64,000 nucleotides of DNA from Vicugna vicugna (Eukaryota), in NCBI GenBank assembly GCA_013265495.1, contig MU059972.1, positions 947,915 to 1,011,914 of the forward strand. Direction: 5' to 3'. The notes beneath the pieces were generated by a model, which saw only the letters and a program-made list of their open reading frames with translations, ran no database searches and was not told the origin of the DNA. Below, in pieces: positions 1-64,000 of this stretch. The position numbers and the translations under genes were made by a program. Within the stretch, counting starts at the first letter, position 1. Every line of letters starts with the position of its first letter.

Positions 1-381
1 CAGCCCCAGGAGCCCACCTCGCTCACCGAGTGAAGCGTCAGGACAAGAGAAAGTGCCCGTGTCTGTGGGCACACGTGTGAGCGTGGGTGCGCGGTGGCTC
101 CAGACACACGCCCAGAGCCTGCGGGTCTGACTGCCGGCCTGAAGGCACTTACACGCTGCACATCGCTGCACTCCCAGCGCATCCTACAGCAGCTGAGATA
201 ACTTTACAATATCTGCTTTCCGTGCAAAACACTTGCTTCACACTAACGTTTTAAACAAAGCCTTCCTTATTTAAATACTCCTTGGTCCTGTTTCCTGTTA
301 GTCTGAATCACTCAGAGTAACAGATACAGGGACTGTCAAAATAAAGTTTAAAGTGCTTCATGGTTTTAAAAAGTACTTCCT

Positions 382-509
382 GGGGAGGGTATAACTCAAG
401 TGGTAGAGAACATGCTTGGCAAACACAAGGTCCTGGGTTCAGTCCCCAGTACCTCCTCTAAAAAAAAAAATAAGTAAACCTAATCCCCCCACCAAAATTT
501 TTTTTAAAA
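382..509 (+). mobile_element. tRNA-derived SINE of camelid type (Vic-1-like)
   Basis: GGGGAGGGTATAACTCAAGTGGTAGAG...GGTTCAGTCCCCAGTACCTCC with pol III A/B-box-like motifs and an A-rich tail. Flanking direct repeat TACTTCCT at 374-381 and 510-517 (target-site duplication). Confidence 0.85.
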
Positions 510-816
510 TACTTCCTACAAGGAAAGTAGAATATATACAAATCTAATAAATAATGAAGGACCAACCCAAGATCTACAAATGCTCACTCTAACAGGCATA
601 AAATCCAACGAACCACGACAAGTGAACCTCGAGTGACAGAGCAAAGGAGCTCAAGCACTTTCCCCTTTCACAGAGAACTGCGGCCAACGGGCAGGCACTG
701 CGGGCATCTCCAGCAGGATCCTGACGCAGTTCAACTTCTTCAAGGAATGTGTTCACTGTGGCAGCCGAAATAATGAAAACAGTTTCTGGGCTGCTTCTTT
801 TACAAAGACTTGAAAC

Positions 817-1876
817 CAGCAGTTCTCATAACTTTTTGGTCTCAGGACCCCAAAGAGCCTTTGTAAAGATTATATTTGATACTTACCGTGAAAATTAAAA
901 CTGAGAACATTTAAGGGCATGAAATATAACATATGTAACTAACGTTAACAATACTTGTTAACATAAGTGTTTTAGGAAAAGATACTTTAAAAACACTCAG
1001 GGATGAGCGGCATTATCTTCCTTTTTGCACGTCTCTTTAGTTTTGACGTGAGAATAGGACCCTCAAGCTGGCATCTGTGCTCCATTTGCTGTGATGGGCT
1101 GTGTGGTGAAGCAGGCGAGGAGAAGCCAGCCTCACCCAGAGGCACAGCTGGATAGGGTGGGGCGGACGGCCTTTTCAGCAGCCGGCGTGTTGTCTGAGGC
1201 TTCGTCATGGTCAGCCGCAGCCCTACCACTGAACTTCTCCGCCTCTTCTACTGAAGTCCACTGGTCCCTCGTGGCCTGGGAATGGCCTTCTCCCCAGGAA
1301 TGATTTTGTAACACCATGTAACAGTCATTTGGAAAAGTCCTCAAACTCTGCGAAGCTGTCACAGTCTCCAAAATTCTGATTTCACTTGAGAGCCTGAACT
1401 TCACCAGCACAGACTGTCAGCTGGTCTCCTGGGCGTGTCCTGGAGGGACCTGGCCCCGAGGCGCGTCCTGGCTCCCATGAGACGCCCCAGCACCTCAGTG
1501 AGAGCAGAGGGGCTCCATGCACACTTGTAGTTTCATCACATGGAATATCAAAAGACGTGGTGAGGGGTCTGGCTGAGGTGACGGAAATATTCTAAAGCTG
1601 GGTTGAAGTGATGGAAGCACAACTTGGTGAATTAATAAAAATCATCGAATCGTACACTTAAAACGAGTGAATTTTATGGCATGTAAATGAGACCTCAAAA
1701 AGTTATTTAAAAGAAGACCTGTACTCCAAGGTAAAGTCTACCTGTGATTCTTCCTGCTCTACCACAGATACTGCCAAACGAGTTCTGCCACCAGTGCGGT
1801 CTGAGTCTAACGAGACCTCTGACCGCAGGGGCCCTGAGTCTCAAGGGGTCCACAGAGCACACTTTGAGATCTGCTG
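817..1876 (+). mobile_element. hAT-Charlie DNA transposon fossil (Charlie1-like), internally deleted and interrupted by an L1 fragment
   Basis: Terminal inverted repeats CAGCAGTTCTCATA (817) and TTTGAGATCTGCTG (ending 1876). The 5' end TTTTTGGTCTCAGGACCCCAAAGAGC and 3' end GGGGTCCACAGAGCACACTTTGAGA match my recollection of the Charlie1 consensus. Confidence 0.75.
1557..1712 (+). mobile_element. Old L1 (L1M-type) 3' end fragment nested in the Charlie element
   Basis: GAAATATTCTAAAGCTGGG...TACACTTAAAACGAGTGAATTTTATGGCATGTAAATGAGACCTCAAAAAG, a typical old L1 3' terminus. Confidence 0.7.
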
Positions 1877-1904
1877 CACTGAGCACAAAAGAGAATGCAG
1901 GGGT

Positions 1905-2706
1905 TAAAAAATGTGCAATAAACCATCCCTCCCAAGAAGATACACAAATGGCCAAAAAGCACATGGAAAGATGCTCAGCACCACTAACCACAGGGAAACG
2001 ACACCACCTCACACCCAGTACGACACTTCCCGTGACAAAACCAGAAAACGCCAGGAGTTGACAAGGAGGAGAACCTGAAGCCTGGGTGTGGTGGTGGGGT
2101 GCAAATGGTGCACCACCATGGACAACAGTGGGGGGTTCCTCAAAACATTAAAAATACAACTACCACATGACCCAGCAACCCCACTTTTGGGTGTGTACTC
2201 AGCAGACTTGAAAGCAGAGTCTTGAACAGACACGTGTGCACCCACATTCGCAGGAGCATCACTCCTGACAGCTGACAGGCAGGAGCAAGCCCTGTGTCCA
2301 TCGGCGGGTGACGGGTAAGCAGAAAGCGGCCCATCATACGGGGAGTACTATCGGTCTAAAAACGAAATCCTGACACCTGCTACAGCAGGATGAAACTTGA
2401 GGACACCATGCTGACTGAAAGAAGCCGATCACAAATGGACAAACCCTGCAAGACTGCACTTACAGCAGGCACCTAGAGAAGCCAGACACAAAGACAGAAA
2501 ACAGAAGGGCAGGTGCCAAGGATGGTGGGGGCGGGTGCTGAGTCCACGTCTAATGGAGACAGCTGCAGTTTTCCAGGATGGAGAGTTGCGCAGGTGGGCG
2601 GTGACAGGAGCCACAATATGAAGGTGCTCAACGCCAATGAACCGGACATTTTAAAATGGGCAGGATGGTAAGTTTTATATTGTGTATTTTACCACAATTT
2701 TAAAAT
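1905..2706 (+). mobile_element. L1 3' fragment (ORF2 C-terminus plus 3' UTR), L1M-type
   Basis: Translates to EDTQMAKKHMERCS (L1 ORF2 C-terminal motif), then CCACATGACCCAGCAACCCCACTTTTGGG, and ends GTAAGTTTTATATTGTGTATTTTACCACAATTTTAAAA. Confidence 0.85.
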
Positions 2707-3054
2707 TAGGGGAAAGGGAAAGGGAGACTAGGAAGGAGCAGACGCAGGAGGCCGGCCCACAGAACGGGCAGTGCGCTGCCGACAGCCGGAAGATCGGAGA
2801 CCCCAAGTAGCACCCCCTTTAAGAAAGTGCTGTTTGTGCCTCTTTGGATAGAACTTCACGTCTTGATGACTCAACCTGAACACATGAGAGGTGAAAACAC
2901 GTCCTAAACAAAGCACTGGTGCTTTAAAATGTTCCACTTTGTACTCCCCAGTGTACTTTGTAGTCAATGGCCACGAACAGCACTGTGTCCATTCGGGCAA
3001 AGCAACAGTTAATCTGCAGATCATAACACGTAATAGAAATATAGCTAAAACACT

Positions 3055-3770
3055 TTTTAAAAACAGAATTTTCAAATTAAGATATAATTCATCTATCCTA
3101 AAAGACCCCCACTTAAGTGCACAATTAGGGGTTTCAGTACTTTCACAAAGTTGTGCAATCATCACCTCTAATTCCAGAACATTCCATCACCCAAAAAGGA
3201 AACCTCGTACTCAACGGCTACCCCTTCCCTTCCAGCGCAGACAGTGACGACCTGCTCCGTCTCATGGCCCTGCCGGCCCTGGACGCTCACGGACGTGGAC
3301 GTGCAACAGGGGCCTTTGAGATGGGCTTCCTTCAACGGGCACAGCCCCCCAGGGCTCCTCCACGTCATGGGGTCAGGCCTCTCACCGCACACATGGATCG
3401 TGCTCTGTCTCTCCCCTCACGAGCGAAGGGATGCCCGGACAGCGCCCACTCCGCGGCTGCTGCGGACACTCGCGCCCCAGCCTCCGGGAGGCCTAGGCTT
3501 CCGCTCCTCTCCCGACCGCCAGGCAGGGGCCGCTGGGTCCGCGGCCGCTGCACACGGCACGCTGAGGGGACGGGCCCCAGGCAGCCGCACCACTGCTGGC
3601 TCCCAGCAGCAGGCGCGCGGCTGCCTTCTCCGCATCCTCACCAAACACAACAGACTTCGTTGTATTCCTAAAGTGACTCTCTTGCTGTGGAGGGACCCGC
3701 AGTAGTTTTCCTTCTAGAACGTACTGTGCGCTCGTCGTGTCCTCAGGCTGGCTCTGCGGCCTTCCCGCGT
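3055..3770 (-). mobile_element. Antisense L1 3' fragment, strongly GC/CpG-shifted
   Basis: AGATATAATTCA...AAGTGCACAATT...TTCACAAAGTTGTGCAATCATCACC...TTCCAGAACATTCCATCACCCAAAAGGAAACC and CTCCGCATCCTCACCAAACAC are antisense L1 3' landmarks. Confidence 0.75.
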
Positions 3771-5011
3771 GCACAGGGCACTGGCTACATAGGGAAACCA
3801 CCATGTGGACATCCGACTCAGACGAGCCAGACTGTCCCCAGTGGCAGAAAGCAGCAGCATGGAAATAGCACAGCCAAGAGGACATGCCCCAAGGATGAGC
3901 TGCCCAGGGCCCCCAGCTCCCAGGCATCCTCACCACCAGGCCATCTTGGCACTCAGGACAGGCTCATTCCAGGGCCACCCACAGGATGGGGCTCCAGCGC
4001 CCAACGTCCCCGCCCTCCCCGGGCAGGCAGCCGCGCTCCGGTGAGCCTTGGCATGACCACTCTCTGTCCCTCAAAGCCTCCCCCTTCCTTCCGGCTTCAC
4101 AGCAGGACTCTGGATCCAGAAGAAAGAAGTCTGGCCTCTGGAGCAGAGGGGCTTTGAGGTACTAAAGAGAGGGAACATCGTATATTTTGTACCTTTAACC
4201 TGGCCTCTGAATGGTATGGAATTTGGTATTGGTGGAGCAGTGGACAATGGTGTCACAACGTCTGGAAAAGAAGTACAGGAAGCTGTAGTGAACGTTAGGC
4301 CGCGCGGGGAGCCGGCTCAGCGGGTAGGTCGTCTAGGGTCAGGGCGAACCACGGGCAAGAGCAAACGCCTTCTGCCAGCGTGTGAGGAGGAGCTACGGCG
4401 ACGTGCCCACCAGCGCTGCGCCCAGAGCGGCCCTGACACACAGGCTGCCGTCTCCACGCCAAGTCTCCAGGACTTTAATGCCCACTGCTCACCAGCCCTT
4501 GTCACAGTGCCACCTGTCACAACTACTTGACTCACTCTGTCCACTTTTCAGGATGGATGGCTGGCTTTCAAAGGCCATGCCTCAGCTATTTCGAGATCCA
4601 CGCCAGATGAAAGATATGCTTCTGAGACATCTTGCAGGAAAGAGGGAACTGTCCTCACAGAGGTGGGAAAATGTTAAAACTGGCAGCTTGGGGCATGTGG
4701 CCTTCTAAAAAGGACCGCTTAGAAACAGCTGACATTGCCTACAGTAAAGAGGAGGTCTGCGCTGAGCAGCAGGGCCAGGAGCCTTAGCAAGAGATAGGTG
4801 GGCTGGCCCGGCTCCGGAGTCCTGAAAGCAGCCTATGAAAGGGTCCACTGTCTGACATCAACGTGCCGCTGCTGCCGCCGCCACCACCATAGGCCCTGAG
4901 GACAGCCCTGAGCAGGCCCCAGGGCGCCCGACCAGACTGAACCAGCACCCGTCCTGGGAGAAGCCAGGCCACGTGGACGGGCCATGCCAAGGCTCTCACC
5001 CAGACAATTAC

Positions 5012-5096
5012 CTTTCATGAAGAATCGGCAGGTGGGACGAGGCCTCACCTTCCTGTCACTGGGGTCCTTCACTTCACCCTCTTCCAGGTCATCATC
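5012..5096 (-). CDS. ZC3H18: ZC3H18 coding exon (exon 3), 85 nt, first half of the CCCH zinc finger
   Basis: ttcag|GAT GAT GAC CTG... encodes DDDLEEGEVKDPSDRKVRPRPTCRFFMK plus G, then |gtaatt. Phase 0 in, phase 1 out. The next exon lies left of the window. Confidence 0.96.
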
Positions 5097-8000
5097 CTGA
5101 AACAGAGGACAATGTGACTTGAAGAGAGACTCATCTTAACAAAGGGAAGAGGCGGGAGGGGCATCTACCAACCAGCGTGCTTTCACCAAACCAGAAAGGG
5201 TGCGTTCCCGAGGTCCGGGTCCTGGCCACTCACCAGTTCACCTGCATTTCCCAAACCTCATCCACACAACGGGGATGTCTCAGAGCTCACCTCCAAGACT
5301 GAGGCACCACACCAAAGGATACTCCTACAAGTTCTGTTAGCAGTTCTGAGCAGGACATGGTTACCCTTCAGGTTTTCAATATTTTGTACAGTAAAACAAA
5401 ATATTGTATGTCCTTTAAATTAGATGCCTCCCTCTAATTTAAAAGTCTAGGGGCAGGGAGGAGGAAAGTTAGGTGGCTCAGGCCAGTGAGTGGGCCCACC
5501 ATTAGCTCAGACCTGGGCCCTTCTCTTCTTGTTCTTGGTCCAGAGTTCCTAACCCTGGCTCTAGAGTGACGCAGGAGACTTTAAAGACCAAAGCTTGAGT
5601 GGGTCTCTCCCCAGGGATTCCAAAGAGCAGCAGAGAGCTTAGACAAATGCTCTGCACAACCCACCCCTAGCCCCCACTGCCCCAGGGCCATCTGCACCCC
5701 AGAGTTGAGACCCTGCACCCCTGGGATCGCCCCTAGCAGACAAGCATCCAGCCACCTGACTGAAATCTGTCAGTATGTCCAGGATGGGGCCCCTCACTGC
5801 CCCTTCTCATCCTGTCCAAGGTACCCTAGTACAGTCGATGAAAGGGATCTCAAGCAGGGCGGACCCCACTCCCCCATCTTCCTCAGCACCGCCTCGTCCG
5901 AACTATCGCTCTGTCCCAGCTGGCCTGGGGACACTCCCTGACAGGGGTCCACACTTCTGAGCTCTCCACATTGCCGTGACCTTCTCAAGTCCAGCCTGGC
6001 CACATTCTAGCCTGGGATGAGGAACAGAGTGACTGTGTGTCAGCAGTCAGGATGCACAGGCAGGGCACCAGATTGGGGTGAAGAGCTGTTTCTGCAGGGA
6101 TGTTACTCTCCATGTTCACAAGAGCAGAGAGCTGGGGAGCGGTCACCGGGGCTGCCGAGGGTGCCCTGGGATACTCCAAGGCCTAATAGACAAAACAAGC
6201 AATAAATCACTCAGCAGTAGAAGGTCCTCACCTGCCAACTAACTGTGTGTTTAGCACGATGGCGTTTCAGGTGATGACAAATAAAAGGAGTACCGGAATC
6301 TTAGAGAGTTTCTTGCAAACATAACTCAAGAAAGGGATCTCTGAAGCCAGACTGCCAGCACTTAGCTGTTCCATCGGGTCAGATGTGTGATTAATGGGTA
6401 GGAATTATGACCTGGCGACCCTTGACGATGTGATCGAGAGCAGGGGCCCTAGCGGTCCAGTCAGAAGTAGGCCTGTGGGTCTACAGAAGGCCAGGCGACA
6501 AGGACAATGACGACTAGCCTGGGGGGAGAGCGCCAGGCCCGCCACAGTGTGCAAGCCTGGGAGGAACTCCAGCCTACTGGCAGCGTGCCGCTGGGGTGGG
6601 CACGAACCAGCATGTTCACCTTGAAGGTCCTTATTTATAGCAGACACGCAGTGGGGAGGCCTGAGTTTGAATCCTGCCTGTGTGACTGCAGATGCCCCGA
6701 CCCCAAGCCTTGGTCTACCCAATGGGTTGTACCAGGCTGAAGCCCACCACACGTGGAGCTTGGGCACAGGGCCCCGTGTACACAGGAGCAGAGAGAGCTC
6801 ACCCTGGCACAACCACCAGGTCCCACCAGAATCCCCTTGAACCCCAGATTCTGCACCTGCAAAATGGGGTAACAATACAGGCTGTAATCCCTCACTCAAA
6901 ACCCCTGGAGCCAGACGTGGTTTGGTAATTCAGACGTGTTCCGGCTTTAGAAAGGGGTCTGGAGCAGCACCCTGTCCCCGTCCTGCGGGGGACGAAGCCA
7001 ACAGCTTGGCACCACTTAGTCCCTCAGGGGCTGCGCTGCACGGCCTCCTTCCTTGATGGAGGCGCAGGCAGTGGCTTCCTTGGCTTCCTCAAGGGGACAG
7101 ATGCTGGGAAGCATCTGAGTGGCATCCAGCGGAGTGAGTGCAGTGACGTGTCCCCAGGAAGCCTGAGTGGTGCGGGAAGCCCTTTGGCAGAAGATACTAT
7201 GTATCCAGACACAGAAAGAGCAGGTGCTTCTGAACAGGACAAAACACAAAGTACCACTGCAAGGAAAATGCTTCAAAGCACTTTTATGTGGGTGGACCCA
7301 GAGCTATCACTTCTGACCAGGCCACTGTCCTGCCATCTCTGAGAGGCCAGCATACAGTGTGAGAGTCACCGATGAAAGGAAGGGAACAAAACGTACTCCA
7401 CCCTCTCCTGGGGGATGGCATACTCTCGGGGGCTGAAGTTCTGTTCACCAGATGACAAGTAAGATATAAAAACAGAAACCAAGGAATTGAGCAAAGGAGA
7501 GGATGGGGAGACCAGACAGTGGGGCTGGCGTCTGTAAAGGCAAATCAAAGACCCTTGAAGAACATTCGATCTACTCAGCAGCCTCCGAAGGAAGCAGTAG
7601 TTCTGGCGAGACGAACCGGAGGCGCTGGTCTAAGAGAGGAAGACCGCGCGCAGCGCAAGGCCACGGTGGTGGCTCCGGCGCTCTTCTGAGAGACACGCAG
7701 GGAGCAGAAACAAAACCACACGTTTCTAGTCCTCCTAAGTGTGGCATCCTGCATGGGCACGACTACTGATTAGACAGGGCTCACCCGTGGTTCAGGCGTC
7801 AGGGTCCTCAGGTCCCCTCGACGCCCCCTCCACAAATAAGCCAGTGCTGCTAACAGCTGGCCCACCACCCTATTTGCAAAATCCCATCCCCACCGCACAA
7901 GGAAGTAGCATTTCCAGAAAGGCATCTGCTTCTGAGGGCAGCACACAAAAAACATATAAAGGTAACTCAAGGCCTGAGTTATAAACTGTGGTTTAGACAA

Positions 8001-10799
8001 AAAAATTTCAAGGGTTTATTGTACAAATTGATGTCATTATCACGGAAACTCTCAGCAGACTAGAAGAGTTGGGGAGGGTGGGGGTGACTCCCTCCCAAAC
8101 CAGTTCACCTGTCCCAGTGACCCCCAATCTAACCCTAACCTACAAGGAAAAGTGCTTCTGAGTTAAGAGGAGAATAAATCACAGGGCCTTTTAGACTCTT
8201 CCACTCAGCTTGCTATTCCCAGCAATTCTGGGCCTGATGCTATGGGCAGGAAATGGGCAGACAGGCGGGAGGGGCTGCTGGGCACGGAGAAGCTCAGAGG
8301 CTTCCGTGAATGTACATCTTCGAGGTATACACTAAACTACACATTTCCTCCTCACAAAAACATCCAGGTAGTTCACCTCTGATACCTGGAAGGTGACAGG
8401 GAAAAAGCCCTCTGGGATGGGTACTTCCCACTAGGACCAGAAGCTACCTGGCAGGGACTTGAACTAAAGGGGACTAGACCAAAGCCTGCTGGAAGGAAGC
8501 AGGCTGTTCATGGACCCAAGCACACACCTCTAGTTCCCTCTCCATCTTGGGAAAGAAAGATACAAGTGTATGCTTGTGGATACACGGGATCCTGACAGGG
8601 AAGGAAGGGCCAGAACCGGGACAGAGAGAGCAGGAAGACGGCCCAGCAGCAGTGATTCAGACGCCAGCTGACGCGTGTCTACGCCGGGCTCTGCCAACGC
8701 AGGCTCAGGCTGGTGCTGGTCACCCACGCGCAGTGCCAGACTGCCCTCTGTTCGGAAGGCTCTCCAGTGCAGACGTCCCGCCCACCACCATGCCTCATCT
8801 CGATGGCACTCAACTTGGCATGCCCCAGAGCACTGCCTCCAAGGTGCCAGGTGCTAGGGATGGAGGGAGCCAGCCACACAGGGGCCGGACTCGGGAACTC
8901 GTGTTCTTGGAGGAGCAGGTGCGGGGAAGCAGCAGAGACACACACACTAATGGCCTGGTTACTTCAGACTGTGTGTGGAAGCACCACAACGGTGCCCAGG
9001 CAGATCTAACAGGAGAGCCAGGGGCGGTAGGCAGGAGGCCTACAGAAAGGAGGTGACACTGAGGCCAGTAATTACAGGGTGTGGAGGAGCCCGCAGTCAC
9101 AGGCACGGGCAAGAGCAAAAATAACCCAGAGGAGCTCCTGGAAGGCAGGTGCGCTCCTGCGAAGGCCAAAGTCTCCATTCACAGTGCCCAGCCCCGTGCA
9201 GGCCCACCGGTCCCCAAGGATGGGGGACAGTTACACCCCCAGTGCGTCACAGTGAGCCTGGCACACCGCGGGGCCCGCAGAGCTGAGTGGAGCTGTTCCA
9301 GTTGGGCTGTGGGGGCCTCACTGGAGGTGCCAGGCAGGTACAAGTCTGTTCAACTGGCCAACCAGGCGGGGTCGGTGGGCAAGGGGGCTCCAATGCTGCC
9401 CCGGGGGAGACCAACAAAGCTGGACGCAGCAGGAACGCCACGGCGCAGCGAGGCTCAGGTCCCTGCGACTGAACACTGGCAGCAGAGGAGGCGAAGTCTG
9501 CTACCATGCGTTCAGCAGCGGAAGCAAGCAGCATCTGCAGCTGGGCCTTCCTAACGGGACACACGGCGCCCAGAACCGCCGGCCACGGCGCCCCCCGCTG
9601 CCGGGACCCCTCACCTTCCTAGTGGCTTTTCTCTCCGTAAACTGAAAAATCAAACTCACAGGTGACCTCAACCAGTGACTTCACCTTCCACTCCCAAATT
9701 CCACCCAAACTGATTCACTGGAGTCTCTCGGCATCTCTTTCCCTCTGGCAACCCTGCTGCCAGGGTTAACTTTCTAAAGGGAGCTTGGAAAGGAGCTGGA
9801 GCTGGCAAAACCTGAGGACAGTTGCATGATCAGGTCTCGACAATACCACTTTCAATAAGATAATATTAAGCAAAGGCTATTAATACGTGAGACCACCTCC
9901 TAAACTTAAGTTATGAGAGTATCTAAACCCCTAAGCTTTAACTACACACGCATGCCCCACAAATTCTGTCCCTGTGAACCGACAAGCACGTCTTTTAAGA
10001 CCAGGCACACGCGTGGCTGTGCGGCACTGCCTCACCTTCCAGGACAGAGCTGCCCGTGAAGCTGCAGCTGCGCGCCTGGACAGCAACCTCTCCCTCCTTA
10101 ACACAGGGCCCTCCTGAGGGGTACTCCTCAGGCCCACCTCTCTCCACAATGACTCTCAACCAGGATCGCCCCCCAGGATGCTTAACACTCCAGATCCTTT
10201 CCCTCTGCTCTGCCTCCCTCTCCCCTCCTTTGAGTACAAGCTTTACTCAGTAGGGCTTCAGGCTCCGCCCCCCAAACTCAACCTCTTAAACGATGGTGAT
10301 TAAAGTTCTTTCAACAGGATCATCTGTCATAAAAACCCAAACAACCCACATCTAAGATGATCATTACCAGTTACCTTCTCCTTACCCTGAAGGCCAGGTG
10401 AATGTAAGTAAGTTCTAAGGATGTGACAGCTTGGTCAAAACCCAAGGTGTTCTGATGCGCAACCCCATTTTATCCAGTGAGGGCCTTTTTAGGGATACTT
10501 CCATAGAAGCTGGGGCCCGCATCAGACAAGAGGCCATGGGGCAAAGAAAAAAATGAATAAAAGAACAGACGAAACTGGAAGGAAGGAGTTTTTCAGCCTC
10601 AAGAACCTAACAAGAACTGAAACCCACAGAGGTTCTAGTTGACTGCTAACTCAAGTACTACTCTGAGACAGCGAAGACAAAGGGTGAAAACTACTGCCTG
10701 TTAAAAAACTCCAGAATTTTAATACGACCAGACGGATGAGCGAGGAGGGCCTGTGGAACTCCCGCCAGCTACCGACTGGCAGTTTCTCAATCCAGCCTA

Positions 10800-11498
<699 letters not shown>

Positions 11499-11959
11499 TC
11501 ACACTTCTGCAAAAGACAGAGACACAGAGTCACAGCATTTAGCAGAATGGAAGGGAAATCTCGCTCTGGTTTCCCTGGCCCCACACTCACTCCTGACACA
11601 CAGTCTGCTGGGCCCTGCACAGCTCCTCCAGATCGCACTGCATAGACCACCGCTGCTGGTCACCGCACACAAGGCCTCCACGAGGCGGGACCAGCCGGGA
11701 AGAGGCCCGCCTGCCTGCTTTCACAGAGCAGCCCGACGGCTAACAGAAAGTGAGAAATAAGATGTGAACTGCAAGGGCCAGCTTTCTGGATCCCTAGAAT
11801 GAATTAATTACTTCTGCAATTCAGGAAAACTTGCATTATGCATGAGCTGGTCACACTGAAGGCACGAGCCTGGCCATTGTTCTGAAGAGTCTGAAGGAGA
11901 AACCGGGCCCATCTTCAGGAGTTCCCGGGATGCGGGCTGTCTCCCGTTCCTGAACACGC

Positions 11960-12125
11960 TTCTCCAAGTATGGCCCTGATGGCCACATCAGAACCACTTG
12001 GGATGATCTTTAGAAATGCAGACACTGGGCCTCCCACACACCTGTGTACTGAGGCTGCCAAGGGATGCCCAGAGGCCTCAGTGCACCGTGATTCTGGTAG
12101 GATAGTTGAGAATCACCGTTCCAGG
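11960..12125. mobile_element. MER5-like hAT MITE remnant
   Basis: ATCAGAACCACTTGGGATGATCTTTAGAAATGCAGACACTGGGCCTCCC...TTGAGAATCACCG resembles MER5. Confidence 0.5.
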
Positions 12126-15100
12126 ACAGGCACGCCGTGGGAAAGGACTCTGGCAGAAAACTTTACATATTTAAGTAGTTTCTTTTTAAAAAGCAAACAA
12201 ACAAAAAATTTGTCATTTTAGGTTTCATTTCTAGTTTCACTATCTAGACTTAATTACAAAGTAACTGTTTCCTGCTCTTCCCACCTCAGTGTGCAAAGAC
12301 AGGATGCTGTTCCATTAGTTTTAAATGCAGGCTGCAGAAGTGGGGTAGGAGCGTGTGCGCCTGAAATCAAATTGCCCATAAGTAAACTTTTACCATCCAC
12401 CATTGCGAGGTGTAGCAAGTAACTGTCTAACCAGTGTGAAGCAACAACAACAGTGAAGGATTCAGTGTTCACCTGATTCTTCAAAATTTTTGATTTAAAA
12501 TAATGAGTGCCACACTCATGCTACTCGGTACCTCAGTGAGATGTGGAAACACACACGTTTGTGTACTATATAAATAATATAAAGTTATTGTATACATTTA
12601 TATAAATAAAGATTAAAAATATATCTTTTAAACTTATACTTTCAAAAGAACCTGTGTTTAAAGATGAACATACTGAGAGTTGGTATTTGAATCCACAGTT
12701 ACATTTTTTTTTGCTGTTAATGGAAATTATTTAAATTCAGCACACACTAGGACAAATCACTTAAAATCCATCATTTATAAGTAAACCAAATGGTTAGCAG
12801 TAGTAGACATTTACAAGCCATTCAAAGTCACTTAAAAGCAGACAGTTTTGAAAAGGATTCGCTTTTCAGTTTTCTCATTACCCTATGCAGAGGTAGGACT
12901 ACTGGAAAGAATCATTACAAACTTGGCCCCAAAGAGGTGTATTTTGCTGCCCCATAGCTTCCTGGCCTCCTTGTCACCACACATGTCACTCCCGCAGCCC
13001 AGGGCGATGAGCAAGGGGAGAGTACTACCGAGACAGGGCCGGCTAATGAGGGTTCACAGCCTCAACTCTCACGGACGGCCACGGGGCACCGCAGCACCGG
13101 TGCAGATGGGTCCTGGGCTGTGTCACGCCAGACGCAGGAACTCTCACAGAAGGGCAGGGGCTTCTGCTGCCCGGTTGCTTAGGCTGGCAACTGGGACCCT
13201 GTGGCCCGGCGGTCACGCCAAAATGCACCGAGCCCCATCACACCACTGCTGGGGACCTGGCAGGTTTAATCCTCAGTGTGCAGTCTAAAGGAAACCCCAG
13301 AAACCAAGTTACCTCTTCAGTCAATCAACTGGTAAAAAAAAATTAAGTGTCCCCTTAAACTAGTTTAAAACCCACACAACTGACACTCAAAACTCGTAGC
13401 ACACCACCTGCTCACAGCACAGAGGCTCGCTCCCGGTAACTTGATAACAGCCCCTTCCTGGGGCCCAGGTGCCAACAGGTTTGCACTTGGGTTTCACTGT
13501 TATGATTAGGTCCAACCAAAAGGCGCTTTCTCTCCTGGCAAACTGGAATTTAAATTCTAGGGTAAGAAGTGGAAGAAAAAGATCGCCTAACTTCAAATAC
13601 GTGAGCTCACAGCTGTGGGCCAGCAAAGCAGGCAGTCCATCTGGCAGCTGCCGCGTCTTTGTGGGACAGAGGGGCAGTGCAGCGTGGGGCTCCCGAGCGA
13701 GAACCAGAGTCCCAGCTCTCCTGCCTCCCAGCCTTTGGGTCTTGGACGAATGACGCAAACTAGCCAGACCCCAGCTTCTTCATTTGAAGTATGCGGACAG
13801 CAGCAGCCGTGTTACGTCCTCGCGCCCATTCGATGAGATGAGCCCTGTAACACGCTCAGCACGTGCTCCACACAGTTCACATGGGATTAACATGCACACA
13901 AGTATCGGTAACCCTCAACTTGTGAAACCCACACCCTTTCCCCTCATCAGACTGAGTTCAACTCTCCTGCGGTGCCTGGGAGCAATTCACCCAACAAACC
14001 CCAGAACCTAAACGTGCAAGACTATGTCACTAAAACAACCTCTGCAATGAAGTCAACAGGCCCCACATCTGCTGAGAGACTTGTCCTCTGCCAGACACCT
14101 GACCCACTCCGTCACAACAACCTTCCAAATAAGTGACGTTCCCCCCAAGAGAGAAGGAAACCTAGGCCACATGGCCACTGGGCGCGGTCCCGGGACTGCA
14201 TCTCAGAGCTGCTGCCAGAGCGTGTGCCCAGACCCAGAGCTGGATCTACGCGTGAACGGGCTCCTGCTACCTGCTAGGACCCAACCCCAACTGACCGCCA
14301 CTGTTTCTATAAAATGGGACCTGAATTCCAAACTGACTTTGCAAATTCTTTTCTGGACCACAGTCCTCACATAAACTGGGGGCTTCTACTGAATCAGGAG
14401 AGTCTGCCTGCTGTCCTCTCCTCCCTTCTGAAGGTCTGTGCTGAGCCATCCAGCTTCCTACCACAGCCTTTCCAGAACCAAAACCACACACTTTCAGAGA
14501 TGGAAAAGTGTATGAACTATATAGACTATTGGTAAAAAGGAGTGATGACCACATGGGAATTGAACTTGGGATGCCAGTCACTAACTTTTTTATTTTAAAC
14601 CTGTCTGAAGTTTGAACCTTAGGCACTTAAACTAAAGATGAATCAAACAAAAGAAAGCCCCCAAAGGTGCACACCTCTATACTGACACCACAGGAAACGC
14701 TGACTCAAATGAAAATCCAAGGCCGCTGTACTGTGCATGGAAAAGAAGTACCCTGAGAGCCTGTTTGTGCCCCCAGTTTGAATGATGGAAACCATGTCAG
14801 CAGTCCAAGCACAAGAAAACTTCCCTGCTCTCAAGGGCAGGTTTCAGCATTGACCAGAAAAGAAGATGGAGGAGCGCACAGTCCCGAGTATACCTGCTCC
14901 CGTCAAGGGGGCGGGGGACTGGCGCTGTCAAAGGTGCTCAGCCTTTCAGGGAGCATTGGTGGCTTTGAGAATCTGATGACTGGGATGGTTCCTCTCCCAA
15001 GAAAAACCTGGAGGTACACCATTTATCTTCCACTTCAGAGAGTTTAAAACTTGAGGTCCACCATCACCCCCAGATAAAGAAGTCTTACCCTTAGCATGTT

Positions 15101-17229
15101 GTACGTTACTCTATTACATACCCATACTCACCACACTGTACATGACTATCTGTTTGCAAAAGTCTGTAGAGACGCCCCCCTGCCCCTCACGAAGTACCTG
15201 TGTGGAAGGGCTCAGACTCACTTGCGTTCCGCGAGCTCAGCAAACGGCTGGCACTTAGTAGCAGAACTACCACATCCATAACTTATTGTCTAAACTCAGG
15301 GACGGGTTTGCGACTGAAAGGGGCCACTGTTACCAACCACAACAGGCATGAAAATGGGCTGTCCCGGGCACACCAGAACACACAGGCACCTACAGGAGGC
15401 CTTGACAATTTCCTGAGGAAAGGAGTCACATCTCTTTTCTCTATGGGACCTCCTGGGATTTTACAATCTGAGGCCACGCATAGGTGAATATCTCACAGAG
15501 GAAACATGTCAGAGAATCTACCTGCTTATCAGAAGCAACCTGAGTCACACTGGCTGCAAACAAGAGGAGTGTCACCGGGGGTCAGGAGATGGTTTCTGTT
15601 CCAGGACTCACTCTGGGCAAGTTAATTGGCTCTCTGGGCATCAGCATCCTGCTCTGAGGTGAATTCAATCTGACACACATCTGAGTACATGCTCCCTGTC
15701 AGGTGCCAGGAAAAACATGTGGTCTGTTAAGTGCACACAACAAAATGTGGGGGTCCTCTGAGCACGTCTTCACCAGCTCCCAGGCTCACGATTTTTACTC
15801 AGTTTGTTCTTCTCACACAATCACCCTGTAACCCAGCATTCTTGGCCAAGTTTAAAACTCTTTAGTCCTTTGATCCACAAGATAGTGAACTTGCCTGGAG
15901 AAGAAACTAACACATGTCCGTCATCATGTCTCTAAAGCATACTATGTTTGGCAGACAGCGGCCGGTAAATGCCTCCTGAACAGATGACAAAGCCTCAGTA
16001 CTTGATAAACCACCTGCTGCACACCAGGAAGAAATGTGAAATAAGCACCTGGCTTTCAGAAGACCGCCCTACCCTCAGACCCAGAGCGCGTGCCGTCTCA
16101 TTTCCCAGCAGGCATTCTGGGAGGCACCCTGACTCCCACGGCACTGCTACAGTACAGAACATTTGGGAACTTCTCTTTCCAAGTGACCTTTAGAACCTGC
16201 AGAACACTGCCCTGGCACTCTCAGTGGCAGCAAACCTTCCTCCTCTCGAGGCGGGTCACTTTGAAAAACTGCAGGAGGCTGTTCAGAGCCTGGTCTACTA
16301 AGTAGGGTGAGTTCCCAAGCCAGATGAGATGATTCTTGGTCAAACATGGGGTGAGACTTGCTTCCTCAGATGGCTTACATATTTACCTCCTAAACCTCCT
16401 AGGACTTCTAAAGAGGTTCTGGCAGAGGAGCACCAATGAAATACAAGCATCACCTTCCAGGGTAACAACTTCCGACAGAGCAGTCCCTACGTCAGCGCCC
16501 AAGAGCTGGTACATCTGGTTAGAATTCGGATTTGTAACTTCATAGATTTACAACATCCAGAGGAAGTTAAAGTTGGTGACAGAAAGCACCCCAAACTGAC
16601 CAGGCCTGACACCAAACAACTCCTTGGGGAGGAAGCACTCACCTTAAGATGACCTGTAAAAAAGGGGGAAAACTTCTGCTCTCTGGAATTGATTCCACAG
16701 AGCTTTCTTACAGTGTTTGATGGTTTCCCATCCAAAACTCAGAAGAGTTCCAGCCTCTGAGACACATCTGACTGGTTTCCAGAGCTGGCTGGGCTCCACA
16801 CATGTGCTCAGACTGTAAAATCCTCAGGCAGAGACTTCCCTGCCAGGGAAGTGGGAATCAGCCTGGCTCCAGGCTCACCCTGAGAATCCCAACCTCTGCT
16901 CTGGGAAAGGACTGCTCCACAGGCAACATGAAAGAGATGAGCCTCAAAATAGAAACAATGAGAGCCATTGCTATGCTTCTAACACTCTCTTCTCCCATTC
17001 TTCCCAACGGATCTGAAGACCGACCTACTCTTTCAGAGGTGGAGCTGAACAGCTCATTTAAGATGATTAGCCACTCTACCCGGCAAACTCAGCTGTTACA
17101 TAAAGTATTCAGGAAAACTTAAGTTTTAGCAGGAGCAGGGCTGGAAGTCCTGAAATCTTCTCCCAGCAAGGACCCGGCAGCCTCTGGGCTCTTAACCAAA
17201 GGGGTAAGGAAGTCACTCTGGAGAGTGGC

Positions 17230-18280
17230 GCGCGTCTTAGGCCACAGCCAACGTCCAACTTGTGGCCGCCAGGAAGCCGAGGGAGCAAGTTGCAGGAGGC
17301 TAGGAAAGCTCAAAGCTCCCGAAGAGCCTATCCCCAGCTCGGAGAACGAATCCACGCGCCTCCCTCTGCCGCCCCACGTCTTTGTAGGCGGCAAAGAGCG
17401 CCACGCGAATGTCCCGGAAGAGGAATGACAGCTTTGAGAGAATCAACCCCACGGCAGGGCGCGGAGGTAGCCGCCGGGCGCTTGGGCTGAGGAGATTTCA
17501 GGGACCCTGGCCAGGTCGTCGCGGACGGGAAGCGGGATCGTGCCTGGGTCGGCCTCCCCTTCCAGGGGCTCAAGAGCCACGCTTCGGCCGGTGGGCAGCC
17601 TGGAGCGCTCCCCGGAGGCGGAGGCGGCAAGGCTCCGGGGCCTCGGCTCCGCGCCGCCGCCACGCTCCCCGCTCGGCCGCCTCGGCCTCCTCCTCCCGCC
17701 GACCCGGCCTCCCAGCCGCCGCCACCGCTTACCTCAGCGCGAGGACGGGGAGGGGGGCCACGGCTCCGCGGGGGTTGGGGCGGTGCGGGGAAGACGTCCC
17801 TCGGTCCTTCCGCTCCTCACAGGCTCCGACTTGAGGCGCGACGCGGGCGGAACAAACGGGCTCCACTACCCTCGGGGGCCGGCCATTGTGCGACGTCATC
17901 AGGCCGCGACGGTTGTCCTGCGGCCCGGCGGGCTTCCTTGACTCGCCCCGCCCTCCGCCTGCTTCCTTCCGGCCTCCTCGCTGCCGCCTCCGCGAGGCCC
18001 CGCCCCCGCGGCGCGCGCCCGCCCGAGCCCGCCACGGCGTAGGCGCGCCTTCGGCCCCGCCCCCCGGGGGGCGGGTCTCCGAGCGCGCGCACCGCCCGAT
18101 GAGCCGCGGGGAGGGCTGCCCGCGCCACGCGGCCACGTGACGGGCGAGCGCGGGTTCGCGCCAGGCGACTGGCGCTGCGGGCGGGACCCCGCGATCCCGG
18201 GGCTCCGAGCTCATCTCCCCGGCGAGCCTGAGGAGCTCCCGCGCCACGGGGCGTGCGCGCCCAGCAAAGAGTTAATCCTG
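17230..18280. promoter_or_regulatory. CpG-island promoter of ZC3H18
   Basis: Very dense CpG. YY1-like GGCCATT (17881), CRE-like TGACGTCG (minus, 17891-17898), GC box CCCCGCCC (17946-17953), E-box CACGTGAC (18134-18141). Confidence 0.9.
17733..17870 (-). other. ZC3H18: ZC3H18 non-coding exon 1 (5' boundary approximate)
   Basis: Strong donor GCTGAG|GTAAGC at 17733/17732 inside the CpG island, upstream of exon 2 on the same strand. Confidence 0.75.
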
Positions 18281-18556
18281 TTGGAGAAATGAGCTTAAAG
18301 ATCAATGATGAAGCATTTTAAACTGTTCCCGTGGGATTGGCTAGCTCCTCACTCTATTCCACGTATCAGTTCAACACAAACTGACTGTTTTCGAGATACT
18401 GAGTTTAAGTCTCAAAGCCTAAGCATTTTAGACTGTTTCCGGGCGACTAAATAGCTCTTACTTTATCAAATACAATCAGTTCAACACAAAATCTTATCAT
18501 TTTTTTGAGATGCTGAGTTTAAATGTCAGAGCTTAAACATTTTTAACTGTCGCCAA

Positions 18557-18903
18557 TGTTAAGAAACAATAGGCCCAAAGCGGAGTCACTAACTCCACCA
18601 AGACTTAACAGCTCATCTGATGGAAGTTTCAGCCTCTCCCAGGGGTGGAAACTGAAACCCCATCATCCTGGAACTTTCTGGTCAGCACCAAGGAGGTGAT
18701 CTGCCTAAGAGCCCCTGCCTGCTGTCCCCCCGGGGAAGGTGACTTTGTCTGAACAATGGCCCTCCTAGCGCCTGTGAGAACCTCGGCTTTGCACAGCTCC
18801 TAGAGGCCTTTCCACGTGCTAGGTGGGATGCTTTCTGGTTCATAAATTGTTGAATAAAGCTAATTAGATCTTCAGATTAACTCAGCTGAATTTATTTTAC
18901 ACA
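18557..18903 (+). mobile_element. Solo LTR, probably ERV1-class
   Basis: Begins TGTTAAGAAACAA, ends TTTATTTTACACA (TG...CA). AATAAA at 18853-18858 followed by a U5-like AATTAGATCTTCA...TTTATTTTACA. It interrupts one unit of the flanking tandem array. Confidence 0.75.
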
Positions 18904-18984
18904 GCTTTCTTAAAAAATAACCAGCGCAGCATAAAGCTTAATCATTTTTGAGATACTGAGTTTAAATATCAAAGCTTAAAGCGT

Positions 18985-19100
18985 TTTTGAGTTAAAATTT
19001 TAAAAAACATTTTTTACACAATTTTAAGTTATTTGCCATTTAGTTATTACAAAATATTGGCTATAATCCCCATGTCGTACAATACATCCTTGAGCCTGTC
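18985..19100 (-). mobile_element. Short 5'-truncated artiodactyl-type L1 3' end
   Basis: T-rich tail then AGTTATTACAAAATATTGGCTATAATCCCCATGTCGTACAATACATCCTTGAGCC, the antisense of a common cetartiodactyl L1 terminus. Approximate AAGCTTAA duplication on both sides. Confidence 0.75.
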
Positions 19101-19259
19101 TTACACTCCGAAGCTTAACATTTTAAACCATTTCTGTGGGAATAAACAACTCCGCATCTTGCTAAACGTGATCAGCTTAACACAAAGTCACCTTTCCTTG
19201 ACCAGAAGGACGTCCTGTGGCATTTGGGGCGTGTTTGAAGCCTTCACGGCCTCACAGAA

Positions 19260-19430
19260 CCGTCCCACAGAGGCTCAGACTCTCCCTGCTGGAGGAGGGA
19301 CCCACACTAGAGGGACCCGGGCTTGGTCGAACACCTTGCTTTCCTTGCCTTAAAACTCTTGGTCATTTTTGAACAAGGGCCCGTGTTTTCATCTTGCACT
19401 GGACCCTGCAAATTCTGTGGCTGGCCCTGG
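19260..19430 (+). mobile_element. MER45-like hAT-Tip100 MITE
   Basis: TTTTTGAACAAGGGCCCGTGTTTTCATCTTGCACTGGACCCTGCAAATTCTGTGGCTGGCCCTG matches my recollection of the MER45A 3' end. Confidence 0.6.
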
Positions 19431-19679
19431 GGGTACCTAGGGGTTTGAGAGCCCCATCTCTCTGCTCCAGAGAGCCCGCAGTGAGCACAAAGAAGATCCC
19501 CTCCTCAGGGCAGCCCGCCCCATCCAGCCCACTAAGGCAAGTGTCTGCACACAGAGGAGTTGACTGGGCTCCTGCATGCTTGCCCGTGTTATCCGTATGA
19601 GCAAGGGAAGAAATGAGCGCGTAGACAGAGCTAACCCATGACCCGGCCATGCCACCCCCAGAGCAATGAAACCCTGTAC

Positions 19680-19980
19680 GGGAACGTTCCAGCAGTGTTA
19701 TTGACAACAGCCGCGGAGTGAAAACAGCCTGGATGTCCTTCAGCAGACGGTGAATCAACAGACTGTGGTCCGTGCATGAAGCAGAATGCTGTTCAGCCCT
19801 ATGAAAGGGCGACGTCTGTAAAAGAGGAGACACCAGATGCCAGCCCCGGTGGGACACAGAAGGGGGAGGGGCTCTCAGCAGAGCCCGGCCACTCCGGCAC
19901 CCTGACCCCGGACTCCCACCCGCCACAGCCATGAGAAGTTAGTGTGAGTTGTTTAAGCTCCCCGGTGCTTTCTGCTGGTC
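19680..19980 (+). mobile_element. L1 3' UTR fragment followed by a MaLR-type LTR fragment
   Basis: GATGTCCTTCAGCAGACGGTGAATCAACAGACTGTGGTCC (L1), then CCCTGACCCCGGACTCCCACCCGCCACAGCCATGAGAAG..TGTTTAAGC (MaLR LTR tail). Confidence 0.55.
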
Positions 19981-21369
19981 CCTGCGGTCTTCCCCAGGCG
20001 GGCACTTCCCCTTAAGCCCCAGCTGTTGAGCCTCGTCTCCTCAGCTCAGCAAGGCTGTGCCTCCTGCTTCTGTCCCCAAGGCCAGAGTGGTGTGGGGCTC
20101 ACTTTGTCCCCTGCCTTCCCCAGGGCTTTCCCAGCCGGCCCCCAAGTGCTTCAACGTGTGTGTCTTGATGGTTTTGCCCAGCTTTTGTGGTTGTCGTTAA
20201 CACAGGTGAGCTCGACACAAGGGCTTTTGACTGAAAGCCGCGCTTGGGAAGTGAGTATGCAGGACGAATCCACCAGAGGACTCACCTCTCCAAGCGGCCC
20301 AACGCCCACCAGCCTCCACTGCTGTCTGCGGCTGTCACCAGAGGGCGCGCCAGCCCAGGGTTCTGGGGCCCCGGGCCGGGTGGGCCTCACGCTTCTGGAC
20401 TTCCACAAGCCATCTGTCCCTGCACTTGCTCCCGGTCGAGTGGTGAGGGGCACGGGAGGGCACCAGCTCGTGCACACACACACCCCTTCATCCAAACTGC
20501 CACTCACATCACAGCCCCTACCCAGATGCAGTGAGAGGCTGCAGAGGGGTGGGCTCCACCGTTAGGGGTGTTGACCCCCGTGGGACGCCTGTCCCCTCCA
20601 GGCTCCATCCCGACCTCCGAGGGGTCCCAGCACTGATCCCACCCGGCCTCCTTCCCTCCCTGGAGACGTTCGGGGCCACTCTTACGCCCCGCAGAGCAGT
20701 GGCCACCTGCCTCCGCTTGTCTGACGAGGTCTGCAGGCCCCCCCAGGAGGCTGGGGAGGGACTCCCAGGACCCCTCACTGGAGGTTTTGGGCTTCGTGTG
20801 TTTTTGCCGCCCTGGCACTTGGCAGCGCCTCCACACGCTGGTTCTGGTGAGTGAATGAATGAGTGAATGGATGTGGAACTAAGGGGCGAAGGGCAGCCCA
20901 GCTCCCCCCTCGCAGCCTTTAGCAGCAGCCGGAGACTTCTTCCCACGGTGACAGCTTGCACACGGCACTTTCACACCCTGACACCCTCCTGCACCTTGGC
21001 CACCAGTAGAGCCCACGGGGCCCATGTGCCACGCCGAGGTGCAACCAGCAGCTTCCTGTCTCGGAAAACAAGTTGCCTGTGGTGCTCAGGCTTCAAGACA
21101 GCCGCTAGGAACCCCACCCGCCTGCCGCAGGGTTCGCGGCCTTGGGGACCGAGTGTGGGAAGGACCCCGTGATGCAGGTGGCCCTTCTGTGGGGCATCTC
21201 CGCACACTTTCTAACTGCAGAATCAATCCACATTTACTAATGCAGACATAGAAAATAAGGTGGCCCAGGATCTGGGTGTGTCCCTGTCCTCTCGGTGACT
21301 CTGCGGTCGCAGGGACAGGAGTGGCTGTCCAGCCTGTGGTCGAGGACACCTACTTTGTAGAAGGAGGGA

Positions 21370-21600
21370 TCTGGGTTCAAAGCCCAGCTCTGTCGTTGAC
21401 TAGCTGTGTGCTTTGAGAAGCTTCCTTGCCTCTGTGAGACTCTGCTTTCTGTTCTGAAAATTGGCAACAGTAACAGTGGCCTCCAGGAGGGGAGGGCTGT
21501 GACTGCCACGAGAGGCCGAGGGCTGTGCCCCACGCGGGCCACTTGCTAAGCTCCTGGTGGACGGTTGCTGTGAGACTTGAACACATTTCGCAAACGAGAA
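21370..21600 (+). mobile_element. MIR SINE remnant
   Basis: CTGGGTTCAAAGCCCAGCTCTGTCGTTGACTAGCTGTGTGCTTTGAGAAG...CTGAAAATTGG is a MIR core. Confidence 0.65.
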
Positions 21601-23902
21601 AGAGCACTTACCCGCCAGTCAGAGCCCGCCGTTAGCTCGTCGCGCTGTGAACGTCTTTCTGTGTCGATTGATTGCTCCTACGACATCAGTTTTAATGGCT
21701 AGACTTTCTGCTGTGGGGACACAGCACCGAGTCCTTTCCTCTCTGAGTGGACAGCTAAATCGTCAGAGAGCTGTCTCACTAGGAACAAAAGTGGCGGAGG
21801 AGGCTGGCTGCACCTGGGGCACCAGGGGGTGGGGACGCAAGAAACTCTGTGCGATGGGGACTGTCCACAGGCAAGTTAGTACGTGAGAACTCAAGGTGGA
21901 GGAGGCACTCCCTATGTAGGTGCTGGTCAGCGATGCCTTTGCCCCTCTGGCCGTCTTTTCTGTCTGAGAGAGGAGGAGGGCCTGGAGGACGAGGGAAGTG
22001 TGAGATCAAAGACGGGTACTAGTCCCAGCTGGGTGGCTTCAGCACCAGCCAGGAGGACCGCAGTTGGGGGCTGTCCTGGGAGCTGAATTCCTGGGGGAGG
22101 ACCATCCTAGAGGAGGCAGGAGAGGAGCCAGAGGTGGGCTGGGCGTGGCAGCAGCAGAAGGGGAGAGACAGGGCAACCCTCTGTCCACCAGGCACCGCTG
22201 AGCCCCTCAGGCCCTCCCAGTGCTCCGGGGAGCCCTGTGGGGGCTGGGGTGCTTGTTGGGGGCAGTGGAGACCACAGCCTGCCAAGTGTGCCGTCTCTTC
22301 TGTCACCCTTTGCCCTCCCCACCGGTCCTCCCCCTTCTCCACTCATCTTTGTGGTCCTGAGTCCAGCCAGGTCCCGGAAATCCTACTTTCTGGATCAAGC
22401 TGATGAAAATGCACTCAGCCAGGACTCTTGGACAGGAGTGTCCACAGCAGTGGTGGCTGTGATTCCCCCAAGCTGAGACCCCCCCAAAGTCCATCGACAG
22501 CCTGTGGTGCATGGACACACTGCGGTCCAGTCCTCTGGGGGAGAGTCACACAGCTGAGGGAACGGTGAGCTACTGCACCCACGGCCAGGGTGACTCTCCA
22601 CCTGCTGACCTCAGTGGAGTGAGCAGGACGCCATCACGTGTGGATCTGGTTACAGAGGCTCCCGGATGGCACAGCAGTGGAAGCCAGCCAGGGTGGGGGT
22701 GGTAACTGCGTGCACACTTTATTCACCAACCTTCCTTCATGTTCTGTGTGCCTTTCTCTGAATGTATTCTGTTCCAAAATAAAAATGTAAAAATCAGAAA
22801 GACAGCAGGTGTTGGCCTTCCTGGGAGAGAAAGCCACTACAACACGCGTTCAAGGGCCTGCTCCTAGATATTCAATTCAGTGGTCAGGAACCTGCATGCT
22901 TACGGGTCCCTCCCGGGTCCTGGGGTGCATGCCTGTGACACACAGCCTGGCCTGGAATCTGCGTTTTAAATGCCTCTGAGGAGCCAGGCCCCTGGCCATT
23001 TGGGGGAGACAATTTGGGGACATTCCTGCTGAGGGGCCCCTTCAGGGTCTCTTCCCAAAGGCTAGCCCTCATGGGTACACAGCAGCCCCACCCCAGCAGG
23101 AAGGGTGGGACAGCCCTGCTCCCTGGAGCCTCGAGGCCCGGGCCCCTTCTCTTGAGCCGCCACACACGTCCTGAGCCCCATCTCCCTGCTGGCACGTGCT
23201 GCGGAGGCGCTTAGAGTCCCTTCCCCTCCAGATCGCGGTGGAGTGTCCTCGGAGCGGCCCCCACACCAGAGTCCCTTCCAGATTCCAGACACCCAGCAGC
23301 CACCAGGTAATCCCAGCCTGGCCACTCATGGGTAGGGGGACTGGTCCGCACCCTCCCCACCTTTGCCCTGGGTCTCTGCCCCCTCCCGTCCGGCCCGGAG
23401 GGCTCGGCTGGCTAGCCCGGTCCTTCCCAGCCTGCCGAACTCGTGGCCTGGGGGAGGCAGGGGGTGCTGTGGTCCTGGGCCTTCTTCTCACGGGGCGTCC
23501 TGCTGGGGCAGCTGCATCGGCAGGCGCTGGGCCCCGCGGTGTGGGCGGAGGGGCGTGGCGGAGCGGGGAGAAGCTGCGGGGCCCTGTGTCTGGGTGTGCG
23601 AGCTCCCGGCACGTATGTACATACGTGTGCGGCCTTGCAGCTGCAGGACCAAGAGCCTTGCCTGTGGGATCGCCTTTCCTCTCTCTCTGTCTCCCTCTGG
23701 GAGGAGGAAGAAGGCATTGAGGCTTCACCAGTAAGTTCTCAGTGCTGCCAAGTTTCTCCTGGGGGCTGGGCTGGGAGACGATGGTCCCAGCTGCCTGCCT
23801 GGTGGAACGTCTTGTGGAGAAAGGCTCGCATGCAGGCAGGAGGGAAGAGGGAGGTGGGGAGGGGGAGGGTCCCAGAGATGCCAAGGGGCAGGGATGGGGG
23901 AG

Positions 23903-23927
23903 CCCCCCCCCCCCCCCCCCCCCCCCC
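23903..23927 (+). repeat. Poly-C homopolymer (25 nt)
   Basis: Direct reading of the sequence. Confidence 0.95.
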
Positions 23928-24159
23928 ACCCCCCGCTGCAAGGGGCTTGCACAGCAGGTAGGGAGGCTGCTGGGTTCTGTTCCCCGGGCCATGGGCCTCC
24001 AGCAGCAGAAGGGAATTGGAGCCCTTGGAGGGAATTGGAGTTCACAGCGGCTGCTGGGACCCTGGGGCAATTGTCTCCTCCAGCTAAACAGGAGGGTGGC
24101 TCATTTTCAGGAGAGTGAGGGGCCACAGGCCACGTGGACCAAGTGTGGGGAGTGCCTGC

Positions 24160-24545
24160 AGGCGCTGTGGGCACAGGTGTGTGGTGTGTTCTGCATCCTA
24201 GTGCACCTGGGCGTGTGAGTGTGGATGGTGCGTGTCTGTGGTTACAGCAGACACCCGTGTTGTGGGGGTGTGGGCGAGTTGTGATGTGCATTTATGTGTG
24301 TGCGTTTGGGTCCCTGCGTGTGGGTACAGGTGTGTGTGGGGTGCCCACGTGTGTGTCGGGGTCTGCATGTGTCTGTGCACGGCTGGGTGTGTTGGGTGTG
24401 CTGTGCAGGGAGGGGGGTGTGGGTTTGTGAGTGGTGTGTTTCCACATGTTGGTGTGCACAGGGAGTTGTGCTATGTGTGTATTATGGCATGTTGTGTTTT
24501 GTGTGTATTGTGTGTGTGTTGTGTGTGTGCACAGGTGTGTGGTCT
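24160..24545 (+). repeat. Degenerate (TG)n-rich simple repeat
   Basis: Long interrupted GTGTGT runs. They explain the Cys/Val and His/Thr low-complexity ORFs here. Confidence 0.9.
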
Positions 24546-25495
24546 GTGTCCTGGGGCCACCGCTTCTCTCCCAGCCCTGCCCTGACTCGTGGGAGCTGCA
24601 GGGGGTGCCGCTTCCGCCGCGCTGCAGGGGCCTCGGCTCTGCTCGGGCCCTGGGTCGGTGCAGCTGATGGGGGGCGTGGCTGCGGAGGTGGGAGTCCAGG
24701 CTCTGAGGGAGCTGGCATGTGGTCCTTCTGGCCAGTGACACCAGCAGGGTCAGAGGGCAGAGGGGTGGGTTGTGCGTGGTGTGGGACCGCGCGGGAACCA
24801 CGACAGGTGGGAGGCTGGCTGGCTCTTCCCGGATCAGGAGCAGAGCCTGTGGGGGCTGAGGCCTGGGAATCCCGGGGCTCCCGGGGCTCCCAGGGCCCCC
24901 GGGCACTTCCGTCTCACTCAGTCCACACAGCTGCCGGCAGCTGGGGAAACAGGCCCCGCATGACTGAAGCCTTAATGTTACCAGTAATAGCAGACATGGG
25001 CCCAGAACCAGCCTCCAGGCCCAGAACTTTCCAGGCCCCGCCGTTTCGTGGGAATCTCGCCACGTCCCCGAGAAGCCGGTGCCTCAGTTCTCCCGTTTCA
25101 CAGCTGAGCTAGCTGGGCTTGGAGATGCTGTGCGGCATCCTAACGACAAAGGGCAGCTGGGCCAGGGCTCGCTGGGCGTTCTTCCGGGTTCAGCCTCCCC
25201 GCGAGCTCACGGCTTAGGTCCGACCGTTGTCTGTGTTTACGCACCAGGAGACTGAGGCTTGCAGAGTGGCTGACTCGCAGACACTATTTACAGCAGAGCC
25301 CAGAACGGGCACTCCTGGTCCTCTCTCAACCTGACTGAGCAGTCCCGTCCCAAGTGCCGGGTTCCTGCGTGTCCCTGGGGCCAGGCTCTCAGAGCAGGCC
25401 GGTGTTCACGGAGGCCCGGCCGCGGGCAGTGGATGCCTCCTGGAGCCCCTCCCCCTCCAGTGCCTGCACAGCCAACACAGAAATCAGGAAGAGGC

Positions 25496-25830
25496 CGGGA
25501 AACACCCAGCAAGGTGCCCCTGGCTTGCAGGGACACTGTCCCAAGCCCTGTCGTGTACAAGGTGGCCTCGGTCTTCCTGTTGCTCCTCGTGTGTGCTGTG
25601 GGCATTGCGGGCAATGCCGTGGTGGTCCTGGTGGTGCTGACCACATAGGACATACACACACCCACCGACTGCTACCTGGCTCGCCTGGCCCTGGCTGACC
25701 TTGCCGTACTGGTGGCTGCAGGGCTGCCCATCGTCTCCCACAGCTTGGCTGGGCAGTGGGTCTGTGGCTACACTGGCTTCCTGGGCATCAGTGCCTCCTC
25801 TTGCTCCGTCCTGGAGTTCACCGTGGAGAG
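25496..25830 (+). pseudogene. TRHR2: TRHR2 pseudogene, first coding exon (TM1-TM3)
   Basis: [70 protein letters not shown]...[13 protein letters not shown](R) aligns to rodent Trhr2. TAG at 25646-25648, no ATG at the expected start, ~8-codon TM3 deletion, donor reads AG|AT at 25831. Confidence 0.92.
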
Positions 25831-26396
25831 ATCGGCGCTCCCGGCCCCTCCTGCATGCCAGGGCTTCCTGGCCGTGATCCTTGGTAAACTGAGGCTGCTC
25901 CCCATTTATGGGGGGGAGCCTGTGGGACCCTGGAGTAAACTGGCATCCAGGGTGGGCGAGGGGGCAGGCACCAGGAAGCAGGTTGTCGTCTCACCACAGC
26001 TGCTGACTTGCTGCTGGATGCCAAGGCACCCTGCACTTCTCTGGGCTCAGTTTCCCTGCCCGGAATGTGGGCAGTGGACTGGGCACCCTCTCGGGGCTCT
26101 TCTGGCTCTGATCTGTACCCCCGAGAGGCAGACAAGCTCTGCTCTTCCGATTCACCTTCTGCCCTCTCCTCTCAAGACTGGCTCCTTGTGTTCTGCAGCC
26201 CGAGTCTCCCTCAGCATGGCCACCTCGCTTCCCAGATGGTCATGGCCCTCCAGGTCCCTGTAAAAGGGCCAGTTCAACCATCGAGGCCACATTTGGTCCC
26301 CAGCGGGGAATCTGATTGGCCGAGCGGGGTCAGTGTCCCCACCGTGGCCCAATCACATGGGCAGGTGGGTGGGTCACATGACCCTGTGGCCCGCAG

Positions 26397-26836
26397 GTAC
26401 ATCGCCATCTGCCACCGGATGAGGGCACACACCGTGTGCACCTTGGCGCAGGCCAAGCGCATCATGGCAGGCGTCTAGGGGGCCACGTCCACCTACTGCC
26501 TGCTCTGGTTCTTCTTGGTGGACCTCGATGTGGACGGGGACCGGGGCCTGTGGTGCAGCTACACGGTGTCCCGCGGCCTTTGCCTGCCCATCTACCTGCT
26601 GGACTTCACGGTCTTCTTTGTCACGCCCCTGCTAGTGGCCACCGCCCTCTACGGGCTCATGGCAAGGATCTTATTCCGTGGTTCCCCCCGCCCACTTGCC
26701 CCAGCACAGGTGCCAGCATGCGGGCAGAGAGGCCCGGTGGGAGGCAGGAGCCTGGGAGAGGCAGCCCCGCAGGCCTGGTGGGGACGTGACCGGCAGCTGC
26801 CCCCGGGCCAGAGGCTTCCCTTCTCCCAGGAAGCAG
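26397..26836 (+). pseudogene. TRHR2: TRHR2 pseudogene, second coding exon (ERY motif-TM5-ICL3)
   Basis: ccgcag|G TAC ATC GCC ATC TGC CAC: YIAICHRMRAHTVCTLAQAKRIMAGV*GATSTYCLLWFFLVDL...LPIYLLDFTVFFVTPLLVATALYGLMARILF. TAG at 26476-26478. The frame shifts before ...SPRKQ|gtacga. Confidence 0.92.
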
Positions 26837-27554
26837 GTACGAGGTCTCCTGGGGTGGGAGGGGCCGGATTGCCAGAGATGGGGGACGTGGGAGAGGTGTG
26901 GGTGCAGGCACAGCACCCGCCCCCCGCACTGGACGTCCCCCTCACAGACACCCCCCCCAACCCCCACCAGAATGGGTGCAGGTGGGGCCATTTGGGACAG
27001 TGGTGAGCACGAGCAGGCTGCAGGAGAAGCTGGTTCATGGTGTGCGTGCTGTGTGGTCCTTCCCCCTGAGCCCCTGATTTCTCGTCCTTCAAGTGGAGGT
27101 GACAACAGCACACTGGGGGGCAGGCCGGTGCAGGGGAGGCAACCAGAGTGCCAGCAGCGGTGCTGTCCACCCGGGCCTCACTGCGGCATCAGGGTCCCAG
27201 GGCCCTGTTCCCAGCATCCGGTCTTTGCTCGCTGGGAACCTGAGAGGCCTGGGGGGCAGGGTGCACAAGAGGCTCAGGGCGTGGGTATTTACCACCGGAG
27301 GTGGGACTGTTTCACGAGTGTATCAACCAGCACAGCCTTGAATGCCGGCCCTGGGTCTCTGCACGGGAAATGTTTAGCACAGCGCCCAGTGGATACGCAG
27401 CAGTCGTGTGATTATCTCAGTAACGATCTCATCTCTTACTCAGCAGCCTCGTCCTGGGGCAGCAGCCATGGCTGTGGCTCTGGTGGCATCTGCTTGGCCA
27501 CCAGCCACGCGGTGGGCCCAGCACCAGTGGCTCCACAGCCCCGCCAGCCCACAG

Positions 27555-27830
27555 GTCACCGAGGTGCGAGTGGTGGTCGTGCTGCTCTCTGCCATCCTGT
27601 GGACGCTCAGCCCCCTGGGGGCCCAGCCTCTCCAGGACCCCTGGGTCCTCCTCTTCTGCCGCACCTGAGTCTACACCAACAGCCCCATCAGCCCCATCAC
27701 CTACTGCCTCAGGTCCCAGAAGTCCAGGGCGGTCATGCGGGTGCCGAGGAGAGGAGCCCGGAGGCGCCCAGCCTGCCTCACCACCACCAGCCACGGTGGG
27801 TTCTGAGAGACCCCCCCCCGGAAGATGCAG
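27555..27830 (+). pseudogene. TRHR2: TRHR2 pseudogene, last coding exon (TM6-TM7; 3' end approximate)
   Basis: ccacag|VTEVRVVVVLLSAILWT[~7 codons missing]LSPLGAQPLQDPWVLLFCRT*VYTNSPISPITYCLRSQK. TGA at 27666-27668. NPxxY has decayed to SPITY. Confidence 0.9.
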
Positions 27831-29700
27831 ATGGGCAAGAGTGGGGTCACGGGCCCTCAGGCAGCTGGGCGCCCACCCCAGCAGCAGGGGCCTGGTTTCA
27901 GCATCGTCTGAGGGCTGCCCTCCTCCTGCCTGGCTCCTCCTGCCGTCCTTGGTCTGCTCCCTGCTGGGTCCTGTCTGCTGGCGGCTGGCAGGGCCAGGAG
28001 AGGGGCAGACACCCCTTTGCCAGTGGCTCTTAGCTCCCAGCTCCCCAGGGACTTCTGTCCCCACGAGCTAGGACCTGAGGGTGTCCTGGCCAGGGGGGTT
28101 CCATAAGGGTAGTGCTCCCGCCTCCAGAAGCGCGGGAGGTGAGGAACGGGAGGCTGGGGGTACCCTAGCCTCCATCGGTGTAGAATTATGACCTTCCACT
28201 GCTCCTACTTACCACTTCAAGCACTTTTTCCCAGGTATTACAGGAATGTGCTTCCAGTCTCTGGTGACACCCTGTCAGTCTGGCTGTGGGCAGAGCTGGC
28301 ATGTGGCATTTTCTAAGGTGGATGGTGCCACACAGAAAGGGCACCCAGCTCCAACCACCGACACCCAGAGACACCTCATGCTGCACCCCCACTGGCTTGG
28401 AGGTCTTCTCCAACTGGCCACGCACATGTGCTAAGGACGGCCGGTACCTAAGCCTCCTGCCTCCTTCCCTTTGCGTTCAGCCTGGGTCACAGTCGTCGAC
28501 AGAGCAGAGTGCTGTGTTTCTTCCAGCACCTCAGCCAGAAGTGGGAAGCCGTTCCTGAGCCCCTCGCCCCCAAGCGTCAAGCTCTGCTCCCGTGAGGCCG
28601 GCTTTGACCACTGCCCCCTTCATCCAGGGCCCACGGGGGAGTTCAGGGTGTGGGCAGGCTTCCACCTCCATCTCTTATCTGGGTGGACACTGCAGCCAAA
28701 GGCACTGACAATTCAGGGGGCAGGTGGCAGAAAGTGCCCCCACCCAGCAGCGAGATGTGTTTCTGGGCCAGCTTGGGGGGTGCCCACGGCTCTCAGAACT
28801 GCAGGCCCGTTTCCTCCCCTCACTGCCCAGGGACCAGGCTCCCTGTGGAAGTGGGTTCAAAATGGCGGCTGGGACCCAGATCAGCAGTCGTCACCTCTGC
28901 TGTGACTTCAAGCGCTAGCAGAGCCTGGGCCGAGGGCCTCATGGGGGCAGCCAGCACCCGGCAGCGCTGGCTCCTGGGTCAAGGGCCCAACAGGCGGCCT
29001 GCTGTGTGCTGGCTGGTCCAGCCCCACGCGGGTCAGGGAAAGCGGTGCCTTGACCCGGCCTGGCTGTGGCGCCCAAGCTGGATGCACTGATGCTTAGCCC
29101 TCCATAGGTGCACGTGGCTGTCAATCCTCCTGATCCACCAGTGAGGGGAGAGTGCATGGGTAAGTGGGCATGGCCACTGTACGTGACAGTGCCAGGACAG
29201 CGGCCACCTAAGGTGACCAGGGGCCCTGCTGGCCTGTCCACTGGACCCTCCTCCTGGTGGTCCCTACTGACGGTTAGGGGCCCCAGGCCCGGGAAAGCCC
29301 AGTGCACGCAGGACTCACGTTTACCCCAGTGATGACCTGGTCGGGGGGACCTCCACCTGTCCCCCTTTTGCGATGAGGACCCTGAGCCCAGAGACCTTCA
29401 GGCGCAGTCACCTGTCCCCCTGTGGGCGCACCTCTGCGATCAGGATAAAGGCTTGGGGCCCTGACCCATCCGCATGCCCTTTGAGATTATTTTCCCCTTG
29501 GGCTCCTGCGATGCTCATTAAAGCAGATTTTCCGTGGACACTTGGGAGGAAGTCTGGTGTCCAGAGGTGGCCCAAAGGTGGCCTGCGCAGTGGGGCACCT
29601 GTGTGGGGCGGAGGCAGGCGGGAATGAGGGAGTAGGCGGGGCGACAGAGGGGCTGGGTGCAGTGGGCACCTGGGCGTTAGCGTCTCCTGCGGCCGCTGAG

Positions 29701-29760
29701 GGCCCGGGCCAGGCCTTGGCGTTAGGGGGCCCGGGCCAGGCCTTTGCGTTAGGAGGCCCG
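29701..29760 (+). repeat. 27-bp GC-rich tandem duplication (about 2.2 copies)
   Basis: GGCCCGGGCCAGGCCTTGGCGTTAGGG / GGCCCGGGCCAGGCCTTTGCGTTAGGA / GGCCCG. Confidence 0.85.
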
Positions 29761-31749
29761 CCCTGGCTTCGCTGCTGACGGCTCCAAGCCTTGCAGCCGC
29801 GGCCACGTTGGGCGGCGTTCGCTGCTGACTCTGCCCCGCGCCGCACGCTGGCCTGGTCCCTTCTTAACGGCCTCCTGGCGCTGAGGTTACCACTCCAACC
29901 AAACCAAGGCCCAGGCTAGGCTTCGGGTCTCCGCCTGGCATTTCTCGGTACCCCTCCCCCCAACCACCCACGCAGGGCTTGGGAGCCCCCGCCTCCAGTG
30001 AAGACAGGGCAGAGGGAGGCTGCTCCCACCAGGGTTCTGGCTGCATTGCCCTGCCGGTTTTGCTGCCTGAACTGTCCCTTTTCCTTTTCTTTCATTGTGT
30101 GTGTGCGCGCAGGAACATCTCGTCAACAGGGAGGTTAACTGTTTTACTGTGCCTTATCCAGAACATAGATGACCGTCGGAAAGAAGTTAATTTGGGCACC
30201 GCTACCCCCAACCCGCAACAAATGATAAAAGGGAACTTCTGAGGGTTGGAGAGCTCCCCGCTGCTGCTCTGACACCCAGGAGTGAGCCCTCGGCCCCTCG
30301 ATTTATTTTACGTGCTGCTCTCAGGAGCTTTGCTGGGTGGTCCAGGGTCCCCAGACCTGGTCTGCAGCAGCCTCTCCCTCTGTTTCTGTGTTACTTCTCG
30401 AGAGCGAAGCCCCTCCCTTGCTCTACGTCCTGGTTCTCAGGACAGTGGTTCCCACATGACACCCCCGGGGAGCATGTCAGAACTACCAGTGCGGGGAGGC
30501 AGGGTGGGCCAAGCCCAGAGGTCTGGGTGCTTGAGCTGGAGGGGCCAGGGGCTCCTCAGAGGGAGCAGTGCCCTGGGGAGGGACACAAACGCGTGACAAC
30601 CAACTCCACGCTTAGGGGAATGGCAGGGTGGGGGCACCTGGGCGGGGGACATCCCAGCCACCTGGCTGGGCACCCCCACCCCTTACCTGGGACAGCGCCT
30701 GTGACAGGCGGTGCTCCCATTTACAGCAACAAGGACTGGGCGGTCTGCTCCAGATTCCCACCCCAAGCGGCTAAAAGTGAACGCGCTGGTATGCAACGAT
30801 GCACACCAGTGGTCCTCTGCCATGGGCCCAGAGATCCCCCCGACCTGAGTGAAACACCCCTGCTGTGCCTAAGAGGTGGAGCCGTCCTGGACGCCTGACC
30901 ATCGGAGCTGTCGCTGCCACGTGGAGGTGATGCAGCAGCCAGGGTGCGTGCTTCCCAGGAGCAGGCCCACAGTGCTCAGAGAGCGTGCGCAGAGCCACGG
31001 GGCCCCGGGGACCGCCTGCGAGTGTCTGGTGTTGGCTCAGCGCCATCCAGAGCTCCCCATCAGCCTGGCTGTCTGATGAGTGTGTGTGGCCCCAGGGTAA
31101 ATGCCCTTGGGTGTGGCTGCCAAGGGGACAGCGCCTGGTGCTGGCTCGTCTGCGGTGAGCAGTGAACCCTGGTGCCTCTTCTCCTGAGCTGTGTCTGCCA
31201 CTTCCTCCCTCTCTCGCAGGAGGCCGGTGGGGGCAGGAGCAGCTGCGTGCCCCGGCTCTGCGCTGGGTCCCGGGGCAGTGGACTCCTCTAGGAGATGCCA
31301 GAGCAGCCAGGGTCCCTGGGGAGCTCCCCTCTGAGCCTGTGCTCCCAGAAAACAGGGAATTGGGAGCCCCACAAACTTCCTATTTTCCGAACACCCTGAG
31401 AGACGGCATCCTGCAAAGACTTCCCTGAATGATGTGGAGGAAGCCCCATCTATGTTCCTCGGGACTCTGTAAGACCCCTGATCCCCCTGGGTGACCTGTG
31501 ACCAGGCTGGACCCTGACCTCCAGGGCCCTGTTTTTTGTCTCATTGTTGAGTAGCTGCGAATAGAGCTGTTTGTCCCCCAACACCAGCTAGACCGAGAAA
31601 CAGTCCTGCTCAGCTGACTGAGAGTCCCCTGATTGCCAAACAGGCCCAGCCGTAGCCCGGCCCGTCGCCTGCAGACCACCTGCCTGCCACCTGTCTCCCC
31701 TCCCCACAGAAGCCCAGGGCAGAAGCCCCTGCCAGGACGCCCCGCCGGC

Positions 31750-32320
31750 CCTGGGTCTGCGGCTTGGCTGTCACTGTGGGCCGGGGGGGGGGCCCCAGGG
31801 CAGCCTGCGTGTTTCCTGTGACCCTCCCCCACCGCCGCGGGGCCTACAGGTGCGCTCTCTCGGGGTCCACTCAGTTGTTCGCCTTCTGTCTCCTCCCCGA
31901 GGCAGCCGGGCAGGCCCCGGGCGCAGAGCTTGCTCTCCCCGACTCGCCTGCGTGTGTCGTGCATCGGGCGCCCTTGGCGCGTGGCCAGCCCGGCAGTGTC
32001 CCGGCTGTCACGGGGCTGGGCGGAGCCGCTGGCGCTTGGAGGACGGCCCAGGGCGGCCCGAAGCCCCCGCGCGCACCGCTGGGCGGCCGTGGAGGTGAGC
32101 CCTTCTTCGCGGTTCTTGAGCTGTGTGTGCAGACACGAAGCCCGCTTTGCGGTTGTCTGAAGCCGCCCTGGCCGTTCCGGGGAAGCGGCCGCCGTGCAGC
32201 TGAGGAGACAGCTTGGCCTTGGGTGGCGCCTGCGGGGGCCGGTCGCCATCTTGGGGCATCGCGTCCTCATAACCAGCCATTTGGGCTTGGTCCCGGGGCA
32301 GCGCACCTCATAGCTATGGC
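31750..32320. promoter_or_regulatory. Intergenic CpG island with promoter-type motifs
   Basis: High CpG density. Perfect YY1 core CGCCATCTT at 32244-32252 and ETS-like GGAAGCGG near 32181. Confidence 0.55.
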
Positions 32321-34279
32321 CTTCACTGGGAGCCTCCTTCTCCAGGAAGCCCTGGGGGCCGCCCCCAGCTGGTGGCACCCGTTCCCAACCCCCTTCTCCT
32401 CTCCAAACCCCTCCTCTCCCCATCTCTCCCCTCCCCACACCCTAAGACGTCCCCCCGGGGCTCAGCGTTGACTTAGTGACCACACTTCACACGGGTCTCC
32501 AGCACTCGTGGGCTAGTGGCGCGTGTGCAGTCAGGCAGCTGGTGGGTGTGGGCCGTCCGGCATGAGCCGTCTCGCCCGGGGCAGTGGGTATGACCGGGGG
32601 CCCCGGTGCCAGGCGGAGCTAGGCAGCGGTCAGCCCTGAGACCCAGGCACAGGGAGGAGAGACCACTGGGTCAGCAGCCCTGGGGTCCTCTGGCCCTGAC
32701 CCTGTCACCCCCCTCACATTCGTGCTCTGGTTGTGGAGGACCAGAGGGCACCGGGAGTCACATATTAGAGAAATTGTAGAGAAAAACGCCAGGGAACCAT
32801 CTCCACCAGGGAGGCTGCTTAACGACATGCAAATGTGTGTGGACACAGGTACCTTTAACTCAGGGTGGGGCTGGCCTGGGCAGGCTGGGTTCTGGAACAT
32901 TCTCAGACCACCAGGTGCCTGCCCTTCCCATTGCAGGCACAGCACTTTGTCTTCCTCTGACCCCAGGCAGCTTCAGAGCGTCACCCAGGGCGCCTGGGGC
33001 TGGCCCTTCCGGGTCTCATGTTTCCGGGAGGCTCCTGTCCCCCTGAACCCACAGTCTGCTCTCGCGGGGGTTGCATCTCCCTCTGTGAGGACTGGGCGCC
33101 CACTCCGGCTCTCCCGCCCGCACGTGACAGGAGATGGGGCTCCCGGCCCAGGCCACAGGGCAGCCGCTGGCTCTGCAGGGTGGAAGGGAGGGGGCACCAG
33201 GTGGAGCGGCTGGCCGGGCGCCGGGTTGCAGGTGTTCTGATGCGCGTGTCGGGACCCTGGCTTGGAAGGGATTTGGTGATGGAGCAGGAATTGTCCAGGA
33301 GGTGCGGTGCTGCCACCTGGCACCCTGGGGAGGGATCCCACCCTGGTGGTCATTGGAGGGGGCCTGGTGCCCGCCTGACCTGTAGCCCGTCCTGTGGTGG
33401 AGGTGGGGTGCGGTCTGCTGGTGCGGGGGCCCTGGAGCCTGGGGTTGTGGGCTCCCAGCAGAGGAGGGAATGGGACCAGCAGGCACGGGGAGAGGCGCTG
33501 TGCGTAAGAGCAGGAGCGCTAAGCCTGCCAGGGCCTGGCTGCTGTTGTCTGTCCACCCATCTGAGAGAGCTGGGAGCAGGAGCGTCTTGTTGAGCTGGGA
33601 GCAGGGAGGATGGTGCAAAGCCCACAGCATTGCGGGTGTGTGTCCCTGAAGCCTGGAGGGCAGTGAGGAGATGAGGCGGGGGAACAGAGCCGTCTGCACA
33701 CCCGGGCTCCATCCCGTGGAACCCGCCAAGATGCTGTGGGCACTGTCCTCCATGTCCTTCCTCCAGGGACAGGTACACTTGCCCCAGACTCCTGCCCTGT
33801 CACGTGTGGGCTGTCCGGAGAGTTAACTGGGCCCCCAGGCGAGTGGGGTGGGGGCTGAGGGGACGGAGCACAGGCCAGTGAGAAGAAGTCGCGCAGAACG
33901 GGTGCATCTGCCCCGGATGGTGGTGCAGTGAGAACACAAGGCAGGCGAAGGAGCAGCAGTGTCCTGGGTGGGAGACTGTGGGGGCTGCAGGCCGAGGCTC
34001 AGGGTCGCCGGCTGGGGGCAGGTGGGGGCACCAGGCCGGCTGAGCCGCAGGAGAAGCTTGACCCCGGGGTGGGGCTCTGCCGGCCAGGTAGCACGTGACG
34101 GGCCCCTGCGAGGTCACTGCTTCCTGGGGAGATGACCCCGCTGCGTCTCCTGCCCCTGGGGCAGGGGTCTGCCCTGGGCGTCATCCTAGGGCCTAGGACA
34201 GGAGGCAGGAGAGGCCGCACTGCGGGGGCGGGGGGCTGACTGGGCTCACATCTGCCCCTGGGGTCCCGAGCTGTCTCCG

Positions 34280-34690
34280 CCCACAGCCCACTAGGACAGG
34301 CAGACGCTCTGCCGGGGGTGGGTCAGCCGGGCTCAGCCTGGGCACACGGTGGAACGGGGACCTTAAGAAGGAGTGGGGGCGGGACCCATGCGACACTGTG
34401 GAAGGCCTCGGGAAGGCGCTGAGTGAAGGAAGCCAGGTGCGAAGGGCCCGTGTGGTGGGATTCCACTCAGGAAACGTCCAGAACAGGCGAGTCCCAGAGG
34501 CGGCAGGTGAGAGGTCGCAGGGGTGGTTGGGTTTGGGGGAGGTGGGGTACGAGTACGGATGGTTCGGGTTTCCTCAGGGGCGATGCCTGGGGCTGAAGCA
34601 GAGAAGGGGGTGGCTGCAGGTCACCATGACCACGCTGAATGCCACTGAACTGTCACGTGAACTTTATTTTACCTCGATTAAAATAAAGGG
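34280..34690 (+). mobile_element. Old L1 3' end, GC-shifted
   Basis: GCGCTGAGTGAAGGAAGCCAG...GGATTCCACTCAGGAAACGTCCAGAACAGGC...CTGAATGCCACTGAACTGTCAC...TTTATTTTACCTCGATTAAAATAAA. Confidence 0.7.
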
Positions 34691-35965
34691 GTGGGGAGAG
34701 TGGGCGGGGAGCCTAGGGGACTGAACCCGCCCGCTCCGGGGCTCAGCTACGCGAGGTCCTGGCGCTGGAGTCCTGCCTCCTGCCTGCCCTCGGAGGGTTT
34801 AGTGCCTCCAGCTTGTCTTGCTGGGAACAAACTGGGATGTTCGGGGACCCCGGTCCCCTGGGCTAGAACTGGTTTGGGGAGGTTGCGGTGTAACAAGCGT
34901 CTGAGGTCCGCAGACGGCTCTCTGCAGGTCAGCCCCAGGCAGCGCCTCCCCTCTGAGCTTGGGCCCCGACTCCCGTCTCCTGGGAGCCCGGCTGCGGAGG
35001 ACGGGCACGCGGCAGCCTGCAGTGGTTGTCAGCCAGGTCCAGGCCGGAGGGACGGCTGCCCCTGCTTCCCTGGGGTGAGATGCCCCACGGGCTGCAGGAC
35101 TTTCCTGGCCTGCAGCCTGCCACCCACCTTGCCCAAGGCTGGTGGTGGAGAGAGGTGGTCCCCAGGCCCGCCTTCTGCTGCTGCAGCCCCTCCCAGGGTG
35201 CTCCCCCAGAGGCCCCAGCTTCTGCGTCCCGACTCATCGCTGCAGGGACTGTCCTCACCTGCCCCCCCAGAAAGGAGGAGCCCCAGCCCCAGGCCTGCAG
35301 CCGCCCGGGGGGGCCCCGGTGCCCACGCCTCACTCAGGGCTCAGGACCCAGGCTCCCTGGCCCAGTGGGGGCTGGCCATGTCTGGCTGCGTTCACCTGTC
35401 TGGGGGCAGAGTGGACTTGCGGGGGCCCTAGTCCTGGGGTGCGGGGGGTACCCCAAGGCGGACCACACTCCACGGCAGGAGATGGAGGGGCACAGGGGTT
35501 CCCACGTTTGAGGGGAGTTTGGGTTGAGGGCCTTGGAGGGGCGGCAGGTGTGTGGGAGTCCTGGGAGGCTAAGAGGGCAAGAGTGGAGGTGGTGGGGCAC
35601 AGCTGGGGCTCGGCAAGCGTGGGGCTCTGGTTGGGCAGAGCTGGCTGCCCACCTCGGGAGGAGGGGGGCCGCTCGTGCTTCCTCTGCCGGGTATGGCCCA
35701 CTGGGCAAGGCTGTGCGGGGGGCAGTGGGCTCTGACCGGAGGCGCCCCGCCCCTGCCTGGCACGCCCCCTCCCCCCAGGCACCAGAAGGTCCCAGAAGTT
35801 CTGCTGCTGTTTAACTGAGGGTCCGCCCAAGACGAAATCCCTGACGGTCTGACACAGAGTGAAGTGATTTGCCACTTTCTTGACTGAGCCCTGTTAAAAA
35901 TCAGAGCCCCGGCTTGGCGAGGGCTTCGGGGAGAGCACACTTTCGGCGGGGGTGGGGGAGATCGG

Positions 35966-35984
35966 NNNNNNNNNNNNNNNNNNN
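35966..35984. other. Assembly gap (19 N) at the 3' end of the provirus
   Basis: Run of N. Confidence 0.99.
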
Positions 35985-36089
35985 TGTGGGGGGCAGGGGC
36001 AGACGAGCAGGACTGACCTCATGAGGGAGACACAGGCAAGGAGACAGGAGCTGTGAGTGGGTGGGCTCCAGGCTGCCACCGTCACAGGG

Positions 36090-39000
36090 CGGGCTGTCCT
36101 CCCGGATCCGGGTCAGGTGGAGTTTGGTTGCCCCTGTGGGGACGCAGTGGGAACACGGGGGTTTGTTGGGGTTCTTAGGGTTGGGATCAGGAGGGGCCTG
36201 TTTTGGTGGTGAGTTGTGCGCCCAACGTGGGAGGGACACGAGCCTGGCCGTGGAGGGGGTGGTTGCTGCAGCCTGGCGGGGTGCCTGCCAGCCGGGCGCT
36301 ATGAGGCTGGGAGGGTCTTCTGTCGCAGGTGTACCCAGTCTCCGGGGAGAGGGCAGGGCTGACTGGTGGGTTCGCGTGTGGGGGGCGACGGGAGGCTCTC
36401 CCCAGCACACTGTCGGGTGGCGTGTCGGCTGAGGGGCAGAGCAGGCCGGCGTCAGGGCGTGGGGACCAGAGTCGCAGGGCGGCTGTGTAAGGCAGGAGGA
36501 CGCCCGTGTCACAGCTCGAAGAGAGTCAGGTTGGAGGGTTCTGAGGAAGCATGTGGAGTCTAAGAAGAGCTAACGGAAGAAGTCGGGTCTGGGAGAGTTT
36601 TAGCTCTAGAGCCAGTTCAGTTCAACGCCGTTTTAGCAGGGCATTGCCACCCCCCCCCCACCGGAGGACTGGGGCCTGTGAGGGGTACGGACCTTCCGGG
36701 AGGTGTCCGGGGCTCTGATGGGCTGTTGGGGGATCTGGGAGCTGAAGGCTGGGCCGCTGTCTGTGGGCTGGCTGGGAGTCCGAGTCGGGGGGACGATGTG
36801 TTGTCACAAGACTGAAGAAACAGCCTGGGCCTTTTCTGATGCGGATGGGAAAGCCTCAGTCCAGCCAGCAAAGCAGTCAACTAAGGTCAGAAGATGGTTC
36901 AATCTTTTGTCGGGAGGCATGTGGGTGAAAGCCAGCCACCGGCCTTGTCCACGGAGCTGTCCTTGTGCTTGGTGTGTGGGAGCCGCTGGCGGCCTAGCGG
37001 CTCCTCAGGGGGTGCTCTGGAACAAGTGCAGGCAAGAGCGACGCGCGGTAAGGTGGTTTAAAGTGGGGGACAGGAAATGCAGGGTTGCTGTCTGGTGGGG
37101 GGTGACCGGAGGGCAGCTGAGAGTGGATTTGCCCTAGGATCTGGCTTCCTTGTGATTTGGGGAGCACGATTTCGGGAATGAGCACGAACCATGCCCGAAC
37201 TGGAGGGCAGCCCTGACTTGGACGTGCGTGTTGCTCACCGCGGGTGTGTGTGGGCTCGGTCGGTGGAAAGGCGGGGAGGAGTCGGGGTGTGTTCTGGGGC
37301 TCGACGGCCTCCCTGCGGCCCGCTCTGCATTGGCTCTACAGGGGCGCTGCCTCAGGCTGCGTCGTTTTCTGGGGCTGGGCGTCCTTTGCAAAGGGGCGTA
37401 GCTTCGGCCACTGGAAGGAAGGCTGCCTCTGAGAGTCTGTGAGTCAGTTTTCCGTTAGAGACGGGGTTCCGTGTGTGTGGAGTCCCCTTCCTGCCACATG
37501 GCGGCGTGGGTGCGAATGGCACGGGACGCACATTTAGGGTGGGTGTGGATGTTTCCTTGCTCACCTTTGGTAACGTGAGGGCTCTGGTAAGTGTGATGAG
37601 TTCAGCTTGCTGTGAGGTAGGGCGAGGGGCCGGGGGCTTAGCTTTGAGGACGGTGTCCTGTGTAACGACGGCATAGCCTGCTTGGGGACGAAGGTCCTGG
37701 AAAGAGCTCCCATCGATAAACCAGGTAGGGGCCTCAGGAAGGGGAGGTCAGAGAGGTGAGAGAAGAGACAGGGAGGGGAATCTAGCACCTTGAGGCGTGA
37801 GTGGCTGGTTGTAAGGGATCCGAGTGAGTTGGTACAAGGTGGTGGGGTTAAGAGGGTACAGTGCTGCAGGGACAGGGAGGGTCCTGGAAGAACGTGGCGT
37901 GTATTTGTTGTAAGCAAGAGGGAGAGAGGTCGAGAAGGGCGCGATGGCCGCGTAGGTCTGTGAACTGCGTGAGGAGGACACAAGGAGGGGCTGGCGAAGA
38001 GGGAACATTCTGGCTTCGGCTGCCAGGGCTGCAGCGGCACCGAGGGTTTTCGGGCATGGGGACCATCCGGCCACGACGACAGGCCACTGCGCAGGGAGTC
38101 TCTCCGAGTGTCTGGCCCAGGACACCAGGGCAGGCTCTGAGTGGCAGTCAGGTGGAGGTGAAAAGGCTTTGTAGGGCTGGGGGGCCCTCGGGTGGGTGCA
38201 TGCGTTCGGGCCCGCTTTAGTGTTTTGATTGGGCCAGAAATGGGTGTGGTCGGGTCCAGGGGTTCTTGCGGCTCTCCCTCCGCGGCCTGGGAGAGGGGTT
38301 CTGTAGGAGGCTGAAGCTGGGGGTCCAGATTCTGAAGTAGCTGGCCAGGCCGAAGAAGGAGAGGAGTTCGGGTCTTGAGCTTGGAAGAGGCGACGTCGTC
38401 GCGTCAATGAGGGCTTTCCGTTCTTCGGGAATGGCCTGGAGTGACGGGGTAATGGCGAGCCCAGGATGAGTGACCTGTGGCCGGGACACTGGAGCTTTGG
38501 TGGAGGTCACTCGGTACTTGCGGTCGGCGAGGAAGTTTAGTGGTTGGGTAGTATGGGAAATGGAGCGTTCCTTTGAGGGACTGCATAGAAGTACGCGGTC
38601 CACGTATCGTAAGAGAAGGCGAGGGGACGGATCAGGGAGGGAGAGACCATGGCTTAAGGCTTGGCCAAATAAGTGGGGACTGTCCAGGTCAGCTGTGCTG
38701 ACCGGGTGGTGTCTGGATCGGGACAGGTAAAGGCGAACGGCTCCGGGGAGGAGGGACTCAGGACTGTGAAGAAGGCGTCCTTGAGGTCAAGGACAGGGAA
38801 GCGAGTGGCTTGAGGAGGGACATGTGAGAGGAGGTACAGGGACTAGGCACGGTGGGTGGATGGCGACATAGCTTGGTTGGGCCAAACGGTGGGTCCCATT
38901 CATTTTTTATGGCGAGAATAGGGGTGCTGTGAGCGACTGTCGGCCGAAGGGGCCCGGCTCTCAGACGACGAGCGATTATGCCTTTAGGCCCCTGAGTCCT

Positions 39001-39520
39001 TGGAGGCCAGAGGGAGCTGTGTCTGACAGACTGTGGTTGAGGGTCTAGGAGGGAGATCGAGGTGGGGGTGTGGTGGGAGGTGACCACGGGCTGTGATGCG
39101 CCCCGGGTGACCAGGGTCGCCTCAGGAAGAAGGAGAGACCGAGCAGGTATGCTTGAGTTGGGGTGTTTCTTGACAGCAGAGGAGATCAAAGTGGGAGGGG
39201 TAAAGATGGATCGCCCCCCATGAGCGTTCGGAGGGCCTCTCAGCCCAGAGTGGAGGCTGGGCAAGCGGGGTCACTAGGAGGGCGTGGGTGAGCTGGGCTG
39301 GGCGTAGGGGGCGGAGGAGGGCTGGTTTGCCCTGGTCGTGAAGGAGTGCCGTCAGCGCCCACAGCAGAGGTGGAGGGCCTGTGCGACGTCCTTGGGATTC
39401 TGGTAAAACAGGATAGGTGGCCCGTGTCCACCAGGCATGATGCAGGTTTACCAGATACCGTCAGAGTTACCCGTGGCTCATTGTGAGGGGTGGGGGTGGG
39501 GCAACGGACCCCGGGGCTTG
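36090..39520 (-). pseudogene. pol: ERV pro-pol (protease, RT, RNase H, integrase), disrupted
   Basis: LVDTG (39434-39420), LDLKDAFFTV (about 38795-38762), YVDR in place of YVDD (about 38606-38595), ELLSFFGLASYFRIW, WFIDGSS (about 37722-37702), QQAELITLTRAL, integrase WLAFTHM (36938-36918), TDSGPAF (36764-36744), PHRPQSSG, and a C-terminal LTRI. Confidence 0.93.
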
Positions 39521-41022
39521 TCGGTCTTCAGTGGCCCGGCCGAGGAGCTGAGTCACGGCAGAGTGGACGGGGATCGGGGTGTGCTCAGGCCAGAGGGGTA
39601 CTGCCGAGGACGGTCCAGTTTCCAGTGTCCCTTTTGCTTGCAGGGCGGGCAGGGCCCTGGTGGGGGCCTAGGGCTGGGGCAGCGCTTGCCCGACGGGCAG
39701 TTTTGCCGCACCTGAGGCAGGCGCCGGTGGCCCCCAGGTCCTTTGTCTTTGGGAAGACGCTGCCCCTTCCTGTGGGGCCTTCGCCAGCACCTGGCGTTTG
39801 GCCTGACCGCACTTTCCCTTTAAGGCTTTTCCCTCCTCCTCTCTGCTGTTGGAGACCTTGAAGGCCAGTTTTATGAGGTCTCGCTGAGGGGTTTGCAGAC
39901 CGCCTTCTGGTTTTTGTGGGTTTTTCCTGATGTCTGGGGCGGACTGGGATGTGAAATGTAGATGAAGGTAAACGCGGCCCTCCCTGGAATCGGGGTCGGG
40001 GCCGGTATAATTTGCGTGGCCTCAGCAAGACGAGGAAGGAAGAGGGCAGGGTTTTCGTCCAGACCTTGGGTGATCTCCTCGCCCTTTTCATAATTAACGG
40101 CTCTCAGGGCCGCCTTTCCCACGCCTGTCAGGAGGCAGGTAACGGGATGGGCATGCCCTGGGCGGCCTAGGGAGGCTGCCTGACAGTCTCAGTCGGGGTC
40201 TGTCTTGGGGACCGCTGCCGCCGCCGGGGTGATTGTTGGGGCATTGCTGGCGGAGAGTGGCAGCATGGCCCTCAGCTGACACCCAGATACGCCCCGGTCC
40301 TCGCGGGAGACGTGAGGGAAGTGAATGTCACGCCAGGCCAGGCCACAGGGCCGGGTGAGATACAGCAGTTCTTTTCTGGAAGGTGACAGGGTCTGCTGAG
40401 TACGACCCGCATCGTTTTCAATGGTTGAGAGGTCGGAGAGGGAAAGGGGACACGGACTCAGAGGATGCCATCGGTGCCGGCCACCTCACCGAGGGGTTGT
40501 GGAGTCGGGCTGACGGTTGGGTGCGAGATCTCATGTGGGGGGGGGGGGGGAGGGGGGCCACGGCGGAGAGGGTCGGGGTTGTGGAGAGAAGGAGGGGGTT
40601 TGTCTTTGCAGCTGAATTCGAATGAGGAAGGATTGGTGGGGGTGAGAGGATTTTCGGGGTCGGCTTTTGTTTTGGGGGGCTGGGGCTGCCGAGGAGGGGG
40701 TTCACGTAGGAGGGGGTCTGGTGGGGAGAGCAGGACCGGCAGAGGGAGCGACGAGATCGGAGGCACCAAAAGGCTTGGAGATGGGGGCCCCTGACCACTT
40801 CCCATGGCACTGGAGGAAATTGTCGACATCTTTGAGAATGTGCAAATCAAAAGTGCCATTTTTGGGCCACTGGCTGCCATTGTCAAGTTTATATTGTGGC
40901 CATGCAGTACTGCCAAGGAAGGCGAGAAGTCTGGGTTTGACCACCTCCTGAAGGTGGAGGTCTCGAATGTGTTGAATCAGCCTAAAGAAGTGTCCTGGGG
41001 GCCTTAGGAGGGGACTGCCCAT
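39521..41022 (-). pseudogene. gag: ERV gag (MA-CA-NC), disrupted
   Basis: ATG GGC at 41022. AWPQYKLDNGSQWPKNGTFD (MA), QAFWCLRSRRSLC, PLGEVAG..VPFPLSDLS (CA start), ITQGLDENPALFLPRLAEA (major homology region). Two decayed zinc knuckles: CLRCGKT.. and CPPCKQKGHWKLDR. Confidence 0.9.
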
Positions 41023-41530
41023 CGCAGGTGAGCAGTGAGAGAACCCCAGACGGCAGGGAGAGCCCGGCGTCCCCGGCGCTGTCACAGGCTGTCAGCAGAC
41101 AGAGGCGAGAGCGAAAACGAGGGTGTCCCCAGAGAACCCCGACTGTCGACCGCCCAGTGGTAACCTGGAATGGACTCCTGCCCAGTCGCGGCTTCAGTCA
41201 GAGGGAGGAGAGGAGGGGTCCTGGACCCGGGGAGGGGCTCTCAAGTGTTACTTATCGGACAGAAGAGGCCGAGTCACGGACTGCTGCCTGGGGCTGTGCT
41301 GCGGTCCATGTGTCACACTTGCCTTGGCCTTTGTGCCTCTCATGCAGCTGCGGTCAGAACAGGATCTTGGGGTGCACACTCAGAGCCGCTGGTGTAAAAG
41401 CACAGGAGGTGTGTGCCCCCTTCTCCCCCCGCCCCCGCTCCCCTGCCGGCCTCTGCAGGGGCCGCTGCCTTCATCTCCCCAGGAGGTGGCTGGAGGGGGG
41501 CCGGGCAGCAGCGCCGGTGAAATCCCTTTA

Positions 41531-41710
41531 CCGCGGTTCTCAAACATCCGCCAGGCGAGCTCGCGCTGCTCTCCCCAGGGTGCCCTGGGGCTGCGCTCTG
41601 TCCAGTGCAGATGTGAGACATCGCTCAGGGAAGCCCCAGAGAGAGGGCTGAGTCTGGGTGTGTCCAGGTCCGGACATGGCACACCGGCTGTGCTGGGGGA
41701 TTCTCAAAAT
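41531..41710. mobile_element. Probable MER5-like MITE remnant
   Basis: Starts CCGCGGTTCTCAAAC, similar to the MER5 terminal inverted repeat. The interior is heavily diverged. Confidence 0.35.
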
Positions 41711-43829
41711 CCGGGGCTCAGTCCTCTGCCACTCTGGCCAGTCTGCCCTGCCCGCTGGTCTTGCTCTCTGCACGAGCCTGTCCCTCTGGGATCCGGGGCC
41801 AATCTCAGCATCACTGGATGAGCACCTTGATTCTCCTTTGCCCCGGGGAGAAACAGGCTCAGGTTCTGGGGCTTAGGACGTGGACAGCTTTGGGCCATCA
41901 CGCTGCCCTCATGCTGTCTGAGCACAAACGGGCACCCTTGTGAACCCACAGTTAGGCGGCACCTGCGTGCTGCATGGCCTCCTGGCATCCTTGTTGAGAG
42001 TTCTCGGTGCTGGCTCACAGAGCCAGCCTGTGTCACCCTGAGTGTTGACATGTGATTTCCAGGGAGCTCGGAGCACCTCGGTTTCAAGCAGGACCTGATG
42101 AGGTGGCGGGTCCAGCTTTGCCTGCACCTCACCATGACACATGGTGTTCTGTCAGCTGCAGGCGGCCTGTGGGGACGCCGGGATCTCGCACGTTCTCATT
42201 GTTAAGTGGCAGAGACCTGCCTGTCAGGGGTGTCCCTGCAGAGGCCTTGGGTGCGGGGAAGGTGACATCCAGGGAACCCAGAGAAACCAGCAGAGGGATG
42301 TGTCCCAGCCCCCGCCGGGGAACTCCTGTAAGGGTGCTCTTCCTGTGAGATCGCACCGTCAGTGCACCGTCTGCACACGAGAGGCAGGGTGCATGCGTGT
42401 GGGTGTGCAAGCGAGTGTGTCTGGCTAGAAGCTTTCCTTCTGCCCAGCATCAAGTCACAGACCCGGGAGACACCCAGCTGTGGACAGAGGACAGGGGCCG
42501 CAGGTGTGTTTCGGGTCTCAATCTCCTGCCAAGCCCTCGCCCCGCGCCCTGTTTTCCGCCCGGCTGAGACAGGCAGCTAGAGATCTGGCCACCTGGGGAT
42601 GGGGGCTCATCCAGGCAGGCAGGGAGCAGCCTGGAGGCACAGCGTCAGGAAGGGTCCCCCGCCTCCTGGGGGTGCTGCCTGGAGCCTCTGTGGGATTGAC
42701 ACCGGGTGCGGCTCCCACTCGCAAGTCCCTGGGTAACTAACGTGATGGGACCCTGTGAAATCTTGGCCAGTTTTCCCAGCGTGTGCCCTTCAGGGTTGGG
42801 AGCCGGCAGCGCTCTGCGCGGGGTGCCTTCTGTGTTGGTGGTGGAGCTACAGCACGCACCCCCCACCTTGCTGTTCTCACCAGCGTGGCCTGGGCTTAGC
42901 CGGCCAGGGCTTCCAAGGGCTCATCCGATGAAGGCTGAAGGCAGAATGGTGTTGGGATGGAGTGTCTGGAACACCGGGTGGTGAAGCACGCATCCTGAGG
43001 GGGGAGGCGTGGTCTCGTCGTCCCAGCCAGGCTCCCAATGGCTGAGATCCGTCCCAGCTGACAAAGGTCCTGTGTCAAGTCTGTCTCTGTTAGGTTAGAA
43101 CGGCTCAAACAGTGTCTGAGCACCTGCTGTGCAGGTGTGTCTCAAACTTGCCAGGGAAGAATCTGCTGGGAGCTGATCAACACAGATTCCCAGGCTCCTT
43201 CACCAGCTCGGGTGGTGCTGGTGCTGCCGTCTTGGAAGAGTGCTCTTGGCAACCGGGACCACCCACGTCCCAGAGAATCACAGTGGTGGGGAGGCTGTCC
43301 CCTAGAGGGAAAGCGGCCAGTCTTGGCTGCCCAGGAGCAGACACCCTGGGTCCACTTCTCTAAGCTGCTCCCATGGAGGGCCCCAGGCGAGGGCAGGTCT
43401 GTGTGCAAGGCTGGGCCCTGGGTGGGGGGAACCCTGGTCAGAGATCCGAGGGGGCTGAAGCGGCTGAGTGCCTGGCAGGGCAGGGCTGTCTGTGCACCAG
43501 GCTGCAATGCTCCTAGCAGTGGCTGGAGCGGTGGGAAGCCACGCCCCTCCCTGAGCCTGTTGTGCCTCCCTGGAGGACAGTGGTGGGAGGGTGGAAGCTG
43601 ACCTCCAGGGTGGCGGCAGAAGCATCATTCCCAGCACCTAAGGCCAGCGGCGGGATACCCGCAGGAGGTCGGCACCGAGCTTATTGCCGCCTGGTGCCCG
43701 CCAGGGCCCTGCCGGGGGCCACTGCCTGCTCCCATGCACCCTGCACCCGGGGCCTGACCGTCAGGCCCCTCCTGCGCTGGCCAGTCATCTCTGCTGCTCC
43801 TCCCCTTCTGTGAAGACCAACGTGCCTCC

Positions 43830-45310
43830 GAACTCTGCCAGGCCGCCTACTAGCACATAGCCCTCCTCCGTGTTCTCACTCCTTCCCTTTGCAGCTGTGA
43901 TCCCGCCACCTCCCACCACTACCTGCCCCACCTCCCTTCTGCCTCCTCAGGAGACAGGGTGGGCAGCTTGGCCGGCCTGAAGCGCCTGTCCCCTGGTCTG
44001 CTGCTGACCCCTGGTGCCAGGAATGACCACCAGCGCTTCCTAGAGCCAGGTGTCCCCAGGGTGTGCAGGGCTGCTGGCAGCAACGACCTGTGGGAGATCT
44101 GCACCCAGGACTCTGGGGTTGGGTGGCGGGTGGCCTTGAACATGGACTGTGTGACCTGTGTGCTGAGGACCTGGGACACGGTGTCACCTGGTCAGAGCTG
44201 GCCCCGGAGAGGTGCAGCTGGCACAGCATGGGGGGCAGTCAAAGGCAGGAGACCAGTGGAGAACGGGATGGAGGAAGGCGGGGGGAGGGGGCAGCAGAGG
44301 GGCAGGGTGGGCTTCAGGGGGGCGGCTGTAGACGAGGGGGTTTGGGGGAGGGGAGGTCACCCGTTGTCTCTGCTAGTCCTCTCACTCCCTTGTGACGTCA
44401 GTGACCACGTGCCACTCCCTGGGGCCAGGCCATGGATCAGGTGTCCAGGAGGCAGTGGTCAAGGCTGCGAGGCCCATGGGGGAGGGGCAAGAGGTAAGAG
44501 AAACTAGATCCCTGGAGGGAGCGCCCTTACGGGAGGAACAGCCAGGTGGTAGGACGGGGGGGTTGGGGCAGGTCTCCAGACAGGCCACCTGGCCGGGGAG
44601 CAGACTGTGCCAAGGTGCCTACAGGAGCAGCAAGAAGCCCAGAAGGCCTGCAGCAGGGTGGGGCGCCACCTGGGCTCCCAGCCACCCAGCCAGGCAGCAG
44701 CCAGGGCCTCTGGCAGGGTGCGGCCGGGGCGGGGGAGCAGCGGCAGGCGTCCCCGCAGGCAACCAGACGCGCTGGCAGGTTTGGAAGCGGTGGTGGAGAG
44801 AGAACCAAGGGGACCTGGGAGCCAGACGGTGGACGGCGGGTGGGCAGAGACGGGTCTGGCGAAATCACAAGTTGCTTCTGATGGTGAGGTGTGCATACGT
44901 GAGGGTTCTGTACTGTCACCCACTCCAGGGGCAGATGGTTGATGGTGACATCTGCGCAGACATGGGGAGAAGACGCAGGGGCGAAGGGGGCTGGCTAGGT
45001 CTTGGCTTGAGGAGGCGGCAGGGTGTGTGGGAGACGGGGTCCGAGGAGGGCGAAGGGATGCTGGGGGCTGTGGGTGGGCGAGCCCAGCACAGGGGACCTT
45101 GAACTGGGCGAGGACAGTAGGTGCCTGCCCTGCATCAGTGGGGGTGTCGGGGGATGGGACAGAGCCCAGCTCCAGGGCCCGGGACCTCCCTGGCACAGGG
45201 CTCGGCCTGGCCAGCAGTTCAGGCCTGAGGAGAGGGTCAGGGGTCAGCTCAGGCTCTGGAGCTGCGCTCTCAGAAGGGGCTCCAGGATGGTGGAGCCCCT
45301 CCTCCCCCAC
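43830..45310. mobile_element. Probable ancient L2 LINE remnants
   Basis: Long purine-rich stretch on the plus strand with L2-like phrases such as GGAATGACCACCAG and GGGTCAGCTCAGGCTCTGGAG. Weak similarity only. Confidence 0.3.
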
Positions 45311-46603
45311 TAAGGGCATGGAAACTGAAGCCCTTTTCAGTGCAGCACTGCCTCCCACTGGCGTTTGCAGGGATGGGGTGTGCAGGATGCCTGCCTCCCC
45401 TTCCAGCATCTGTGCTCACCAGCAGCCAGGGACGGACATGCACCTTGCCTTAGGTTTAACGTTTTGAGAACAGAGCGATGTCGGCCTTTGGTGGCCAGAC
45501 TCGGGGGTGGAAACTCGAACTCTCCACGCAAATTAATGCAGAACAATGCAAACGAGGAGCAGGACTGAGGGGTCCGTAAGCCTCCCAGTCCCAACCCAGG
45601 AGGGCAGAGTCAGGGACGGTCCTTACCAGGAAGGCAGCTCAGCTCCCTGGGGCCCTGGCCTGTCCGGTGGCCCTGCCTGGTCACGGCCTGGTACTTAGGG
45701 CCAGCGGAAGGGAGTGTCAGATGGGCCTGAGGACTGTGCTTGTCCAAACCCAGGCTCCCTGGCCTCACCTCTGAGGGCTGGGTGGGAGGGAGCTTGCCTT
45801 GAGCTGGAGAGTGAGTCTGGCTACGTGGCAGGAAGCACCTCTGGTATTTGGGGGCAGAGAAAGTCGGTCAGATTGCACTTTAATCTGCAGTAAGGTTCTA
45901 GGTAAGATTATATTTGGAAAAGACGCTACTTCAAGCTAAGGGACACCAGGCTGGAGGGTGCCCACCGCCACCTTGTTGCCAAGTGGCAAGACCACAAGTT
46001 GTGGCTTGGTCGTGACTTATGCTGCCCCCGCAGGGCAGACTGGGGGTGTGTGACATTAGTCCTTGTGCCCACTGCCACCCCCACTCTAGGACAGGCTCCC
46101 CCTCGCCCTAGGGGTCGCTGTGGGCCCTGGTGCCCCTCCCTGGTCCACTCTCTTTCCTGGGGCCTGTCTGCTGTTTCGCCCTTCTTCCCCCATCAGCTGG
46201 GGCAACCACAGGGCTGCATCCTCCCCCGTGATGCTCCCATTCCCGGAATCCTTGGTGGCCTGTGGCTGTACAGGTGACATCCAGGCCCCAGACCCACGCA
46301 GACAGAACTGTAGGCTGGTTAGGACCCAGCTCTTCCCTTTGGTGTCTGGTGATCAAACCAGAGCTTCTGGCTGCGTCCTGGGGTGGTGCGAGCAGTGGAC
46401 CTAGAAGGGCCGTGCCTGCTCTTCCTGTGCCCCCAAAGGGGCCCAGGGCAGTGCCATCAGCCTGGAGTTGGGCTTCTGAATCCTGTCTGCAGTGGCCTGT
46501 GTGTTCTTGGTGGTGGTGCTGGCCATGCGTGCGCCTACCCTGCAGGGCCCCTTTGCTTAGAGAACTAGGCTGCTCCACCACTGTGCTCATCAAACTGAAC
46601 TTC

Positions 46604-46609
46604 TTTATT
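46604..46609 (-). terminator. ZFPM1 polyadenylation signal AATAAA
   Basis: TTTATT on the plus strand about 150 nt downstream of the stop codon. Confidence 0.8.
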
Positions 46610-46755
46610 AAGTGCCAAAGGTCCAAGCGGGGTCTGCCCCCCGCAGCCCCTGTGCTGAAGCCTGTGCTTGGAGCGTTTCCCAGGAGCAAGGGTGCCCGGG
46701 CCCGTGGCGGCCCCTAGAGAGCAGGCGCGCAGGTTCCACCCTCCGCGCGCGGCGC

Positions 46756-48535
46756 TCACTTCACGTGCTCGGCCGCGTGCGAGGAGCAATAATACTTCTT
46801 GTGGGCGATGAAGGTGGACAGACTGCTGAACTTGATGTTGCACAGGCGGCAGTACCTGTGGTTGCCGTTGGGCACGGGGGCCGCTGACCCCTGGCTAGGG
46901 GTCTGCACACCCTTGTCCGAGTGGGAGGGGGGCGCCGGCACAGCTTCAGGGGACGGGGCCGGCGGCGGGCCGGGCCGTGGGCTGCCGGCGGGCGGCTCCC
47001 GCAGGTCCTGGCCGTTGAGGCCGTCGCGCTGGGCGGCGGGCGAGGGCGTCCGGGCCTCGGCGCCGGGGCCGGCCGGGGGCTTGCCCAGCAGCAGGCCGTG
47101 CGCCAGGCGGAAGTGCTCAATGAGGTCGCCGCGGACTACGCCGTTCGGGGGGCAGTAGGGGCACACGACGGCGGGCGGGTCCTCGGGGGAGGCGCGCAGG
47201 CGGCGCAGGGCGGCGGGGCACGAGAACTTCTTGTGCGCCAGGTAGGCCTCGAGGCTGTGGAAGCTCACGCGGCAGGCCGTGCACTCGTGGTAGTCGGCCA
47301 GGGCCGGCAGGCCCGGCGCGGGGCCCGGGGTGGCGGCGGCTGGCGTCTGGCGCCGCGGCTTTTTGCTCAGGTCGATGGGGCCTTCGGCGGGATCGGAGCA
47401 GCTTCCACCTCCACCTCCGCCTCCACTTCCGCTTCCGGGCCGCGGCGCGGGCGCGGCGGGCGACGTGGGGGCGGGGCCGGGCGGCGTGGAGGAGGGGCCG
47501 GGCGCAGCGGGAGGGAGGCGGGGCCGGCCGGCGACGGGGCGGGGCCGGCCGCGTGCAGCTCGTAGAGCTTGCGGCGCCTGCGCGTGCGCACCGGCGGCGC
47601 GGCGGGCGCGGGGGACCCGGGGGTTCCAGCAGGTGCCGGCCGGCGCGGCGGTGGGTCGTGGCGCGAGGCGCAGTAGTAGCGCTTATGCACCGTGTAGGTC
47701 TCGTGGCGGCTGAATCGGATGTTGCAGGCCTCGCACAGCGTCCGGCGGGGGTCGTCGTCCTCGTCCGCCCCGCTGCCCGGGCTCGGGCTGCCTTCGCTGC
47801 CCCGGCCGCAGGCCTCGGCCTCGGCCTCGGGCGTGACCGCGCTCCTGGCCTCGTCCTCGCGCGTCCCGGGGCCCGGCGACGAGCACGGTGCGTCGGCCTC
47901 GGCAGGCGGCGGGGCTGGGGGCGCGCGCGGCGGGGCGGGGGCCGCCTTGGGCCTGCGGGCGGGGGGCCCGTCGTCGGGCGGGCGGCGGCCGGAGCAGTAG
48001 AGGCGCTTGTGCACGTAAAAGTTGTTGATGTTGTTGAAGGTGATGTCGCACTCGAAGCACGTGGCGCCCTTGGGAGCCCCCGCGAAGAGGCCAGCCGGAG
48101 CGCCCACCCCCGCGCCCGCCTGCAGCCGGCTGTGCACCAGCTCAGACATCTTGGCCAGGATCTCGGAGGCCGGGGGCGCCGCGGGCAACTGCGGCAGAAA
48201 GAGCGCGCCGGGCCCCGGGCTGGAGCCGGGTGTGGGGCTGGACAGCTCCGCCTTGACGCGCACCGGGCTGGGGCTGGGCGGCGATGGCGTGCGCGACGTG
48301 GCCGGGGGCCCTGGCTCCGCCTCGGGCTCTTCTGCCGCCTCCACCTTGATGCTCCTGGGGGTCGCGGGGGGCTCGCCGCTGCTCCCGTTCTGGGGGGCCG
48401 CTCTGGCCTCTCCGTTGGTGGCCTCGGCCAGCGCCTTCCTGTCCAGTCCAGGCGATGGGGCAGTAGCCAGGCCCAGGTCAGCAGAGGCCAAAGGACTGTG
48501 CAATGCCGTGTGCTGCTGGAAGCCGGCCAGGCTGT
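46756..48535 (-). CDS. ZFPM1: ZFPM1 (FOG1) last exon, with an apparent 1-nt frameshift near 47460-47545
   Basis: ctgcag|AC AGC: DSLAGFQQH...[15 protein letters not shown]...[22 protein letters not shown]...[22 protein letters not shown]...RRRRKLYEL, then in a second frame [10 protein letters not shown]...[22 protein letters not shown]...[34 protein letters not shown] at 46756-46758. Confidence 0.95.
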
Positions 48536-48734
48536 CTGCAGGAAGACCCCAGGGGCCACACTTCAGGGCTGGAGCAGGACCTGCCTGGGCCAGACCTGAG
48601 GGCGGGGGAGGGCAGGAAGGGATTGCTGCGCTGGGCAAAGGCTGTGGCTGCCAAGGCCGAGACTGACACCAACCCCCTCTCACGGACTAGCCTGCCTCCC
48701 CCTCCCCGGTCCTCAGGGGGCCCCCGGGGCTCAC

Positions 48735-48881
48735 CTGGGGGGAGCTTGGCAGTGGGGTGCCCGGCCCCTGGTGAGTAGATCTCAGCCTTAGAGCCCGGCT
48801 GGCAGACCATGTGGTTGGTCACCAGGTGGCTGTAGAGGATGTCCCTTGTGGTGGAGATGAAGCCACAGCTGTGACAGACCC
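48735..48881 (-). CDS. ZFPM1: ZFPM1 exon, 147 nt
   Basis: ctgcag|GG GTC TGT: GVCHSCGFISTTRDILYSHLVTNHMVCQPGSKAEIYSPGAGHPTAKLPP, then G|gtgagc. Confidence 0.96.
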
Positions 48882-48966
48882 CTGCAGGCAGGCTGTGGTA
48901 TCAGGACCCTGGGTGGGTGGGCCCCAGAGACGCCCCCTGTCTGACCCCTTCCTGGCTCCCACCTAC

Positions 48967-49062
48967 CGGTCAGTGTGTCTGTGTGCACCTTGAGGTGCCG
49001 CTCACAGTTGGCCTTGGTGGTGAAGGCAGATAGGCAGATGAGACACACGAAGGGGCGCTCTC
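48967..49062 (-). CDS. ZFPM1: ZFPM1 exon, 96 nt (C2H2 finger)
   Basis: ttccag|GA GAG: GERPFVCLICLSAFTTKANCERHLKVHTDTLT, then G|gtaggt. Confidence 0.96.
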
Positions 49063-49337
49063 CTGGAACACAGGGCCCATTGAGGGGGTGGGTCCCAAGC
49101 CCAGCTGGCCGGGGGCCGCGGCAGGCCATGCGGAGGGCCCTAAACTCAGCCTCCTTGGCCCTTGTTCCCAGGATCTGGCAGGGGCCCAGCCCCAAGCTGG
49201 CTGTCCAGGTGGTTGCGGATGGGCCAGGTGCCCTGGGCAGGTGGGAGGACCCCCTCCCAGCACATCCCCGGCTGGTGGGCAACCCCGGGACAGGTGTGTC
49301 GAGCCCACATGGTTTTGGTGGGGGTGTGGGGCCTCAC

Positions 49338-49571
49338 CGCTGTGGCTACGCATGTGGATCTCCAGGGAGCTGGCACTGGGACAGCTTTTGCGACATTGGG
49401 GGAAGGGGCAGATGCGCTCGTTGGGGTAAGTCTCCTTGGGCTTCTCGTCGGGGACGGCTGTGGCGGGGGATCCGGAGCCCGGGCGGCTGGCACAGTAGTA
49501 GAGGAGGTGGGCCTGCAAGTTCCGCTCGCTCCGGTACCAGATGCCGCAGTCCTTGCAGGGGAAGACGTCTT
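49338..49571 (-). CDS. ZFPM1: ZFPM1 exon, 234 nt (CCHC finger 1 and C2H2 finger 2)
   Basis: ccacag|AA GAC: KDVFPCKDCGIWYRSERNLQAHLLYYCASR...CPFPQCRKSCPSASSLEIHMRSHS, then G|gtgagg. Confidence 0.97.
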
Positions 49572-51289
49572 CTGTGGGGGCGAGAGGCAGGCATAGCCTG
49601 AAGGGGGCACCCTGGCAGCAGAGGCGGCTGCCTACGACCAGGGGCAGGGCAGTGGGCCCCCTGCAACACGAGGGCTGTGTCTTCTCCCTTATCCCTGGAT
49701 AGCCCTGCATTCCCTCTCTAGGATGCCACGGGGACAGGTGGGTGGGGTCTGAGCAGCCCCTAGGCTGGCCCCCATGCTGTCTCCCCACAGGCTTTGTGGG
49801 GTGCCCACAGAAGGACACACTAGTGGACGCCCAGGGGAACGAGGCTGGGGTCCATGTCGTGATTCTCTATGACCGGGTCAAGGTGAGCGTGTGCACGTGA
49901 ACGTGCACTGGCCGTGGATGTGAGGGATGGCGTGGAGCTGGCTGCCTGTGGAGAAGACAAGCGTGTGCACACGAAACGGCGTATGGGTGGCCAGGTGCAC
50001 GTGTCCCCAAGTCCTGGGGCAGGAGGATAGGAGGTGAACGTGGCTCTGGGCAGGCAGAGGATGGAGAGCCTCCCTGAGCCCCCTTACGCCTGATGGCTCC
50101 TTGTGTTACTGATAAGGGTCAACATTTGCTGAATGGAGCACATTTGCCCAAGCGGGCTGCCTCTGACTTTTCAGTTTACAGGATTTAGGGTTGCGGGGTC
50201 AGATTGCCAGAGGTGAGGATTTCTCTGATGGGGGCTCACTCGCCCTCTGGTTCTCAGCAGAAGGCTAAAGGATGCTCTGTTGTCTGCCCCTGCTCCGTGG
50301 GGCTGAACCCAGGGCCTGCAGAGGCCTCGCCCTGTGTCTTGACCTTGACGTGGACTTGGGCCTGGGACTCCTTAATTGTGTTCTAACTTATGCAGGTTCT
50401 CATCCCGCTGGTCCGCAGTTACTCAAGGGGTGGTCCTCCTCCACTGGGGGGCTGCCAGGTCTCCGGCTTCTGCCTCCTTCAAGGAGCCTAGTACCTGTCT
50501 GTCAGGTGAGGTGGCCACCCCTCACGCTCCTCTGCCTGCTGTTTTTCTGGCTCAGACCTCCCCTACTGTGTTGTTTACTTCTGGTTTTCAAGTTCCCTTT
50601 TATTTGAGGGCCTCGAGGCAGCTCTGTTCTCTACCAGCTGAGGCCTTGAGGTGGGATCTGGATCCCAGGGGCCAGTGGGGGGTTTCTGTTCATAGCTGCG
50701 AGGTCAGCGCTGCAGCCAGCAGCACAGGGCGGGGCCCGGAGCCTCAGCTGCAGGCCTGAAACTTAAGATGCCACGGTCCCACCCGCCCTGAGCTGACCTC
50801 AGGCTGACCACCGGCTAGGGCCTGGGGTCCTGCACGGACGCCGTGAGGTTGGTATTACCTTTACTCCTTTCACGGGGAGAAAACTCAGGCCCAGAGTGGT
50901 GGTGTGTCAGGAGTTAACCTGGGTCTGATCAAGCTGATTAACTAAGCTTGAGGGTCTTAAGGCCCTTCTGGGCCACCAGTTGGGGCGGCCCCATGCGGGT
51001 TAGGGGTCAATGTCAACAAGACGTCTAGCCCACGAGGACTTCTCAGGTGAAACGCTCTTGGGATGTTGTGGCTCCGAAGTCTCAGACAAAGGGGAGGGAA
51101 CTTAAGGCCCGGTGAGGCTGCTGGGGCCGGGGCTCCCGGCAGCCCCCAGATGGGCGTGGGGGCAGCCGCCACGGGTGGCCTGAGACACCCTTCTGTCTGC
51201 GCTTGTCCCCACCCCCTTCCATTTCGGCTGCAACTGTTTGGGTCATGGTAGCCTCCATGCTGACCAGTCCAGGGGTCACATCTCTGCCC

Positions 51290-52060
51290 TTGGTGTCTAC
51301 ACAGCTGGGCTATGGCAGACTCCTCCCTCAGCTCCCAGATCTGGTGTCTGCAGGTCCCGTCTCTCTGGGGGCCTTGTCCTGCCCAGAGCTGCCCTGGCTC
51401 TGACTGCACTCTGAGCCACAGCACATGTCTCCAGTCGCTGCCTGGGCTCCGCTCTAGTGCCTGGCAGGCGTCTCGGGTCAGAAGGTCGGAGCAGGCTCTC
51501 CCTGACTTCCTGCCAGCGACAGGATGGACCAGTGTCCACTCGCACAGCTATGCCAAAGCCCTGGGCCTCGTGTTGCTGCCCCCGCCCCCCAGTGAAGCCC
51601 TGTTGGCTCCAGTGCCCCTCTGGCCTCTGCCTTGGTGCCCCCACCTGGTTCAAGCCGTCATCACATTTGACTTGCTTCAAAAGGTCACTTTTCTTCCAAT
51701 TTTGCAACCCTATGGTCACCACCTAGCAGCTGGGCGATACTAAAACTAAACCGGATCATACCCTTTGCTGCTTGAAAACCCTTGGTGGGGTCATTTCTCT
51801 GAGAAGTCCCAGCCCTGGCTGGTCTGCCCTGGCCACAGTGACCACTGTGCAGGACCTGGCATGCAGATCTCAGCTGGCTGTCCTGTCCAGTGGCTTTCCT
51901 GAGCACCCGACTGAAGTACCCCTGGCCACTGCCCACGGTGATAGATGGAGCCATACCTGCTCCTGCCTCTGCACCTCGGGGACCCAGGGCCTCACCACCT
52001 GGTTGAATATGCACATTACACAATTTTTGGGGAACAAGCGAGTTCTGTCTGATTCTCAGA
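51290..52060. mobile_element. L2 LINE 3' region remnant
   Basis: CTAAAACTAAACCGGATCATACCCTTTGCTGCTTGAAAACCCTTGGTGG... and a terminal GAATATGCACATTACACAATTTTTGG resemble the L2 3' end. Confidence 0.5.
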
Positions 52061-52491
52061 CCCGCTGAGGCTCCTTGTGAGTGAGTCCCCACCCCAGCTG
52101 TCCACCCCCCACCCCTGGTGGCTTTGCCCCAGGGGCACTTGGCCCGTGCTTCACACCTCATAGGTGGAGGTGGCACTGGTGTCTAGTGGATGAGGGCAGG
52201 GCTGCTCTGGGCACCCCCATGGTGCGTGTGTCAGACATCGAGATGAGAAACCTGCTTCCCACCCTCCCCGGGAGCACCGGGCAGCCGTGTGCTGGGCCTT
52301 CCCCTGCATCCTGCCCCGGCAATGTGCGCAGACCGACCATATGGCCCCTCCTGGGGCCCCCACATCTCTGTTCAGGTCCCAGTGGTGACAGATCTTTGCA
52401 GATCCTGAGCTGGGTACCCCCTGCAGCCCTGTGCCTGGGCTGTACTGGCCCCCCGGGAGCGGAGGTGGGGGAGACACGGCAGGTTACTCAC

Positions 52492-52701
52492 TGTTGACGA
52501 CCGCCGTGGCGAGGATGGACGCCATGCCGGCCTGCTGGGGCAGGAGCTGGATGTCGGTGTGGGAGGGGGCCGGGCCCTCGGGCTCCGCGGGTTCCTTCTT
52601 CACAGGGTGGCTGGGGGCTCCGTGGGGCTCAGCCATGAGGCGCACACACAACTGCCCACCTGCTGGCACCGGCTTGGTGACCCTGCACCAGAGAGCTTCA
52701 C
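52492..52701 (-). CDS. ZFPM1: ZFPM1 exon, 210 nt
   Basis: ccacag|GT GAA: GEALWCRVTKPVPAGGQLCVRLMAEPHGAPSHPVKKEPAEP...QLLPQQAGMASILATAVVN, then A|gtgagt. Confidence 0.95.
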
Positions 52702-54545
52702 CTGTGGCGTAAGGGCATCCGTGATGGAACAGCCACTAGCACCAGCCACCACTGCCACTCATCTGCGAAGACCCCCCACCCAACCATCCATCTACCCTCT
52801 GGAACCCCTCCACACTGCCTCACCTTAGAGATAAGGGTTTTGAAGGCTGGCGTGGGGGACGGGCCAGGGAGAGGCCACACCTGGGTTTGCAGCTGTGGCC
52901 CGCTGGTGTCCATGGTGCACCCTGCGGCAACTAGGTGGTTCCTCGGGCCTGCTTGCCTTGTGCCCATCTGAGCAGGAGGGCCCTTTTCCAGGAGAGGGGC
53001 TGCAGAGCGGCTAGGGAGGGCCTAGTAGCCGCTTGCCTGGCCTTAGAAGGGCCTCCCCACTCCTTGCATCTCAGCTGGCGTGGCTGTTCCCAAGGCGGCC
53101 TGCAGAGGGCAGCCTTGGCCAACAGGACCCAGGCTGAACTGCCCACAGGTCCGTCCACCTCCAGTGTCCAGCACCGAGGCTGCCAGGAGACTTCCCCGAG
53201 AGGTGCAGGCCTCGCCTGGGCACTGCAGGGACCCTCGTCCTGGCTGGTTAGGTGAGCCTCACTGGCCAGGCCAGAACACTGACTGGGCCACGTCCCAGCC
53301 AGGCGGACAGACCCCCCCCAGCTGATGACCTGCTGCCAACGTCAGGCCCTGCAGTACCTTCTGGCTGCTCTCCGGGTCCTTAGAGCACCCCTCGGTGAGG
53401 AGGAGGGGCCGGGGTCCTCTCCCCTACGGAGGGAGAGACAGGCACATGGGCGCCATGCTGGCCCAGGCCTCTGGGGGCGATGGCAGGGCAGGTGGGAAGC
53501 CCGGGTCCTGGCTGTGCACCCGCAGCGTGCCAGGATGTAGGCCCCCAGATGGGAGGGGTGGGTGTTGGAGCAGCAGCCTAGCTTGGCTCCCTCCCACCCT
53601 AGTTGCCTTTGGCTTTGTCCCAAAACAAGAATGCCCCAGGACACTTGGCCCAATGTGCTTGCGAGGAGATGGTGAGGGTGGTGCCCCTAGAACATCCCCT
53701 GAAAATGGAGCCCCCACAGGGGAGTGAGGAGGACTTCCTGTGGGCAGTGGGCACACGGCCCTCCCAGGTGCCCACACTGCAGGGCATGCCCCCTGCTTGG
53801 CTGTAGAAGCTATCATGGGTCTGTCTACATCCTCCCCTGGGCCCTGAGCCTCCTTGTCTGTAGTTGGGGGGTCCCTGTAGCCCTGACACCCTGGTCCTCA
53901 CATGCTGGGAAGGCCATGCTGTGATTTCCTCAGGAGTCAAACCACTGCCTTGGTGTGGACACTGCCCCTGTCCCCATCTGTGTGGCTTAAGCTCTCAACT
54001 GAGGAGGTGAGGGGTGGTGAGGACCCCTCTGCTCTCCCTCCTCCCTCCTGGAAGGTGCAGGGATGCAGTGGGGACGTGGGGACATAAGGACATGGGGACG
54101 TAGGGGCAGGAGGGCCCAGCTGAATGCCCTGGGCCTGACCAGCTCTTTCCTAGGCCTCGTGAAATGCCCTGAAAGGTGCAGGGACCTGTCCTGGGCCCCA
54201 TAGCCAGATTTGAACATGGCCCTCCTGATCACTCCCTGAGGGGCCAGACTATACCCCCAGCCTAGCCCGCCAGACCCCACCAGCCTGGGTTCCTCGGTGC
54301 CCTGGGGAGTCTCCCAGAGGCCCTGAGGGCAGACTGGCTTCCTCGGATGCCTGTCCCCCCCTCCCGTGGGCAGATGTCCATCCAGCCCCAGACTGGCATT
54401 GATCAGGGCCCTGGGGGAGTGCTGGCTATGGGAGCCAGCCCCTCAACTCAGCCCGGACAGGCCACTTTCTCTTTAAGGGCCACCCCAGGGACAGCCAGCG
54501 CCCCCCACATTCCGGAAGGCCATGAGGAAGCGCCAGGATACCAAC

Positions 54546-54648
54546 CCTTCCTGTGGATCTCTGAGTTGGCTTCGGCCTCTGTCAGGGCACGGGGCAGCTT
54601 CTTCAGCCAGCAGGTCTCATCCTCCAGCAGCAGGGTCAGGGCCGGGCT
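54546..54648 (-). CDS. ZFPM1: ZFPM1 exon, 103 nt (PR/SET-like region)
   Basis: ccccag|AGC CCG: SPALTLLLEDETCWLKKLPRALTEAEANSEIHRK, then G|gttggt. Confidence 0.93.
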
Positions 54649-54839
54649 CTGGGGGACGGGGGGGGGGGGCAGTCAGCAAGGACTCAGTCGTGCCCTTGGA
54701 ACACAGCAGGGAAGTGGGGGTCCATGTGGGGGAAGCCTGAGGGCCTGCCTGGTGGGGTGGCCAGTCCAGGCTGCAGGCCTGAGTCTTGTCAGGCACTGTG
54801 CTGGCAACAGAAGCCAGGGTGTCTTCCACGGATTAAGTG

Positions 54840-54950
54840 CTCGGTTCTCATGGAGCTTAAGGCCCAGAGAGGTCAAGCAGCTTGCCTGAGGTCACACAGC
54901 CAGTGAGCAGCAGAGGGGATTTGCACCCAGATCTCTCTTCGCTCCTTGCT
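54840..54950 (-). mobile_element. MIR SINE core
   Basis: AAGGCCCAGAGAGGTCAAGCAGCTTGCCTGAGGTCACACAGCCAGTGAGCAGCAGAGGGGATTTGCACCCAG. Confidence 0.75.
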
Positions 54951-56759
54951 GCCCTGTCCCTGGTGGGCCGCTCGGTGCTGTGGTGCAGCCCATGGGGTGC
55001 CCGGACCTGGGCAGGGCACAGGCTCCTCCCACACACACCCCTAGAAGCCCCTAGAATGAACTCTGTGGGTTGCAGCCAGGATCAGCCCAGATGGGTACTT
55101 GCATGTCCTCCCCAACAGTGCGGCCCCTCTCCCTGCTGCAGGTCCCCCTTTGTCCAATGCATCCTGGGGCTGGCGCACCTCAAGGAACACCTGCCTGGGC
55201 CCAGCAGTCCTCTGAGGTCCCCAGAATCAGCATCTGGCCTCCCTGTGACTCCCAAGACCCGTGTTCGCATGCAGGGTCAGCCCCTCACCCACCTGCCTCG
55301 CTGGTGGCCTGGAAAGTGGGCAGTGTCCTCCCATCTCACAGGTGAGGAGGCTGAGGGGAGAGGGGCAGCTCCCTTGGGGTTGCTGGAAGAACGTGGAGGG
55401 CGGTGGCCTGATTTCCGGATCCCTGGCCCCCACCAGGCAGCAGAGGAAACACGCCCCCTGTCCCAACATAGCCTGGTGCTGGGAGGGGGCCAGCCCTCGT
55501 CACATCAAGGGGACGAGGCACAGAGCCTGGCCCTGTGTGGCCCCAGGAGTTTGGGGTGACCACTGCCACCCCTCAGGCCCAGCCCCAGGGCTGGATGGGT
55601 TCTGGATGGCGCCTCTGCCTGGAGGTCCCCACCCTCAGCTGCTGGGCACTGTGGGAAGGCACAGTGCGTTCGTGTCCGAGTATTTTTTTTGTTTTAAGCA
55701 AATAAATGCCTTTTATTCAAACCTTGTATATCAGGGACTCTAACAGAAGAGCCACGGTCACTTGGGGTCACCTAGGGGGGCGAGAGTTGTGCACCCCAGG
55801 GACACACGTGGCAGTCAGCCAGGACGCTACCATGGTGGGTCGGCTGGGGCAGGCAGTATGTTTCAGGGCGCTCTCTGATGGGTCCAGTCCAAGCCCATGG
55901 CGTTACTGGGTTTTGCCTGCAGGGAGCATGTGGGCTCCAGAGCCAGGCATCAGCTCCAGCCCAGGCTTGGCCTCCCTGACTGTGACTTTGGGTAGGGCAC
56001 TGCCCCTTGACCTGCAGCGGCCTCAGTGCTCCCTGTGTCCTGTCCTCATCCCGTGGCAGACTGGGGCACCCTGGCCAGCGGACCAGCTGCACAGCTCGGT
56101 CACGGATCGGTCAAGTGGAGAAGAGCCAACAAGGGGGTCGTGGGAGCAGAGCCCTGTGGTGCCAGCACCGTGCCTGCCTCCCTGCCCTCCGCATCTCTGC
56201 ACACAGTGATGCCCCAAGCCTGTGTGCTCCCTCGAATGTCCTGGAGCTGCCACTTGCTCCTGGGGGAGGTCATGTCCCTCTCCGTGACTCAGTTTCCCCC
56301 AGGGCACTGAGAGGTAGCAATCTGGGTGAAGCCATGCCTTTGATCTGTGCCCACCTGGCACATGACCTGCACAAGAGAAACAGGAGTTTCGTCCCCTCGC
56401 TTCTCCACTCCCTTTGGCCAGCAGAAAACAGAGGGCAGTGGCTGTGTCTTTGGGCCCAGGAGGCTGGTGTCCACTGGGGCACCAGGCCAGCCATCGCCAG
56501 ATGTCCACTTGGGACAAGCGTCTCCACCAAGGAGGCTGCACGGGGCAGGCTGGTGGCTGGTGGCACCTGCTTTCACAGACAGCCGGTGATTCTGACAGCT
56601 GCAGAGCTGGGGGTCCTCACCAGCTGGGGACAAGCCGGGGGCCAAAGTGGAACCAGCAAGGCTGGTGCAGCAGCCAGTGACCAGTGGCTCCCCCAACCCT
56701 GCTGGCCGGGGTAGCCGACCAGCAGCTCTCAGCCAGGCAGAGGTGGGGGCCTCCCCGAG

Positions 56760-57010
56760 TCCCTAATGAATATTAATGAGTGGAGGAGAGAGAAAAAAAT
56801 TAATCTGCCTGATCCTCCGATGGGTGCTGCGGTAACGATATGAAATCTAATTATTCGTCCCAATATTTCTAAACCCTCAAACCGAGACTGACAGCCTCCC
56901 GGTCGGTTTAATGCTTATCACTCCCGGGAGCGGCCTGTTCGCGGCGTGATAAAAGCGCCCGCGCACAGCACTGCTGACGCTGCAGAACCCCTCGTCTCCG
57001 CGCACGCCCG
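56760..57010. promoter_or_regulatory. Candidate intronic enhancer (homeodomain, MEIS and paired GATA sites)
   Basis: AT-rich island in GC-rich surroundings. Several TAAT/ATTA, TGACAG 56889-56894, TTATCA 56915-56920, TGATAA 56947-56952, then a CpG-rich stretch. Confidence 0.55.
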
Positions 57011-58976
57011 CCTGAGCGCAGGGGAGACGGCCGGCCGCGCTCCCCCAGCTCTGTGCCTCCTGCCGGGAACGACCCGTCGCCGGGGGGTTGCCCCGGGCAG
57101 GCGGGCTGGGTGCCTGTGAGGACAGCTGAGGAGGAGGGGACGTGGGGACCTGGGGGGGCTTGCACCCTGCACCCTGGGCAGGAAACAGGAGATCCAGGCT
57201 TCGACGCCTTAGCCCTTCACCCTCGTTCCCTCAGCCCTGAACACTGGGAGGGGCCTCCCCCTCCCACTTAAAAGGGGAAGGCTGAGACCACCATCTCCAG
57301 CCTCCCAACCTGCGCTTGGCTCTAGGGGTGCAGGGGCCAGCACCCCACAGGGAGGGGAGCCGGCCCCGCCCAGCCTGCCGCTGCCCTGTCCCCGGGGCGC
57401 AGCACGCACAAGCCAGCTCTGGTCCTGGGCAGCTGGACCACAATGCGTCGGGCTGCTGCAGCCCACCCCCTGCCCCAGGAGCCTGCCTGGGGACCGAGGG
57501 CAGATTTCAGACTCTGCTCCCCTGGTGGAGAGGCTGCCAAGTTATTTACTTTCTCCCCTGCCCAGCCCCAGTACCGAGCAGCCCTGGAACAGAAGCCCTG
57601 TTCTCTGGTGCTGGAGGCGCCAGGCCAAGGTGGGCCCCCTTCCCGGCTCTGCCATGGGCAGCGGGGTGCGAGCCTGGCCCTTCTGCCGAAACTATTAAAG
57701 ATGTGTGGCCGCCAGGCACCTTTCCTCCATGGTGCCCCCCAGGCTCATGGCCGGTCTGGGTCCAGCTTGCCCTGGACAGGCCATGTCCAGGCTCGGTAAG
57801 AAACTCGGCTGCCTGCCTGGCCTGCAGCACTTGGGGTCGCCGTCCCTCCCGACTGCAGGCAGCCCCACCCAGCCCTGGGGTAGCAGGCGGGCACTTTAAA
57901 TTCTCTGGGTGCATCTGAGAACCCTTGTTGTTCCCCCAACAAAGAGGTCAGTGTCTGGATTCTGTGCCTGCCGATAACCATCAGAAACCCTATCTCCGCC
58001 GCATCCGCTGTGACAGCCGCATCTGAGGCTGTTCCCAAACTCTGTTGTGCGTTGCACGAAGCAGCATCGCAGGGAGAGGGTGGCCCAGGGCGCCAGACAG
58101 CCCTGCAGAAGCCCTCCCCCAGGTCACTGCAGGCACGTCCACAAGAGGTCAGGACTGGGGCTGGGGCGGGCTCTGATCCGGGCCCCACCCATCTGTCCGT
58201 CAGCCCATCCTGAGACGCCCCCACCTGCTTCCCACTGACCATTGCGGGAGACAACCACCCCCGCCCCATCTCCCTGAGACCCTGTGAAGAACCCATTTCC
58301 CAGGCAAGGAGACTGAGGCCCACAGAGGTGGTGACACCCAAGGCCACTGGAAGCGGCTGCATGCCCACAGGCCGAGAAGCCAGGCCTGAGAGACCTTTGC
58401 TGCATCTCTGCAGACTCCCTGTTCCCTCCATCCACTCATTCATGCATTCATTCCCTCCCTCATTTGGTGAACAGCCCCGAGGGCCTGCTGTGTGCCAGCT
58501 GCGGGGGCAGTGTGAACAGAACGTGGGCAGAGCTGTGTGGACAGTGGGGCGTGAGGACACCCGGGGAGGACGTGGCCCCAGCCCCTTTCCCTTGGCTCAA
58601 AGCAGGGGCCACCGAAGGATGGGCCTCCTCAGTTCTCAGCTGGGGTCTTTCTGGAGTGGACTCCGGGACCCCAAGAGGCCAGTCTGAGTTGACGCTGTGG
58701 CCAGAGCCCCTCCACACCCGCAGGGCCTCCTCAATCCTGCGGCACCCCAGCCCCTCCGGCTGCAGGGAGGAGACAGGTGTGGACAGGAAGGGGGCCAGGG
58801 ACCCAGGGAGGCCAGTGGCGGGTCTCCTGTCTGGGGCTTGTCCCCAGGAGGGAGTCCACCTCTCAGAGAGCCCCATGCTACCCTCTTCTTGGCCATGGGG
58901 CTCCAGCCAAGCCCAGACCTGACCATCCCCCAGGGACTGACCTCGGCTGGGCCTGGCCCTGCACACCTGTTAGCTC

Positions 58977-59355
58977 TGCAGAGCGGGCTGAACGTGTCCC
59001 ACAAAGATGTGTCCACCTGGAGCCTGGGAATGTGACCGTGTTTGCAAAAAGTCTTTGCAGGTGTGATTAAATGAAGGCTAAGCCAGGTGAAACCACCCCG
59101 GGTAGCCAGGTGGGCACTGAATCCAATGACAAGTGTCCTGAGAGGAGGGGGAACACAGGCAGAGGCTGGACTGATTCGTCTCCAAGCCAAGGAGCCCCAA
59201 GGATCACCAGGGCCCAGAAGCCGGACACAGGCCTGGAACGCAATGTCCCCCGGAGACCCCAGGAGGAGCCACTCTGCCAATACCAGGACTAGGAGAATGT
59301 GACTGCGTCAGATGCCCATGTGGGGTCCTCTGTGTCAGCAGCCATACGTGCTAGC
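58977..59355 (+). mobile_element. MaLR (MLT1-type) solo LTR
   Basis: CTGAACGTGTCCCACAAAGATGTGTCC...GAATGTGACCGTGTTTGCAAAAAGTCTTTGCAGGTGTGATTAA...GAATCCAATGACAAGTGTCCT...CAAGCCAAGGAGCCCCAAGGAT...GCAGCC. Confidence 0.75.
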
Positions 59356-60719
59356 CCTCTCTGCCTCAGTTTCCCCATCTGTGTAATGGGGCAGTCGGAA
59401 CAGCCCCTCACAGCCAAGGTGGGTCAACAGAGTGTCAGTGTGCAGCTCTCGCCCAGGGCCCACTGGGGAAAGACTGCTGTGGTCCTTGGGACAGTTGGTC
59501 TGGGCCAGGCCACACCCCAGTTATGTGGGAGGGGAGGGGGCACAGATGCAGGGCCTTGCCCGTGGGGCCATGGGACCCAGTGGGCTACTGGGTCCCCTGG
59601 GTGGGGGACACGGGCTGCAAGAGGCACCTGGGGGCTGGCAGAGCCGGTGAGCAAGGAGGCAGGGGCACGGGCAGGACTGGCCGGCAGACCTGGTCCAGGG
59701 CTGGTACCCAGGCCTGACGGCACTGTCAGGACACATCCACACGTGCTGGGCAGGAACTTCGAGGCTGGACGGCTACAGCCAGCAGCAGGCACCCTAGCAC
59801 ATGGGGAGCAGGACCCCCCAACGTGGGACGCACAAACGTCCCAGCAGGCGAGAGAAGCAGGACGCAGAGGGCTCACAGTGCCACCCCGTCCCGTCTGGCA
59901 AAGGAGGGCCCGCAGCACCCATCCTGGGCCGGGTGTCTCTGCCGCCCTCTGGCCAGGGCTCAGCCTGCCATGAGGTTTGGCTCCACCAGGCAATGATCGC
60001 GGACACCAGCTTTTGGGGCATCCTGCTTGGAGGGCCTCTCGGAGCCCCTGGTGCCCAGGAGGGGGCTGGGGAGGCCCACCGAAGCCCCTCCCGCCACGCT
60101 GAGCCCTGGGCGAAGGCTCGCCTGAGGCCCCATGTTGGCCTCCCAGGCAGGGGCGTGCCAGCCAGGGGTCCCTCCCAGCTCTCACTGCTGTCACGGCGGC
60201 TTCGTGGCTAAAGGGTGAGCCACAGGGGACGACAGGACAGCCAGGTGGAACAAGGCTGGGGGCCCGTTTGCACACTTGTTCACTCATTGGCTCGTCTGTC
60301 CGCCCACCCGTTCATCACACATCCGCTCCCTGCCCCCGACATCCACCCTGAGCACTTCTCTTGTATCTGAGCACAAGGTTTAGCGCTGGCTGGGTTTCCA
60401 GCAGCGGAGGCCACAGCTGGATCCAGGGCGGGGGGCCTGCCCCAGGTCAAAGCACACTGGTGCCAGAACCCACTCTCTGCCCTCGGCCGGGCTCTGTGCA
60501 CTGTGTCCGTCCAGCATGTGTGGGGACTGTCGGGGGAGCCGCCCTGTCCCCCTCTGGCCTGCAAGTGGCCTGGGCCTGAGGGGACCAGTGGAGAAGGGTA
60601 ACCAGACCCCATGGGCGCCCCCCACTTCCCCCTCCAAGCAACAGAGACAGGCGGCCTGGGGGTGGGCGCAGGACGACTTGGGGCGGGGTGAGTGGGGGGA
60701 GCCAGAACCCACCCACTGA

Positions 60720-60910
60720 GCTTGATAAGGGGCCTGCTGAAACGTTAGCAAAAATATTTAGACAATAAATGAAGTATCGGAAAAGCAGGCGTATCTTTAA
60801 GAAATCAATCATCTTGTACGTGTGTCTGGACACTTGGCGCCAAGGCGGAGATAGCGCATGCTGGGGAGATAAGGGTTAATCAAGGATTTAATTCTGTGCA
60901 GATAAAGCCG
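60720..60910. promoter_or_regulatory. Candidate GATA-factor enhancer in the ZFPM1 intron
   Basis: Four WGATAR sites in 183 bp: 60723, 60849, 60867, 60900, within an AT-rich island. Confidence 0.6.
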
Positions 60911-61224
60911 CAGGGAAGAGCAGGCAGGCCCCTTCCTCCACGGCTCCTCTGCACACCGCCTCAGAGGCCGGCTTCTCTGGCCCCAGCTCCCTCGGACGCT
61001 ATCTCTCTGCCTGGAGAGGGTTTCCAGCCTCGTGCAAGTCTCCCCAGGCTGACCCGCTCCCCAGGCCCCATGAAGACAAAACCTCCAGAGAGGAGGCTGC
61101 AGGCGGGAGGGGAGGCCCAGGCAGGGCCCAGGGGGGCCATGGCGGGTGTCTCTGGCCCCCTAGCCCTGGCCTGCAGGGGTCTCTAGGGCTGGGCAGACAG
61201 AAGTGCCAATTCTCCCTCTGCCTT

Positions 61225-61410
61225 TTGATCCCAGTGACTTCAGCAAGTCACAAAACCTCTTGGAGCCTCAGTTTCCTCATCTGTAAAGTGGGAGCAGTGG
61301 TACCTGCCTCATGGGGGTGGGGTGGAGAAGACAGGGCCAGGTGTGAGGATGTGTGCACAGCAGTGTGTGTGGAGCGAGTCTGGAACACACTCCTGTCCGT
61401 CTCAGAAGGG
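61225..61410 (+). mobile_element. MIR SINE
   Basis: AGCAAGTCACAAAACCTCTTGGAGCCTCAGTTTCCTCATCTGTAAAGTGGGAGCAGTGGTACCTGCCTCA is the MIR core. Confidence 0.85.
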
Positions 61411-63176
61411 GCTGATTGTCCCCAAGGAGGGAGCAGAGGTGAGAGGTGCAGGCCTCACTCAGAACACGCCAAAGTTCCCAGTCCTTGACCATCCTGCCTT
61501 TGTCCGGTTACTGCTTACGGTTTTCTTGACACTCTGGGGGTTCAGGGATGAGCCACTGAGCTCCCATTAACTGTCCCCCAACAGCCTGACTGCTGAAGAG
61601 TTGACCGCTGGTTGCATATCTCCAGTGACGGGGAGCTCACTGCCTACAGAGACTGCTCTCAACACCACAGCCTCCCGAAATCTCACTCCTTCCACAGAGC
61701 TGAAACCCCTGGGGTTTCTGCTGCTTCCTCCCCGCTTGGAGCCACGGGACAAGAGGGTCACCCCTCCCACAGGGCTGCTGGCTACACTGCCCACTGGCCA
61801 GGCCCTGTGGCAAGCACCAGTGCGGGTCACTGCATTTAATCTGCCCGTCTGCCCTGGGGCACCAGCTTCCCCGCTTCACAGACAAGCTGCAGCTCTGCCC
61901 ACCCTCTCCTCTGTGGGGAGAGTGGAGGGTCTGCAAGCTCAGGCCTCAAGGGCCCTTGAGGGCTTCCTGGGACCCCTGAGTTCCCAAAGGCTGAGGAGAC
62001 AGAAGCTTGGAGAGGTGGGGCCTGCCTGGGGGCACACAGCAAAATAGCCACAAGGCAGGAGACCCAGGAATCTGGACCCGGCGCCGCAGGGACAGCCTAG
62101 CTGGAAGGTGGGTGCCCTTGGAGACTCCCACCGACTTATGAGTGGCCTGGGCAAGCGCCTGCCCCTCTGAGCCTGGCCACTTGGCTGTGATTGGTGCCTG
62201 GGTTGCATGTTCGGACGCCTTCAACCTCCTGAGGCCCCAAGCCCCAGCTCCGAGATTGTGACTCAGCATGACCAACAGCCCAGGTTTTAGTGCACACAGG
62301 AGTGGGTGGGGGCTGGGAGCGGCAGTCTGAGGGTCTGCAGTTGGGGATTCTGCCCACGGCTCTCCACCAGCCCCATGGACACTGCTGCAGGCCGAGCTCC
62401 GGGGGCCTCGGTTTCCTCGGCTGAGTGATGGGGGCTCTGACTGCCAGGTTGGAGCTGGTTAGAGACGTCAGGGCAGCACTTGGCCTCCAGGTGCGGGGGA
62501 GCGCTGCCGTCACAGCCCTGCCCCTGCCACTGAAGGCCAACCACAGGCCCACGAGACCTAGCACCACGGGGCGCCTGCCAGCAGTTCGTACCCTAGATCC
62601 GGCCACATCTGAATGCCACATCAGGAATCAAAAGGCATGGTGAAGGGCGCCCCCTGGATGCTCGTCACGCACGGCTCCTCCCCGCTCCCAGCACAGCGCG
62701 GGTGCCCGCTGCACCTCCCCAGTTTGCTTCCCATACATTGATGCCTTTCTTGACTGAAACGTTTTCTAGAAGGAGCCTTGATACCCCCTGAAAGGGGACG
62801 CAGGAACTACCTGCCACAGAGGGCAGCTCAGAAGTAGCCTGGGGGGGACTGACATGTGCCGGCGGTGCTCAGATGCCAATGGCGCCCTCTCGCTGTCATC
62901 AGGAGGACCCACAGGCACAGAGACGGAAAGGAGCTCACCTTTTGTTGCAGCTGCGCCCAAGCACCCAGAATACCACCTTGCTTACCACCAGGGGTGGCCC
63001 CCCGTGAAGTCCAGTGCCGAGGGGCAGTCCCTGCCCGCCTCCCGCGCCACAGGCCAGATCCAGCCCCCTCACCACGGGCTCCTTATTTCCTCCCCTCGAT
63101 TGCTTTTTTCCTTCTCTGCCCCACCAACTTCTACTCAACCATAAGGGCCTGTTTAAAAAATCCCTTCTTCCAGGGA

Positions 63177-63305
63177 GCCCTCCCTGCATCACTTTCAGGT
63201 CCCATAGGCCCCACATCATCTCCTCCAGGCAGCCCTCCCTGTATTACCCTGAGGTCCCATAGGCCGCACGTCGCCACCTCCAGACAGCTCTCCCCATGCT
63301 CTCAG
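63177..63305 (+). repeat. 55-bp tandem duplication (about 2.3 copies)
   Basis: GCCCTCCCTGCATCACTTTCAGGTCCCATAGGCCCCACATCATCTCCTCCAGGCA (63177-63231) versus GCCCTCCCTGTATTACCCTGAGGTCCCATAGGCCGCACGTCGCCACCTCCAGACA (63232-63286). Confidence 0.85.
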
Positions 63306-63514
63306 GCAGTTAACTCCTCCCGGCCCTCCTGGCACCAACCCCTCATGCCCACATCTCCTGACACATTTCACACGGATGGGCAGGAGCTCCTGGGCTGGAG
63401 TCCAAACCGGACTTGGCTCAAGGGAGATGAAGGGGCCTATGTCCTCAGCTGGACACTGTCCTGGCCACTGCCCTGCGGCTGGTAGACTGGCTGGCTGGGA
63501 TCGGGGCTCCTTAC

Positions 63515-63648
63515 CAGTTCTGCCTGCCTGGGGGACGAGGCTCTGGTCTGGATGCTTCCACAGAATGGGCCCCAGGACAGGCCCTCGGCGAGGCTACATC
63601 GAGCCTGCACGCACGTCTGTCCTTCCTGCAGCACCAGCTCCAGCTCGT
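63515..63648 (-). CDS. ZFPM1: ZFPM1 exon, 134 nt (start of the PR/SET-like region); upstream exons lie right of the window
   Basis: ccacag|AC GAG: DELELVLQEGQTCVQARCSLAEGLSWGPFCGSIQTRASSPRQAEL|gtaagg. The phase joins the 54648 exon. Confidence 0.94.
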
Positions 63649-64000
63649 CTGTGGGGAGAGACGTCAGAGGTGTGAGGAGTGCCCGGCTGCTCAGGTCCAG
63701 TCCAGCCCTGCAGCCCTGTCCCCCTGGGAGCAGTCAGGGCTGAGGGCAGAGGAGGGAGGGCAGCCCTGTGCGCCTGGACCCAGGTTACAGGGATGGCGGC
63801 TGGTGCGGGGTCTGGGGACCAGGCCAGCCCCTGCGGTGGGACTTTTTCTGGGGGAGGACAGGCTGCAGACGCAGGACAGCGAGGGGCTGCAGCTGGAGCA
63901 GAGCAGGCAGGCGCGCAGCTCAGGGGCCAAGGCTGCTCTGCTGGAACACATGTGTCTCGTGCAGCCCAGGGTGCACAAATGGGGCTAGGTCACCCTGCTG

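Follow-up and report, generated by a model that had tools for sequence, protein, structure and literature searches.

TRHR2 is the type 2 thyrotropin-releasing hormone (TRH) receptor, a class A GPCR. Its absence in primates and in other mammals has been published, and the gene has been described as "likely lost ... in many mammals", with TRHR1 retained across vertebrates (PMC2117022; PMC7587745). The locus considered here lies in a window of 64,000 nt (the whole stretch of DNA that was analysed, to which coordinates refer unless another locus is named) and resembles these published absences in that it represents a lineage-specific loss of this gene, but differs from them in that each exon of the relic can still be read and the loss can be dated to after the divergence from ruminants. 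A literature search returned nothing linking TRHR2 to camelids and no description of artiodactyl TRHR2 relics. The relic is a new, well-characterised case of a known and repeated loss and not a new phenomenon. We regard the region with great confidence as the remnant of an orthologous TRHR2 that has stayed in place, a gene that died early on its own branch and has evolved neutrally since, after a period of ancestral constraint.

The three coding exons of a TRH receptor are all still present on the plus strand within 25477-27911. The first-pass annotation had set the limits of the pseudogene at 25496-27830; this core stands but the relic is wider, beginning at 25477 and running to the conserved ancestral stop, a TGA still present at 27909-27911, ca. 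80 bp past the earlier end. The exon 1 relic (25477-25830) covers the N-terminus up to the first two bases of the ERY Arg codon and is followed by an intron of 566 bp (25831-26396) that has AT for GT at its donor and an intact acceptor (CAG, 26394-26396). The exon 2 relic (26397-26836) extends from the end of TM3 to ICL3 and is separated from the exon 3 relic (27555-27911; TM6 to the C-terminus) by an intron of 718 bp (26837-27554) which keeps its GT...AG boundaries. Both intron positions match those of TRHR2, the first falling within the ERY Arg codon (phase 2) and the second after ...SRKQ, at the ICL3/TM6 boundary. The exon boundaries were validated with the bat gene, whose aligned codons give the annotated protein (P0198) without a single difference. 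An extension of exon 1 to 25912 suggested by tblastn was rejected as low-similarity read-through into intron 1 that is not coding. The whole gene spans 2.4 kb in the window instead of ca. 4.2 kb, with 566 bp vs. ca. 0.9 kb in deer for intron 1 and 718 bp vs. ca. 2 kb (ca. 1.3 kb fewer) for intron 2; bat and horse also hold more sequence between the matching blocks than the window does.

The earlier statement that no ORF captures the gene agrees with the translations of 25400-28000, where three GPCR blocks are distributed over the three forward frames with none spanning the gene. In frame 2 the class A GPCR block reads ...FTVER, frame 1 reads YIAICHRMRAHTVCTLAQAKRIMAGV followed, across a stop, by GATSTYCLLWFFLVDL...LYGLMARILF, and frame 0 reads VTEVRVVVVLLSAILW...LLFCRT followed, across a stop, by VYTNSPISPITY.

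The relic is flanked by exon 1 of ZC3H18 and the last exon of ZFPM1, that is, in the syntenic position that had been proposed for it between these two genes. Comparison with the TRHR2 loci of deer, ibex, horse, muntjac, bat and one rodent (Onychomys) indicated by blastn that the window is collinear with those of deer, ibex, muntjac, horse and bat across exons, introns and tens of kb of flank; collinearity rests on these five non-rodent loci, the Onychomys locus having been compared with 10-kb flanks only, short of the neighbouring genes. Upstream, a minus-strand ORF (10797-11492), whose 3' end reads into an intron, contains the first coding exon of ZC3H18. It matches PDB chain 9t3x_C (E 4e-14, near-identical over 36 residues), which is MBP fused to a fragment of "Zinc finger CCCH domain-containing protei...", and the matched sequence is presumably the N-terminus of ZC3H18. 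No CCCH finger motif was detected on the minus strand of positions 1-11000, so that the finger exon of ZC3H18 lies outside the window. Protein atlas matches of the ZC3H18 exon were discarded as low-scoring look-alikes restricted to its acidic region. About 6 kb upstream of this first coding exon, a GC-rich, CpG-island-like stretch at 17300-18300 probably corresponds to the ZC3H18 promoter and a non-coding first exon.

Downstream, the last exon of ZFPM1 (FOG1) was located on the minus strand at 46517-48776, with 78.6% nucleotide identity to the bat exon over 2.3 kb. The bat gene found downstream of TRHR2, on the opposite strand, carries the Pfam domains FOG1-like_PR and CCHC_ZFPM2, and the minus-strand ORF 47370-48683 of the window matches CCHC_ZFPM2 with an E value of 3e-10. 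Between the relic and this exon, a run of 19 N (35966-35984) precedes ca. 4 kb (36000-40000) with a strong positive GC skew of 0.29-0.32, in which no tandem repeat was detected. The relic is a disabled gene at the orthologous locus with its introns retained, as expected of a unitary pseudogene and not of a processed or duplicated copy.

When intact TRHR2 proteins were compared to the window by tblastn, E values ranged from 1e-16 to 1e-46 per exon, a match far beyond chance. In phmmer searches against all PDB chains, the exon 1 and exon 2 pieces retrieved the human TRH receptor with E values of 1e-15 and 1e-16, respectively, every match other than a TRH receptor being no better than 7e-3. In a profile-free search of 1.8 billion representatives, the best matches of the exon 2 piece were of the TRHR2 type, 66-74% identical and ungapped, and included a Capra ibex model, a turtle "TRH receptor-like" protein and fish proteins named TRH receptor 2; alignment of TRHR1 to the same piece requires a gap of 3 residues in ECL2, which is longer in TRHR1. 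Pfam gave weak 7tm_1 matches under the family cutoff, which carry no information given how short the relic pieces are. Searches seeded with the turtle protein and a bat protein returned annotated placental TRHR2-type proteins from bats, horse, many rodents (including rat Q9QWW3), two afrotherians, white-tailed deer and muntjac, together with those of marsupials and platypus.

In trees for which the relic exons were read through with an X placed at each break, the identification made at first pass was upheld: in the ML tree the relic is nested in the placental TRHR2 clade (SH-aLRT 100), as sister to deer, and in a second tree including more fragments it is sister (94) to the ruminant clade (99), the support for this relation being 91-94 across the two trees. 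The first-pass annotation had also named a best match to TRHR1 or TRHR3 as evidence against a TRHR2 origin. TRHR1 (human, PDB 7wkd/7x1t) and the TRHR3-like receptors (pheasant, Dromiciops, goat P0247) have TM motifs that can be aligned to the relic, as members of the same receptor family, but both types fall outside the TRHR2 clade. With functional TRHR2, as found in rodents, horse, bats and afrotherians, the relic shares the orthologous locus, the three coding exons and the ungapped ECL2, at 52-69% amino-acid identity per exon to such proteins (e.g. rat Q9QWW3, P0214; Hipposideros P0198; Equus P0206). Unlike these, it has no start codon, four stops, four frameshifts, a dead donor, truncated TM3 and TM6, and has evolved neutrally.

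Exon DNA was aligned with that of six other species and projected on the bat reading frame. At least eight independent lesions had been announced; all those listed were recovered, and the total reaches 10 disabling changes affecting start, frame or splicing, plus two in-frame deletions in TM segments. The start codon is lost (ATG to ACA, 25477-25479). At 25646, a TAG stands where orthologues have CGG or CGA (Arg), CAG (Gln, muntjac) or TGG (Trp, ibex); the second stop, TAG at 26476-26478, replaces a TGG and the third, TGA at 27666-27668, a TGY. The donor of intron 1 reads AT at 25831-25832, where the six species compared (deer, muntjac, ibex, horse, bat, Onychomys) all have GT, and the ICL3 frameshift corresponds to a 1-bp insertion in or beside a run of C at 26684-26690. 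The two in-frame deletions remove 24 bp after 25780 (TM3) and 21 bp after 27604 (TM6).

Several lesions had not been listed before. Exon 1 has a 1-bp insertion near 25504: the start-equivalent and the TM1 anchor are 133 nt apart in the window, against a measured 129 nt in deer and muntjac, and a count on P0198 gives 132 nt for bat. Exon 3 has lost 11 bp after 27734 and a further 1 bp after 27758, the latter restoring the frame, and carries a fourth stop (TGA, 27804-27806; CGA in ruminants) and an in-frame 3-bp insertion at 27814-27816. Disabling changes therefore amount to four in-frame stops, four frameshifting indels, the lost start and the lost donor. Two conserved motifs are also altered, CHP to CHR in exon 2 and NPxxY to SPxxY in exon 3.

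The relic cannot make a receptor. With its stops, its frameshifts and the deletions in TM3 and TM6, it does not encode an intact seven-helix receptor with ligand contacts. The TM3 deletion spans the block aligned to C98-Q105 of TRHR1, of which C98 is the conserved disulfide partner of ECL2; the relic positions aligned to Y106 and N110 of TRHR1 are F and S, and the TM6 deletion takes out MPYRTLV, including the PYR tyrosine. Of the four ligand contacts that have been described (PMC7587745), two lie in TM3 (a Tyr and an Asn), one in TM6 (a Tyr) and one in TM7 (an Arg); three are gone from the relic. In the course of events that we propose, TRHR2 was under purifying selection in the ancestor common to ruminants and the window lineage, then inactivated early on the latter's own branch and left to neutral drift. 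Loss of the start and disruption of the frame by four stops and four frameshifting indels are combined with a first intron that can no longer be spliced at its normal donor and with in-frame deletions of part of both TM3 and TM6. In such an animal, TRH signalling would rely on TRHR1 (and on TRHR3 if present).

Relaxed selection, for which a dN/dS test had been recommended, was assessed from Nei-Gojobori pairwise distances fitted by non-negative least squares on a fixed species tree. Over the 342 codons usable in all seven species, and with the wide intervals of a method that is distance-based and not a likelihood branch model, dN/dS was 0.98 (bootstrap 0.65-1.86) on the window branch, 0.91 on the ibex branch, 0.44 on that of muntjac, 0.42 for horse, 0.40 for deer, 0.36 on the ruminant stem, 0.27 on both the artiodactyl stem and the bat branch, and 0.24 on the rodent branch. 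The window branch has evolved neutrally, as a unitary pseudogene should, and the artiodactyl stem behaves like the branches of species in which the TRHR2 ORF is intact. When a functional rate of 0.27 and a neutral rate of 1 are entered in a mixed-branch formula, the share of the window branch spent in the neutral state is ca. 97% (point estimate) or ca. 52% at the lower bootstrap bound. Camels split from other even-toed ungulates 55-60 million years ago (PMC3514880). If the genome is that of a camelid, this split and a neutral share of at least ca. 52% would make the inactivation at least about 30 million years old. It would then have occurred before camels and llamas separated.

Ruminant TRHR2 (Odocoileus P0212/L001, Muntiacus P0218/L005, Capra ibex P0003/L002) is the sister group of the relic and has in common with it a 12-bp insertion in ICL3 that is absent in horse, bat, rodent, marsupials and platypus, which fits the tree in placing the window lineage among the artiodactyls, outside ruminants. 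Ruminant copies otherwise differ from the relic, the ORF being complete in white-tailed deer (Odocoileus virginianus) and broken in ibex and muntjac at wholly different sites. The ibex pseudogene (L002:12715-17035, GCA_054642885.1) lacks a single base at two sites of exon 1, has GG for AG at the exon 3 acceptor, no longer has its stop codon, and reads ERYSAIFNP and HPxxY in place of ERYIAICHP and NPxxY. In Muntiacus muntjak (L005:11238-11745), an in-frame CAG has become TAG within the artiodactyl-specific ICL3 insert; as a single lesion, it could be an assembly error.

Some of the ruminant gene models call for comment. The ibex "hypothetical protein" P0003 is an artefactual model made of exon 2, an intron read-through and exon 3, while the annotated muntjac protein P0218 omits the end of exon 2, in a gene that also has a 3-bp deletion in TM3. 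In deer (L001:9964-14200), conserved positions have changed (TPTN to MLTN, the Tyr of LYG in TM5 to Ser, DPW to DPR, and a TM6 Leu to Pro), and the receptor may be in the process of being lost or may function differently.

Lesions were tabulated as shared or private, as had been advised, against white-tailed deer, muntjac and ibex. None of those in the window is common to any of the three, and none of the ibex and muntjac lesions is present in the relic. Together with the intact deer ORF, this places the loss in the window lineage after the ruminant split and makes it independent of the ruminant losses. A single ancient inactivation in the artiodactyl ancestor, from which window and ruminant copies would both descend as an already dead gene, could be invoked given that ruminant copies look relaxed or broken too (the ibex lesions, the in-frame TAG in the muntjac ICL3), with dN/dS at 0.91 on the ibex branch and 0.36 on the ruminant stem and with several bovid-like TRHR2 fragments frameshifted; yet the absence of any common lesion, the complete deer ORF and a stem value of 0.27, equal to that of bat and near that of rodent, make this very improbable. 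These data show that the artiodactyl ancestor had a constrained TRHR2, making the losses within the order independent.

It is also conceivable, though we regard it as slight in likelihood, that the relic has retained or acquired a non-coding role, for instance as a lncRNA or as a regulatory element of ZC3H18 or ZFPM1. The exons are ca. 76-78% identical to the ruminant exons vs. ca. 65-72% in the flanks, and the splice sites of intron 2 are intact; however, a higher exon identity is expected because the species compared have kept TRHR2 under constraint, and a dN/dS near 1 together with large internal deletions points to drift. Least credible of all is an error of sequencing or assembly, or a null allele segregating in a species whose gene is intact, since, although the 1-bp insertion of ICL3 and the 3-bp insertion of exon 3 lie in or next to homopolymers (C runs at 26684-26690 and 27814-27816), the relic accumulates ca. 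twelve lesions of varied kinds, including deletions of 24, 21 and 11 bp and four stops derived from substitutions, as well as altered conserved motifs (CHP to CHR and NPxxY to SPxxY), and assembly error could not produce a branch-wide dN/dS of 0.98, a neutral value that supports the old, real loss proposed at first pass.

With an in-place remnant of a gene lost on the window's own branch as the preferred reading, the number of losses among even-toed ungulates can be considered. TRHR2 may have been switched off independently at least three times in this group, in the window lineage, in bovids and in muntjac, with the deer copy intact and fast-evolving, a tally to which we would give slightly less than an even chance. 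If it is true, Artiodactyla would offer a natural series for what TRHR2 does beyond TRHR1, e.g. in central thermoregulatory or arousal circuits.

Outside artiodactyls, a 14-bp deletion in horse TRHR2 (Equus, L003:10005-10130) has taken the canonical ATG out of the frame of TM1, and the NCBI model (P0206) starts from an ATG further upstream, in a different frame, so that the protein has a new N-terminal extracellular tail. More decayed TRHR2 fragments were found in non-artiodactyl mammals (L008:532-4820, from Logan SRR33991135, and P0033, P0044, P0053, P0018 and P0021), of which one is close to horse, two resemble bats and two fall in an unplaced group, and the Nannospalax TRHR2 model is gappy. 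These fragments and this model fit a widespread and repeated decay of TRHR2 in placentals. A TRHR3-like gene of goat (Capra hircus; P0247/P0046 and related fragments), which groups with a marsupial TRHR3-like protein on a very long branch (1.34), may be decaying too. A protein search with the window ORF 26515-27003 returned one bovid-like fragment and nothing else, an exact look-up of seven ATG-started ORFs of the window in the protein collection found none of them, and no host-derived contig turned up in a metagenome scan.

For annotation purposes, the TRHR2 locus is to be flagged as a pseudogene. What is known of TRH signalling is unchanged by the relic, which adds one well-documented and datable loss of TRHR2 and a small data point on the repeated loss of GPCRs. 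TRHR2 being a TRH receptor of rodents that is missing in humans, the range of species that possess it bears on the transfer of rodent TRH pharmacology.
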